A DNA stretch of 62,451 nt, filler included, from 4 parts of 4 records of this genome joined end to end with filler, not necessarily neighbours in it, one strand, 5' to 3'. Positions 1 to 62,451 are shown, numbered from the whole stretch's first letter. Program-made: numbers and translations. Notes: generated from the letters alone by a model not told the origin.

Positions 1-30
1 TTGGTTGGTTGGTTGGTTGGTTGGTTGGTT
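1..30. repeat. (GGTT)n microsatellite at the contig start, inside an intron of the channel gene
   Basis: ttggttggtt... tandem repeat followed by acceptor-like ttcgatag at 32-39. Confidence 0.85.
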
Positions 31-39
31 ATTCGATAG

Positions 40-3000
40 GGTATCAAATGAGTCTCAAGCCTCCGGCCACGTGACGCGGCACAATGGAGATGGCAGGACA
101 AAGCGGCCCGGTGCATCACGGGCCGGGGTTAGTGGTTTCGGGGTGTCGATGCGTGGTTTGAAGTGGGGGTCAGGCAGTGATGCTTGGGCCAGACTGACTG
201 TCTTTTCAGTCGGTGTCTCAGATTGGAAACAGGCAGCTCACCCGGTCATTGGTGGCGTCGGTGCCACGGAGCACAGTGAGCGTAGGCCGGACCGAGAACC
301 GCCTGGGCCAGACCGAAGATGAAGTTGACGATGAAGGTGAAGACGAGGTTGACGCTGGTGGTATGTGCAGGGGTGATGGTGTGGCCGGTAGTGGGGCGGG
401 GCTGACGGCACCGCAGGCGAGGTGCCAGCGATGCCAACCTTTAAACACAAGCGAAAGGACTCGACGATGCCGCAGTCTCTTACGGCCACAAAGATGGGGG
501 CAGGGGCGATCGCCCCTCCTCCCGGAACGCTTCCGAGGCCTCAGTCTGGCCGCATCAAGGCACAGGGTTTGGACTCCAAAGCATTCAAACCTATGGAGTC
601 CATCGGTGCCGAAGGGCCTTCCGTTCCTAAAAAGGCGTTGCAGGTGAGGGCCGGGTCATGAATCTGATGTGATCTGTGCGTGTGTGCATAAGCGGATTGG
701 GTGAGCCGGAAGGCGCGGTGGAGTCGTGGTGTGGGATGGGCAATGTGCTATTCTTAGATTCTGGTGGGGATGTGGTTAGGGCGGCGCGGGTGCAGGTTGG
801 GGCTGGAGTGTCATGCATGGCGCCTCCAATGCCAATGACCACATGATGAATCGTGTTACTGATGCAATCGGCAGGTGTCAAAGCCCTCCCCAGACAAGCC
901 CAAGATGACTCGGCAAGGTTCGTCCATCCCATCACCGGAGAAGGCGAAGATGACTCGCCAAGGCTCGTCCGCCGGGGAGCCATTTGAGCCCAGCAGCGCC
1001 GAGGACCTAATCAAGGCTCTACAGCACGGAGTGCCCACGGACTCGCTAGTGGGAGTCGACCCCATGCCCCACATCCCCCGAAGGCACATGACTATGTCCA
1101 AGGCCGCCCTTCCGCCGCGCCAACGCGCTCTGAAGATGCGGATGATGTCTCGCTCGGTAACGCAGCTTGTCGATGACCAGTTGCCGCTTGGTATCTCTCT
1201 CGACGACAATGGCTCCGTCATCATCAACTTCCGCGACTTTGAGGAAGGAATGTCTCAGGGCAATCTGCCCATGTCTGTGGCGAGTATTAATGCCGCCCAT
1301 GAAGCCATGGCCGCGATAATCTCCCGTGAGCACCCCCTCCACGAGATACGATTCTCGGGCTGCCGGTCGGGGCTCAACTTATTTGAGGCCATGTTGCAAC
1401 TTCTTCACAAGGTGAGAGACTTCGATGAGCTGTATGTCAACCTTGCCGACTATCGCCGGGTGCCGGGCGAGTCGACGGCCGAGCGGGTAGGGGTGCTCGT
1501 GGAGGTCCTCAACACCTATTCCGAGCTTACGCAAACAAGGCCACCCGTGCGTCATGTGGATGTGAGCAAGAACGGACTGTCAAAGCGCGATATCTATGCG
1601 CTCACACAATGTTTGATCAATGCGAAGAATCTTCGAATCCTGAACATCACCGCCAGTAAGCCGGGAGAATATGGTGTGAATGGCCTCAAGACGCTCCTGT
1701 TGACCAATAGGAATATGACGCACTTGCTGCTAGGCGACACTGAGATCAAGAATGTGAGCCTTCTTTCCGAGGGAATCTCACATCAGTCGCACCTGCGTGT
1801 GCTCGATGTCCGCGGGATCCCGATGACTGAGACTGGCGCGGAGGCGCTGGTGGAGGCGCTGATGGGGTTGACGGGGCTGCGGCACTTGAACATGCGGCAT
1901 TGCCACCTAGGGCATCAGGGTGGTGCGGCGTTTAAGTATGTGTGCAGGCTGTTTGGGTTGCCGTCACTGAAGGAGCTCGTCCTGGCGTATAACAAACTGA
2001 GCAAGAAGGTCAGCAAGATATTCTTCGATGCGCTCTGCGAGAACACGTCGCTGGTCATCCTCGACATGAAGGGTTGCGACATCGACAAGTCCACAATGGA
2101 AGAGTTCATCATGCCGGCCCTGAAGAAACGAGCCATCGATCTAATGACGTCATTTGGCATTGCCGTCACGAACCACGAAAGGCCTCAGATCGACGAGCGG
2201 GTGCGGGACGGTCTGATTGACCTAAATCTTCGTGACAATCCGAAGCTTTACCGCTCCCACGGTGAGAGCGAGGATTCCCGGGAACTTACGGAGTCTGTTT
2301 ATCAGTTTTGCGGCAAGGCGCCGGCGCGGTCCCGGTACTTTGGTGAGTCAAACCAATGCAATGCTGCTTTAGAGTTACTTGCTCGTGCTTAACTTCCAAA
2401 CATCGTTACAGAGGATGAGGACCCGATTTTTGGCGAGGTTGAGGACAGATTCACAGACACGATGCAGCGGATGTTCCGCGTCAGGTAAGTTTGGCGCAAC
2501 ATCTTGATCGGGGTTACTTAGCATGCCCCATTTCAGCGCGGGCCCCGCCGCCTACATACGAGGAAAGCTCCTTCCCGCTTACCATCTCATCACGTACCTG
2601 TCTTTTTCCAACCAGGGCATGGAGATCTTCAAGGTGTCCTGGGTGGAGCAAATGTACCACAAGATGACCAACCTCCAACAACTCGATCTCTCTCGCAACA
2701 GGTGATGGCGCCTTGCGATGGGCGGTAAGCCTCCTGAGTGCTAACCGCCTATGCTTCTTTCAGGTTAAGAACTCTTCCCGTGGAATTGGCGATTCTGGCG
2801 CGGCCGAGCCCCACCGGTGTGAATTTTGTGCTCAATATCGGAAGCAACAAGGTTCGCATCCAGTCCACTGACGTGATGGCGGTGCTGTTTGCGTCTAATG
2901 CTGGTATCGTGGGCCTTCCTGAGGACCAGAAGCGAGGTGCGTTCCGCGGGCAGTGAAGATGTGATGTTGTCGAGGTTGCTATGGGCCTCACCCCCTGTGT

Positions 3001-6000
3001 CCAGAGATGAACTCGATGCTAGACTCGGTCTACCACTACGCGGTGGAGCTGTTCCGCTCTTATATCAAACCGAAGAAGGGGGTTCGCATGGCAGGGAAGA
3101 TTCTTGGCGGCATGATGGACAAGCCTGGTGGACCGCCCGGCGGCCGTTCGCGCGCCGGAAGCACGGCGGGGGGAGACGATATGAGGAGAGTGAGTGGATC
3201 ACTGCACTGGCCTATGGGTGTGAGTCTCTGATTCTTTATGTTAGCTGCCGACAAGAGATGGCGTCCGGCAGAACTCATCATTCCGCTCCGTGCGATCAGC
3301 GAACAAGTCTGGGGTGGGGGCGAAGTCTACAAAGTCTAACCTAGAGACGACGGCGTGGGGATCAGATATCTTCGCCAAGGTCAAGGCCATGGCCAAGGGA
3401 GAACAGGAGAATAGTCCCAAGACGGACTGGAAAACTTGTATGATTGTGGAGGGTGTGGTCCAGTGGTATTCGTTTCGCTGACGCCTGCTCCAGTGCTGGA
3501 CAGGCAGGCGTCAGTGGGGGTTGAGGGGGCGACTCCTGAGGTTCCTGCTCCGAAATCAGTGGTGCGGAAGGAGGGTTCCACGATATCGCTCGGGCAGGCG
3601 GCACTCCCCAATGATCTTGTTAAGAACCGTGTGAAGAGCGATGGCGGTATGTTGTTGATTGATGCTGGGGTGCGCCTATTTTGACTCTCCGTCTTAGGCT
3701 TTCGACGGCCAGGTAGTGCGGCATCTACGCGCAGTGCCATGAAGGTACGCCGGCGGGGATGCGTGCCACTTACTTCTAACTGGAACGTGAATTTTCAGCT
3801 GCCCGGTCGCCAATCGCGACAGAATAGCAACAGCGTCGTATTTAAAGAGGGAGGAGGCCAGTCGCGATCGCCTGTTCGGTTAGCGGATGGCAAGGACTGG
3901 GACGATGCTGCGTCGAACGATTCAGCATCAAGCCCCAGCTCTGGAGAAGCACAAGAAGGTGGCGGCGACCGTCTGGAATTATGGGAAGAGGGCGGTAGCG
4001 GAAGGGCTGGTGGTGAGGATATTCTAGGGCTGCACTCGGAAGATGTTACTGATATTGCCCTGCAGGGTTCCGCGATGATGAAAGCGTTTTCACAGACGCG
4101 ATGGACCGTGGCGATGATGAATCAGACATCAGTGAGGACGAGAGAGGTATCCGTGGCCTGGGTTCGGTTCCTGTGGATTCCTGATGTATTTTTTTCCCTG
4201 ATGGAACAGGAGGGGGTTACACGAGCATCATCGACTTCGAGCGCCTAGTGTTCAGCAATCTCCTAAGGTGTATTCCATCCACAGACGTCATCAACCACCT
4301 CGACAAGGACGGCCGGTCCGCGCTGCACATTGCTTGCATGTTCAATCGGTCCCGGGCCGCCACCTGGCTCGTCATGGTAAGTGCCAGCCGCGGCAGCACG
4401 CCCCAGCAGCGTGTGGCTCATTCGTTCCCCGTTGCAGGCCGGAGCTACATTCAACATTACGTCATTTTCTGGCTACCTGCCTGTGGAAATGTATCGCTCC
4501 TACTTCCTCCGCAACCTGATCGTGAGTGCAATTACTAATTAGGCCAACGTCTCAGCGCTGACCACAACACTTCAGGACATTACGTGGAAGGACACATATG
4601 GTGTTCATCCCCATCGCCTTTTTGCCGAGTGCGAGGACTGCGCGGCCGAATATGAATTGTTGCTCCGCCTCAATACTTCCGAAGGACGTCGTCGTCTTGG
4701 TTTCAACCTTGAAGTCAACAAATGGAACAAAATTATCGAGGTTTGAAGATGCGCGGTCTCTGCTTGGTTTGTTGGTCTAATTCTCGTTCTATTAAGAATG
4801 CTCGCTCGCTGAAAGGAATGCTCGAGCTGGACGAGGAAGACTTTGACGTTCACAGCCAAAGTCAATTCAAATTCCCGATGCCGCACCGTGACGTGAACAT
4901 GGAGCGTGCCTTCTATGATATGTGGAACGCCTACCTTGAAATGATGGACGGGACGTCGATGTACTTGCATCTCGCTGCTATGAAGGGGAATATTGCCCAG
5001 ATCCGCGCCATCAAACCGTACATCACCACGGAATACTTTGAGCAGGACTGGAACTGGCGGACACCCTTCCACTACGCCTGCATGCAGGGCAATCCTGATG
5101 TGCTTCATGAGATGATCGAAAGCTCGAAGGAAAGCGAATTGATGGTCTCGCAGAAACCGATGTGGCATATGTGGATGGTGTCGCCAGAGGGCCAGCGTGC
5201 CATGCGGGGCTCCAGTCGCCAGGCGAAGAAGCTGGTGAAGGAGGTGAGTTTGAGTCCATCCCCGTGCTTTTGTGTGTTGTGCATCACCCTCCGCCACTAC
5301 ATGACTTAAATATGGGCCGACCCCTGCAACCTCTATGGCCCCGCTGTTTCTTTTCCCGCTGGTTATGGTCCGGTCGGCAGCGATTTAACCCCTTGCGCAG
5401 ATGGCCCGATGCCAGAAATTCAATCTCTTTGACAAATTCCACAAGACTGCTCTGCACTATGCAGTGCAGCATATGAGCAACGAATGCGTGTCATTGATGT
5501 GCGATGAAAACGTCGATCCCCTTCTCCCGTACTCCAGCAACGAAACTCCATACAATGGCGCCCTGCTGGCCAATGCAGACTTCATTGATGTCAAGGAAAA
5601 CGGAGACGTGGACGGTAAGAAGCCACGCGCCGTGTAGACGGAATGTCACGCTTAACCACTGTGTCACTCAGGTCCAATGGAGGTGTTCGTTGCCAAGTCT
5701 GAACACCAATTGTCAGAGACCCTTCGCATCCTGAATACCACCAGCGGTGTTAAGCGTAAGAGGTTCCGCTACCTGCTGAGTCGCTTCACCAAGACGTTCC
5801 TCGTGTACTTATGTTTCCTCTTCCTCCTGTCTGTGATGTCTCCTACGGCGTCTCAGCTGGGCTGGGTACCCCACAACAGCTTCCTCCTCAACCACGATGT
5901 GTATTCCGCTGTAACCACGTAAGTTTTGCTATTGTTTATCTCAGTGTTGGTGTTGCTGCTGCTGTTGGGTTGGTTTGGTATTACCGTTTGGAGGAGGGAT

Positions 6001-9000
6001 CGAAGGTGGAGGTGCACTCACCACCAAAACCCACAGGGAGTTCATCACCACGGAGGCATATCCAACGACGTTTTTCGACGTCAACAACATAGGTTTGATA
6101 TGGGAGTGGCTGGAAGGGCCCTTCCTCGATATCTTGTTTGCCACGACGGACGCTTATGGGGCAACAATGAGCAGTACGAGACAAAAGTACCTTGACGGGC
6201 AGAATCGATTTCTGGGAAGTGTACGCCTTCGGCAGGTTAGGTCGAAGAAGGATGATTGCTTCGGGCGGACTGTGTCTATGGAAGCGTCGGGGACGGAGGA
6301 GTATTGCTATCCAGACTTCTATCTTGGCAGCCAGGACAAGTCCACGTTTGCGTCTACCACATGGAAGGACTATGGTGGGACCTCTTGGTCAGGTGGGTGA
6401 CGTCGAAGCGCGGGGTTACTTATGTGGGCGGAAGTTGATTCTGTGAGTATAGGGGTGAAGGGGCTGGTTTATCCTGATGTTGGATTTGCAACCGATATCG
6501 AGCCGGGATCCACTACTACGGTAAGCCGCACCTCATGCTAGCTCGCATGTCTTGATTGGTGAGTTGGTGACTCACATTCACTGCCAGGCGTCTTCTGTGA
6601 TATCAGCTCTCAAGACCGCCAAGTGGATCGACGAGGGAACAAGAGCGATATTCATTGACTTCAGCCACTACAATGGCGCGAGCAATCTTGTCCTCTTTTC
6701 ACGGCTGGTGTTTGAACTGCCCGCGACAGGCGGGGTGATTCCATCCGGTGCGTCAAACGTCATGCAGCCCTACATATCCACGACGTTCGAGCTGGCGATG
6801 ACAATGATCGTTGAAATATTGGTGCGTGGTATAGTTCTGAACTCCCCGCACCGCGATTCTTACCGTTGTATGTGGCAGGTTGGGATAATTGTCATTTTAT
6901 ACACATTGGGTGAATTGAACGAGCTTGTGGTGGTTGGATGCAAGCGTTACTTCAGCGACATGTGGAATTTCTTCGATATGAGCGTGTTCTTCCTGTTTGT
7001 GGTGCGCTGGATACTACAAATCGCGCTGGTGGCCGAGTGGGCCATCGAGAGCGTGGACATCGATGACAATTCCGTGAGTAGAATGTTGAAGTGGCAGTTG
7101 GCACGTCCTCACAAAGCAGCTCGGCAGAAATTCTACAATTTGTATTCCGTTTCGGAATTGACAACGGCAACTCGGAAGATTCTTGCGACGATCGTTCTCG
7201 TGTGCTGGCTTCGCGTCTTTAAGATCATTGCTATCCTCCCGGCGGTGGGCCCCGTCGTCGAGGCAGTTCGCGCCACCATCACCAACACCAAGTATGCCCG
7301 CCGTGCGCCGCCGAATAGGCTTGTACTGACGGATGCATTGCAGGGTCGTGGTGTTCATGATGATCCTGTGTCTGTCCTGGTGGATCTTTGCAGTCTCGGC
7401 GTGGATAGCGCTGGGTAACAACGTTGGTAAGTCCGGCCATCACAACACCGTGTCACTTGCTCGCCCGCTGACAACAACTTTTTAGAGGGGTACCGTGACA
7501 TCACTCTTGCCGGCCTGTCAATACTACGGATGACACTGGGCGACGTGGACGTGGACCTGATCAAGACTGCATCACCGGTGTGGGGAGTGATGTTGTTCCT
7601 CCTGATCGTGGTCTTTGGAAACTTCTTGATGCTGAACCTCCTCATTGCCGTGCTGACAGAGGTGTACTCCACCTCCTGGGTGGTGAATGACAAACGCTGG
7701 GAGCAGTTCATCAACCAGATGCTCGGTGAGAATGCCTGGCTGTCTTTTCATTGGTCTTTGCTAACCGTTGGCCTATTAGTTGAGGAGCTCGCGCCGGATC
7801 TGCACCCGTTGTCGCGGTGCTGTCTGCGGGGCGTTATATGTGTGGAGGGTTGCTTCCGGAGGCCAAAGAAGCGAGACAAGTATGACCCGGAGAACCCGCG
7901 GCCCATGAAGGCCAACGATGTATGCCTGCCTTGTGTGTTTGGAAAATGAGGATTTTGGCTAACTGCGGGGACAGATGAAAAAGACAAAAGAGATTGACTC
8001 GGACCTGCCATGCCATCCTCGCCGGCTCAACCGCTACATGCTCGTGTGGAATCCGCCCAGCAAGATGTCCCACAAAACACGCAACATTGCCAAGAAGGCC
8101 ATGGCCAAGCTCAAGCGGGCCAAATCTCTCAAGGTTTGCTTCCGGGCGTCCGCATGCCTCAGTTCTTGGTGTTTCAACTGACAGGATCGGTTTTTCTGCA
8201 GCAAAAACTGGACACGGGGTATGAGTTCACTATATCCAAGGCTGTTACCAAGGTCCACAAGGTTTCCTCCATGGAAGTCCTCCATCTCGGTACGGCCTCG
8301 CATCCCTCCCCCTTTGGGATAGTTTTAACATCACAGTTATCCAGGCAACCAAAAGGAGCTGACAGAGACAATTTTGGTGGAGTCTGAGTTTATCAGCGTG
8401 TGGGACTATTTGATATTCCTTCGTGTGTACGTGGAGCTCCAGTCCAAGATCGAGAAGCTTCGCGACAAGATGAACGCGCCCCAAATATCGGCGGACGAGA
8501 AGAAAATGAATGAACGCATCGACAAGTTGATCGACGGCCTGTCCGGTGGGTTCTCATGGTTTCACACCTCTGGGTATTGGTTCTGATTCCCCGATGCAGG
8601 CGACGGGTTGGTCGCACGGAAGCGGCCTGACCTGGCACAGAAGACTGAGGGTGCCGCTGAGGGTGCTTCGAAGTCAACCGAGGGCGGTGAAGGAGGGGAA
8701 GAGGAGGAGGAGGAAGGCGGGCGTCGGCGCAAGGCTAAGACATTGATCAACCTCTTCACTGGTCTGGCACCAGCCGAGGTCGAGGCGAGACTCCGCCGCC
8801 GATTGCCGGTGAGTGACCGTAGTTGGACAGTGTCTCCTGTGAGGGCTAACCGCATTGTTCCTCGCAGGGTCACATCGCTATGCTGGCGGCACACTTGGAC
8901 TCGCTCCATCACCACGAGGCCCAGGCGTTGCGCAAGTACATCTTTGCCGAGCTGGAGAACCAGATGCAATCTGCCGCGGGAGTGGTGAGTCAGATCCGGG

Positions 9001-11551
9001 TCCTGTCGGGGCTGGCGGGGCTCCTAACGTTACCTGCAGGTGCGAATGATCCACCAGGTTCAATCCGCTGACCCGCCAACGGTTGAGGATACGCTCCGGT
9101 GGGTGCGGCAGGACGTGGAACCCGAGCTTAGCAAACGGGTCAAAACCAATGCTCTCCGCGATGCGGACAATATTGGTATGCAGGGGCGGGGTGTGTCTTT
9201 GTGCTGCGATTTTTCCTGATTGCGATCGCAGTGGAATCGGACCAACTGGACTTGGACATTCTTGTCCACAAGTCGGTGCTGGAATACTTCCAGAAATTCC
9301 GCGACAGCGCTGCTCGACAGCCATGTGCCGGCATGCCCCTTCATGCGTGTGATGACTACGACGACACCAACGTGGATACGATGAACAAGCTCACCAGGAC
9401 CCTGCAGTCCAACAAGATCCTGTGGGAGGACTGGCCCCCGGGCACCATTAGCAAGCTTCTCAAAGGTTTAGTCAACAACGAAATCGAGCTGATGCAGTGC
9501 ACCAGGGTAAGTTTCGCTCTTCTTTCGTGTCGCCCCGCTTTTGGTGCGTATTTATGAGCGCATCTGACACCGTTGCGGCAGTACGGAGAGCCGGGGCACG
9601 AGTACCATATCACCGTGCAGTACGAGTGGTCGTTCATGCAGGTCCTCCGATCGCACGAGGGACGTACACTGATGTTGCTGGAGACACACATTGACCAGGG
9701 CTATGGGTATGAGCGCAGGTAAGCCTTGAGGCAACCGTGCCCGCCTTGAGCAGCGCTCCCGCCACCGGTCTCCTGTTCTTTTCTGTGATGTTCTGTGATG
9801 TTCTGTTATTTTTTTGTTCTTGCGCTCCTGCATATGCCCTGGTTACACTGCTGACATGATTGCAGGTTCTCCATTCCCCGCTTTCCAGTTCCCAGCGGCG
9901 AGGACCCTGCCGAGCGCGCGGAACAGTTCGTTACGGAGAGCTTTGGCAAGGGGATGCAGGCCGAGATCCTAAATGTAGAAAACCTGTTCCTCGTCACCTC
10001 CCGGCACTCGGAGGAGTTCCCAAAGATGTTCCAGCGTGACACTTACCACATGGTAAACGTCAGCGTCGACAGCCTTCCACACGAGGACTTCTTCACATTG
10101 GACGACGGCCGGGTTCGCCACTGGTCCTGGTTTGAGCTCGAGGGTGAGCGCTCCGCGGTGTATCCGCCACCACCGTGCTGACTTGTGCCATAGACTTCAA
10201 TGTCCTTCAGATGGTCCGTTATGAGGGTGAACGGTGCGGTAACAACGAGCGGTATGGCGGGACGCTGTCGGAGTTCTGTGACCTTGTGGCCACGAAAGAA
10301 GTGATCCTGGCTGCCAAGGGAGACTTTGCCAAAGCTCAGAGCTCCACCACCGAGCTTCTGGGCACCCTCGAGGAGTACCTGCGCAAGTAAGTATTTTGTA
10401 ATGCTTCTGTCGAGACTGTTGCCGCATGCGCTGCCGCTGGGTGGGACAGCGGCCGCCGGCCCTAGTTCTCCAGCTGGATGGACGGGTGTGAATGTTGGAT
10501 GTGACTGCGTAGAGCGAGAGGTTGGCTGTTGTGCCCATGCTGACTGCCCCCCCAGGCTCCACGATAAGCGGAATCCACCCGCGACACCGGCCTCATCGTC
10601 TCTCCCAACCATAGAGGATTATGACATTCCAGGTCGGCACCCGAGCAGCCCATCACCTCCCTGGTCGCTCTCTCGTGCTCACTTGCTCTCTGCAACAGGC
10701 ACGCGCCCACAGTCCGGAATGGATATCGACTTCAACCGCAACATAGGCGCACTCGGGCGCAGGCCCGAGGAGAACTTCGCGGCACGCCCTGTGGAGGGCG
10801 AAGTGACGGAGCAGATGGAGCAGATCGCCTTTGCGGAGGAGTATGTGCCCTGTGCTGGGCCATCATGGACAAACACACTGACCGCTCTTTACAACAGCCT
10901 TGCATCGAAGCTGCATTCTCTGCAAGCTAGTCGGGCCGCTACACCCGTCCTCACGGAGGTGATGGATGAGCCTCTCCGGCCATCAGAGATGTCTGCCGGC
11001 TTAGACAGGTGAGGGATTCGCTTTTCCTGATGGACTGGGTGCCTGACGGTCCTGGCAGCGGGAATGCGATGATACCATATTTAGAGACGCATGGCGATGC
11101 ACCCGGTGAAATGGACAGGATCGAGTCCCGAGGGACGGGAAGCGGAACTAGTGTCCACGTAGCACCCCAAGGGGAAGGTGAGTGACATGACGTCAAATAC
11201 TTTGGCGTCTTCTGATTCTCTTTTCTAGCGGAAGCTATGGAGGTCACCCCGAATGCGCCCTTCATGCAGAGGACGGCGATCACACTAGATGCCGATGATG
11301 AATCCTTGGCCATTCTGCCCGCCGGGCCGCAGGACTCGACACCCCGTTTGGAGACGCTGCCAGCGCTGGGTCCGCCTGAACAACCTACACAAGACTCATG
11401 GGTGGATGGACCGAATCCGACCGACGGCGAGGCGCCAGCCCCTCGGGCACGCGATCCCCCCGCCGATCGCAGCACCACACCACTTTCAGAACGGAGCGTA
11501 TCCACAAACTGGGACCCAACCGCAGACCACGGTGAAGACGAAGGGGTCTAA
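40..11551 (+). CDS. 5'-truncated multi-exon giant channel: LRR (RNI-like), ankyrin repeats, polycystin-2/TRPP-type cation channel, coiled-coil, Nudix-like domain, disordered tail
   Basis: GT-AG introns join exons in frame (e.g. 129-209, 361-416, 644-874). LRR: LRHLNMRHCHL, LKELVLAYNKL, LQQLDLSRNRLRTLP. Ankyrin: DKDGRSALHIAC, WRTPFHYAC, FHKTALHYAV. Polycystin motifs: IWEWLEGPF, NRFLGSVRLRQVR, WIDEGTRAIFIDFSHYN, LVFELPATGGVIPS, YFSDMWNFFD, S6 FLMLNLLIAVLTEVY. Stop TAA ends at 11551. Not every junction was checked. Confidence 0.8.
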
Positions 11552-11711
11552 GTACCCTGAGCATCTACCACCACTCAAGAAAGGAATTCCCGACAGTTCG
11601 ATAGTGACATTCCTGTTCTTTTTGTGATTTTTAAGTGGCCCGGTCAATGCAGAAAACAATGCGGCGAATTGACTCGTGATGTCACCATAAAACACCTTTG
11701 ACAGGATTTAT

Positions 11712-14356
11712 TCACATTGTGCTGTACTTCCTGGTGGTACTTTGGCCACGAAGCAGTGATGGAGGCCCACGTACCATTGCTGGAATAAAAACTCCCTCCA
11801 ACATCTTCCTCAGATCCTTCACATTACCCTGACTACGCTCCTCCTCAATGGCACGCACCTCAGGGGCGACAACACGTCGAGGAGTGCCGGAGTCGTCCAT
11901 ATCACGAGGGCCGGCAATGCCATCACTCTCGGGGCTGCGAGTGAATTCTTCACCCCGAGAGTCCTCAGGGCCCTTGAGCTCCAAAGCCGTGTGGATGCCC
12001 AACCGGCTCTCAGGAGGGACTCGGTGCACGCCTATCCCAAGCCTGTTGATGGCTTGGTTACGAGGGGCTCTGTGCATGCCTAGTTCAAGCCTACTGGCTT
12101 TGGAAGAGGGCTCCACATCAGTGGTGACTCCATCACCATCGCGATAGTCCTCGGGTATGGGTGGGCTATCGAACTTCTTGGCATCATCCAGCCAGGAGGC
12201 CACCCAGCCAGAGCGGCCTCCTTGGTCCAATTGGCTTGCCTGGTGCCCTTCAAGGGCACTTGTGGAGAGTGGTTGGACGGGCAGGACGGGCTCGTCAGGC
12301 TCGTCAACATCAACATCAACATCGTTGTCCTCCTCCGCATCGTCAAGATCATTGAAGTCGTCAAAGTCAGCCACATCATCAAAGTCTGCGGACACGGCCT
12401 CAGATATGGAATCGGCGGTGGACTCCTCATCCTCGGCAGTGCACCTATAGTCGCCTTCAAGACTGATGAGGCGCGTGACTCGACTCGATGCAGTCTGATT
12501 CCGCAGAGCGTCAGTCACCCAATGCATCCTTAGGTCATCCCTACAACTCACCGACAGACTATCGGAGCTGGAGGACTCTCCGGGTCCGGCTTCCATTGCG
12601 GTGAAAACCTCACTAAGCTTGTCTACCTCCGCCGGTTGCTTCTTATTAAAGGTTGGGAAGTATTTGAACGTCACATCGACTCCATTTCTATAATATCTGC
12701 CCGAGATCTGTGGTCAGTGGCCCCGTCTCGGACAACGGCGAACACTTACCTTTGCATGGTGGTGTGGAGGTGCATGAGGATAGGCACTTTGTATGACTCG
12801 TACGAGCTAACCACGTTGAAGGCGGGACTCTGCTGCTTGCCCGGGAGAATCAACAATGACAGTGGCCCTGGGAAGGGCCCTTGCTTGTCGACCATGAAAG
12901 GAATTCTTCTCGACGCGAACTGGAAAAATATGGAGTTGCCAAGATCTGCAGCCGGTGTAGACTTGTCAACATTCGATTCACCTTGGCACTAGGGGCCTAT
13001 GCAATCACAACAGCAAGCTTACCCTGTGTAGACATCATCATAGCATGTAAAGCCAACCAATCATAGACGTCCTCCACTATCAACCCAAGGTTCTGTTGCT
13101 TGTCCACCCTCTCTTGGTAAGCCCGTGCCAGTTCTGTGACCGAGACGTGTCAGCTCGGAGTGCCACTGCTGAGGTACGTGCGGGCCTCCAATACACATTC
13201 GTACAACCCGAACAAGAAACAGACAAACACAACTCGACCCAAAACGAAGCCGCCACGAGACTATGCCCAACATCCTCCGGCGATCTCACGTTTCTTCAGG
13301 TTGTCGTTGAACAAGCGGGAGTTCGACCGCCTGAACACAGCCGAGAGGAATCGGTGGACCTCGCGGGTCTTGAGCTCTTCATTCCTAATCTTGCCAATGT
13401 CCACGCCCCGCTGCTGCACGCTATCACCGGCGTTGGTGCTCATGGCCATCGACGCCTGCACTGTCAGTAGTCTGCACTTCCCATCCTCCAAAGTCATTTC
13501 GTCACCGCTATGAATTGACGCCGTTAGATCTCACCACCGCACAGCGGTGGTCTCCAGCCTACCAGTCCAGCCGCACAAGGCCATCGTTGAGGAAGAAATA
13601 CTCCAATTCCTGGCCAATCACTTTCCTATCCCCCTTGTCCTCCTCAGAGCCCACGTCGACGGTGAAGGTCATCAAGAAGTTGGCGCGCGGAATGTCCTGG
13701 AACATCTGGGAGAGGTCCAGTTCACCGTTGTTGTACCGCCACGTGGACTCGACTTCCTTAATGCAGCGCTTGGGCAAGGTGCCATCTCCGAGCTTTTTCA
13801 TGGCAGCGTCCTTAACTTTTCTCCACGCCCTCTTCCAAGGGCCCTTCTCCGACCTGCGTTGAAGATATTCCTTCTGTAAATTCAGATGCATCGTCAGGAA
13901 ACCGTGTGACACACCGCCCCGTACTGGGCACCAATCGCAATGTCCACTCACCGTGACATCATCTGGGCCGCCCGCTGGTTCATTCAACATGGTGTGCCTG
14001 GGGGCCAGCAACTTCGCCGCCCTCTCCATCTCACTGGGCGAACGCTGCGGCGGCGGCTCGCAACAACCCAAGCCTTCACACACATACTGCGCCTGTGCGG
14101 GCACACTCCAGTGGAGTTCTTCCACGATGTTGTATTCTCCCACCAAGGTGGTGACGCCAACCATCCGCTCGGAAAGGTCTCTCTGGAAGCTTTCACTCAG
14201 GCCCCTGCGGAGAGTGTCAGTGCCATCGCATGACAGCCGTTCCGAGAAGCCGGCTCTAGCCAGACATCCGTCCAACATACTCGGGAACTTTCGGGTCCAA
14301 GTCCGGCTCCTCTGAGAATTCACGGTTCGCATTCCTCTGCGCTTCGTCGAATCCAT
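11712..14356 (-). CDS. Multi-exon hypothetical protein with an acidic low-complexity C-terminal half
   Basis: ORFs 13559-14455, 13261-13497 and 11712-12674 join in frame through minus-strand GT-AG introns: ...NLKK|QLARAYQER...MMMSTQ|DLGNSIFF...HTTMQR|YYRNGVDVTFKYF; ATG (MDSTKRR) at 14356. Confidence 0.6.
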
Positions 14357-14779
14357 AGCTCTTCTCCTTGCTGCGCAAAAGTTAAACCACCCGAGTCCCT
14401 GGCGGACGGTTGTCCGGCCTACCGTAATGGTGCCACCGTGTAGGCGAGCTTGCATGAGTTGCAGGTGTAGCGATACAAGTTGCTCCGAACAGTTCCCTGG
14501 TACCTGTCGTAGTCAATGTCCTTGCAGCTGTGGAGGGCGTGGGTTAACCGCTCTGACGGCTCAACAAAGGCGGGGCGGAGGACTCACGTATTCTCTTGGC
14601 CGAGGGCGTGGTGCGCCATGGCCACCAGGGCCAGCAAGCCCAGCACGACTCTCGCCCGACCCATGCTCCTTCGGTTTCCGACTATTGGAAGCCGCGGTAC
14701 TTATCAACCATTCGGCCGGGCCTTGGCGCCTTGCCACACTGCGACGCTGCCCGTAGTTGGCGGGAACGGAGGGGGCAAC

Positions 14780-15380
14780 TACCCGTGTGGGCCGCGGACG
14801 GCCCGCGCCGGAGACTCATCACAGACTCGTGCCCGGCTTAAGGAGCCCAAGGGAGCCAGTCACTGGGCTGGCCGACAGTGCGGTGGGCCGGCGGCCGGGG
14901 CGGCCGGGGGCCCGGACGCGCGGCGGGCGGTGCGGAGACCGATGGGGGGGGGCGGGCCCGCTCCGGCCGCCCACGTCCGGGCGCCCGGGCCATGACCAGT
15001 GGGAGCAGACAAGACCCCGCCCTTCAACTCAGTGGCCGCCAGGCACTTGGGCGGCGGCGGCGGCCCCCGGGCGGCGGCGCCGCGGCCCGGGCGCCGGCGG
15101 CCCGCCTCCCCGGGCCTCGCTCAGCTCTACGCACTGAGACCATCCTCGGGACGTTTATTGATTGACAGGTGTCAATTATCAGGTGAGGAAAGTTAAACTT
15201 CAGACCGGGTTCCCGCGGCCGCGCGGCCCGGCCCGCCCGTACTGACTGCCACCCCGGCCGCGTCCCGGCCGGCCCGGCCCGGCCCCGCGTCCGGTTCCTC
15301 CTCTGGTGGCCGGGCGGCGACTCAGACCGGCCGGCCCCCCCGGTGTTGTGGCCCGACAACTGGTAAGCTACGGCGAGACT
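14780..15380. promoter_or_regulatory. GC-rich island between divergent genes (putative bidirectional promoter)
   Basis: Extreme GC with many GGCC/CCGG runs between the ATG at 14356(-) and the ATG at 15541(+); AT-richer core ~15150-15200. Confidence 0.55.
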
Positions 15381-15540
15381 ATCCACGTCATGCCACGCCG
15401 CTCCGTCCGCAAGTCATATTCAGGCGGCTGGGACTCCTTCGCGAGTAGAACATGTACCATAGACAACCACTACAAGCATGTCCTCGCTGTTGTGGACGAC
15501 ACTTGAGTGTCCTCCAGCAGACCCCGGGCTGTGGCGCGGA

Positions 15541-16565
15541 ATGCAGGGTGCTCCTCTGACCAACAACGGTTCCGGAAAGGACTTTTACGCCATCTTGGGC
15601 GTGGAACGGGATGCCTCTAAGGAAGAAGTCAAGCAAGCATTCAAGGTATGTTATCGTCGCTGGTTGCGACGCAACGGTTCAGTGGCTTCAAGGTCTTGAC
15701 TGAGCGCACTCTCGTTTAATTGTTTTGTGCTTGACGTCCTGGTGTGGGGGGTTTATGTTGTGCTGGTCTAGTCACAGGGCGGTCGTTTTGTGTTTGAGTT
15801 GGCCATGCCGTAATTTGTGTTTGATTCTGTTTGACTGGCTGATGGTGGTCTACCAGGTGAAGGCTCGCGAGCTCCACCCGGACAAGAACCTTGATAACCC
15901 CAGTGCCAAGGAAGAGTTCCAGGCTGTCTCAGAAGCTTATAATGGTGTGCCCCACCCTCCTCTTTCCCCCGTTCCTCCCTCTCCTTCGTATCCTAACAAG
16001 CGTCTCAGTTTTGAAGGATCCCGAGAAGAGGCGGCTATACGACCTCGGTACACCGGATGACCAGATCTCCATTCTCGCGGAGCCGGACCCCATCAGCGAA
16101 TTTTTGCGCAAAGTATTCGGGGTGGGTGCTTGGGTATTTTTCTTGGTGTGTGATGCAATGTTGACGCGGGCTGATAGATCCGAATGGTGGACCCGCACGA
16201 CGAGAACGACAAGCTAGAGCTCACGGGCTTCAACAAGCTGATGTGGGCCCTGTGCTGTTTGACGTGCTGTTGCTGGCTCCCGTTCGCATGCTGCTTGTGT
16301 TGTGGAATTATTTGCTGCATCAAATGCTGTGCACAGAGGCTGGGCTTTGCACCGCCTGAGGAGGTGGGTGGTAGGCGCATGTGCGGCGAGGATGTGTGCT
16401 GATTATATGGTGTCGTGTTTGGTGCAGCCGGCCAACATGGATGACTTTGATGATATTGAGAACCAGGCAAACAACGCCGGTAACGCCGCCGGTAACAGCG
16501 ATCAGCCGGGAGCATGGACGGCGGGGCCTAGCGGCACGGCCGGCACGGGAGACACGGCGGAGTAA
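15541..16565 (+). CDS. DnaJ-domain protein with a cysteine string (DNAJC5/CSP-like), multi-exon
   Basis: DFYAILGVERDASKEEVKQAFK|VKARELHPDKN (HPD motif)...AYN|VLKDPEKRRLYD; Cys string LCCLTCCCWLPFACCLCCGIICCIKCC; TAA ends at 16565. Confidence 0.85.
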
Positions 16566-17412
16566 GGTCGCGGTGTGTGTGTAGCAGTGGTACCTGATGA
16601 GGCCGTCTGCAGAGGCGACGACGAGCAGTGGACGTATGAGAGGCTAGACGCACTGTCAGTGTCTGTCCTCAAGGCTATTTTGGTCAGTGCAAGTGCCACC
16701 ACTCGCGCTATGCCCTGACTTTGTGTGTGCAGGAGGGCCGGAATGTCGACTACAACGCATGCGTGGAGAAGAGCGACCTGGTCAAGTGCGCTCTCCGGAC
16801 CCTCAACCCAACGGCGGCTGCCAACCTGTGAGGCCCACCCGGTGGTTGGGGCGGGTGCACACACGGTGGGTTTCGCATGGCCTTAACCAACGCTTTGGCC
16901 CGGGTTAGCCAGTCGTCATAGTATGCCGGGTTCAGTTCTGGAAGCAGGGTGGCCAGGGTTAGGGCTTAAACAGTGGTTTGAGACCATTTCACCATCATTG
17001 CCATGTGTAAAATATGAATCACATCATCGATAATGCTATTGTCCAATAAGCTGTCCCTGGTTACCTGTCACCACATCAACGGAAGGCGCATGGACCGATT
17101 GGGCTGGAATCACTACCAGTTTTCGGTCGGGCCTTAGTGGAAACTATCCGGCAAGGCCATCTCAGTGGGCCCCGTGCCAGTCAATCAGTACGGTGCCTAG
17201 ACAGACTATGGCTTTGTCCCGGCCACCGACTGTCCGACGGACCGCGCAGTGCCAAGCCGTCCTGACGTGCTCACTGCCAGTCACATCAGTCAGCGCCCGT
17301 CTCTTGCTGCCAAGCCCCCGCTGCTCCTGTGAGCGACGGGCTGGCTGGTTTGGGCATACAGACAAACAAACTGTATATAAACTACCTGGGCTGCAGGGCG
17401 AGACTTAGTACC

Positions 17413-18694
17413 ATGGCCCACTTGGAACCACAGCAGGTGCGGAAGGCCGCCGTCGCCATCCTCAAGTATGCCGAGAAGAACGCAGGTGTGTGGTGGTATT
17501 CCACCTGTGGGGCCCGGTGGTCTTACGAGGTGGCGCAGGACTTCTGAGCGAGGACGGGGAGTTGATTTATGTTCAGATCAGCGTGAAGAAGATCCCGGAC
17601 AGCAACCGGAAGAAGCCGTTCAGGATGTCAGTAACTGCGCATTTGGACTTACCACTTGCTCGTGTTGACTTAGATTTGTGACAGTCCTCTTCCTAACCCA
17701 ATTTACTCGGCAATGGGCCGGGGATGCCTCCTCGTGAAGGACCCCCAGCGGGAGTACAAGGACCTGCTCATGGAGAAGAAGGTCGGGGGGATCGAGAAGG
17801 TGCGCCGTGCTTGCGTGCTTTGGATTGGGGTGGCTGACATAGAGGGGTGGCAGGTCATTGGTGTCACAAAGCTCAAGGCAAACTACAAGACGCACGAGGC
17901 GAAGCGGGAGCTGTGCCACTCGTACCCGTTCTTCATGGCGGACGACCGCATCATCCCGTTGCTGCCAGGGCTTCTGGGCAAGGAGTTCTTCAAGAAGAAG
18001 AAGTATGCGTGTAGCGATGGTGTGTTGCGGGGCTGGCGCTAATGGCGTGTGCAGGCAGCCAATCCCTGTCAACATTGCAAAGAAGGACCTGGTGAAGAAC
18101 GAGATCAAAAAGGCACAGAGCAGCACGTACATGCACGTGGGGGAGGGGCCGTGCAGGTAAGATTTTCGTTCATATTTCGTTGGTTGTCAGTTGTCCAATG
18201 CATGGTCGCCGGATAAGCGGCAAGCCTTGCAGAGTGATGAAGTGGTTTGGTTTGTGTTGCGGTGGGGTTGTTGATCCTGGGCTGATGCATTCTTGCAGCT
18301 CCATTAAGATTGCCTTGAGCAACATGAGCGAGGATGAGGTATATGATAATATTTTCGAAGGCGTGAACTACGCCGTGCAGAACTTTGTTGCGCAGAAGTG
18401 GAAAAATGTTCAGGTAACTTGGAGAAATCTTGTCAATGTGGTGTTTAACTGAGGCTGGTGGCGTGTAGACGGTCACGGTGAAGACAGCAGAGAGCGTTGC
18501 ACTTCCTATCTTCAACTCGCTGCCCGAGGCTGTCCTTAAGGTGAACCCCAAAGACAAAGGTGAGCAGACGTGACACCGAGGGTCGCTCGGCGGCTGAGGA
18601 TGTGTGTGCAGCAGCGCCGGCGAAGAAGGGCAAGAAGAAACAGCCCAAGAAGCCCGATACGTCATCGGAGGACGAAGAGGACTCGGACGAGTAA
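17413..18694 (+). CDS. RSL1D1: Ribosomal L1 domain-containing protein (RSL1D1/Utp30/Cic1-like), multi-exon
   Basis: KKPFRIPLPNPIY, CLLVKDPQREYK, VIGVTKLKANYKTHEAKRELCHSYPFFMADDRIIPLLPGLLGKEFFKKKKQPIPV, KTAESVALPIFNSLP. Confidence 0.85.
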
Positions 18695-18815
18695 ATAATT
18701 GAATTCTGAATCGACTACGACGTCACCATGTGTGCAGGTCTTTTTTGAGTAATACAATTATGGATAGGTTTATTGCCTGCCCCGGTAGAGAGGCCACTGG
18801 ACGGATGACGGGGCG

Positions 18816-20249
18816 TTACTGCGGGGTCAAGTCACCCATGTGAGCGGAAGACCGGCGGCGAGACAGGGTCTGCACAGAGTGGTACACGACCTTGTCCAAC
18901 ATGCCGCTCACTGTGAACACTCCGCCGAGGATGGCGCACATAGACGTCAAAAAGTGTGTGAAAGCGCGGCTTCGCTCCTCCACCTTGACCATGATGGGAG
19001 AGAGATCGTAGAAGAAGAAGACCCCAGGGAGAGCATGGCCGCTGGTATCGGTGCGGCGGTAGTGCTCGGTGGCACTGAACTGGTTGGTCTGCACGGGCTG
19101 GCCACGGATAGGCTCATACACAGTCGGGACCACCTTGAGGAAGTACTGCCGCAACAAACGTCAGACGCTGACGGTACTAAGAAAAGCTCCCCCAGCCAAC
19201 CCCAATGATACCACCAACCATCCATCAGCCCCGGCAACGTCTTGCTACTCACCTGGTGCATCGCGGAGGCGTCCTTCACTACACGGGTGCGCCCGTCCAG
19301 CGGGTTGCTCACACCCGGCACCTTATCACCAAACCTGAGGTAGTTCACCGTGTGTGTGACGTTGAACATCTGTGCTCCGCTCCTGTATGCCATGAAGTCG
19401 TGGACCTGCAAGTTGCCCATCTGGAACGAGCGTCCGGGAGCGATGTGGAAGTTGCCCGCCACCTGATATACAGCGTAAGCTCGACTCCCTCCACGGCCCA
19501 AAATTCGCGTACTGACCTTGCTCACAGTGAGCTGGCCATACAGCTGGCATCCCTCGCCAAGCTGGTCTCCAAACAAGTTCTTTACGCCCTCCTTCTTACA
19601 CTGCACCGCCCTCCACTTAGAGTTCGCAACGCCACGGCGACAGGACGCCTCACCTGCTCAATTTTGGTTGGATCCAGCCCCCAACCCTTACGTTGGTATG
19701 CCACCCTCACGCTCTCGCAGGTGTTGCAGCAGGCGTTGGGGTCATCACTGCACACAGGTCAGTCCACGCCAAAACAAGCTCCTGGGATAAAGCAACCCAC
19801 CTTGCGCCGTAGCAAGTCATGCACAACTCCTCCTTCTTTTCTTCCTTCTCTCCCTGCTTCTCCGGTGACGTCACCGTGTCCGGCCCGTCTTTGACGGCCG
19901 TCCCCACAGCCTTCCCGTTAGAGTCAAGCCTGCGCTTGTATATGTTCTGGTACACATTCTGCTGCTGCTCCCCACTCACGTCCATGGTATCAAGAGATAT
20001 AACATTGCACGGCAAGTGCGGGAAGGTGACGTCCAGGTAGACTTTCATCTTTTCATTTCTCGTCACGTCCACATATAAGTGGTCTACATGGTCGACAGTC
20101 ATATACGACGACAGCTCAGACACGAAAAGGGTGGTCATGAACACAATGGAAACGATGGAAATCACAGCACCAGACACCGTCTTGGTCCGAAAGTCCTCTA
20201 GAGTCTTTGGATATGCATCGAGAAACCTGAGGCCGCGAATAGCGCTCAT
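18816..20249 (-). CDS. ERGIC3: ER-Golgi intermediate compartment protein 3 / Erv46, multi-exon
   Basis: LDAYPKTLEDFRTKTVSGA, CYGA...CCNTC, EGCQLYGQLTVSKVAGNFHIAPG, YFLKVVPT, PGVFFFYDLSPIMV, FTHFLTSMCAILGGVFTV. Confidence 0.93.
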
Positions 20250-20379
20250 GCTGACCGGTACCCGCTGCTAAAGTGGCAGACTGGACTTATGAAATTGGAT
20301 TTTCAGAGGATATATACTGAAGCCACAGCTAGCCTCCTGAAAGCTCCCCCTTCCTCCACGCCCGACCGTAGCACCAAGC

Positions 20380-21080
20380 CTAGTAGAGACCCGAGTGTCC
20401 GATCAGTCTCGGCCAACCATAGGCGACCAGAGCGTGCGGCTCCCCGCCCTTCGCCCGGGACCCGCCTGGTGGGGCCGAGGGTCCGCGTCGAGTGTCCACC
20501 ACCCGGCCTGACTCCGCGCCGGCGGTGGCGCCGGAGCTCGGCCGACCAGCGGGGCGGCCGCTGCAGGCGCGACCCCACGTGCGGGGCCCGGCCGGCCGGG
20601 CCGGGCGGCGGGGTAACGGGGCCCGGGCCGGCAGGGCGCAACGCGCCAGCGCCAGCCGGGCAGTCCCGGTCCGGTCACCCACTCGCGGGAGGCCGGCCCC
20701 GGTCCGGTGACCGGTGGCAGCACCGGCGGGGGCCGGGCCGCGGCGCCGTCCCACGGGCGAGCCCGGGCCTGCGGAGCAGGCTCCAGACTCCCACCGCCCC
20801 CGGAGTGCACTGGTCGACGATCGACCATAATTGATATATGTCAAAACTATTATGGTAAATGAAGATTAATCGCTATACAAAGGTGTGTAGGTGCAAAAGG
20901 GAGGTGGTTTGGCCTGCGGCCGGCCCAACCGTCCCCCACCCTCACGGTCACCGGCGGGAGATGCCGAGTCGTGACGTGAGAGTGAGTGCCGACTGACTGC
21001 ACAAGCGACAACCTGAGTTAGCTCCCGGGGCTCAAGGCTCCTCCATCGACTCAACCGAGTGCCGCTGCCGGACCCAGTCA
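20380..21080. promoter_or_regulatory. GC-rich island between divergent genes (putative bidirectional promoter)
   Basis: Very high GC between the ERGIC3 ATG (20249,-) and the protease ATG (21348,+); AT-rich core 20825-20880. Confidence 0.55.
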
Positions 21081-21347
21081 TTTGCCTCATGTGAGAAGGG
21101 CCTTCATGCACGTTGCATGGTGTTATTGTGCCTAGGGCGAGCTGCCAAGGCACAGCCCGAAGATGGAGGGAGCAGGCGGCACGGACCGGGAGCGGATGAA
21201 CCCTTGCCCGATGCCATGGGGTGCTAGGCCTGAACATGGAAGGTCTTGTGGGGAATACCACAGAATCAGAGGCCGGTGAGTACATAAATGCCGACTCATT
21301 CTCCTGGAATCAAGGAAGCCCAGCAGAGCTAGAAAGGCTTTGCCGTT

Positions 21348-24300
21348 ATGGGAAGGTGCAGGGTTGCTATACTTGTACTTGCATGTGCCTTGGGGGTGGT
21401 TGGCCTTGCTGAAGCCCACTCTCTACGGGCAGGCTTTTACCACCAGTACCATGGCCATGGCCACGACGACCACTTCCACACGGATATGCTTCCTACTGGT
21501 CTGGCTCGGGTGGAAGCATGGCTCCCTGAGCATCTCCCGTGCGTGCATTCACGGCTCCACGGCCTTGCACAGAGCGAAGTCAGCGACCACCTGGTGACCG
21601 CGGCATTGAGAGACTGTCATACAGAGAACATGATCTGGGCTCGAGTCCGCAAGGCCGGGGAGAGATTCGACGCAGGCGTCGAAGATTTTATCGACGAGAG
21701 TAACGCCACCCCATCTGCGAAGGCGCAGATTGCCCTGGATGTGGGACCTGAGTGCACGGATGGTAAACAGTGCGCGGACGGATTCGAGTGCTTGCGCGAG
21801 GAGGTCCGCTCAGTATCGGGTATCCCCCCAAACAGCAAGGGCCGCTGTCTCAAGATGCAGCCAGGCGAGTGTATTAACGATGGGCACTGCAAGTCTATTG
21901 CTGGCAAGCCCATCTGCGCACTTGAATCTGAGATCACCATCGGTCGCTGTGTCGCTGTGGGGTCTAGTGCCACGGAGATGGAACTTGACGAAGTCGACGC
22001 GCACACCAAGAAGATGGCTGGCGGCCTCGAGCTGACGGGGACATCCTTTGTTGAGCCCACTCCTGCTGACGTTCTCGCGCTCTTGCCACCATCATCAACC
22101 GTGCGCGACGGGCACTCATGCGGGGCTGGGCTTGTTAATCACGCGCCAACCATCTCATTGACTGAGCATCTTGCCCAGAGCAGGTACGTGCATGTTGCAT
22201 CGGGGATATTGGGAGGAAGGGACTGACTGGTAGGGGTCCCGGGCAGGTCTGGTTCCTCGGCCACATCGTGGACACAGTGCGGCAAGCAAGGCTTCGAGAT
22301 CGACTGCGATAACCCGACTGTGCGCAAGACCTACACCTTCTCCGAGGGCAAGGACAAGTACACCGTGCGCATAGGATTCCACCTTGTTCATGCCAAGGCG
22401 CTTCTGGAGACAGCCAATGCTGACCAGCTTACGGTGAGTGGCAATGATGGGTCTCGTGATCTGAGCAGCAGTGCTGACGGTGTGGCCGCGCCTCCAGGCG
22501 TTCAAGTCGACTTGGACTACCAAGATCGAGCAGCAGATGGGCACGCTCAATGCGGACTACCAGTCCACCGGCGTGGCCTTCGAAGCGCTCATCTACTGGT
22601 GGGGCAGCGACGAGATGCATGATGTCAAGATCGCATCCGTGGAATCCGATAATTTCTATTGTAGAATCTGCAAGCAGTACCCAGGCCAGTACAGCTGGTG
22701 CAGCAACGTACGGCGATGGCCCACGGAAACGAGTTCGTGTAACTGACCATGGCTATGTGCAGGTGGACTGTTGCGGCAATACAGCCGCAGTTCCGGAGGG
22801 AACCAAATGTATGGACTCCAAGGAGTACAAGAGTGCCTTTGCCCAGGCCACCCTCCACTCCAGCAGCCCCGCTAAGGTATAGTTCACCGCGCAGCTGTGC
22901 ACAAGCTCTCAGCCATGGTGCATCGACTGACCCGTTCTCGCGTTGCAGTCTACTACGGATCTGACTGGGCAGCTCGAGAAACAGCTTAATTCCTTCCCTG
23001 TCACCTTCACCTGGGCCAATCTCCTCGGATTCGCGTTCTTCCCATGGGACTCGGAGAGCTCTGGCACCAACTTCATGAACGTCAATGCTATGGGTGCCAA
23101 CCAGCGCACGTTATCCCACGAGGTACGTGAGAATGCTTTTGGTCGTGTTGCGTGTGTTGATCTCGGGGGACGCAGCTAGGGCACTCCTTCGGCTTGTGGC
23201 ACACGTTCCACGGGGTGAGCGAGCAGGACTCGTCCTCCTCCAACACGTGCCCAGTCTGCTATGAGAAGTACGTCTCATTTTCTTCCTGTGATAATGTGTT
23301 GTGCTAACTCGTGGTGCAGCGAGGCCTCCGAGGTAAAGGGCGATCTTTGCGAAGACACTGAGCCAACTCCGATGAACTACCAATGCTCTGACCCCGCGGG
23401 CACCGATCAATGCTCCAACAAGGCATACACCGGCACCAATGTCAAGAATATTATGGCCTACGGCCCTGACTCTTGTATTGATCGCCTGACGGCGTGCCAG
23501 GTACGGCCGCGCTGTGATATCCGGTGCAAGGGGGGACGCTCATGTGTTGCTGTCATCAGGGCGCGCGCATGAGGTGCTGGCTCCATGCAGGGCCTTACAT
23601 GAAGAATACCTTCTCTGTCATGAAGGAGAACCAGCCCGAGCCCCCGGCGCCTGAGTGCACCCTTGCCTGTGCGAATGGTGGCACCCTCAACAAGGATACC
23701 TGTTCCTGCACCTGCGCCCACTCCTGGAGCGGGGCTGACTGCTCCACTTGTGGTCTCTCCTGCCAGGTACCAGAATCGCATATGCACGTAGCATTCCGGT
23801 GGACTGATCGTTGTATGTAGAACAAGGGCTCTACAGATGCGTCATGCAAGCAATGCAACTGCCCGGCGCCTTGGACAGGCATCCTGTGCGAGACCTGCCC
23901 GCGGACTTGCGCCAACGGTGGCGTGCTCAACTCAAACACGTGCACCTGCACGTGCGAGGCGGGCTACAGCGGGCCCACCTGCAGTACGTCTACGTGCAAC
24001 AAAGTGTGCAACAACGGCGGTACCCTGGATCGGTCGACATGCACGTGCCACTGTCCGGCGTCCCACACGGGCGCCACTTGCTCGGACGAGAAGTGCACCC
24101 TCAAGTGCTCGTAAGTGCCACATCCGGGGTGGTGTTGGGGAAAAGGCTAATTGGATGCGTCTGTAGGAATGGCGGCTCCGTCACCGACAACTGCACGTGT
24201 TCTTGCAAGGCCCCTTGGAGCGGCACCACCTGTGGCGTGTGTGATAAGACATGCCAGAATGGCGGCAATTTGGATGAGACTGCTTGCTCATGCAATTGCC

Positions 24301-25304
24301 CCAGCGGATACTCCGGCGACCAGTGTGAGACCGACAAGTGAGTACTGCGGCCAAGCGCATTATGACATGGGCCTAACTGTAATGCCTGCAGTACCGGAGG
24401 TTCCACCACTGGAGGCAACGGAGATGCCGGTGGCCACGGTGGTGACACTGGAGGCGAATCTGGCGGCTTCAAGTGCACCAAACACTCTGATTGCGGATCG
24501 TTGAGCCTGTGCCAGGATGGCAAGTGCGAATGCTCGTGGGGCTACTTTGGCCAGCGCTGCGAGAATTCAGTGTGCGACCACGAGTGCCAGAACGGAGGAA
24601 CCCGCACCGACTACAAGAGCCTCAACCGGTGCTACTGCTACTGCAAGTTCGATCAGTTCTGGGAGGGTGCCCTATGCCATGAATGCGGCCGCGACGCCAG
24701 TCTGTGCGGCGAGGGACAGCACTTGGACAAGGGTCTCTGCGAGTGTGTCGCAACACCAGCAGGCGGAAACACCGGTGAGGGCAGCACTACTGGGGGCGAA
24801 GGTTCCACTGGGGGACATTCCGGTACCAATACGGGAGGCGAAGGAACAACCACTGGAGGCAATACCGGCGGCACGACTGGAGGCACGAACAGCACGACTG
24901 GCGGAGCTACTGGTGGTACAACTGGTGGGCACGGAGAAACGGCTGGTGGTGGCAACACTGGCAATCAGCCGGAGCATGGCAACCCCGCTGGCAATTTCAC
25001 TGTGACCCCCCTTGGTTGCACAGGAGATCTGATGAAGAAGGCGTGGGAGGTTGTCGTGGTGTCGCAGCAGGACATCAAGGACGGGAAGGTCTCTCCTGCG
25101 CATTGTGCTGCCCTATGCGACTCCAGGGAGAAGAAGTACTCCACTGTGGGGATCAAGTATGGTGGGTTCGTGTGCCAGTGCGGCAAGGACCAGGATCTCC
25201 CAGCCTACAACGAGACCGCATGCACACTTAAGTGTCCGGCCGGCGAGGCTTGCGGTGCCGACCGGCCTCATGTAATGAGCCTCTATTCATTTAAGAAGCA
25301 ATAA
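21348..25304 (+). CDS. Secreted pappalysin-like (M43B) metzincin with EGF-like repeats, a Gly/Thr-rich linker and a C-terminal WSC-like domain; multi-exon
   Basis: Signal peptide; LLGFAFFPWD; zinc motif HE|LGHSFGLWH split by intron 23123-23175; GDLCEDTEPTP; Met-turn KNIMAY; many CxNGG..CxC EGF units; CAALCDS...YSTVGIKYGGFVCQCG (WSC-like). Confidence 0.88.
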
Positions 25305-25506
25305 TTCGCGCTCTTGTATTCGTAATGTGTATTAGTTACGAAATAAAGTTCTAATTCAAGGAAAGCGACTCCAATCTATTGCAATTAGCCTCTGGCAAGC
25401 GAAGGATTAGGGGCCAATCGCCCAACGCCCTGTGCTCTCATCTTCCCTTACAGACACCGAAGGAATTCGACCCCGCCGTCACATGAACACATGATTTACT
25501 GATACT

Positions 25507-26659
25507 CTACACAGGGTCGGCACGCCTTCTGCGTGGCGTGATCTTATATTCCCAGGACTCTCCCTTGTCCATAAGATCCTGGAAATACTGGAGATTGTTG
25601 GCGAGGTTCTCAGCCAGCATGTCCGCCAAATCCGGCCGGGTTTTGCGGATAAAGTGATTCAAAGACGTCAGCTGTGGCTTCCCAATGTACTGAATGAAGC
25701 CAACTTGGCACGCAGGCACCTACAACGACGCCCGTAAGCGCCAATCCACACAATAAAAGTGCGGGCACAGCTCTCTTACCTGCGGATTTTCTCTATCCAT
25801 GTAGGGCGACAGCTCCAGTCCCCGCAATTTTTCCATATCACCTTGGCTCCAGAACTCCTCCATCACACTCGCTACCCAGCGATGATACAGGTGGCTTGTC
25901 CGTCCCGGATTGCTGACATCAGCAACCTGTACAGACCATTAGATATTCCCAAGTGATTCGTGAAGAGGCGACCCACCTTAATGATCATCTGGAGAGCACA
26001 GATGGGCTCGACCTCATCAAGGGTCTTCCCTTCCGCAACTGCCGCATCAAACGCCTCCAATATCCCCTTGTGTCGCGACAGATCCGTCGCAAACACCATC
26101 TCCGAGACATATCTGGAACAAAGGTTAGGGCCATCGCGACAATCAAGATGCTGGTGTTCCTCACGATTTCACTTTGGCCTGCACGTCGGGTTCAAGGTGG
26201 GCCAGGAATGCGCACGTTGTATTCTCAAGCACATGGAACGACTCGATCAAATGGAAGTTCTCCAGAATACTGCAGTCTCGGTGAGGTCACGAGCAAAAAG
26301 GAACCCCATGCACAGTACCTCGTGGCTCCCATCTCCTCAGCAACCTCCAAGAGCTCCGACTGGGTCCTGCTAAGGAAGGGGTTGGTGACCCCGGGGTGAT
26401 GGAAGTCGTGTACGATGGCGGCCTGCGGGAGTATATGAGGACTCGAAGGGTAGCCGGGGTTACCACCATACCAGTATACACGCAAGGATATGCTCAGAGC
26501 TGAACGACTCGGACAAGCGACAAGTTTTCATCAGGAACAACACACCCTGTACCACGTCAGCGCCGTGGATGGAGTTGTGGTATGCGTTGCGGCTCCAGTA
26601 GCCTGCAAATCAGGTGAGCAAAAGCGATAACCCACGGTCAAAATGTGTTACCGTGGTCT
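25507..26659 (-). CDS. Class I cyclic-nucleotide phosphodiesterase catalytic domain (5'-truncated, multi-exon)
   Basis: YHNSIHGADV, HDFHHPGVTNPFL, VLENFH, FATDLSRH, ADISNP, FWSQGD, CQVGFI. Confidence 0.9.
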
Positions 26660-26759
26660 NNNNNNNNNNNNNNNNNNNNNNNNNNNNNNNNNNNNNNNNN
26701 NNNTTAATTAATTAANNNNNNNNNNNNNNNNNNNNNNNNNNNNNNNNNNNNNNNNNNNN
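26660..26759. other. Artificial contig linker (N44-TTAATTAATTAA-N44)
   Basis: N runs flanking a six-frame stop linker; identical copies at 41003 and 53945. Confidence 0.98.
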
Positions 26760-27100
26760 CCCCCCCCCCCCCCCCCCCCGGCCCCCCCGGGGTCGGCGGG
26801 GGGCCCGGCGCTGGCCCGGTCGCCCGCGCCGCCCGCCGGACGGCCGGGGCCCTAGCCCGGGCGCCGTTGCGGCGCGGGGCCACCGGGACGCGGCCCGGTT
26901 GGACCTGAGCGTGGTTCGCTGGCCGCACGGCCGCACGGCCGCACGGCAATCGGCTCGATCATCGCCGGGCCGGATTGTGACCGGGCCGAGGGAGCGGCAA
27001 CCAGCGGGCAGTGAGGCCAATCCCCACCTCTCGAGGCAGCCAGTCTATCATAGCCGGCCGCCACTCGGGCCACTCACGTTGTGTTGGCGTGATCGGGGAC
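26760..27100. promoter_or_regulatory. GC-rich island upstream of the TMEM135-like gene, starting with a poly-C run
   Basis: Same composition as the other 5' islands; tataattaaa at ~27110 shortly before the ATG. Confidence 0.5.
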
Positions 27101-27135
27101 AACACATATATAATTAAAGCGCTGGAGATGCATTC

Positions 27136-28784
27136 ATGAACCAGCATATTGTGACCATGTCTATGGCAACTGGTGTACTTTCAACTGCCGCCCAAAGCAC
27201 GCTCCCGCCTTTATTCAAATGGACGCGGATAGTCGGCGGTTTTCGTGCCGGTGCGCGGGCGTTCTTTGTAGGATATAGCGCTCAGGTTAGCACTGTCGTA
27301 TTCCATGCATGTGCATGAGTTTCAACACCCGGATGACTGACGTTGGTTTTTCCTGTGATACAGTTTGTTGTGAAGCTTATTCTTAGGTCGATCACCCGCA
27401 AAGGCAAGATGATTAGTGTCAAGCACGAGGTAGGGCCCCCATGATGAGTCCCAAACGGAGACTAACATGCTTGTTGTCAGCTTGAGCTCGCGGGCGGTGC
27501 TGACTCGCTGCAGTTTGCTACCTTCTTGGCGGGATTTACTGGAACTTATAGGACTCTCCTTCCCGTACTGCTAAGGTTGCGTGGCCGGTAGGTTTCGCTT
27601 TGCCACTCCCTTCACGGAGACAGCTGACATAGGAATGCTTAATTAAGGAAAACCGGAAACGCCGCGCTGGCTGGATTCATTGCGGCGCTGGCAATCTACC
27701 TTGACAAGAACAAGGGCCGAAGGTATACCATTGCGTTGTATATGTGTGCACGGACCATGGATGCATATTTCCAGCACTTGGTAAAGAAAGGTACGATCCT
27801 CTCACAGCACCGTTTATATCCGCCGAAGCTGACCGAGGCGCCAGGCATCGTTTCGCCGGTACCCCATGGGGCGTTCATTGGCTTCGCCCTGTGCCAGGTA
27901 GCACCTTCACATCTCATATATTCATTCGACTCAAACTTTGTGTCAGATGCCTATCCAATACGCCTTCATGGTAGAGCCACACCTCATCTCCCGCAGCTAT
28001 TACAAATCCATCACTAAGTGGTAAGTGCGCAGCTTGGGAATCGTGGTGGTGGTAACACGGTGAAGGGGAGAATTTTCCCCTCACAGATATTCCGCCCAAA
28101 CCGTGGTAGTCCTGTGACGGTCAGTCTGATCACGCTTGTAGGTATGGAAACTTTACTGAGCCCATCCTTGACGGGCATATTCGGGGCAAGGAGAAGAAAT
28201 TCAAGGAGTGTCAGGATGGCTACCACCCTGACCAGATATGCAGTCAATATCTTGCAGAGGACTTCGTTCGCGGCGTGATCCGCTCATACAAAATTTATGC
28301 GCCACTCGTGCTGCTTCCGGTGCTACTCATGAATGGGCGTCGCCTGTTTAAGCAGCCGTATCCGGTTCTAACACGAGCTGCTGAGAAGTGGACGCGTTCT
28401 GCACTTTTCCTTGCCACATACTCGACGGTGATGAAGACCCTCATTTGCTACATTCGCAACCGCTCCAAGCGAGCGTCACTCACCAATGCAGAGGTCATGG
28501 GAGCAGGATTTTGCACAGGCTCTTCTCTCCTCTGGGAGAACGCAGGGCGGCATAGAGAGCTGATGCTCTACTGTCTTCCACGATCCATGGAAGCGATTTT
28601 CACAAAGGTAATGGAACATCTGAAGCTGCCCATGATTCCCAATGGCGATGTGCTAGTGTTTGCTCTGGCCGCCGCACCGATGCTGTCTCTATTCGAGACG
28701 TACCCTACTGACGTCCCCGGTCTGACGCGTACCGTCCTCACGCCCCTTTTCGCTTCCAAGGGAGTCTTTTTCAAGGATATGTAG
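27136..28784 (+). CDS. TMEM135-like multi-pass membrane protein, multi-exon (alternative start 27157)
   Basis: FATFLAGFTGTYR, NAALAGFIAALAI...RRYTIALYMCAR, CQDGYHPDQIC, RSALFLATY, WENAGRHRELMLYCLPRSME, IPNGDVLVFALA. Confidence 0.8.
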
Positions 28785-29068
28785 AGAGATAGAAAACCCC
28801 TTGTCGGAAACGAGACAGTACCGTGTGACAAAAGTATACGTATGCTAGCTGCATGGAGTAGTGCTGGCATTGCCCGCTACACCACTAATGAAAAGTATGA
28901 ACATTGTCATTTCTCACCATTTCTCATGCAATGACACACTTGCACTTGGAATTTTCATCTTCGTCATCGCCATCGTTGTGTCTGCGCTGGCCGTGGTATA
29001 CGTGGCCGTTATGAGCTGCGAGAAGGCAGCATGAATTATCTGCTCAATGCACCTATCTATGCACTGCG

Positions 29069-30755
29069 TTACTTACTTGGAACAGGCTGCTGGCCGTAAT
29101 GTCCTATGGGGGCCACCTGATTCATCTTGACGGGACCTTGCGGATAATACTGCTGGTACATTGCCTGTTGCGCCATTTGTGTCCACACCGTTAGGGGAAT
29201 GCCAGTACCCTGGTCAATCGTCCGCGATCCCGACACCTGCGGGCGCTGCGTCATCCGCCTCTGTTGAAGAATGACTGTCATCGCATTGACAAGATCAGCC
29301 ATGTAGACATTGTGTCGCGACTTCACGTATGCGTCGATGAAGGCGCTTGTCATGGCGCCAGTATACCTGTTGCGAGAATCATCAAACGAGTCCGCACTTG
29401 TCTGATCATCTCTGCAACCGCTGATGAGGAACACAATACAGTCCAGGGCTCTGTCGCTGTGTTCTGCATTTGAGCTCATCTGTCAGCATGCTGATAGATG
29501 TAGAATTCATGGAAGGCTCACCAACACGGCAATGAGTACTTCCCGGAATCCAGCTATACTTCAAGTCGAGAATTGTCCCACTGTGGCAACCTGAGAGGAG
29601 CCAGGTCAAAAGAGCAGTACCTCCAGGCTCTCTAATGCTTACAGTCCATCAGTGCCATCATCTCGGCTGACGGTGGAAGGCGCTGCAGGAACCGTCGGCG
29701 AATCGTGTCGTCGATGATGCAGCCCTCGTGGTTGGAGTCAACAGGCACAATCGCCTCATCATAGCCATCCGCCTCGTCCCCGCTGTCTCTTCACATCAGT
29801 ACATACGCGCCACCAATACACAGGCGTGCCCACCTGTAGTCCCTGACTGATGTGCCGTGACCAGAATAACAAAAAACAATTTGTGGCTGGGCGGGGTGTG
29901 ATCACCCACACAGAATAGGTTCGCAAGATACACTCACCTTCACACCTCGCTGTGCAAGATACTGTGACGCCTCGGCGATGTAGTGGAACGCATTAAAGAT
30001 ATTCCGCGCAGAAGGATGAATTTGCTGTCTCATGCCGATCTTCTTACACACTTTCTCGTCATCAGTGAGGACTGTGATATCGGACGGGTGCCAGCCCATC
30101 TGCACAATGCGTTATGGTTGTCATTCACACCACAAATGTATCTACTTGCCGTGCGAGTGAGAAACTCATACATGAGATAGCTGCGGAGACAGTGAGATCC
30201 CAACAGATTCGGATTGTAGTCACACCTACCAGTCGTTTCCACAGCCTCGAAGCTCGTTATTTGTACCGCGGTAGTTGATTCCTGCAACACCGTTCTATGT
30301 CAGCACATGCACCTCAGACAATGAAGTAACCGCTCCATACCTATCAATAAAGCCAGTCGCCCACTGTTGGGGGGTTTCTGCGAGAATGGTTGATCAGTCT
30401 AGCCCAACAAAGATCCAAGCAATCTTAATAGTACCTGTAGTGTGGGCGGAGGGCCATACTTATCAGGATTAAAGGCGGTCGCAGTGCCGCGGCCACCAAC
30501 TCCTTGAATGGGGCCCTCGTTGAATAGGATAGCACCTCCTATTATACCAACTCCAAGGCCAGCAAGCAACCCAACACCTGCCACACCAATCATGCCTGAG
30601 CTGGGTGGCCCCAATCCTGGCGGGCCCGGAAGGACGTCACCGAGACCGGGGCCAGGTAAACTTGGGGGAGACACATCAGGAACATCCAGGCCGCCATCTC
30701 CAGCTGAACTAAGCGCACCGCCCACTGAACTCAGAAGATCTCCCAAGAAGTCCAT
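29069..30755 (-). CDS. Type I-like metacaspase (peptidase C14) with a Pro/Gly-rich N-terminus, multi-exon
   Basis: AGINYRGTNNELRGCGND, YSGHG (catalytic His), GDEADGYDEAIVPVD, MDCCHSG (catalytic Cys, across an intron), ISGCRDDQTSAD, GAMTSAF. Confidence 0.9.
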
Positions 30756-30879
30756 CAGCGTCTACAGCCTCTTGTGTCTCCCAATGGAACGCCTACTGAA
30801 CAACATATTTCAATGTGAAGGGCGATTTACAATAGATCTTTGCACGCAGGCACGTTAGCAGAAGAATTTCCCTCGGTAC

Positions 30880-31510
30880 CACAGAGCTACGCGCGTCGGC
30901 CCCCCGACCCGGCCCGCTAGCAGCGTGGAGGAGCCAGGCGGGGGCTGCGACGATCCTTGCTGGAGTGACGGGGGGCCGACGGCTCAATCACGCAACGGTT
31001 GATTTCGGAAGGTTCTTCACTTGCGTCAAAACAAACTAGAGAATTTACTGGGCCCCGCCGCGCCACCAATCCGCCCCGGATCACGGAACGAACTCGGACT
31101 GGCCAGGGTGAGACGCGGGCTGATCCCGTAGCCGGGCGGCCGGCCCACGAGGCGGACGCTCAGCCGTCGAGAATTCCTGATTTCGTTGACTCCCCGGCCC
31201 CCACGTAGGCCCACCACCCCGTCACAGTGAAACCAACAACCCAACGAACCGCCGCCCCTGCGCACTCAACCACGGCCAACCTCGTTCGGACCGGACTCAC
31301 CGTCCCCGCCGCCGCCGGCCGGCCCGGCAGTCGCCCCAGTACCTGGTAGACGGGAAGGGACACGGGCGCCCGGCTCGGCCGCAGACCGCGGCCCAGGCGC
31401 CCGGCGGGCAGGACGGGCCGGGACGCGGGAAGGCCTCTAGCACTTCCGTTGTTCCGGGCGCCCGGCGGGCGGTCGCCTCAGGTCCATGCCACCCAAGGCG
31501 GCCGAAGAAC
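30880..31510. promoter_or_regulatory. GC-rich island between divergent genes
   Basis: Lies between the metacaspase ATG (30755,-) and the ATG at 31578(+); AT-richer core ~31000-31050. Confidence 0.5.
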
Positions 31511-31577
31511 AAACCAAATTGGCAGAGGGCCTATTTAATGTTGGATCGGGTATAACCAATTCACTGGGACAGTAGTC

Positions 31578-33616
31578 ATGAAAGGGAAACTTTTCCTTTT
31601 GTTTTGTGTCGTTATTCCCGCAGTCCTTGCAGGGACTGAGATTGGCGACATCCCTTCACCTACAGAGGCTATCGGCCAGTTGCGCCGTGTGTATGCGGAA
31701 GCCTCAAAGTCAACTGTGGAGACCAGCGAGACTGTATGTGTGTGTGTGTGTGTGTGTTAGTGGTATTTTTTTGTTCTCACAGCCACTTTAGCCCACCTTT
31801 ACAGCATCTATCATGCTAAAGAATCTCAATAGGGAAGTAGAGAAGATTCTTGCCCCTGCCGTTCGAAATGCTGCCAATGACATGGCTTTTGAGGACCAGA
31901 AGTCCACTGTGGTATGTGTCACATCTACAACCTTTTCGCCAGACTCCTAATGTCAACTAGCTTGGTTGCGACTGCACGATTTCTCAAATCGATGTCAAGA
32001 CTCTTGAGTTGAATTCTTTCAATACTTCAGAGAAGAACAAGCGAGTGCAGGTCAAATTGTGAGCACATAACCCCGTGCATTTGGTTGTCGGATTCGCTTA
32101 CTGGCATATTGTCTGTTGTAGTGGTTTGAGTGCGAACGTGTTCGCTGATATCCAGGTGACTAAGTGGGGAGCAACCTTTTGTGGCGGTGGCGCAACGATC
32201 GACATTAAGGCGTGAGTTGATTTCTTGGCGTGATGAACCTGTCTAAGTGTGGTTATGCTCACCATGACGGGTATGTTAGTGATGCTACCACATCCATGGC
32301 TATGAAGCATACCAACGAGGGCAAACTTGGAGCGAACCTTAGCATTGATAACGTGAGCTTTGATACTCTGACCCTGGAGAACACGAAGGACTACTCGGTC
32401 TGTTTGAACATTATGAAGGCTTTCGTTGGGCCGAACCTCGGCTCCATGGTTCTGAACCCCATGGTATTAGTTTCGAATCATGACGAAATGTCCATGCGGC
32501 TCACACTTGTACACAGCTCCCCTCGATGTCAGAAAATATTAACGAGCAGCTTGCTATTTCTCTTTCCCAGCTGGATATGACTGCCAAGGTACAGTAGTCT
32601 CGGACATTGCATGAAGCCTTTCTGCGGCTGCTTATCAGTCTATGCAGCTGAATGACCTCATTGAGGCCGAATGGAAGGTGGTGGCTGACCCCGTTGTGAG
32701 CGGCGGCGCGCTCTCTGCCGCCCTGCGGTCCACGTGCGTTATTAGTGTTATGTTGATTCTTGCCAGCTAAGTTTTGCACAGGCTCTATCGCATCAGCGAC
32801 CGCTGGTCACCTTCGGGCTCCCCAGACCACCGCTTGTCCTATCCCGCTCCTACTCCGGATCTCCCGCTGGCTGCAGGTATTTTCTTCAGCGATTTATGTC
32901 TTCTACATATATTTATGCGATGCCTAGCGATGTCTGAGCATATTTTCATGGATATGCTTGCTATTAGTCATAAGTCCGGTGAGATGGATGAAGTGTCAGA
33001 AGGATTCATGCTCTTTGGGCACCATATTGCCACGGAGGTATGCGACTGATGCCCATCATCTCATCGTGTCGTAATCTTGGAATGCAGCAAATGGTGCTTG
33101 AGCCGCCTAGTGTTACCTTCCAGAACGACGGTGCACACTTGCGGGCCCATGTCGAAATCCGTTTGACTGCGGATCATAAGAATATTGTTGGTATTCAGAT
33201 GGATGCCGAGCCTGTGATGAAGATGGTGTTTAGTGAAGACCTTACTCGGGTGTATCCCCAGGTATGTAGTCTATCGCTGGCTGTGCAGGCACCTGCTCAT
33301 CATGGTGGCAGATTGTTGGCAGCACGCTCCATGACTTCCGCATAACATATCGCATCAAGGAAAATCCTCACAGTGTTGATTTGAAGCTCCTAGACAATGC
33401 CGTTGCTAAGATGATGGAAAATTGGGTGAGGATGGACGCATTTTAGTGATTCCTATCGGACCCTAACGGAAATGTTTCCAGATTCCCAAGTTGAATGAAA
33501 ACATGAAGCTGCAGGCATCACTCCTGCCCATGCCAGAAGGGATGGCGCTTTCGGGAGCTCAAGCAGACACGATGGTTGGTGCCGCGATCCTCAAGTCGAA
33601 CATTAAGGCCGTGTAG
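31578..33616 (+). CDS. Secreted BPI/LBP (TULIP)-like lipid-binding protein, multi-exon
   Basis: Signal peptide MKGKLFLLFCVVIPAVLAG; alternating beta patterns; conserved-type Cys; ...EPPSVTFQ... and C-terminal IPKLNENMKLQASLLPMP segment typical of the two-barrel BPI layout; TAG ends at 33616. Confidence 0.55.
31737..31757. repeat. (GT)n microsatellite in an intron
   Basis: tgtgtgtg... run. Confidence 0.85.
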
Positions 33617-33650
33617 ATTAAATATCCCAGAACTTGTTACGCACTTTTTC

Positions 33651-35140
33651 TCAAGCCGGTGGGCCCATGCCTGCACGCCAAGCCTCGACACATCTAATCA
33701 GCTCCGCCTGTAACTTGGAATTGTTCTCTCGCAACTGTGCGATCTCACGCTTGAGCTCCACATACTCCTGGAACTTGGACTTGTCCGAATTAGACCGCTG
33801 CAGCCCGGAATTCTTTGGAGGATGCGGCTGTTGCTGCTTTAGATTCGCGATCTGTTCCTTGAGAAGTTTCACCTGCTCCAAAAGCACAGTATTCTCATTC
33901 TTAATAGACGTCATGTTGGTGTGCAACGAAGTCATCTCCTCCTGAAGAGCGTGATTTTCGGATTTCAATGATTTGATTTTCTGCTGGAGTTCCTCTATCA
34001 TCTGGATATTAGTTTGATTTGCCATGCTCGACGCAGTCTTGGTGTTCTCCAAACTCTGTAACTTTTTCTGGAGCCGCGCAATTTCCTCTTCTCCAGCTGT
34101 AACCTTTACTGTGAGGTCTTGCACCGAAGCCTCCAGGCCTTCGACCTCAACCTGCCTTCTCATATCCATTTCCCTGTATTCATCTTCAACTGCCTTCACC
34201 TTGGCCTGGAGCGTGTTATTCGACCTGGTTATGTCAGATAGTTTTGCTTTTGTGGAAAGGGCTTCACTCTCCATTTCCCGGAAACGCCGAGTCCAATCTG
34301 CAATCTCCTTTTTCAATCCCTGCAAAGTCAAAACAATCAGCGCCCGCCGTATATATTCAACCTTTCGATCCTACCTCTATCACATTGTCTTTCTCCGTCA
34401 GCCGCATGCGAAGATCGGCCAACTCTCCCTTGGATCCCGCCATGCTCTTCACAAGCTCTTCATACTTGTTTGCATGGAAATCCCTAGCACTAATGAGCTC
34501 CTCGCGCTCTACGGCCCAACCTTGCTCCGCATTTGCCAATCTCAGCCGGAGCTCTTCGAGCTGGAACACCCAGAACTTAGTTTACGATGAGGTTTTAACT
34601 TTGAGGGAGCATGTTACCTTTTTCTCATAGCCCTCCGTGATTTGCTTTCGCATGAGCAGCATTTCCTCATTTTTCTTATGTTCCAGGTCCTCCAACTCTT
34701 TCCGCAGCCTCTTATTTGCTGCAAAGGAACGTCAACCCGTGAACACTCCGGCCTCAGCGCATACTTACACATGCGATATTCATAAATGTCGCGGTCGTGA
34801 CTCTGCATTTGTGCACGGAGTTTCTCGATTTCTTTGCGCTCTTCAACATGATACTCGTGGCACGACGGTACTTCTCCAAGGTCGAGCAAGCCGCTTGCAT
34901 GCTTTACGCCCGAAATCTGTGCTGCAGTAAGAACTAACAAAAGAGCACACAAGTGCACCGTACATTCGCCGAAGGTACAAACCCATGCTTATGCTTAAGC
35001 CGAGCGTTTTCGTCCAAAAGATTTTCAATCTTGTTCAGATTGCCAACATGCTGGCGGCGCAGCTCCTGCATAACCTGAGTCTTGTGATCATCCGACATTT
35101 TCTCAAACGACCGCGGAGAAGGAATCTCGCCTGCGGCCAT
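33651..35140 (-). CDS. Long coiled-coil protein, multi-exon, function unknown
   Basis: Heptad E/K/L/Q-rich exons (e.g. 33651-34331, 34357-34569) separated by GT-AG introns; ATG MAAGEIP at 35140. Confidence 0.65.
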
Positions 35141-35319
35141 GACGAAATACTCTGTGGCAAGGATGGCAAGGTGAAAACAGGTAGATGCCATTTTTGAAGT
35201 AGTTCCATCATGCACATGAAATCACAGCGATCACCAGAAGATTAAAGCGAACCAACACTGTGCTTTTCAGTGCTTGCGATGAGATCGTCATCTGAACTAT
35301 CGAACCATTCGGCTACGCA

Positions 35320-35960
35320 GGAGCTACCGGCCGGAGCCTCGCCCTGCCCGGCTTGGTCACGCGTGCCCGGCCGTGAGTGGGCCGGGGGGGAACAGCCCGC
35401 CGTCCTGACCCGGACGCAAGGCAGGCCCTTGAAGCGGGCTGGGGCCGCGGCTCCGGCCGGCCGCAGGCCGGTCCCGGCGGCCGCTCGGCCCGCCGGGGGC
35501 CCTGAGCGGCCGCCGGGGGCCCTGCGCCAGCCGGACGGCTGGGAACTGACCGGGGACTCATGAGACCGCGGTTTCTCGTGTTTCACATCATAGTAGGGCT
35601 CGTGACGAGGGAACGGTAACCGCCACAGACGAGACCATTTTGATGTCATTATATGTAGATATTCGCTATTCATTACCAGTCATCCCATATGGGAATGAAA
35701 TGAACCGCCGTTTGAAGGGCGGGCACGCCACGCCGCCGGTGGCCCGGGCTGCCGTCAGTCTGCGTGGCCCGCTGCCGGGCGTGGTGCGGACCCGGACTCA
35801 CTGAGTGGTCGCGGCGACGGCAGGGGCCGGTGCCCCGGGCGCCGCAGAGCCCGGCGCCCCTGCCTCCCTCGCCTCGGAGGCACTGCGGCAGCCGCGGCGG
35901 GGGCCGCGCCCGGTCACCGGCGCCTTTGTGCCGTGCGGCCTCACCATCGGCCGGTGGGTA
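35320..35960. promoter_or_regulatory. GC-rich island with a central AT-rich core, between divergent genes
   Basis: Two GC-rich arms around an AT-rich core at 35560-35710. Confidence 0.55.
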
Positions 35961-36319
35961 CTCATCACTGTTTGGGCCAGCTTGTGAGATGCTACCTGGT
36001 AACTCGTGGTCCTCAGGGTGGAGCCGTTCCGCATGACGGCACGGGCCGAACTGGTATTGCCGCTTGGACCACGGCGCTGCCTATCTTGCCGTATTGGTGT
36101 TTTTCTTTCTTTTCTTTCAGCCGGTCTTATAGTCAGAGTTTTCGGCGACACAGGATTCTGCAAGCACACCCAAGACTGTCACTACCCATCACACGTTCGT
36201 TTTCTTGCTTTATTTACGTCTGTATTTTTTGGGGTGCCATTTACGGCGGCACCGAAGAAGAGTGTGGAAAAGGGGGTAAGGGGTTGGCTCAAACCAATAC
36301 TACTGAGCCAATTGCAACC

Positions 36320-39300
36320 ATGACAGAGGCAGAGGCTCTGCATGGAACGGGTTCACCTGCTTGTCTGACAGGAAAGGAGCCTGGCGATACCGCTGACACT
36401 AGGATGAGGCCGGCAGACGCTGACCTTGCAAGGCTGCACAAGGAGTGTTCTGACACTGCACGAGAGGAGGCGTTGAGCTCGCAGCTGGTATCTGCCCTTG
36501 GCTTTAAGGAGCCGGAATCCATGCGACCCCAGACGCCCCCGCCAAGTGTGACAGACGGCGTTGCGGAATGCGCTGCGGAGGTAGAGGCTATGGCAGTGGA
36601 CGCCGCCCCAGAGCTAGCCAGTGTTACGTGTGCCGCCGGGGTTTGGGAGACAGACGACGAGTTTGTAGAGGAAGATGAGGACGACAACGACATGTCGTGG
36701 AGCAAGGAGCCGGTGAGTGACTTGTCGGAGCGAAGGAGAAGGTTTTTGGATGGGCTGCAATCGATGTTCGGTCTGTCTGCCGGGGAGGCCCTAGTAGGCA
36801 TGTACCCGTGCAGTTATTACAACAGCACCCTTGTTCTCGGAAAGATCTTGCTCTCTGACAGGCATATCTGCTTCGCGCCCGCGTGCGCCCTTCCACAGTG
36901 CACTACTGCCGTGCATCGCAGTACGAACCAGTCAGAGTGGTGCAAGCGCAGTGTATACATTGATTCCCAGGGAATTACCATCGGAAAATCTGCTCGAGAG
37001 CCAACGAAAGCGTCCAAACTGGAATTCAACTCTATTTCAAAGATCCACCCCATGGAATGTAAGCGCCTCGGTGACACTACCAACAGCCCGTGCAAGAACC
37101 ATGAGATGTGGGTGATCAGAACATCATTGCACGGCGGGGCCACATCACACGAATTTGGCTTTAGGAAGCACTCTGTAGCGTGCGACTGGCTGCGCTCTAT
37201 GACGTGGTGGCTGTCGGTGAGTCACGATAATTCGGCCGGTGTGTCAGAATCCGGGCAAGGGTCCAAGGAGAGATCTTGTGTTACCATACCCCTGTCGTCA
37301 ATCTGGTCAATGCAACGCGAGGACGGATATAGAATGACCCGGGATTCCATCATTATCATGTCCTCGCCGGGAAGTCGGGAGCACTTCTTCACTTCGGTTT
37401 CGTCTTGTGATAAGGTGTACCCTGTCCTGCGAGATGCATGGAGGACTGTATTTGGATCACGACTACGTCACATTGGCACCGATGATCAGGGGACGCCTTC
37501 GAAGGCATCTGCGGCATATCCACTTATTGATGCTGATAACAAGAAGGCCACATCATTCCAGAAACTGTTTGGATTACCACCGACGGAGGAGCTGGTAGAT
37601 GAATTCTCCTGTCATGTTATTGAGACCTTCCCCAGGACTGCGAAGATGTACCTGACCGAACGATTTATTTGCTTGTATATTGGTTCTTATTCTGAAAAGA
37701 AGATCACTATTCCTTTCGGCATGGTAAAATGTGTGGTGAAGGAGAGGGACTCCTTTGCAATGACCCGGGGACTGATTATATCAGACTTCTTCGATCGACA
37801 AATATACCTGCGCTCCATGGTGAACCGTGATCTTGTATTCCATCGAGTCGTGACACTCTGGCGTAACGTCGTTGCGGCTTGTCAGGATGGCATGAACGAT
37901 AGCCTGGCTGCTGATGAAGCCAATAGCATGGGTGCATTTGGGTCTCCCGTGCATGTTGCAACCAATGGTCGCAATGTCAGACTGTCCGACGGGAGCTCAG
38001 GGGGGCCACAAGCTGAGGATGCAGAGTCATCACCGGATGTGGAGAAGATATATGCGTACCCCGGCTGGAATGGTAGCAAATCTTTCCGCCTGCCAAATAT
38101 GACCATCTGCATGATTATTGTTGGCAGCCGCGGTGATGTGCAGCCATTTATCGCGTTTGGGAAGGAGTTACAGCGACAGGGCCACACTGTTAGAATAGCC
38201 ACTCATGAGTGTTTCCGACAGTTTGTAGGGGAGCATGGATTACAGTTCCATAGCCTTGGAGGCGACCCCAAGGAGCTCATGAGCCTGTGTATAGAGAACG
38301 GTACCTTCACGCTTCAATTCATGCGTGAATCCATCAAGAAGTTCTGGGGCGTGGCTGAGAGCTGGCTGGCAGATAGCTGGGCTGCTTGCCAGGGTGTTGA
38401 TGCCATCATTCAAACACCATCTGCGCTTAATTCGTTGGGATGGCATATTGGTGAGGCATTGGGGGTCCCATATTACGTGGCCTTCACAATGCCTTTCTGC
38501 CGCACAAGCGCATTCCCACACCCATTCCTTATCGGGGCAGCAAAGGGGGCCCTGTATAATTATTATTCTTACATATTGATTGAGAACCTTTTCTGGCAGC
38601 CTCTGCGGGGAATGATCAATAAGTGGCGAGTGGAGCAACTGGGCATTCCACCTATTCCTCTTGGGGCAGGTGGATCAGACATTCTCATGCGCAAACGGGT
38701 CCCGTTCTTGTACTGCTTCAGTCCATCTGTTGTGGACAAACCTAAGGATTGGCCGGAATGGATTCATGTGACAGGCTATTGGTTCCTGGATGATCTCCTG
38801 AAGGACTACACACCTGACCCTCGCATTGTAGACTTCTTGGCAGCGGGAACAAAGCCTTTGTATATCGGGTTTGGTAGCATCGTCATTTCCAACCCAGATC
38901 GTATCACAGCTGCTATCTCGGGCGCCCTGCGCAAGACGAACTCTCGGGCTATTATCGTCAAGGGCTGGGGTGGAATTTCGAACTTTGATCTGGATGATTC
39001 GCAGATATTGCTCGTAGATTCTGTGCCTCATGATTGGCTCTTCCCGCAGGTGAGCGCTGCAGTCCATCATGGTGGTGCAGGGACATCGGCTGCCGCGGTG
39101 CGGGCTGGAATTCCTTCAATAATTGTACCTTTTTTCGGTGATCAGTACTTTTGGGGTGAAAAGCTTGTTAAGAAGGATGCCGCGCGAATGATCAACAACA
39201 CGAATCTGACTGCAGCAAACTTGGCTGTTGCTATTGTCGAAGTTACCACGAAGCCAAAATTCAAGATTGGGGCAGAGCTATTGGGTGACAAAATATCTGC

Positions 39301-39682
39301 TGAGGATGGTGTTAAGAATGCCGTGGAGGCATTCTACTCTCACCTCCCGAATGTTGTTCGGCGGCGCCAGTCATCCATATCCAATGAAAAGAACTCGCTC
39401 GATATGGCCAAGTCCTCGCATATTCGCGCCGTCTACGCTGACAAAGAGGGCGGCCACAGCCTGCACACGCAGATTTGGCTGACAAATGACCAGGCTACAT
39501 CATGCATGAAGTGCGCGTCTGACTTCTCGTTCAAGTTGCGCCGGCATCACTGCCGCTCCTGCGGCGGCATATTCTGCTCTGCATGCTCTAGCCACCGCGA
39601 AAAAGTGCCCAAATTCGGTTGCGAGCAACCTGTTCGTGTATGCGATGGATGCTACCAAGGTACACTGAACGCGGACCCATAG
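36320..39682 (+). CDS. Sterol 3-beta-glucosyltransferase (ATG26/UGT51-like) with GRAM domains and a C-terminal FYVE finger; intronless
   Basis: GRAM: FQKLFGLPPTEELVDEFSC...MYLTERFIC; GT28: GSRGDVQPFIA, ATHECFRQFV; UDPGT: YIGFGSI, PHDWLF, HHGGAGT, PFFGDQYFWG; FYVE: WxxD..C..C...RRHHCRSCG...RVCDGC. Likely start MTEAEAL at 36320. Confidence 0.92.
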   Translation: MTEAEALHGTGSPACLTGKEPGDTADTRMRPADADLARLHKECSDTAREEALSSQLVSALGFKEPESMRPQTPPPSVTDGVAECAAEVEAMAVDAAPELASVTCAAGVWETDDEFVEEDEDDNDMSWSKEPVSDLSERRRRFLDGLQSMFGLSAGEALVGMYPCSYYNSTLVLGKILLSDRHICFAPACALPQCTTAVHRSTNQSEWCKRSVYIDSQGITIGKSAREPTKASKLEFNSISKIHPMECKRLGDTTNSPCKNHEMWVIRTSLHGGATSHEFGFRKHSVACDWLRSMTWWLSVSHDNSAGVSESGQGSKERSCVTIPLSSIWSMQREDGYRMTRDSIIIMSSPGSREHFFTSVSSCDKVYPVLRDAWRTVFGSRLRHIGTDDQGTPSKASAAYPLIDADNKKATSFQKLFGLPPTEELVDEFSCHVIETFPRTAKMYLTERFICLYIGSYSEKKITIPFGMVKCVVKERDSFAMTRGLIISDFFDRQIYLRSMVNRDLVFHRVVTLWRNVVAACQDGMNDSLAADEANSMGAFGSPVHVATNGRNVRLSDGSSGGPQAEDAESSPDVEKIYAYPGWNGSKSFRLPNMTICMIIVGSRGDVQPFIAFGKELQRQGHTVRIATHECFRQFVGEHGLQFHSLGGDPKELMSLCIENGTFTLQFMRESIKKFWGVAESWLADSWAACQGVDAIIQTPSALNSLGWHIGEALGVPYYVAFTMPFCRTSAFPHPFLIGAAKGALYNYYSYILIENLFWQPLRGMINKWRVEQLGIPPIPLGAGGSDILMRKRVPFLYCFSPSVVDKPKDWPEWIHVTGYWFLDDLLKDYTPDPRIVDFLAAGTKPLYIGFGSIVISNPDRITAAISGALRKTNSRAIIVKGWGGISNFDLDDSQILLVDSVPHDWLFPQVSAAVHHGGAGTSAAAVRAGIPSIIVPFFGDQYFWGEKLVKKDAARMINNTNLTAANLAVAIVEVTTKPKFKIGAELLGDKISAEDGVKNAVEAFYSHLPNVVRRRQSSISNEKNSLDMAKSSHIRAVYADKEGGHSLHTQIWLTNDQATSCMKCASDFSFKLRRHHCRSCGGIFCSACSSHREKVPKFGCEQPVRVCDGCYQGTLNADP

Positions 39683-39706
39683 ATGTGGAAAGGTTAGGTT
39701 TATGGC

Positions 39707-40940
39707 TCAAATATTGTACTCCTTCATACGCTCTGCAACAGGTGAGCTTGTGAGTCACAAGGTCTCGACCTGCTATGCTATAATCATGCCACCTACCTCG
39801 TCGCATCTCATCGACTACGGAAAGCTCGCTTTTGTTTTGGTAGATCCTGTTCTGAGTATTCATTTTCTCCTCCTTGAGGGTGGCCTCATCAGGTGAATAC
39901 ATGAAGTAATCGATTCTACCGAGCGTCAGTCCGCCACCGAGCCTGATTTCTATTGTAAACTTACTGTATATCTTTTGATGCCTGTTTGGGGCACACCGGC
40001 GTGAAAGGTGTTGCGCTAATGGATTGCATCTTGGCTTTATGGCTTGCAATCTCCGCAAGCTGTTTGTCTTTAAGGGCCGAGAAAGATTCGGCGAAGTCCC
40101 CGGATACATTCACATTGATCTTGATGGCTTCCTTGGCCTCCTTGGGGTTGCACGGGCGGAAAGGAGGCCTTGGCTGTTGTGCAAATTCAGCACCCGCCTC
40201 GCCTTCACACCACGCCACGCAAACTCACCTTGTCCTCTTCGCTTGATACCTTCACATTTTTGCGATGGGTTGATTGACCCTCCGGCACTGATGAAAATTG
40301 TGGCTTATGTGAGCCTGTTTTCACCGCATGCCTGAAGCTCGCAAGAGGACTGCAACGAACAAAATCAATGATATATAGCTAGCCCAGGTAAGCTCTAGTA
40401 CCTGAACATGGGCTCTGACTTGAGCAGACGAGGGTCGAAAAGCTTCTGGACGGGTGGCCGACTCCTATCAAGACATAAGACACCGACCTAGGACGAACCA
40501 CAAGACCTTGTACCTAGGTGATGTCTTGGTTCCTATCGAGGACCTTTTTGAGTTTGACTCCTGCACACACACCTCCAGATCTTCCACTGGTATGTCCCGC
40601 AGTGCAGGAAACCGCCGCATGGCCCTTTGGTTCGCCTGACGACGCCTGCGTTCCTCGCTACAAAGGTAGTTGTCAATAAGCGTACATGCTGATGCTTCCC
40701 TACAGCATACTCAGTCATGTTCCTGACGGAAAACTTGCTGGAGTTTTGCAGCGAGTCCTCCATGGTTCCACTCTAGTTACAACACTTGCAACACAGAGTC
40801 AAACTATCTCTTATTTAGGCCATTGGGAAAAGGACGCCGCAGCAAGGCTTTCACAGCCGTCTGAAACAATGACTTCAGGAGCATCACTGCGTGCTGGTAG
40901 TCGTGCCCATGGGTTTGCCGCCGGTATAGTGACCTCCTGA
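39707..40940 (-). CDS. Multi-exon hypothetical protein, 5' end missing or uncertain
   Basis: Short open exons bounded by minus-strand GT/AG (ERRRRQANQRAMRRFPALRDIP, PRPPFRPCNPKEAKEAIK, RIDYFMYSPDE...ERMKEYNI*). Confidence 0.45.
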
Positions 40941-41002
40941 ATTGCCATACCACATGTCCGACAGTGGAGTGTGCAGAATGACTATCCCCCCCCCCCCCCC
41001 CC

Positions 41003-41102
41003 NNNNNNNNNNNNNNNNNNNNNNNNNNNNNNNNNNNNNNNNNNNNTTAATTAATTAANNNNNNNNNNNNNNNNNNNNNNNNNNNNNNNNNNNNNNNNNN
41101 NN
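41003..41102. other. Artificial contig linker
   Basis: N44-TTAATTAATTAA-N44. Confidence 0.98.
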
Positions 41103-42163
41103 CCTCCGGCACCACCGGCAGGCCGAAGGGCGCGATGATCACCCATCGCAGCCTGATGTTCGCCACCACGAACTATCTCGCCGACGTTGACCAGATCAGC
41201 GAACAGGATTGCATGATCCATGCGGCGCCGATGAGCCACGGCTCCGGCCTCTACGCCATGCCGCATGTGGCGCGCGGGGCGAACAACGTGGTGCCGCAGA
41301 GCGGCGGTTACGATGTCGAGGAATGTCTGGAGCTGATCCGGCACTGGCCCGGTGCCAGCTTCTTCTTTGCGCCGACCATGGTCAGCCGTCTGCTGAACCA
41401 TCCGGGCACCGCCACCGCCGACCTCGCGAACCTGAAAACCATCGTCTATGGCGGCGGACCGATGTATCTGGAGGACACGCTGAAGGCGCTCGACATGCTC
41501 GGCCCGAAGCTGACGCAGATCTACGGCCTCGGCGAAGCCCCGATGACCATCACCGGTCTGCCCAAGTCCGCATTCCTTGACCGGGACCACCCCCGCTATC
41601 TCGCCCGCCTCGCCTCCGCCGGGTTCGCCCGCACCGGTGTCGAAGTCCGCGTGGTGGATGCGGACGGCAAGGATGTTCCTTACGGGGAGACCGGAGAGAT
41701 CATCTGCCGGGGCGATATCCTCATGGCCGGCTACTGGCTGAACCCGGACGCGACGGCCAGCACCCTGCGCGACGGCTGGCTCTGGACCGGTGATCTCGGC
41801 GCCATGGACGCGGACGGCTACGTCACCCTGAAAGACCGCTCCAAGGACATGATCATTTCCGGCGGCACCAACATCTATCCCCGCGAGATCGAGGAAGTGC
41901 TGCTGCGTCATCCGGGCGTTTATGAATGCGCCGTGGTCGGCCGCCCGCATGCGGACTGGGGCGAAGAAGTGGTGGCCTTCGTGGTGCCGAAGCCGGAACA
42001 AGAGATCGACACGGCAGAGCTCGACACGCTTTGCCTCGACAATATCGCGCGCTTCAAACGGCCGAAGGAGTACCGGCTGGTCACGGCACTGACGAAGAAC
42101 AATTACGGCAAAATCCTGAAAACCGAGCTTCGCGACTTGCTGGCGGCGGAGGCGGAAGGCTAA
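41103..42163 (+). CDS. Bacterial long-chain acyl-CoA ligase / AMP-binding enzyme (5'-truncated)
   Basis: SGTTGRPKG P-loop at the contig edge, QIYGLGE, GWLWTGDLG, DRSKDMIISGGTNIYPREIEEVL, KNNYGKILK. Confidence 0.92.
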
Positions 42164-42202
42164 GCTGCCAGCTCATTTCGCGACTCTTTTCCGGATTTTT
42201 CG

Positions 42203-43096
42203 ATGACACCTGGCTCGAACGCCTTTGCCGTTGCTTCCGAGTATGGCGTCCTCAAGGACGTCTATCTCTGCCGCCCCGATAATTTCCAGTGGTCCGACGT
42301 TGCCAAGGAAGACACCACCGCCAATGCCGTGGTCCGGGCGACCCTGCGCGACGGCGTTCCGTTCGACAAGGCGGCCGCCCTCTCCGGCTATCAGGAATTT
42401 ATCGCCGCCTATGAAGGTGCCGGTGTCACTTGCCATTTCGTCGATACCGATCCGACTTTGAGCTACCAGATCTACACCCGCGATCCGTCCGTGATGACGC
42501 CGTGGGGCGTGTTCCTCGGCCAGATGTACCGCCAGCAGCGCCGGGGCGAAATCGCCACCACCTACCGGTTCTACGAAAAGCTCGGCATCCCGGTCTGGAA
42601 CTGGGCGACAGCAGGACCAATCGAGGGCGGCGATATCCACCTGATCAAGCCGGGCGTTGCGGTCATCGGCTATACCGGCCAGCGTACCTGTGAGCCGGCG
42701 GCAAAACAGCTTCAGGCCTGGCTTCGGGCCGAGGGCTGGGAATGCCGCATCCAGAAATTCGCCGAACATTTCCTGCATCTCGACCTGCTCTACGCCACGG
42801 TGAACGACCGCCTCGCCCTGATGTGCCTTGAGGTGCTGCCGGATGATTTCGTCGAATGGCTGGCCGGGCACGGCATCAAGCCGGTGCCGGTGACCTACAA
42901 GGAGGCGATGCTGCTGCAATGCAACTGCATGTCTCTCGGCAATGACCGGGTGATTTCCTCGAAGAGCGCCAAGCGCGTGAACGAGGCCCTGCGCGCCGAA
43001 GGCATCACCGTACTCGACCCGGATCTGTCGATGTTTACCCAGGCAGGCGGCGGGCCTCGGTGCCTGTCTATGTCGCTGCTGCGGGAAGCAGTCTAG
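42203..43096 (+). CDS. Amidinotransferase / DDAH-arginine deiminase superfamily protein
   Basis: SEYGVLKDV, YTRDP, RRGE, IEGGD, LHLD, C-terminal GGGPRCLS with catalytic Cys. Confidence 0.88.
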   Translation: MTPGSNAFAVASEYGVLKDVYLCRPDNFQWSDVAKEDTTANAVVRATLRDGVPFDKAAALSGYQEFIAAYEGAGVTCHFVDTDPTLSYQIYTRDPSVMTPWGVFLGQMYRQQRRGEIATTYRFYEKLGIPVWNWATAGPIEGGDIHLIKPGVAVIGYTGQRTCEPAAKQLQAWLRAEGWECRIQKFAEHFLHLDLLYATVNDRLALMCLEVLPDDFVEWLAGHGIKPVPVTYKEAMLLQCNCMSLGNDRVISSKSAKRVNEALRAEGITVLDPDLSMFTQAGGGPRCLSMSLLREAV

Positions 43097-43118
43097 CGCT
43101 AGGCTCACGGGAAATCAG

Positions 43119-43418
43119 ATGACATATAAGACATTCAAACGGATTTTCTGGGGAAATTTTGCCGCGTTTATTTTGTTGACCTTGATTTTTGGTGGTGATG
43201 CCCTGAATGGCTATGTCTCTGGTGGTAAATATTTTTTGGTTGAACATGGCAACCGAACAAAGGTCAGCGCAGTAAACTATTACTTCTCGTTGGTTCACGG
43301 CGTCATAACTTTTGGCTCTTTTATTGTTCTAGTCATAGGTAGCCTGATCCTCAGAGCACTCGGCAAAAAGCCTGAACAATTATTCAAAGAGCAACCGGAC
43401 TCAGTCGATACCGAATAA
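43119..43418 (+). CDS. Small low-GC two-TM hypothetical membrane protein
   Basis: 99-aa ORF with two hydrophobic segments; clearly more AT-rich than its neighbours. Confidence 0.65.
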   Translation: MTYKTFKRIFWGNFAAFILLTLIFGGDALNGYVSGGKYFLVEHGNRTKVSAVNYYFSLVHGVITFGSFIVLVIGSLILRALGKKPEQLFKEQPDSVDTE

Positions 43419-43545
43419 ACCGTTCCCTTCGCGCGGGAGGTCACCGATGAGATTTCTCTCGGGGGTCGCGGGTGGCAGAGTTGACGCAATACACAGGTGA
43501 AACGAGGCATACCACTCGATAAAATTATCGAGTGGTACATCCATA

Positions 43546-44585
43546 ATGCCTACAGTCTTCTTTCACCATTCATCGACGGCCTGTGCCGCGTACCAGGATC
43601 TTGTCGGACTTCTGCTCGACGATGCGGCACCGGAAATCCGTAGCATGCCGAAAGCACGCAGTCAGGGCAAGCGAACCTACTGGTACGACCGTTACAGGGT
43701 CGGGACGGAAATGAAGGAGCGCTATCTAGGAGAGAATTCTGAAGCTCTGAGACGCCGCATCGACAGGCACACAGAGCTGCGAGAAACACGCAAGGCCAGA
43801 CGCAAGGAACGCACCCGAATGGTCCGTCTGCTCCGCAGCGAGCGGTTCGCCGGCATGGACGGCGCAACGGGGAGCCTGATTGCCGCGCTTGCTCGAGCTG
43901 GGACTTTCAGGCTCGGCGGGGTCCTCGTCGGCACCAACGCCTTCCGCGTCTATGAAGGTGAACTCGGCCTTCGCCTCACGCTGGATCAGGCGGCCATGAC
44001 CAATGATATCGACATCGCCAGTTTCGAAAAGCTCTCCCTCGCCCTCGGGGGAAGAGGTCCTGCCCTCAATCAACACTCTCCTCGCCGGCTTCGAATTCGA
44101 TCCCGTCCCCAGTCTCCATAACGGACAGGTATGGCGCTGGCGGCAAAGCAAGAGCCAGCCCCTTGTCGAATTCCTGACGCCGTCCTGTGAAGAAAAGGAA
44201 GGTCTGCGAGAGCTCGCCGCACTCGGCGTCAGCGCCCAGTCCCTCCATTATCTGAACTACCTGATTGCCGAACCGATCCAGGCGGCCGCGGTCTATCGCG
44301 ATGGCATATTGGTCCAGATACCGCGCCCCGAACGGTTTGCCATCCACAAGCTCATCATTGCCGATCGCCGGGTTGGCGGCCCCGAAAGCCTGAAGGCCCG
44401 CAAGGACAGGCTTCAGGCCGAGCTCCTGATCGGCCATCCTTGCCGAAGACCGGCCGAGCGAGCTGGCGGAGGCCTATGAGGATGCGATGGAGCGCGGTCC
44501 GCGCTGGCGCGAACGCCTCGGCCGCAGCCTTGAGAAATCCCCCGAAACGACGGCTTTGCTGATGAAAGCGTCCAACGCTCACTGA
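43546..44585 (+). pseudogene. GSU2403-family nucleotidyltransferase-fold protein with two +1 frameshifts (pseudogene or sequence error)
   Basis: YWY..., GVLVGTNAFRVYEGELG, TNDIDIA, VEFLTPS, PRPERFAIHKLII, KARKD. Removing one G at ~44047-44051 and one at ~44432 restores a single ORF ending ...GPRWRERLGRSL...NAH*. Confidence 0.75.
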
Positions 44586-44586
44586 C

Positions 44587-44961
44587 CTAGCGTGGAAAAG
44601 TCACCGCCTCGATCTTGTTGCCGTCCGGGTCCCGGATGAAGGCGCCGTAATAGACGGTCATCTGTGCTTGTCGGTCACCCGGCGCGCCATCGTCGCGGCC
44701 GCCATGTTTTAGCGCAGCCGTATGGAAGGCGTCGACGACGCCCTGGGAGCTGGCACGGAGGCAGATATGGATGCCGGTCTCCTCCGGGACAGCCTCCATG
44801 CCGGGGCGGAGGTTGAGCCAGAATTCCGGATATTTCTTGCCGAAACCGATAGTCCGCTCGCGCTCGGCCAGACGGGTGAAGCCGAGTGGCGCCAGAACCG
44901 CGTCATAGAAGGCTGCACTGCGCGCGAGATCGGAAACGGCGATGGAGACATGGTCGATCAT
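44587..44961 (-). CDS. VOC/glyoxalase family protein
   Basis: MIDHVSIAVSDLARSAAFYDAVL...YYGAFIRDPDGNKIEAV. Confidence 0.92.
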   Translation of the reverse strand: MIDHVSIAVSDLARSAAFYDAVLAPLGFTRLAERERTIGFGKKYPEFWLNLRPGMEAVPEETGIHICLRASSQGVVDAFHTAALKHGGRDDGAPGDRQAQMTVYYGAFIRDPDGNKIEAVTFPR

Positions 44962-44993
44962 GGACCAAGCCTAACCGGGCCCGGCCACTTGCG

Positions 44994-46244
44994 TCACGCA
45001 AGAAACCACGGATTGAGTCCGGCCCAGCTAGCCGAGAGCGTGCCCATGTTATGGGCGTAGGCATAGACATCGTTCCCCTGGAAACGGGCGATTTCGTTAT
45101 CCCGGATCTGGTCTTCGTAGCTCTTGCTCATCGTCACGAAACGCGCGTTGGCTCCATCATCCGGTGCATTTCCACCGCCAAGCCGTGCATGCATTTCCTG
45201 CACTGCTGCCAGCACATCATCCGCGGAACAATCCTCGGCCCGAAAGTCATGTTCCGCATACCAGCCCTGATCCGGCAGCGGCCCCGTCACCAACCGGTTT
45301 GGCAACATGCAGGACAGCTGTTCCTCATAGGAAAGCGGCGTTGCGCTGTCTCCGCGATAGAGCGGCTTGAAAAGGAAAAGATCACTGTCGAGATGATGGC
45401 TCATCACCGTCGGCAGGAGGTTTGTGTTGACGCTCGGACGCCCGAACGCGCGGGCCAGGGCTTCCGGGCCGGACTGGCAGTTCAGTGAGAAACGGCAGGT
45501 AGCCATCAAATAAATGTCGAGAAAGTCCTCAGCGCGCGGATCGTGGGCCAGATCGATCACTTTCCTGGACGGATGGGTGAACGCGCCGGAATTCGCTCCC
45601 CCCAAACGGAAAACCGTGTATCCGGCCTCGACAAGCCAATCGACGGCGGGTCTGAAATTGGCGGGATCAACCGCACGCAGCTTCCCGTAGGGCGCACTGT
45701 CGGCGTCATGCGCGTACCCCTCTTCCCGCATATGCAAGGTCACGTAAGGGCTACCCGGCTCCAGACCAATGCCCGCGAGCCAGCGTTCCCCCGCCGCACG
45801 CATTTCATCGTCGAGCTTGAGATGCACCAGCGGCTTCTGCGCCGCGCGGTGTTGCGTATAGGCGCGGTAGAATTTGTGAGTGTGCACAAGACAGAGATCG
45901 AACGGTCCCATCCGGACGACCCCGCGATCGAGATCCCGCAGCAGCAGCAAGGGCGTATGCTGGGTTTCCGCCATGCCGAAATCCCGGGCCAGCAGATCGT
46001 ACAGCGGACGCTTCATCGTCGGGACGGCGCGAGGCGGCGTCAGCAGCACGATCCGGTCGTATTCGGGGCCGTAGAGCGAGGCGAGATAGTGTGGCTCCGG
46101 CGCCAGATGGCCGATCGCGTCCGCATAGGGCATCGGATAAACCAGCGTCCGGGCGCCGTCCTTCAGATGCGGCTCCAGCGCACGGCCGAGGATCGTCAGC
46201 GTTTCCGGCTTGCGCAGCTCGCCAAGCAGGGTTTCAACATCCAT
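44994..46244 (-). CDS. TIGR04372-family putative glycosyltransferase
   Basis: AIGHLA, YVTLHMREEGY, R+AVD motif, VFRLG, FLDIYLMATCRFSLNCQSGP. Confidence 0.75.
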   Translation of the reverse strand: MDVETLLGELRKPETLTILGRALEPHLKDGARTLVYPMPYADAIGHLAPEPHYLASLYGPEYDRIVLLTPPRAVPTMKRPLYDLLARDFGMAETQHTPLLLLRDLDRGVVRMGPFDLCLVHTHKFYRAYTQHRAAQKPLVHLKLDDEMRAAGERWLAGIGLEPGSPYVTLHMREEGYAHDADSAPYGKLRAVDPANFRPAVDWLVEAGYTVFRLGGANSGAFTHPSRKVIDLAHDPRAEDFLDIYLMATCRFSLNCQSGPEALARAFGRPSVNTNLLPTVMSHHLDSDLFLFKPLYRGDSATPLSYEEQLSCMLPNRLVTGPLPDQGWYAEHDFRAEDCSADDVLAAVQEMHARLGGGNAPDDGANARFVTMSKSYEDQIRDNEIARFQGNDVYAYAHNMGTLSASWAGLNPWFLA

Positions 46245-46248
46245 CCGC

Positions 46249-47166
46249 TCAGGCTGCCTGTTCCATCAGGTTTGCAAGATAGCCATCCAGCGCCTCGCGG
46301 AACGGGATCAGGCTCTTGTAACGCTGCATCCCCTCCGGCATATCCGCGACGGCACCGCGCAGACCCACGGCGAGATCCGGCCGCGCCTCAAGCGAGGAGA
46401 GCGGATCGACGAAGGTGCGGATGGTGAACAGGATATCGCCGGATTCCGGCAGCCGTCGCAGGGTCTGCCGCTCAACCCGGAGCCAGAGGCACTCTCCCGC
46501 ATTCTCCACCGTGATTTCAGTCGGGTCTTCGTTACGGAACTTGCCGCTGGTCTGAAAAAGGGCCGGGTCGTTGATGACGGACCAGTTGAGCCGCACCACC
46601 GGCTTGTCCGCCTTCAGATGGGTAAAGAACCGGTCGACTGGCTTGCCGAGCTTTTCGGCATAGCCGGACACATCTTCATGAATGCCCATCATCGGCCGTC
46701 CGAGCTTCTCACCCAGCACCCAGCGCGCCGGAAAGCAGAGCGAGGCGGCATGCAACACATAGCCCTCGTCGCCCGGCTTCATCAGGCAGAGATCCTCCTG
46801 AACCAGGCGGCCGGCAAGATCGAGGGCATGGTCGGCAAAATCGCTGAGATGATAGGACTTGCCGGTCTCCGCCACCCGGATCGTCCCTTCGTCGAAGGCA
46901 ATCAGGCCGGGGTGACAGCGCTCCAGATTATCCAGCAGAAGCATCAAGACCTCGCGCTGAGCCGCCGCGCTTCCGGGCAGATCCGCGAAGACGGCCTCAT
47001 GCTTCTCCGCAAGCAAACGTTCCTTCTCGATGAGTTCCGCCGCGCGGTTATGATCGACATCAATCCAGTCCTTCAGGTCGAGCGCGACCATGCCCATGGC
47101 CATCTGGAACTTACCGCTGGCATAGGGCGCGAAACGCGGTCCACCGGGCGTTGTCTCCGCACTCAT
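46249..47166 (-). CDS. DUF3445 / heme-dependent oxidative N-demethylase alpha-subunit-like protein
   Basis: LVQEDLCLM, LCFPARW..EKLGRPMMGIH, RLNWSV, LRVERQTLRRLPESGDILFTIRT. Confidence 0.88.
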   Translation of the reverse strand: MSAETTPGGPRFAPYASGKFQMAMGMVALDLKDWIDVDHNRAAELIEKERLLAEKHEAVFADLPGSAAAQREVLMLLLDNLERCHPGLIAFDEGTIRVAETGKSYHLSDFADHALDLAGRLVQEDLCLMKPGDEGYVLHAASLCFPARWVLGEKLGRPMMGIHEDVSGYAEKLGKPVDRFFTHLKADKPVVRLNWSVINDPALFQTSGKFRNEDPTEITVENAGECLWLRVERQTLRRLPESGDILFTIRTFVDPLSSLEARPDLAVGLRGAVADMPEGMQRYKSLIPFREALDGYLANLMEQAA

Positions 47167-47173
47167 CTCTGGA

Positions 47174-47923
47174 TCACTTCTCCACCGGATTACCAGCGTC
47201 GGTCCAGCCGATCATGCCTGTCTGGTGGGTATAGACCTTGGTATATCCGCCCTGCTCGGTCATTGCCCGGGCCAATACCAGGGAGCGCCGGCCGGAACGG
47301 CAGATTAGCACCACCTCGTCATCCTGCTTGATCAGCTTTTCCAACGCAGTGGGAAATGATTGCGCGAACTGACCGTCCTTGCCGAAGGCCATCAGCCGCT
47401 GCACGCCGGGAATGGTTCCGGTTTCCGCCCATTCATCCGGACGGCGTATATCGAGCACGGTCACACCGCGCTCCATCAAAGCCTTCAGTTCGGCATTGCC
47501 AATTGACTGGAATTTCGGTCCCTCGACCGCAAGCAACTCCACTTCAAACCGCAAGGCGGCATTCGGAGGAATCACACCACCCGCACCGCTCGCGCCATAT
47601 GCCAGTTGCGGCGGAATGGTGAGTTCGCGCTTACCGCCAACCTTCATGCCAACGACGCCCTGGTCCCAGCCGGGGATAACCTGACCGGCCCCGAGCGTGA
47701 AGCTGAAGGGCTGGTTCCGGTCATGGCTGGAATCGAACTTGGTCCCATCCAGCAGCCAGCCAGTGTAGTGCACGGTTACATTTGTGTTTTCTGCAGCGAT
47801 CGCACCGGTGCCGAGAACCATGTCGAGAACGGTCAGTTTGTCCGGCGGGGATTCATCGGCGGCATGCGCGGGCAACCAGCTGAGCACTGCGCCAACAAGG
47901 GCCGCGGCAATGGATTTCATCAT
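47174..47923 (-). CDS. Exported FKBP-type peptidyl-prolyl isomerase fused to a rhodanese domain
   Basis: Signal peptide; [16 protein letters not shown]...[10 protein letters not shown]...GGKREL.IPP.LAYG...FEVELL; then LDIRRPDEW...ICRSGRRS...GMIGW. Confidence 0.9.
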
Positions 47924-48004
47924 TGGAAATGGTCCTGATGCAGCGATAACAAGCCCACAGCCTAACGGCGCACGCCGACAAGTCCAGACCCGGAAAGCGG
48001 TGGC

Positions 48005-48694
48005 CTATTCGGGCAGTGTCATTCGCCAGGCCTCGGCACCTTTCAGGGCTTCGGCCTGTCCCTTGTCATCAAGCGCACCACGGACCGCGCGCATGGCCGG
48101 GGCAACACCTTCGGCATCCGCGCGCTCGGCCAGAATGAGCCATTTCAGAGCCTCTACGAGGTCCTGATCCACCCCTTCGCCCCGGGCATAAAGAATACCG
48201 AGCGGCAAGAAAGCCTGACGCACGCCCTTGCCCGCGGAAATTTCATACAGCCGCGCCGCCTCCTTCGGATCGCGCTTGCCGCCCGAGCCGGTTTCCAGCA
48301 TGACCGCATAATTGAACTCGGCTTCGCGAAGCCCCGCCTCGGCAGCCGCACCGAACCATTTGCGCGCCAGGGGAAGGGATCTGTCGACGCCCTGCCCGAT
48401 CTGGTAAAGTACGCCGAGACGGTACTGGGCGAGCGCGAAGCCTCCCTCGGCTGCCTTCTTGTACAGCTCGACAGCCTGTGCCTTGTCCGCCTCGCCCTTC
48501 GTGCCTTGCGCGCCGCGCTCCAGCGCCAATCCGTAATAAAACTGCGCCTTGGCATCGCCCGCTTCCGCCTGTGCGCGATACCAATCCATGGCTTCGCCAT
48601 AGGTCTGACGCTTGCTGTCCGCCGCGAGAGAGGGAGCGGAACACAGACTGAGGAACGCGCATGCTGCGAGAAGTGGCGGGAGTACCCGTTTCAA
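48005..48694 (-). CDS. Exported Sel1-repeat (TPR) protein
   Basis: Repeated AQ..LG.LY..G.GV..D..A.KW...AA..G; probable TTG start at 48694 before a signal peptide ending APSLA. Confidence 0.85.
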   Translation of the reverse strand: MKRVLPPLLAACAFLSLCSAPSLAADSKRQTYGEAMDWYRAQAEAGDAKAQFYYGLALERGAQGTKGEADKAQAVELYKKAAEGGFALAQYRLGVLYQIGQGVDRSLPLARKWFGAAAEAGLREAEFNYAVMLETGSGGKRDPKEAARLYEISAGKGVRQAFLPLGILYARGEGVDQDLVEALKWLILAERADAEGVAPAMRAVRGALDDKGQAEALKGAEAWRMTLPE

Positions 48695-48728
48695 GGAATT
48701 TTCCGTTAATCTGGGGATACGAACGCCG

Positions 48729-48989
48729 TTACGGCGAAAGAGGTCCGGTACCGGCATTCGGGCGCGGCGCCGGCCCTTCATACCCGACAAGACGGTTCGC
48801 TTCCGAGCCGTCCAAAGGCTGACTGTAGCAATTAACCTTACCGATAGTCTTGTAACAGTAGCGGGGTTCAGGTGGAGGTGCCGGCTCCGACTGGGCGCGC
48901 GCACTGGTTTCCAACGGCAGGTTGGCACATGCCGAAACAAGGAAACAAACCAGTAGTATCAGCGCTCGAGCTGTCACCAAAGTCCCCAT
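48729..48989 (-). CDS. Small lipoprotein
   Basis: Lipobox LVSAC; YCYKTIGKVNCY motif. Confidence 0.7.
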   Translation of the reverse strand: MGTLVTARALILLVCFLVSACANLPLETSARAQSEPAPPPEPRYCYKTIGKVNCYSQPLDGSEANRLVGYEGPAPRPNAGTGPLSP

Positions 48990-49392
48990 ATATTAGTCAA
49001 GTCATTCTGAATGTGACTTTTTTACCCGTACTTGGCAATTGAAAAGCGGAATGGGTGAAGATGTGCCGCATCTCCACCCGGCCGAATATTTGCCATCGCC
49101 AGAGTCCTCTCTTGGGGACGGTAATGACCATACCGCCAAAAAACCAAACCGCTTCCACTCAAATACAGGCGCCGGAATTGACAGCGCCAAATGCCTCAAT
49201 AATCATGAACCCATGAGAACAGCCCTCGCCGCACGCATCTCCCGACGCCGACGCTGCACAAATCAGCAGTGTGCCGTGTGGAATCTGCGACAACGAAGAT
49301 AATTGGGGCATTCCCCACCTATTCATCACCCAGAAACCATCGCACCCTGCCCACCACCCGGTCGGCGGGATTTTCGTGTCTGTGAGAACCTG

Positions 49393-49887
49393 ATGCCCGA
49401 AGACATTTCAACAAGCTTCCGGCAGGCCCGGCCAGAAGACGCGCCGGCAATCCATGCGCTGGTGTGTGCAGCCTATGCGAAATGGGTCCCGATTATAGGC
49501 CGCGAGCCAAAACCGATGAGTGCCGACTATGAGCAAGCCATACAGGAGCATGATTTTACCCTGCTCTGCATCGGTGGGGAAATCGCCGGGTTGATCGAGA
49601 CGATGACGCGCAACGATCATCTGTGGATCGAAAATGTCGCCGTCACTCCGGCGCGTCAGGGAATGGGGCTGGGCCGCCGGCTTCTCGAGCATGCCGAAGA
49701 GACAGCCGAACAATCTGGTTTGACGAAAATATCCCTACTGACAAATGCGGATTTCAAAGCAAACGTCACGCTCTACGAAAAGATTGGATATGTCACTACG
49801 GTGCGAGAGCCGTTCATGGGCGGCACGACACTTTACATGAGCAAGTCACTTGGCGACGGCGCGCGAGACGCTGCAGAGACCGACTAA
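49393..49887 (+). CDS. GNAT-family N-acetyltransferase
   Basis: IENVAVTPARQGMGLGRRLL, N..LYEKIGY. Confidence 0.9.
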   Translation: MPEDISTSFRQARPEDAPAIHALVCAAYAKWVPIIGREPKPMSADYEQAIQEHDFTLLCIGGEIAGLIETMTRNDHLWIENVAVTPARQGMGLGRRLLEHAEETAEQSGLTKISLLTNADFKANVTLYEKIGYVTTVREPFMGGTTLYMSKSLGDGARDAAETD

Positions 49888-49960
49888 CCATTGCACCGCG
49901 GGGCATAATCGCCTGCAATGCCTTCACCTCTCATCGCCTCTAACCCGCCGGGATCATCTC

Positions 49961-50917
49961 ATGTCATCGCACGGATACGAAACGGGCCGCCTCAACCTGC
50001 CTTTCGTCGGCATCGCAACCTTCGGCAAATATCCCTACCAGCCGGACTGGGACGCCATTGAGGCGGATGTCGCGGTGCTTGGCGCGCCGTTCGATTTCGG
50101 CACCCAGTTCAGGCCTGGCGCCCGGTTTGGCCCGCGCGGCATCCGGGAGGCCTCCACCCTGTTCTCCTTCGGGCATGGCGGCGCCTACGATCATGAGGAC
50201 GACATCACCTACCTGCCGGCGGAGACGACGCGGATCATCGATCTGGGCGATGCGGACATCATCCATACGGACACGGATCAGAGCCACGCCAATATCGAAT
50301 TCGGCGTGCGCAAGATCCTGAAGGCCGGCGCCATCCCGGTGGTGCTGGGCGGCGATCACTCGGTGAACATTCCCTGTATCAACGCCTTCTCAGAGGAGGA
50401 ACCCATCCATCTGGTGCAGATCGACGCCCATCTCGATTTCGTCGATGAGCGGCACGGCGTGCGCAGCGGCCATGGCAACCCGATGCGGCGCGCGGCGGAA
50501 AAGCCCTACGTCACCGGCCTCAGCCAGATCGGCATTCGCAACGTGTCTTCGACAGCGCGAGAGGGATATGAAGACGCCCGCTCCATGGGCTCCGATATCC
50601 TCTCCGTCCGTCAGTTTCGCAAACTCGGCGTCGAAGGCGTGCTGGAACGCATCCCCGCCGGCAAACGCTATTACGTCACCATCGATATCGACGGCTTCGA
50701 CCCCTCCATCGCCCCCGGCACCGGCACCCCGAGCCATGGCGGGTTTACCTATTACGAAGGGTTGGAACTGCTGGATGGACTGACCACGCGCGGGACTGTG
50801 GTTGGCGTCGATCTGGTCGAAGTCGCGCCGGATTATGATCATTCCGGCAGCACCACGACGCTGGCCGCGCAATTGCTGCTGAATTTCATCGGGCGGATTC
50901 TGCATCACCGGAAGTGA
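49961..50917 (+). CDS. speB: Agmatinase / ureohydrolase family
   Basis: GARFGPRGIR, LGGDHS, DAHLD, DIDGFDPSIAPGTGTP, DLVEVAP. Confidence 0.9.
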   Translation: MSSHGYETGRLNLPFVGIATFGKYPYQPDWDAIEADVAVLGAPFDFGTQFRPGARFGPRGIREASTLFSFGHGGAYDHEDDITYLPAETTRIIDLGDADIIHTDTDQSHANIEFGVRKILKAGAIPVVLGGDHSVNIPCINAFSEEEPIHLVQIDAHLDFVDERHGVRSGHGNPMRRAAEKPYVTGLSQIGIRNVSSTAREGYEDARSMGSDILSVRQFRKLGVEGVLERIPAGKRYYVTIDIDGFDPSIAPGTGTPSHGGFTYYEGLELLDGLTTRGTVVGVDLVEVAPDYDHSGSTTTLAAQLLLNFIGRILHHRK

Positions 50918-51012
50918 ATTAGGAACCTAGTCGGCCAAAACACTCTCAAAACCCCTCATATACCGAATAGCGATACGGGCAATAACGTCAATCGCATTTA
51001 ACGATATCGGTT

Positions 51013-51255
51013 ATGAGCAAAGTCCAGTACACTGCCACCGCGCTGAAGCAGATGAGGAAACTGGCGCCGGAAATCCGAGAGCGGCTCCGGTCCAAAATTT
51101 CCGAATATGCCGAGACAGGAAAAGGCGACGTGACTGCAATGCAGGGCGAGCCCGTATTCCGACTCAGGGTTGGTGATTATCGTGTCGTCTTCAGCAATGG
51201 CGCCACCGGAATTTCCATTCTGCGTGCCGGGCATCGACGCGAAATTTATCGGTAG
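51013..51255 (+). CDS. RelE/ParE-family toxin
   Basis: 80 aa; A.KQMRKL, FRLRVGDYRVVF, GHRREIY. Confidence 0.9.
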   Translation: MSKVQYTATALKQMRKLAPEIRERLRSKISEYAETGKGDVTAMQGEPVFRLRVGDYRVVFSNGATGISILRAGHRREIYR

Positions 51256-51266
51256 GGCTAATCGAT

Positions 51267-51656
51267 ATGAGCACAATCCAGATCATCACCTCACCGTCCG
51301 GCGAGCAAATGGTCGTCCTCTCCAAGGAGGAATTCGACCTGATGGCTGCCAACCAATTCGATGAGGATGCGGAAACCTTGCGCATCTATCGGGAATCCAT
51401 GACCGCTATCGAACGCGGCGAGGATATCGCCCTACCGGAAGCAATCTGGGATCGGCTGGAAGCGCGCGAAAGCCCCGTCCGCGTGCTGCGGGAATTCCGC
51501 TCCATGACCCAGAAGGAACTGGCGGAAGCTGCCAGTATTTCCCAGAGCTATCTTTCCGAAATAGAACGCGGCGCCCGCGAAGGAACACTCAGCACGATCA
51601 AGGCGATAGCCAAAGCGCTTGCCGTACCGCTGACGGTATTGACCGAGGATTACTGA
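51267..51656 (+). CDS. XRE-family HTH antitoxin (HigA-like)
   Basis: Immediately after the toxin; VRVLREFRSMTQKELAEAASISQSYLSEIERG. Confidence 0.85.
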   Translation: MSTIQIITSPSGEQMVVLSKEEFDLMAANQFDEDAETLRIYRESMTAIERGEDIALPEAIWDRLEARESPVRVLREFRSMTQKELAEAASISQSYLSEIERGAREGTLSTIKAIAKALAVPLTVLTEDY

Positions 51657-51683
51657 CGACAATCCTATTGATATCCGGCCCTG

Positions 51684-52301
51684 TCATGCGTTCGGATCCT
51701 TACCCGCAATCCGGCCGGAATGGATATTGCTCCCGCTGATCCTCATGCCATTCCGGAGTGGACGGCGCAGCACTCTTGGCCCGCTTGGATCGATCACGAG
51801 CTTTCCTGCATCGTAGAGAGCCTGTATCCGGGCACGTCCAACCCCGAATTCCTCGGCCAGAAACCTGTCGAGCCGCATTGCGACGGGGTTTGGCACGACG
51901 AGCCTGACCTCGAACGCCTCGCCTCCACGTCCACCCTCTTCGACTTGCTTGCTTACCTGAATGCCACCGAACACCGCGACACGTGGGGCCCAGCGTTTCA
52001 GATCGGCGATATCGAGCGCAATGTTGTCTGCCAGTTCCTGGTCGTTGCCTTGCAGAGCCCGAAGATATGCCGGTTCCAGAAGACTCACCGGGCGACGCTC
52101 AAGCAGCGGCCGGTTCCATGTGCTCTCGCACATTGCGCACTTATAGATCAGCCAGGCATCGAGTTTCTTGCCGTTACTGTTCACTCTGATTTTGCCGCTG
52201 CTAACAAAATTCGAGACCTTGCCGCAGCGCCTGCAATGTAGCTGCGGCTGCGGAGCCACCGTCGGGGTGACGGTCCAAATGGCCCGGAGAATAGTGGACA
52301 T
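51684..52301 (-). CDS. DUF1062 domain protein (Zn-ribbon plus S4-like C-terminus)
   Basis: C..C...F.SSGK.RVN.NGK.LDAWLIYKC..C..TWN; RLDRFLAEEFGVGRARIQ. Confidence 0.8.
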   Translation of the reverse strand: MSTILRAIWTVTPTVAPQPQLHCRRCGKVSNFVSSGKIRVNSNGKKLDAWLIYKCAMCESTWNRPLLERRPVSLLEPAYLRALQGNDQELADNIALDIADLKRWAPRVAVFGGIQVSKQVEEGGRGGEAFEVRLVVPNPVAMRLDRFLAEEFGVGRARIQALYDAGKLVIDPSGPRVLRRPLRNGMRISGSNIHSGRIAGKDPNA

Positions 52302-52635
52302 GCCGGTTCGCTCTTCCCACTGGGAAGCTCGCCGGGCAGCGGTATCGACAGGTGCCGATCAGGCGCGGTGACAGAACGGATTCTAGGACAGAATGATGCG
52401 GTGGCCGGAAAATCCGGCGCGGGTCAGCCGTGCCAAACCGGTCTCGACCGCCACCACACGAAACTTCCATGACGAAATAAGCGGCACCGCAAATGCGGAC
52501 CGCACTGGAAATCGTGGTTCTGGTGAGACCGGCAGTTAACTCGGCAAACTGGCTCTACCCGCTGAATTATCGAGAAGGCTCTAAATATCCGCGCATATCT
52601 CTGGAGACAAGTCCTCATGGGCTTACCACCGGAAA

Positions 52636-52665
52636 CGAAAAAGGCGGGTCAAAAACCCGCCTTCG
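52636..52665 (-). terminator. Rho-independent terminator downstream of Fe-ADH
   Basis: AAGGCGGGT-caaaa-ACCCGCCTT hairpin with an A-run on its left (U-tract on the minus strand). Confidence 0.75.
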
Positions 52666-52690
52666 TTCGCAATGATATTCGTTCAACCCG

Positions 52691-53836
52691 TCAGATCGAC
52701 TGCTTGAACAGCTCCGTCAGGTTCTTCACCGTCAGCTCCACCGGGTTGCCGCCGCAGCTCGGGTCATCGATGGCCATGGCTGCCAGCTCGTCGATCCGGT
52801 CGGTGCCGACGCCGAGGGCGGACATCTTGTCGGGGATCGCCAGGTCCTCGCGCAGCTTCAGCACGTAGTCGAAGAAGCCGTCGAAGCCGCCAGAAATGCC
52901 GAGATAGGCCGACGCCTGCGTGAGCCTGTCCTCAATGGCCGGGCGGTTGAAGCGTAGCACCGGGGGCATGACCACGGCGTTGGTGGTCCCGTGGTGCGTG
53001 TTATAGACAGCGCCGAGCGGGTGAGACAAAGCGTGGATAGCACCGAGGCCCTTCTGGAAAGCCGTGGCGCCCATGGCGGCCGCGCTCATCATGTGGGCGC
53101 GGGCTTCAAGGTCGGAGCCGTCTGCATAGGCGCGCGGCAGATACTCTTTCACCAGCCGCAGGCCTTCGAGCGCAATGCCCTGGCTCATCGGGTGGTAATG
53201 CGGGCTGCAGAAGGCTTCCAGGCAATGGGCGAAGGCGTCCATGCCGGTGCCGGCCGTGATCGGCTTCGGCATGCCGACGGTCAGCTCCGGATCGCAGATC
53301 ACCACGCTCGGCAGAACCTTCGGATGGAAGATGATCTTCTTCACGTGGGTTTCCGAATTGGTCAGCACGCTGGCGCGGCCGACTTCGGAACCGGTTCCGG
53401 CCGTGGTCGGCACGGCAACGTTCGGATAGATCGCGTCGGCATCGGCGCGGGTCCACCAGTCGCCAATATCCTCATAATCCCAGACCGAGCCTTTCTGGTC
53501 CGCCATGAAGGCGACCATCTTGCCGAGATCGAGGCCGGAGCCGCCGCCGAAGGCGATGACGCCGTCATGATTGCCGTCCTTGAAAACCTTGATACCGGCT
53601 TCGAGATTCTTCTCGTTCGGGTTCGGATCGACTTGCGCGAACATTGCCCGGCCGAGCCCGGCGGCTTCCATCAGATCCAGCGTCTTCGCGGTGATCGGCA
53701 GGCTCGCCAGTCCCTTGTCCGTGACCAGCAGCGGGCGCTTGATACCAGCGGCGGCACAGGCCTCGCCGATTTCGGCAATACGTCCGGCACCGAAGCGGAT
53801 CGCGGTCGGGTAGCTCCAGTTGGCTTTGATGCTCAT
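52691..53836 (-). CDS. Iron-containing alcohol dehydrogenase
   Basis: MSIKANWSYPT, GGGSGLD, PTTAGTGSEV, DAFAHCLE, IHALSH, HHG. Confidence 0.93.
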   Translation of the reverse strand: MSIKANWSYPTAIRFGAGRIAEIGEACAAAGIKRPLLVTDKGLASLPITAKTLDLMEAAGLGRAMFAQVDPNPNEKNLEAGIKVFKDGNHDGVIAFGGGSGLDLGKMVAFMADQKGSVWDYEDIGDWWTRADADAIYPNVAVPTTAGTGSEVGRASVLTNSETHVKKIIFHPKVLPSVVICDPELTVGMPKPITAGTGMDAFAHCLEAFCSPHYHPMSQGIALEGLRLVKEYLPRAYADGSDLEARAHMMSAAAMGATAFQKGLGAIHALSHPLGAVYNTHHGTTNAVVMPPVLRFNRPAIEDRLTQASAYLGISGGFDGFFDYVLKLREDLAIPDKMSALGVGTDRIDELAAMAIDDPSCGGNPVELTVKNLTELFKQSI

Positions 53837-53841
53837 GGCAC

Positions 53842-53944
53842 TCAGGCTTTCTTCAGATGGTATGATTTCGGACGGGTCAGGTTCTGGAAACCGATGATGG
53901 ACAGCGCGCCGCCACGGCCGGTATCCTTGCAGCCGGTCCAGCAC
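53842..53944 (-). CDS. C-terminal fragment of an aldehyde dehydrogenase (contig edge)
   Basis: CWTGCKDTGRGGALSIIGFQNLTRPKSYHLKKA*, stop 5 nt before the Fe-ADH ATG. Confidence 0.8.
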
Positions 53945-54044
53945 NNNNNNNNNNNNNNNNNNNNNNNNNNNNNNNNNNNNNNNNNNNNTTAATTAATTAA
54001 NNNNNNNNNNNNNNNNNNNNNNNNNNNNNNNNNNNNNNNNNNNN
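53945..54044. other. Artificial contig linker
   Basis: N44-TTAATTAATTAA-N44. Confidence 0.98.
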
Positions 54045-54070
54045 CACACACACACACACACACACACACA
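54045..54070. repeat. (CA)n microsatellite at the contig start
   Basis: cacaca... run. Confidence 0.9.
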
Positions 54071-54431
54071 AAAGCCCCAAACCCAAGCGCCCGGTGCCCA
54101 GCGGGAGGGCGCGTCGCCTCCGCAACGGGGGCCGGTTCGGGCCGGCCGCGGTCTCCGCGCAGCCCGGCCGGCTCCCGGAGGTGGGCCGAGGGTCAGCGGC
54201 CCCAGCCAGGGACAGGGGCGGCACCCCCTAGTCAGTCTGGCCTACCGCTTACTGATAATGAGGCTTTCAGACGGACCGCGCCGACTGCAAGTTTGTCCGC
54301 GGTCGTCCAAGACGGCGGGCGCCTCTGACTCCCACCCGAATGCATCCATGGAGTGCGCTGGCGGAGCGAAGGTAGACCTGACTCAGTCAGTCCTGTCCGG
54401 TTGAAATCCCCCAGCACCCTCCACAGATCAT

Positions 54432-54613
54432 CGGTCGGTTTGAAATGACCGGTCGCCGCAGCGGTTGAGGAGCTGGACGGTCGTCGTCCCGGCTGGGGGT
54501 TACGCTGTTTCATGTATGTTCGGGTGATTCGGATCATGACTGATCCGGTCGGTTCGAAATCACCGGTCAGGTCGCCGCAGCGGTTCACGAGCTGCCCGGT
54601 CGTCCCGGCTGGG
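54432..54613. repeat. Imperfect ~68-bp direct repeat (54432-54497 and 54546-54613)
   Basis: cggtcggtt(t/c)gaaat(g/c)accgg...tcgccgcagcggtt...gagctg...gtcgtcccggctggg occurs twice. Confidence 0.8.
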
Positions 54614-55047
54614 CTAACCGCGAACCGCCGGCCCCGGTCGACGGCCTCAACGGTGGTCCCGTCCGGTCGCCGTTGGAGGACCACGACCGCAGACCCGGCC
54701 GCGGGCCCCGCGGCCTCCTCCCTCGCGCGGGTCGGGTCCGCCGGGGGGTGAGGAGGGGTGACCCCGGGCACCTATTACCCATTACCGGCCGAGGGGCAGG
54801 TCGCCGTCTGTTCGCGAACCGTGACGGATTGGACCGCCCGGTTCCTCCCGCAGTTGGTGGCACCCGATCATTCCCTCAGGCTGGGTCCCACTCGAGCCCC
54901 ACCCTTCCTCGCTCATGGAGAGCCAGACCTCTGCCGTACCGTCCGTGTGGCTCCAGAGTCCGCCAACACCTGTGTGCTCACGTCGCCATGCTGTATTTAT
55001 TCGTGCGCTGTCGAATGTGTGGTTTTCCCAAGAAGAGACCGTCTCCA

Positions 55048-58000
55048 ATGTGGCTCACGGCGTCTCGGACTTACGCAGTACGTGTCTTTATTCTGTGTTG
55101 CTATGTCACGGCAACCATGGGACTTGGCAACCTAATGCCTGAGGGTGCTGGTTGGAAGGTTTGTGGGTATTCGCTCACGGGCCTCGAGAACCGCGGGCGC
55201 TATGGCAGTGCCAGCTTGGACGCAGACGGGTGGAGGCAAGCCCTGCATGGTGTTCCCGAGGAGCCTGACTACGGGTGTTATTACTACGACGTACTTGACT
55301 TTATGAATAGCTGGCCCGCCCACAATCTCCACGACCGGTTTGTTGTTACTTGCGAGGGCCTCTTCAGCGTGCAGGAGCCGGGGACGTACACATGGAAGAT
55401 ATGCGGTGATGACGGCCTGTTGATCGTCATTGACAACACTGTCCTGAGTACAGACAGCTGGAGGCTGCAGGGTTACAGGTGCTATGAGCAAAGCACCACC
55501 TTGGAGCCCGGGACCCACCAGATCCAGGTAGTGATGTACGAGTGGTATGGAGGCGATAAGTTGCGGCTGTATGGAGGGCCTGGCAAGGGCACGGAGGCGG
55601 TTGCGGACAACTATCATGAGATCTCCTCCGCCCCTGTGCGGGGGTTGTGCTATAACAATGAGAAGTACTTCACCCTGGGCGAGCAGCACGCCATGACCGC
55701 GTCATCGGGGTGTCAAACAGATGCCAAGGAACTGCCAGCGTGGGCCCAGCTCGCTCCGAACACGGAAACAACCTTGAATTTGGTTGGGTGGTCGAAGTTT
55801 GGGGCATCGTGCCTCGTTCTTGAGGACGGATCCTCTCACAAGACTGCCGACAAGGCTGCCGAGGAAGTGCCGGAGACCACTGTGGAGCTCGACACTGAAA
55901 CTTCAAGCAAAAAGAAGAAGACGTCGACCTCCTTGAAGACGGAGAAGAGCATCAGTGAAGTTGGCTGGACTGTGGAGCACCAGACCGTGGAGTGCTCCGG
56001 TAATGCATGCACGTGGTCATACAAGGTGACTGTGGCTAGCTGGGAAAAGGACCTCTCTCACTGGGTCCTGGAGCTCAGTTCTGGATGCAATATCGTATCA
56101 TCGACAGGATTCGGTGGGATTGACCTGGATCCAACCACCGGACTGGTCGGAGCAAAGTATGACACGCAAATCAACAAGAACACCGATGTCGTGCTGTCTC
56201 TCACCATCACGGGCGACTCCACCGCGGTGGCAAGGTCTTATACTGTCAAGGGCGGGACATACTTTGCCAAAGGAAGCACCGTGGGGCCATCGTGCGGCAA
56301 CACGGATGGAGCAACGTCAACGACCGTTACAACAGGCACACTTGACATTCCTGAGGGCAGCACTGACTGTGGCACGTCCAAACTAGTCTCAACTGGAGCC
56401 AATGTTTACAACGCGGACTGTGCGGATGGCATCAATAGGCGTATTCTTGCTAAGAAGGCCGGGTGTGATCCTGGTGATGTGGATATTGCCTCTCATGTCA
56501 TCAAGAATTTCGTGACGTTGAAGGGCCGCCGTTATGCCACTATCGATGATGCGTATCACCATGCAGCTCCCACGGGCGATGGGTGCGGTTACAAGCCTGC
56601 CGTGGTACCAGACGGCTGGTCAATTGCGCCTTTCAACAATGACAATATGCTCGTCAATGCGTACGGCAACGGCGTCTTGAAGTTTGGTACGAATTGCGTA
56701 ATATATTCCGATGGAAAGGGCAGATCCTCATCCCCCAACTCATTTGGGGAGACCTGTGCCGTTGATGCCATCGAGGCTCTCGACGTTACAAGTGGGCCGT
56801 CGCTGATTCGTGTTGTCAACTTTTGCGGGCGGATCCTGATTACACAGGATGCTCCTGACGGCGAGGCGGACACGATACCGGTGGATGCCCCTGCTCAATT
56901 CTCTGATGTTACAAAAACGAAGGCGCTCATGGGCTACCATTATGCTGTTCTTGACAATACAGCCAGTACGGAAAGGACTTCAGGCTGCCAGAGTACGCCA
57001 TTCCACCTGCCTTCAGGCTGGGAGCTTGTTCCATACAGCGATATCGCCAAGACTGTGTTCCGGCATTTCCCGTTTGGTACTAGTTGCCTCGTAACAGACT
57101 CTGGCGCTGGTATTGCATCTGGATCGTTCACGAGTGGCTGCGGGGACAATATCCTGTACTCACTTGCCGCTCACGGAACAGTATACTACACTGCGAAGGA
57201 ATGCAACAGCCGAGTGGTCATGCGACACAAAGAAGTATTTGATCAGGCTGCCTTGGCCGAAACGTGCGGCATCTGCACTGGCTGGGGCGACCCTCATCTT
57301 ACCACCTTTGACCGTACTCGATATGACTCTTATGGCGGAGAACAGATTCTCCACGTGACCTCCCCCAACCCCGACTACAAGCCCTGCGCGACATTTAATG
57401 ACCCCACGCACTACTGCGACTTCAACGTGTACACGTGGCAGGTTCCACTAGGGCATGTGGCCACGAACAAGGCAGTGATGGTGCGTCACGTGGGTGCAAC
57501 AGGAGTGGAGGAGAAGATCACAATCATAGGTGAGTTATGTCGTGGCCGGGTCTGACCAGTGTAGTGACGGTTACTTGTTCCAGTGGACCACACGATTAAG
57601 GTCCGTAGCAACATTGCCCATTTGGAGATTGATAACATGGTTGTCGACCTTTCCTTCGAGGTGGGCTCTATGACAACAACCCAGGGGGCCTCAGTCAAGC
57701 GCGTTCTTGGACGCAGAAACAAGCCAGGGTGGCTGATTACGCTGCCTAATGCTATCAAGGTTGAGGTGTCGTCGTCATTTTGGAAGCAACCGCTCTTGGA
57801 CTACAAGGTGACCCTCCCAAAGCGTTTCCGTGGAACACACACTGTGTTTGGTTTGTGTGGGGATTGCGACAGTGATCATAGCAATGACTACTATAATCCT
57901 GTCAGCAAAACCCCGGTCGATAAGAGTAGCATTACCGGCTCAAGGAAGGAAAAGAAAGCCAAGATTCAAAATGATTTCGTTAACACCAACAGAGTCGATG

Positions 58001-61000
58001 GAGATAATCCCATTCCTCCCACTCCTGAGCCGATGCCACCAGTCGTAGTCAGTGACCCTACCGCTCCGGGGGCCTGTGACATAGTTTCCGGCAAGGTGCT
58101 GGATTTGATCGACGTGTGTTGTGCAGATCTTGTTGATGAGGAGTACGAACTATGCCGCGATGAGGTGTGCATCAATGGGGGCTGTGCCTCCATAGAGGTG
58201 CTGGAGGAAGTCAATACCGCCGCGGACGAAGTCATTACCCAGGTGGATGATACTCCGCCAACCTGCGCCGAGGCCTCTACTGCCAATACTGTTGAACTCC
58301 CGAACGAGAAGGGCGGCCGCACCTATGCTGTTCTTGATGGTGCTTCAAATACGTCCCCCCTCAGCCCAGATCCGTGGCAAAGCGTCGACCTCTCCCTACC
58401 CACCGGATGGAGTATTGCCCCCCGCGATGAGATTAATATCGCCATGGCGTCCTGCCTACCATTTGGGACGGACTGTCTTGTGTTGGCTGACGGATCAGGA
58501 ATCTCTACCGACGGATCTGCTCGGCAGTGCGGAACGAATCTGATCATTCGCTCTGGCACCAATGGAGTCTGCATGCGACCCACAGGGTCCAATATGAGGA
58601 TCCTGATTATGAAGGACCTGGATTCAGCGGTTCAGGAAGTGCTCGTTTCGGCAGATCTCACAACTTCCAGCGGTTGGTTTCCTGAAAATCCTAGTGACAA
58701 TATCACCCCTGTCACTGATGATGAAGATCCCAGTGGAAACTCCTTCTCAACCGTTACAAGCACTGAGCGACGGGTTCAAGGATTGCAGCGCCAGTTTGGC
58801 CCAATGCCGACGTTATCGGGCGTGCAGTTTACGCAATGGACCAAGCCCTTCAGTGCATCCGTGTGGGTACGCCTAGGTGATGACGCAGCTGTCAACCAAG
58901 ACGCCCTTCCATCGGAGTGGTACTACGCTCAAGCCGACTTCTTGTTGGAGAATGGAGACACGCTGTCCACGCGTGCATTCCCTTTCTCACGATCCGGAGC
59001 GAATGTAGTGTCCCGTGGATGGGAGCAGCTTGTTCTCGACCTCAATCTACCAAAGCTCTATGCCAAGTACTACACCTCGATTCCGCACACCAAAGTGACT
59101 TCGATGACGGTTCATTTGGTCATGAACCAAATGACCGGGTCCGTTCAGTTTGGTGTGCCAGTTTTCAGCACTTCAAAACCCCAGCAGTTCAATATTGTGA
59201 AGAACGGTGATTTCAATCAGGACATCCTCCCCGCTGATGGTGACGCCTACGTGAATTGGCTTGTTACAGCAGGCTCGCCCGCGGTGGATAGAAGCACGAG
59301 TTCGCAAGGTCTTGGCGGGGACCCTACTGGTGGATCCGGTGCTCTGGTACTGAGCGGTGCGGGAAAGCAGCAGGCCACGGTGATGCATGACTTTGGCAGC
59401 ACGAATCAGAATATGTACGACGAAAGCGCTCCGAATACCATGATGATCTGTACTTGGCACAAGGCCAGTGAATTAGACGGCGTGGAGAGTGCCGGCTCGT
59501 CCCTTTACGTAGACTTTTTGTGCAACGAAGAAGGTGTCGCAGACTACACGAACTGTGCGGTCTTTGGGCAGGCTATCAGCACTCACGTGGGCACCACGGG
59601 ATGGTACCAATCGTGCCGCTCCTTTGTGACGAGGGGTGCAAGTCTAACCGGACGCGTTGCTATCACAGCGAGGATGATCCAGGGCAGCTCAACCTCGAAG
59701 TCATATTTTGACGGTGTCTTTGCCATGCCATCTTGCGAAGGTAGTGGTAGCTTTAAGCCGGATGCTCTTGTTTATGGTGACCCCCACATCATTACCGGTG
59801 ACGGTGTGAAATATGATGTCCAATCTTTAGGTGAATACACAGTATTCAGGAATGATGAGATGATTGTTCAGCAGCGCCACGTACAAGCCGGGTATGCGTC
59901 CATCGTCAGTGCCATTGCGGTGACACAGATAGTATCAGGCACGTTGGTACAGGTGAATGTTCCCAAGACGAATCAATTGGTGCCGATCGTCCGAGTGAAT
60001 GGGCAAGTTGTGTCCAATCTTCCACGGGTTGAAATTACCAATGACAGTGGCTCGGTCATCATACGTCGCACGGGGTCGCTGGTGTCGCCGTCCGAATCTG
60101 CTTTTGGGTCTGTGTTGCGATACTCCCTTCTCTTGAGAGGGACCGAAAGCCGTTGGGATGAGTCATCTGAGACATACAAGGAGGTTGGAGTGTACAATGT
60201 CATTGACATATCCATCCAAAACACAAAGTACGGCACTTCACTCATGAATGTCAATTTCCCTCGCCCGACGGAAAGCTCTCATCCGAGCGGCCTCCTCGGC
60301 AATTTCAACGGGGATCCCACCGACGACTTCATTGGAGCAGACGGCGTCCAATACTCCAATGCTGCCACCAGCAGTAGTGACCTGAATGCATTCGCTGAGT
60401 CCTGGCGGGTGAAGAAGGGGTCGGATTCCCTCTTCGTGTACGAACGAGGCGAGGATCTACAAACTTATTACAATCCTGACTTTGTTCCATTCTCCCTCAG
60501 CACGGCGTCGGAGGATGAGGTTGCGGCGGCTACCGAGACCTGTGTGAATGCCGGTGTTCCCGACAGTCACTTGGAGGTGTGCAAGTTTGATGTTCTTGCT
60601 GGTGGAGATGGGTTTGTTGTTGCGGCTGCTGGCATATCATCTTCGTACAACGATGGCGAAACTGAGGCACTCTACGATGCTCCTTCTTCCAGTGATGCGA
60701 CGGGTGAAGAAACCCTCACGTCAGAGGGCACGGGCGTATTGTTGGCGGTGATCTCGTCCATCGCCGGCGCGACGTTTTTCACGTGCATCTGTTGCGGGTT
60801 AGTACTGTTGGTTGGTGGAATCGTGGCCATTCGAGTCCTGAGGGTAACGGGATGGACGCTCATCAACCGTCGGGACGAGAGGGCGGATCTTCTCCAGCGT
60901 CCCAAGGGCGCCATCGACTTCACTAATGCCGCAACCTCGTCCGTTGATGTCGACTACAGGAAGGATTCGATCGTAGCGAGGCAGCTCTCAAACGCGGTTC

Positions 61001-61326
61001 AAATTGTGGCCAACTTGCTCAACGATGACCAAGATGGCCCACGGCCGGAGACTCCTACATCGCCCATGAAGGCCCCCTCCCCCATCAAGCGCCGTCGGTA
61101 TAGCTCGCTGGCCAATCTTAACGACGAGCCCGAACTGGTGAGTGCATCCCGCCGTGGCTCCAACGTGGTCCCCAATGCTGGCCGTTCTCTCACCTCAGCA
61201 GTCCGGGTAAAGGTGGACGACGACTTTTTCGATTCGGATGGCGACGAGGACGTGGAGAGCCAGAAGCAGCCGCAGGCCGAGGAACCCGCACCGCAAGCTA
61301 AGAGGTCGTACACGGCATTTGCCTAA
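55048..61326 (+). CDS. Large single-pass surface protein: PA14, four copies of an unrecognised Cys repeat, two VWD domains, carbohydrate-binding-like region, TM, cytoplasmic tail; one intron (57530-57583)
   Basis: Signal-like N-terminus (start uncertain); PA14 FVVTCEGLF..PGTYTWKICGDDG...H.IQV..YE..GG; VWD CTGWGDPHLTTFD...GLCGDCD and VYGDPHIITGDG...GLLGNFNGDPTDD...FAESW; TM ~60740-60840. Confidence 0.85.
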
Positions 61327-61414
61327 GGGCAGAAATACAAATAAACTAATGGATCTAGAAGCCAACGACGAGTTTTGGTGCCGCCAAAGCACAGTTTAAC
61401 AGGTAAATGTGCAG

Positions 61415-62003
61415 CTAGTGCAACATTTCCCAGGCCACGGTGCCGGCTACATAGAGCACATAGAGCTCTCCAAGATGGAACATTCCCCCAAACTTCCGCA
61501 AAGGATGCTTCACTCCGCCTGTCGCGTATGCAAAGTTACCAACCAGGCGAGTGACAAGAACAACGAGGCCCGCATGGCCCACGGCACGGGTGCGGTCTCC
61601 CGCGACGAGACCAGTGGCAAGGAAGATGGGCATGAACACACTCATGAGCTGATGAAGCCACACGTGTTAACCAGAACCAAAGTGTCCGCATTCACCATAC
61701 CTCAACGTTGTTCTGGTGGGCCCTTTGCGCGCACATGTACTGGGTCACGTCTTCCTCCGACAGCTTCTTCTCCTTGACCTCGGAGTCGCGGGGGTACAGC
61801 GTTGGCGCAAGGATATTGGTCCTCAAGCGCTGTTGAAGGACAACGGAGTCAGCTGTATGTACAAAGAACAAGCCTGACAGGGCTGACGGGCGACACACCT
61901 GCTTCACAACGGGGATAACAGCCGCAATCTGCTGGCCAAGGTACAGACCCACGCCCACAGCAAGAACATAGCCGAAGTCAGAGGAGATGTTGAGTGAAAC
62001 CAT
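61415..62003 (-). CDS. MAPEG family protein (microsomal glutathione S-transferase 3-like), 2 introns
   Basis: FGYVLAV, APTLYP, CAQRAHQNNVE, R..G..YATG. Confidence 0.88.
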
Positions 62004-62069
62004 TGTGTATCTGGGATATGATGCCCTGTCTGTCGTTTGCAAGTGATTAAATAAAGTCACCAAGGGCAC

Positions 62070-62451
62070 CGTGCGGACGTGGCAGTCGCCACACCAACGG
62101 CGAAACCCCAGCACACAGGCAGCTCACGGTACCCAGAGCACGTGAACCCCAGAGAACCCCTCGCCGTTGCCAGCTCACTGTGGCCAAAACCGCCACGCTC
62201 GCTGACGGTCCAACTCGGGCCGGGGTCCGGCCTGGGGCGCCCCGGCCTGCCCCCAGCTGGCGAGGCGCCCGGTCCACCGATTACGTGCAGTGCGCCGCCA
62301 GGGCCCCTTTCAGTGGCGCGGCGGCCCCCGCCGGCCGTGCCGTGCGGCGGGCCGGGCGCCCGGCCTCGGCGGCCGGCAATGAGTCCCGGTCCGGCCAAGA
62401 GGCACGGTCAGTGGCCCGGGCGCGGCCGGGCGGGCGCGGCCGCGGCTCGGC
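62070..62451. promoter_or_regulatory. GC-rich island upstream of the MAPEG gene
   Basis: Same composition and motifs as the other 5' islands; tttatttaa on the minus strand at ~62047-62055. Confidence 0.5.

Follow-up and report, generated by a model that had tools for sequence, protein, structure and literature searches.

TRPA, TRPN, TRPV and TRPC channels carry cytosolic N-terminal ankyrin repeats and have group-1 TRP pores without a TOP domain, and TRPP channels are, to our knowledge, usually described as being without cytosolic repeat arrays. The locus studied here lies in a window of 62,451 nucleotides (the whole stretch of DNA analysed, four parts of four records joined with filler), and we read 431-11551 on the + strand, with a probability of about 60%, as a single gene, rich in introns (about 40 exons), that encodes a polycystin-2-like (TRPP) channel subunit of about 2770 residues with an LRR-ankyrin N-terminus (Table 1). 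The predicted protein resembles polycystin-2/TRPP2 (PKD2) and PKD2L1 in its PKD_channel pore, in the TOP domain between S1 and S2 and in the helical segment after the pore, and its pore/S6 exon matches solved polycystin-2 chains. In contrast to these two channels it has approximately 1270 extra N-terminal residues (LRR and ankyrin) and approximately 900 C-terminal ones, no EF-hand was detected in it, and over the channel exon it is no more than 27-29% identical to animal PKD2. With TRPA, TRPN, TRPV and TRPC it shares the N-terminal cytosolic ankyrin repeats, whereas its pore is of the TRPP type. The oomycete PKDRR channels (PMC7399828) are likewise protist PKD-family pores with lineage-specific extra cytosolic domains, except that theirs are RyR domains and those of the locus are LRR and ankyrin. 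With TRPM2 and its NUDT9-H domain the locus protein shares a pore of the TRP superfamily, a helical segment behind it and perhaps a domain of Nudix fold; the Nudix box of vertebrate TRPM2 is itself degenerate and inactive (PMC6461439). TRPM2 belongs, however, to another TRP subfamily. The locus protein showed no TRPM N-terminal homology region in Pfam and no detectable NUDT9 or NUDIX homology, and with its PKD-type pore and LRR-ankyrin N-terminus it was rejected as a member of the TRPM2-type chanzymes.

Table 1. Features predicted on the spliced path, in coordinates of the window
Feature	Position	Strand	Exons	Basis or remark
Putative first coding exon, ATG at 431	431..643	+		ORF 392..661; uncertain 5' end
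RNI-type LRR N-terminal region	875..2936	+	875-2342, 2412-2484, 2537-2701, 2764-2936	Pfam
S/G-rich low-complexity linker from LRR to ankyrin, six small exons	3005..4131	+	3005-3189, 3245-3437, 3494-3646, 3698-3744, 3799-4012, 4066-4131	Open frame, signature introns
Ankyrin-repeat region	4210..5614	+	4210-4376, 4438-4521, 4576-4740, 4797-5243, 5401-5614	Pfam Ank_4, Ank_3, Ank_2, Ank
S1 helix, then extracellular polycystin (TOP) domain	5672..6821	+	5672-5918, 6037-6374, 6453-6520, 6588-6821	Pfam Polycystin_dom
S2-S6 and PKD-type pore	6879..7725	+	6879-7073, 7128-7291, 7344-7426, 7486-7725	Pfam PKD_channel, Ion_trans
Post-pore cytosolic region, eight exons	7780..9506	+		Signature introns, codon bias
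Helical, coiled-coil-like exon	8345-8545	+		Within post-pore region
Glu-rich stretch	8600-8808	+		Within post-pore region
Exon without assigned family	9232-9506	+		Atlas feature search found no family for 9234-9506
Candidate alpha/beta domain	9582..10386	+	9582-9718, 9866-10143, 10194-10386	Atlas, PDB leads
P/A/E/D-rich tail, probably disordered	10556..11551	+	10556-10632, 10699-10840, 10898-11008, 11059-11177, 11229-11551	Stop 11549-11551

The gene model is a spliced path of 40 exons and 2766 aa, open to a single stop at its end and obtained with a path finder that always returns some path; its CDS of 8301 nt is without internal stop, and all 39 introns are GT-AG with a median length of 57 nt. 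A frame-blind intron signature, counted between 400 and 11600, occurred 30 times on the + strand versus 3 times on the - strand, as compared to 8.2 on average and 19 at most in 200 shuffles of the locus, and it reversed over the neighbouring minus-strand gene (0 on +, 10 on -). Exact matches to this signature were found for 22 of the 39 model introns, including 9 of the 11 from the S6 exon to exon 10194-10386, while the other 17 match a relaxed signature only. The model frame had the best codon bias in 34 of 36 exons, as scored with a codon table whose training set was limited to exons upstream of 7725. Every exon gap from 2343 to 10193 measures 50-157 nt and is bounded by GT...AG, most of them with a CTRAY branch site 16-24 nt upstream of the acceptor, and these short gaps leave no space for a terminator plus a promoter. 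Moreover, GC content never exceeded 0.627 in any 400-nt window within 1-14400, whereas GC islands of 0.65-0.815 occur elsewhere in the window (e.g. 14801-15600, 20401-20800 and 35201-36000). We infer from these signals that a single mRNA spans the locus.

The first-pass annotation had proposed a single in-frame reading path without a GC promoter island between its domains, running through LRR, ankyrin, TOP and pore to a long cytosolic tail on the + strand; such a path exists, and the domain order is supported by signature, codon bias and path alike. Of the extent proposed at the same time (40-11551), the 5' limit is doubtful; no plausible ATG comes before that at 431. The exon starting there has a weak codon score (-0.10), yet the best among the six frames. 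Intron-like signals 5' of this ATG, at 163-209 (a signature intron) and about 361-415, suggest an upstream UTR or upstream exons, and the true 5' end and promoter may lie upstream of the window start.

Profile searches agreed with the earlier placement of RNI-like LRRs (~1500-2850), ankyrin repeats (~4270-5560) and a full polycystin pore module with TOP domain (~5760-7725). ORF 863-2392 gave LRR_6 (PF13516) at E 1e-09, with 38.2 bits (cut-off 23.4), which identifies the repeats as RNI-like; LRR_1, LRR_4 and LRR_14 also matched, the last of these over residues 284-414 (about 1712-2104). The signal was weaker for the LRR-looking exons at 2537-2936, where the best Pfam match was LRR_4 in 2538-2699 at E 0.054. 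Pfam gave no family for the linker, in which 3190-3244, 3647-3697, 3745-3798 and 4013-4065 are signature introns; since many other splice choices are open in this GC-rich stretch, its exact exons are uncertain. Ankyrin families matched in three ORFs (4185-4538, 4713-5309 and 5389-5637): Ank_4 scored above its gathering score in two of them and Ank_3 and Ank likewise in 4713-5309, while the match in 5389-5637 was sub-threshold (Ank_2, 23.4 bits vs 27.3). Both halves of Polycystin_dom (PF20519) were recovered downstream of the hydrophobic S1 exon, with E 1.5e-10 in 5915-6400 and E 1.1e-13 in 6525-7418, covering positions 4-91 and 137-190 of the 199 in the profile. PKD_channel (PF08016) exceeded its gathering score on the two adjacent ORFs 6525-7418 (E 2.9e-06, profile 18-118) and 7431-7949 (E 6.3e-06, profile 162-224). 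Among PDB chains, exon 7488-7724 matched Cav/Nav S6 segments (E 3.5e-07) and Polycystin-2 6a70_A (E 1.2e-03, query 13-62), and the translated pore loop contains an LGD stretch that may be the equivalent of the PKD2 selectivity filter.

To judge how new this architecture is, 13 long relatives, picked by length and rank among 150 listed and thus not a random sample, were scanned with Pfam. Ankyrin and PKD occurred together in 9/13, with ORFs from Euglena longa and diplonemid transcripts among them, and LRR, ankyrin and PKD together in three: P0003 (environmental; LRR_8+Ank+PKD), P0097 (environmental; SPRY+LRR_6+Ank+PKD) and P0011, a complete transcript ORF of Euglena longa (EukProt EP00668 P001744/5; LRR_6+Ank+PKD plus coiled coil). 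In each of these three, a single polypeptide carries LRR, ankyrin, TOP and PKD_channel in the order seen here, and their alignment to the locus is colinear across the ankyrin part and the channel. A single BLAST HSP (model residues 889-1668 to P0003 309-1224, E 4e-52) joins those two parts, and the LRR part gave weak, colinear matches to its counterparts in P0011 (E 0.003) and P0003 (E 0.036), these E values referring to 152 proteins only. They differ from the locus in being shorter (1373-2385 residues), in their unrelated C-termini, in an identity of only 23-33%, which is as high as the closest relatives reach, and, for P0003, in the LRR type. The diplonemid proteins P0020 (Artemidia motanka) and P0063 (Namystynia karyoxenos), both Ank+PKD+FYVE, likewise have ankyrin before a TRPP pore and a separate module added after it; in contrast to the locus, that module is a FYVE zinc finger and no LRR was detected in them. 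The locus thus conforms to the protist LRR-ankyrin-PKD architecture, with splicing signals pointing to a single polypeptide here. Judged by these sequences, the LRR-ankyrin-TRPP core belongs to a family that other protists also have, among them Euglena longa, diplonemids and uncultured eukaryotes. The claim of a new, independently assembled architecture can therefore not be upheld for the core. In the literature searched, no description of a protist TRPP branch with LRR and ankyrin N-termini was found.

The approximately 900 C-terminal residues were shared by no relative in BLAST, and none of the 13 scanned proteins has a comparable C-terminus, and homology therefore gives no confirmation that they are part of the channel. 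The tails of the relatives vary by protein: a coiled coil occurs in one and FYVE in two, and others have nothing recognised. The introns that link the S6 exon to the post-pore exons, and these to one another, match the frame-blind signature in 7 of 8 cases, and the model frame is best by codon bias (with the table from upstream of 7725) in all post-pore exons except 8202-8289. Pfam matches in these exons were sub-threshold only, e.g. a weak ABC_tran_CTD match (E 0.025) in exon 8347-8544. The tail gave no Pfam family and its codon bias is weak except for exon 10699-10840; 10841-10897, 11009-11058 and 11178-11228 are signature introns, and in the DP path search the end points 10390, 11012 and 11185 scored nearly equal to 11551.

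In another reading the region holds two or three adjacent + strand genes, e.g. an LRR protein, an ankyrin-TRPP channel (stop 7947-7949) and a soluble protein (ATG 7975), the single path being an artefact of a permissive search in GC-rich DNA. Such a division would fit a search that returns a path in every case, the multiple splice combinations open in the linker, a C-terminal part common to no relative, and the typical channel length of 700-1500 residues among relatives. It fits poorly with exon gaps too short to hold gene boundaries, with GC islands that mark other gene starts and are missing inside the locus, with LRR, ankyrin and PKD in single transcript-derived ORFs elsewhere, and with a codon bias that is unchanged past the pore. 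The exon at 7975 opens with an ATG, and its preceding intron, if retained, leads to an in-frame stop (ORF 7431..7949), so that the channel might have a shorter isoform or the gene might be split; the 55-nt gap at 7920-7974 has, however, a GTATG donor, a CTAAC branch and a CAG acceptor. Altogether we consider separate genes unlikely. Decay into a pseudogene, or a chimeric assembly, is very hard to credit for this locus: the window does contain assembly gaps at 26660-26759, 41003-41102 and 53945-54044, and a block that looks bacterial lies between two of these, but 1-11600 is without any N, the 2766-codon ORF has no internal stop and its codon bias is kept.

A further reading concerns the candidate alpha/beta domain. 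According to it, the TRPP pore independently gained a C-terminal Nudix-fold module that senses, or also hydrolyses, a nucleotide (e.g. ADP-ribose) and gates the channel, convergent with the NUDT9-H of TRPM2. It draws on the Atlas protein-language-model search, in which exon 9867-10142 had a first look-alike at 0.92 (181 of 256 features shared) and all 10 family-bearing matches among the best ten fell in the Nudix clan (recognition 2474), the neighbouring family-less exon 9234-9506 providing a contrast. NUDIX is annotated in 11% of the members of the first-match cluster, with Nudt16-like, NUDIX_2 and TIRR in other rows, and by the tool's own figures a first match of 0.9 arises in 4-10% of shuffled proteins. 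In phmmer against PDB, query 24-91 aligned with residues 53-122 of the ADP-ribose pyrophosphatase MutT 4kyx_A, spanning the Nudix helix and the subsequent strands, at a non-significant E of 0.47. AF2, run without an alignment, gave a pLDDT of 39.6 and, at this low confidence, an order of strands, a helix at PAERAEQFVTESF and strands that is compatible with a Nudix fold. The place behind a coiled-coil-like segment is as in TRPM2 (PMC6461439, PMC11479946). Against these leads, Pfam, NCBIfam and PHROGs gave no PF00293/NUDIX or related match at E up to 10, hhalign a probability of 0.5%, and no homologue was found for building an alignment. A custom HMM built from 11 E. coli Nudix proteins scored the domain at 0.3 bits, compared to 13.6-63.7 bits for 11/11 true Nudix proteins in leave-one-out. 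Regular-expression scans of the whole 2766-residue model found no strict Nudix box (GX5EX7REUXEEXGU) and no REUxEE core, and in either plausible register of the translation one of three box glutamates is kept, which makes hydrolysis unlikely.

The Nudix-like domain proposed in the first-pass annotation at ~9375-10143 is therefore without support from profiles, HMM, hhalign or AF2, and the label of chanzyme, with the box missing and the HMM score this low, is not supported. The domain may still have a Nudix-like fold, for which the odds are roughly even; with the catalytic box lost, it would at most bind a ligand or a partner and not hydrolyse one. As a whole, a TRPP pore with such a sensing or hydrolysing module seems improbable to us. 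The same slim chance is given to its catalytically dead form, in which a polycystin-type pore of a poorly sampled eukaryotic lineage would carry a self-acquired Nudix-fold sensor after the coiled coil and be gated by a nucleotide metabolite as TRPM2 is, with the LRR and ankyrin parts feeding in protein signals.

For the polycystin-2-like subunit that we favour, the cytosolic N-terminus would consist of RNI-type LRRs, a disordered linker of about 290 residues and ankyrin repeats, followed by S1, the extracellular TOP domain and S2-S6 with the pore. The part after the pore would comprise a helical coiled-coil-like segment, an acidic stretch, two small family-less domains and a disordered tail, all cytosolic. 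By analogy with polycystin-2, four subunits would make up a non-selective cation/Ca2+ channel, in which the LRR and ankyrin parts may offer surfaces for docking or regulation and the helices behind the pore may help assembly.

The locus and its relatives point to a protist TRPP branch with LRR/ankyrin N-termini and interchangeable C-terminal modules. Should the C-terminal domain turn out to be a sensor with a Nudix fold, the TRPM2 design would have been invented a second time, independently, and channel-Nudix fusions would have arisen convergently in both major TRP groups; the locus would then also offer a simple test system for how a ligand-binding tail couples to a TRP pore. If it is not, the locus would be an ordinary member of the LRR-ankyrin-TRPP family, and it would still show how the polycystin scaffold is decorated outside animals.

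The evidence that the channel locus (431-11551, + strand) is a single gene was drawn from the DNA itself, namely from the intron signature, the open frame, codon bias and the GC profile. The DNA of the window is eukaryotic, with about 55% GC and numerous short GT-AG introns of a strict form throughout (GTRNG, 50-60 nt, and CTRAY as branch site 16-24 nt ahead of YAG). A pattern search for this signature, blind to frame and covering both strands, gave 30 matches on the + strand versus 3 on the - strand between 400 and 11600. The corresponding counts were 0 and 10 in the convergent neighbour (11700-14500) and 8 and 0 at 15600-19200, and 200 mononucleotide shuffles of the locus produced on average 8.2 matches, with a maximum of 19. 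These counts show that the whole locus is spliced on the + strand. The pattern scan also reads the transcribed strand blockwise (12001-16000, 0 on + and 12 on -; 16001-20000, 8 and 0).

The curated model runs from 431 to 11551 in 40 exons; the median length of its 39 introns is 57 nt, and the CDS is 8301 nt (2766 residues). Its introns follow the exact frame-blind signature in 22 of 39 cases and only a relaxed form in the remaining 17; from the S6 exon to exon 10194-10386, 9 of 11 are exact. When codon bias was scored on an earlier path model that preceded the curated one, with a table derived solely from exons 5' of 7725, the model frame was best in 34 of 36 exons, the misses being 8202-8289 and 11059-11185. 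The first-pass annotation had proposed one in-frame spliced path uninterrupted by a GC promoter island, and both points held: judged from the DNA alone, the path is open on the + strand from 431 to a sole stop at 11549-11551, and no 400-nt window within 1-14400 exceeds a GC of 0.627, compared with islands of 0.65-0.815 at the starts of other genes.

It should be stressed that a path search returns some path in any case, and in the GC-rich linker between the LRR and ankyrin parts many other splice choices are likewise open. Exon 7975 starts with ATG, and if the intron before it were kept, the channel would stop at 7947-7949. The idea of a trans-spliced polycistron, in which this ATG opens a new gene, was rejected, since the 55-nt gap before the exon bears a full cis-intron signature. 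Four choices of 3' end scored nearly equally in the path search (10390, 11012, 11185 and 11551), and the true 5' end may precede the window, which starts with a (TTGG)n microsatellite (1-30). The stop at 11551 lies about 160 nt from the end of a convergent minus-strand ORF (11715-12713), so the 3' UTRs of the two genes must be very short or overlapping within 11552-11714.

A Pfam scan of the long + strand ORFs bore out the LRR, ankyrin and polycystin/TRPP calls made previously, including the TOP domain. LRR_6 was found in ORF 863-2392 (E 1e-09), of which residues 284-414 are covered by LRR_14; the other modules are listed in the table. In a PDB search, the pore/S6 exon matched the S6 segments of Cav/Nav structures (E 3.5e-07) and also polycystin-2 6a70_A (E 1.2e-03). 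The exons 3' of 7949 contained no Pfam family above noise.

Features of the channel locus and of other loci in the window
Feature	Position	Strand	Basis or remarks
Ankyrin repeats	ORFs 4185-4538, 4713-5309, 5389-5637	+	Pfam
Polycystin (TOP) domain, first part	ORF 5915-6400	+	Pfam, E 1.5e-10
Polycystin (TOP) domain, second part	ORF 6525-7418	+	Pfam, E 1.1e-13
PKD_channel, in two parts	ORFs 6525-7418 and 7431-7949	+	Pfam
Sterol 3-beta-glucosyltransferase-like gene	35699-39679	+	Single-exon ORF, 1327 residues; GRAM, GT28/UDPGT, C-terminal FYVE
Arginase-family ORF	49841-50914		E 4.1e-81; within block 41003-54044

With the channel exon as query, a word-index homologue search recovered two animal PKD2 proteins only. 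The exhaustive profile search gave 418 proteins at E <= 1e-3, of which 4 reached 1e-10 and none 1e-30; the best relative was 33% identical, and none was closer over a long stretch. From the 150 hits listed, 13 were picked by rank and length (at least about 920 residues) and scanned with Pfam. Ankyrin and PKD occurred together in 9 of these 13, LRR and PKD in 4, and all three in 3: the environmental proteins P0003 and P0097, and P0011, a complete transcript ORF from Euglena longa. NUDIX was seen in none of the 13 (for the relative P0046, among the best 25 of 42 families). When the model was compared by BLAST with all 152 retrieved proteins, residues 889-1668 aligned to P0003 309-1224 in a single HSP (E 4e-52) that connects the ankyrin part with the channel, and residues beyond 1700 aligned to none. 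The triple combination in 3 of 13 relatives and the lack of alignment past residue 1700 indicate that the LRR-ankyrin-TRPP core is a recurrent protist architecture and that the C-terminal extension is without known counterpart. For this core, the new architecture that had been suggested is not supported.

The extra modules on protist TRPP relatives vary (P0020, P0063, P0072, P0046). Three relatives came from diplonemid transcriptomes (P0020, P0063 and P0008), and the first two carry a FYVE finger at the C-terminus; an environmental cluster combines EF-hands with ankyrin, and a Cavostelium relative has WD40 propellers. Oomycete PKD proteins with extra domains are noted in PMC7399828. Neither full-text literature searches nor passages of PMC7399828, PMC4494053 and the 2026 preprint 10.64898/2026.06.15.732245 described TRPP channels that bear LRRs or ankyrin repeats. 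In passages of that preprint, choanoflagellate TRPM channels and one channel of the TRPW clade are reported to carry NUDIX domains, and none is mentioned on TRPP.

The first-pass annotation had also placed a Nudix-like domain in the tail, which in the curated model corresponds to 9582-10386. What speaks for it is that the protein-language-model Atlas puts exon 9867-10142 beside Nudix clusters, with a first match of 0.92 and 181 shared features, NUDIX being carried by 11% of the members of that first cluster; lower rows include Nudt16-like, NUDIX_2 and TIRR, and a single clan accounts for 10 of 10 family-bearing hits. The neighbouring exon 9234-9506 had no family in the Atlas. A PDB phmmer search aligned 68 residues weakly to the ADP-ribose pyrophosphatase MutT 4kyx_A (E 0.47), a match that vanished when the read-through of the candidate domain was the query. 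Against it stand the profiles. Pfam, which had been suggested as a check, as well as NCBIfam and PHROGs gave no Nudix match to the exon or to a read-through of two in-frame introns; the candidate exons returned only sub-threshold unrelated hits and no informative family. Against a Nudix HMM whose seed was 11 annotated Nudix proteins of E. coli K-12, the spliced candidate domain scored 0.3 bits, compared with 13.6-63.7 bits for all 11 left-out true members, and the hhalign probability was 0.5%. The read-through had no homologue in the word-index search, and its AF2 model had a pLDDT of 39.6. The Nudix box and its REUxEE core are absent throughout the 2766-residue model; in GEDPAERAEQFVTESFGKGMQAEILNVENL, as read from the translation, only one of the three box glutamates is kept in either plausible register. 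Taken together, the odds that the candidate domain has a Nudix-like fold are about even, and judging from its residues hydrolase activity is unlikely.

Elsewhere in the window, the combination of GRAM, GT28/UDPGT and FYVE identifies the single-exon ORF as sterol 3-beta-glucosyltransferase-like; its best matches, in oomycetes, early fungi and EukProt transcripts, are only 35-46% identical. Identities of at most 33% for the channel relatives and 46% for this enzyme indicate that the source lineage is poorly sampled. Block 41003-54044, between the paired N gaps 41003-41102 and 53945-54044, has a GC of mostly 0.57-0.66 and long ORFs without introns on both strands, the intron signature being almost absent. 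It looks bacterial, and so may have been scaffolded in as a contaminant or transferred recently. Short GC-rich islands (0.66-0.815) at 14801-15600, 20401-20800, 31201-31600, 35201-36000, 54401-54800 and 62001-62400 are placed at direction switches of the strand-specific intron signals or ahead of long ORFs; they resemble promoter islands and may be bidirectional. At 54544-61323 (+), two very long ORFs, of 1003 and 1252 residues and only 15 nt apart, may be one gene; the second carries a von Willebrand type D domain (E 3.5e-14).

TRPM2 is the comparison case for nucleotide gating (PMC6461439 and PMC11479946); a similar gating of the present channel is possible but unsupported. By analogy with polycystin-2, the protein would assemble as a tetramer into a non-selective cation/Ca2+ channel with its TOP domain outside the cell, assembly being aided by the post-pore helices; on the cytosolic side, the LRR and ankyrin arrays would serve as docking sites for partners or the cytoskeleton, and a regulator would bind to the tail domains.
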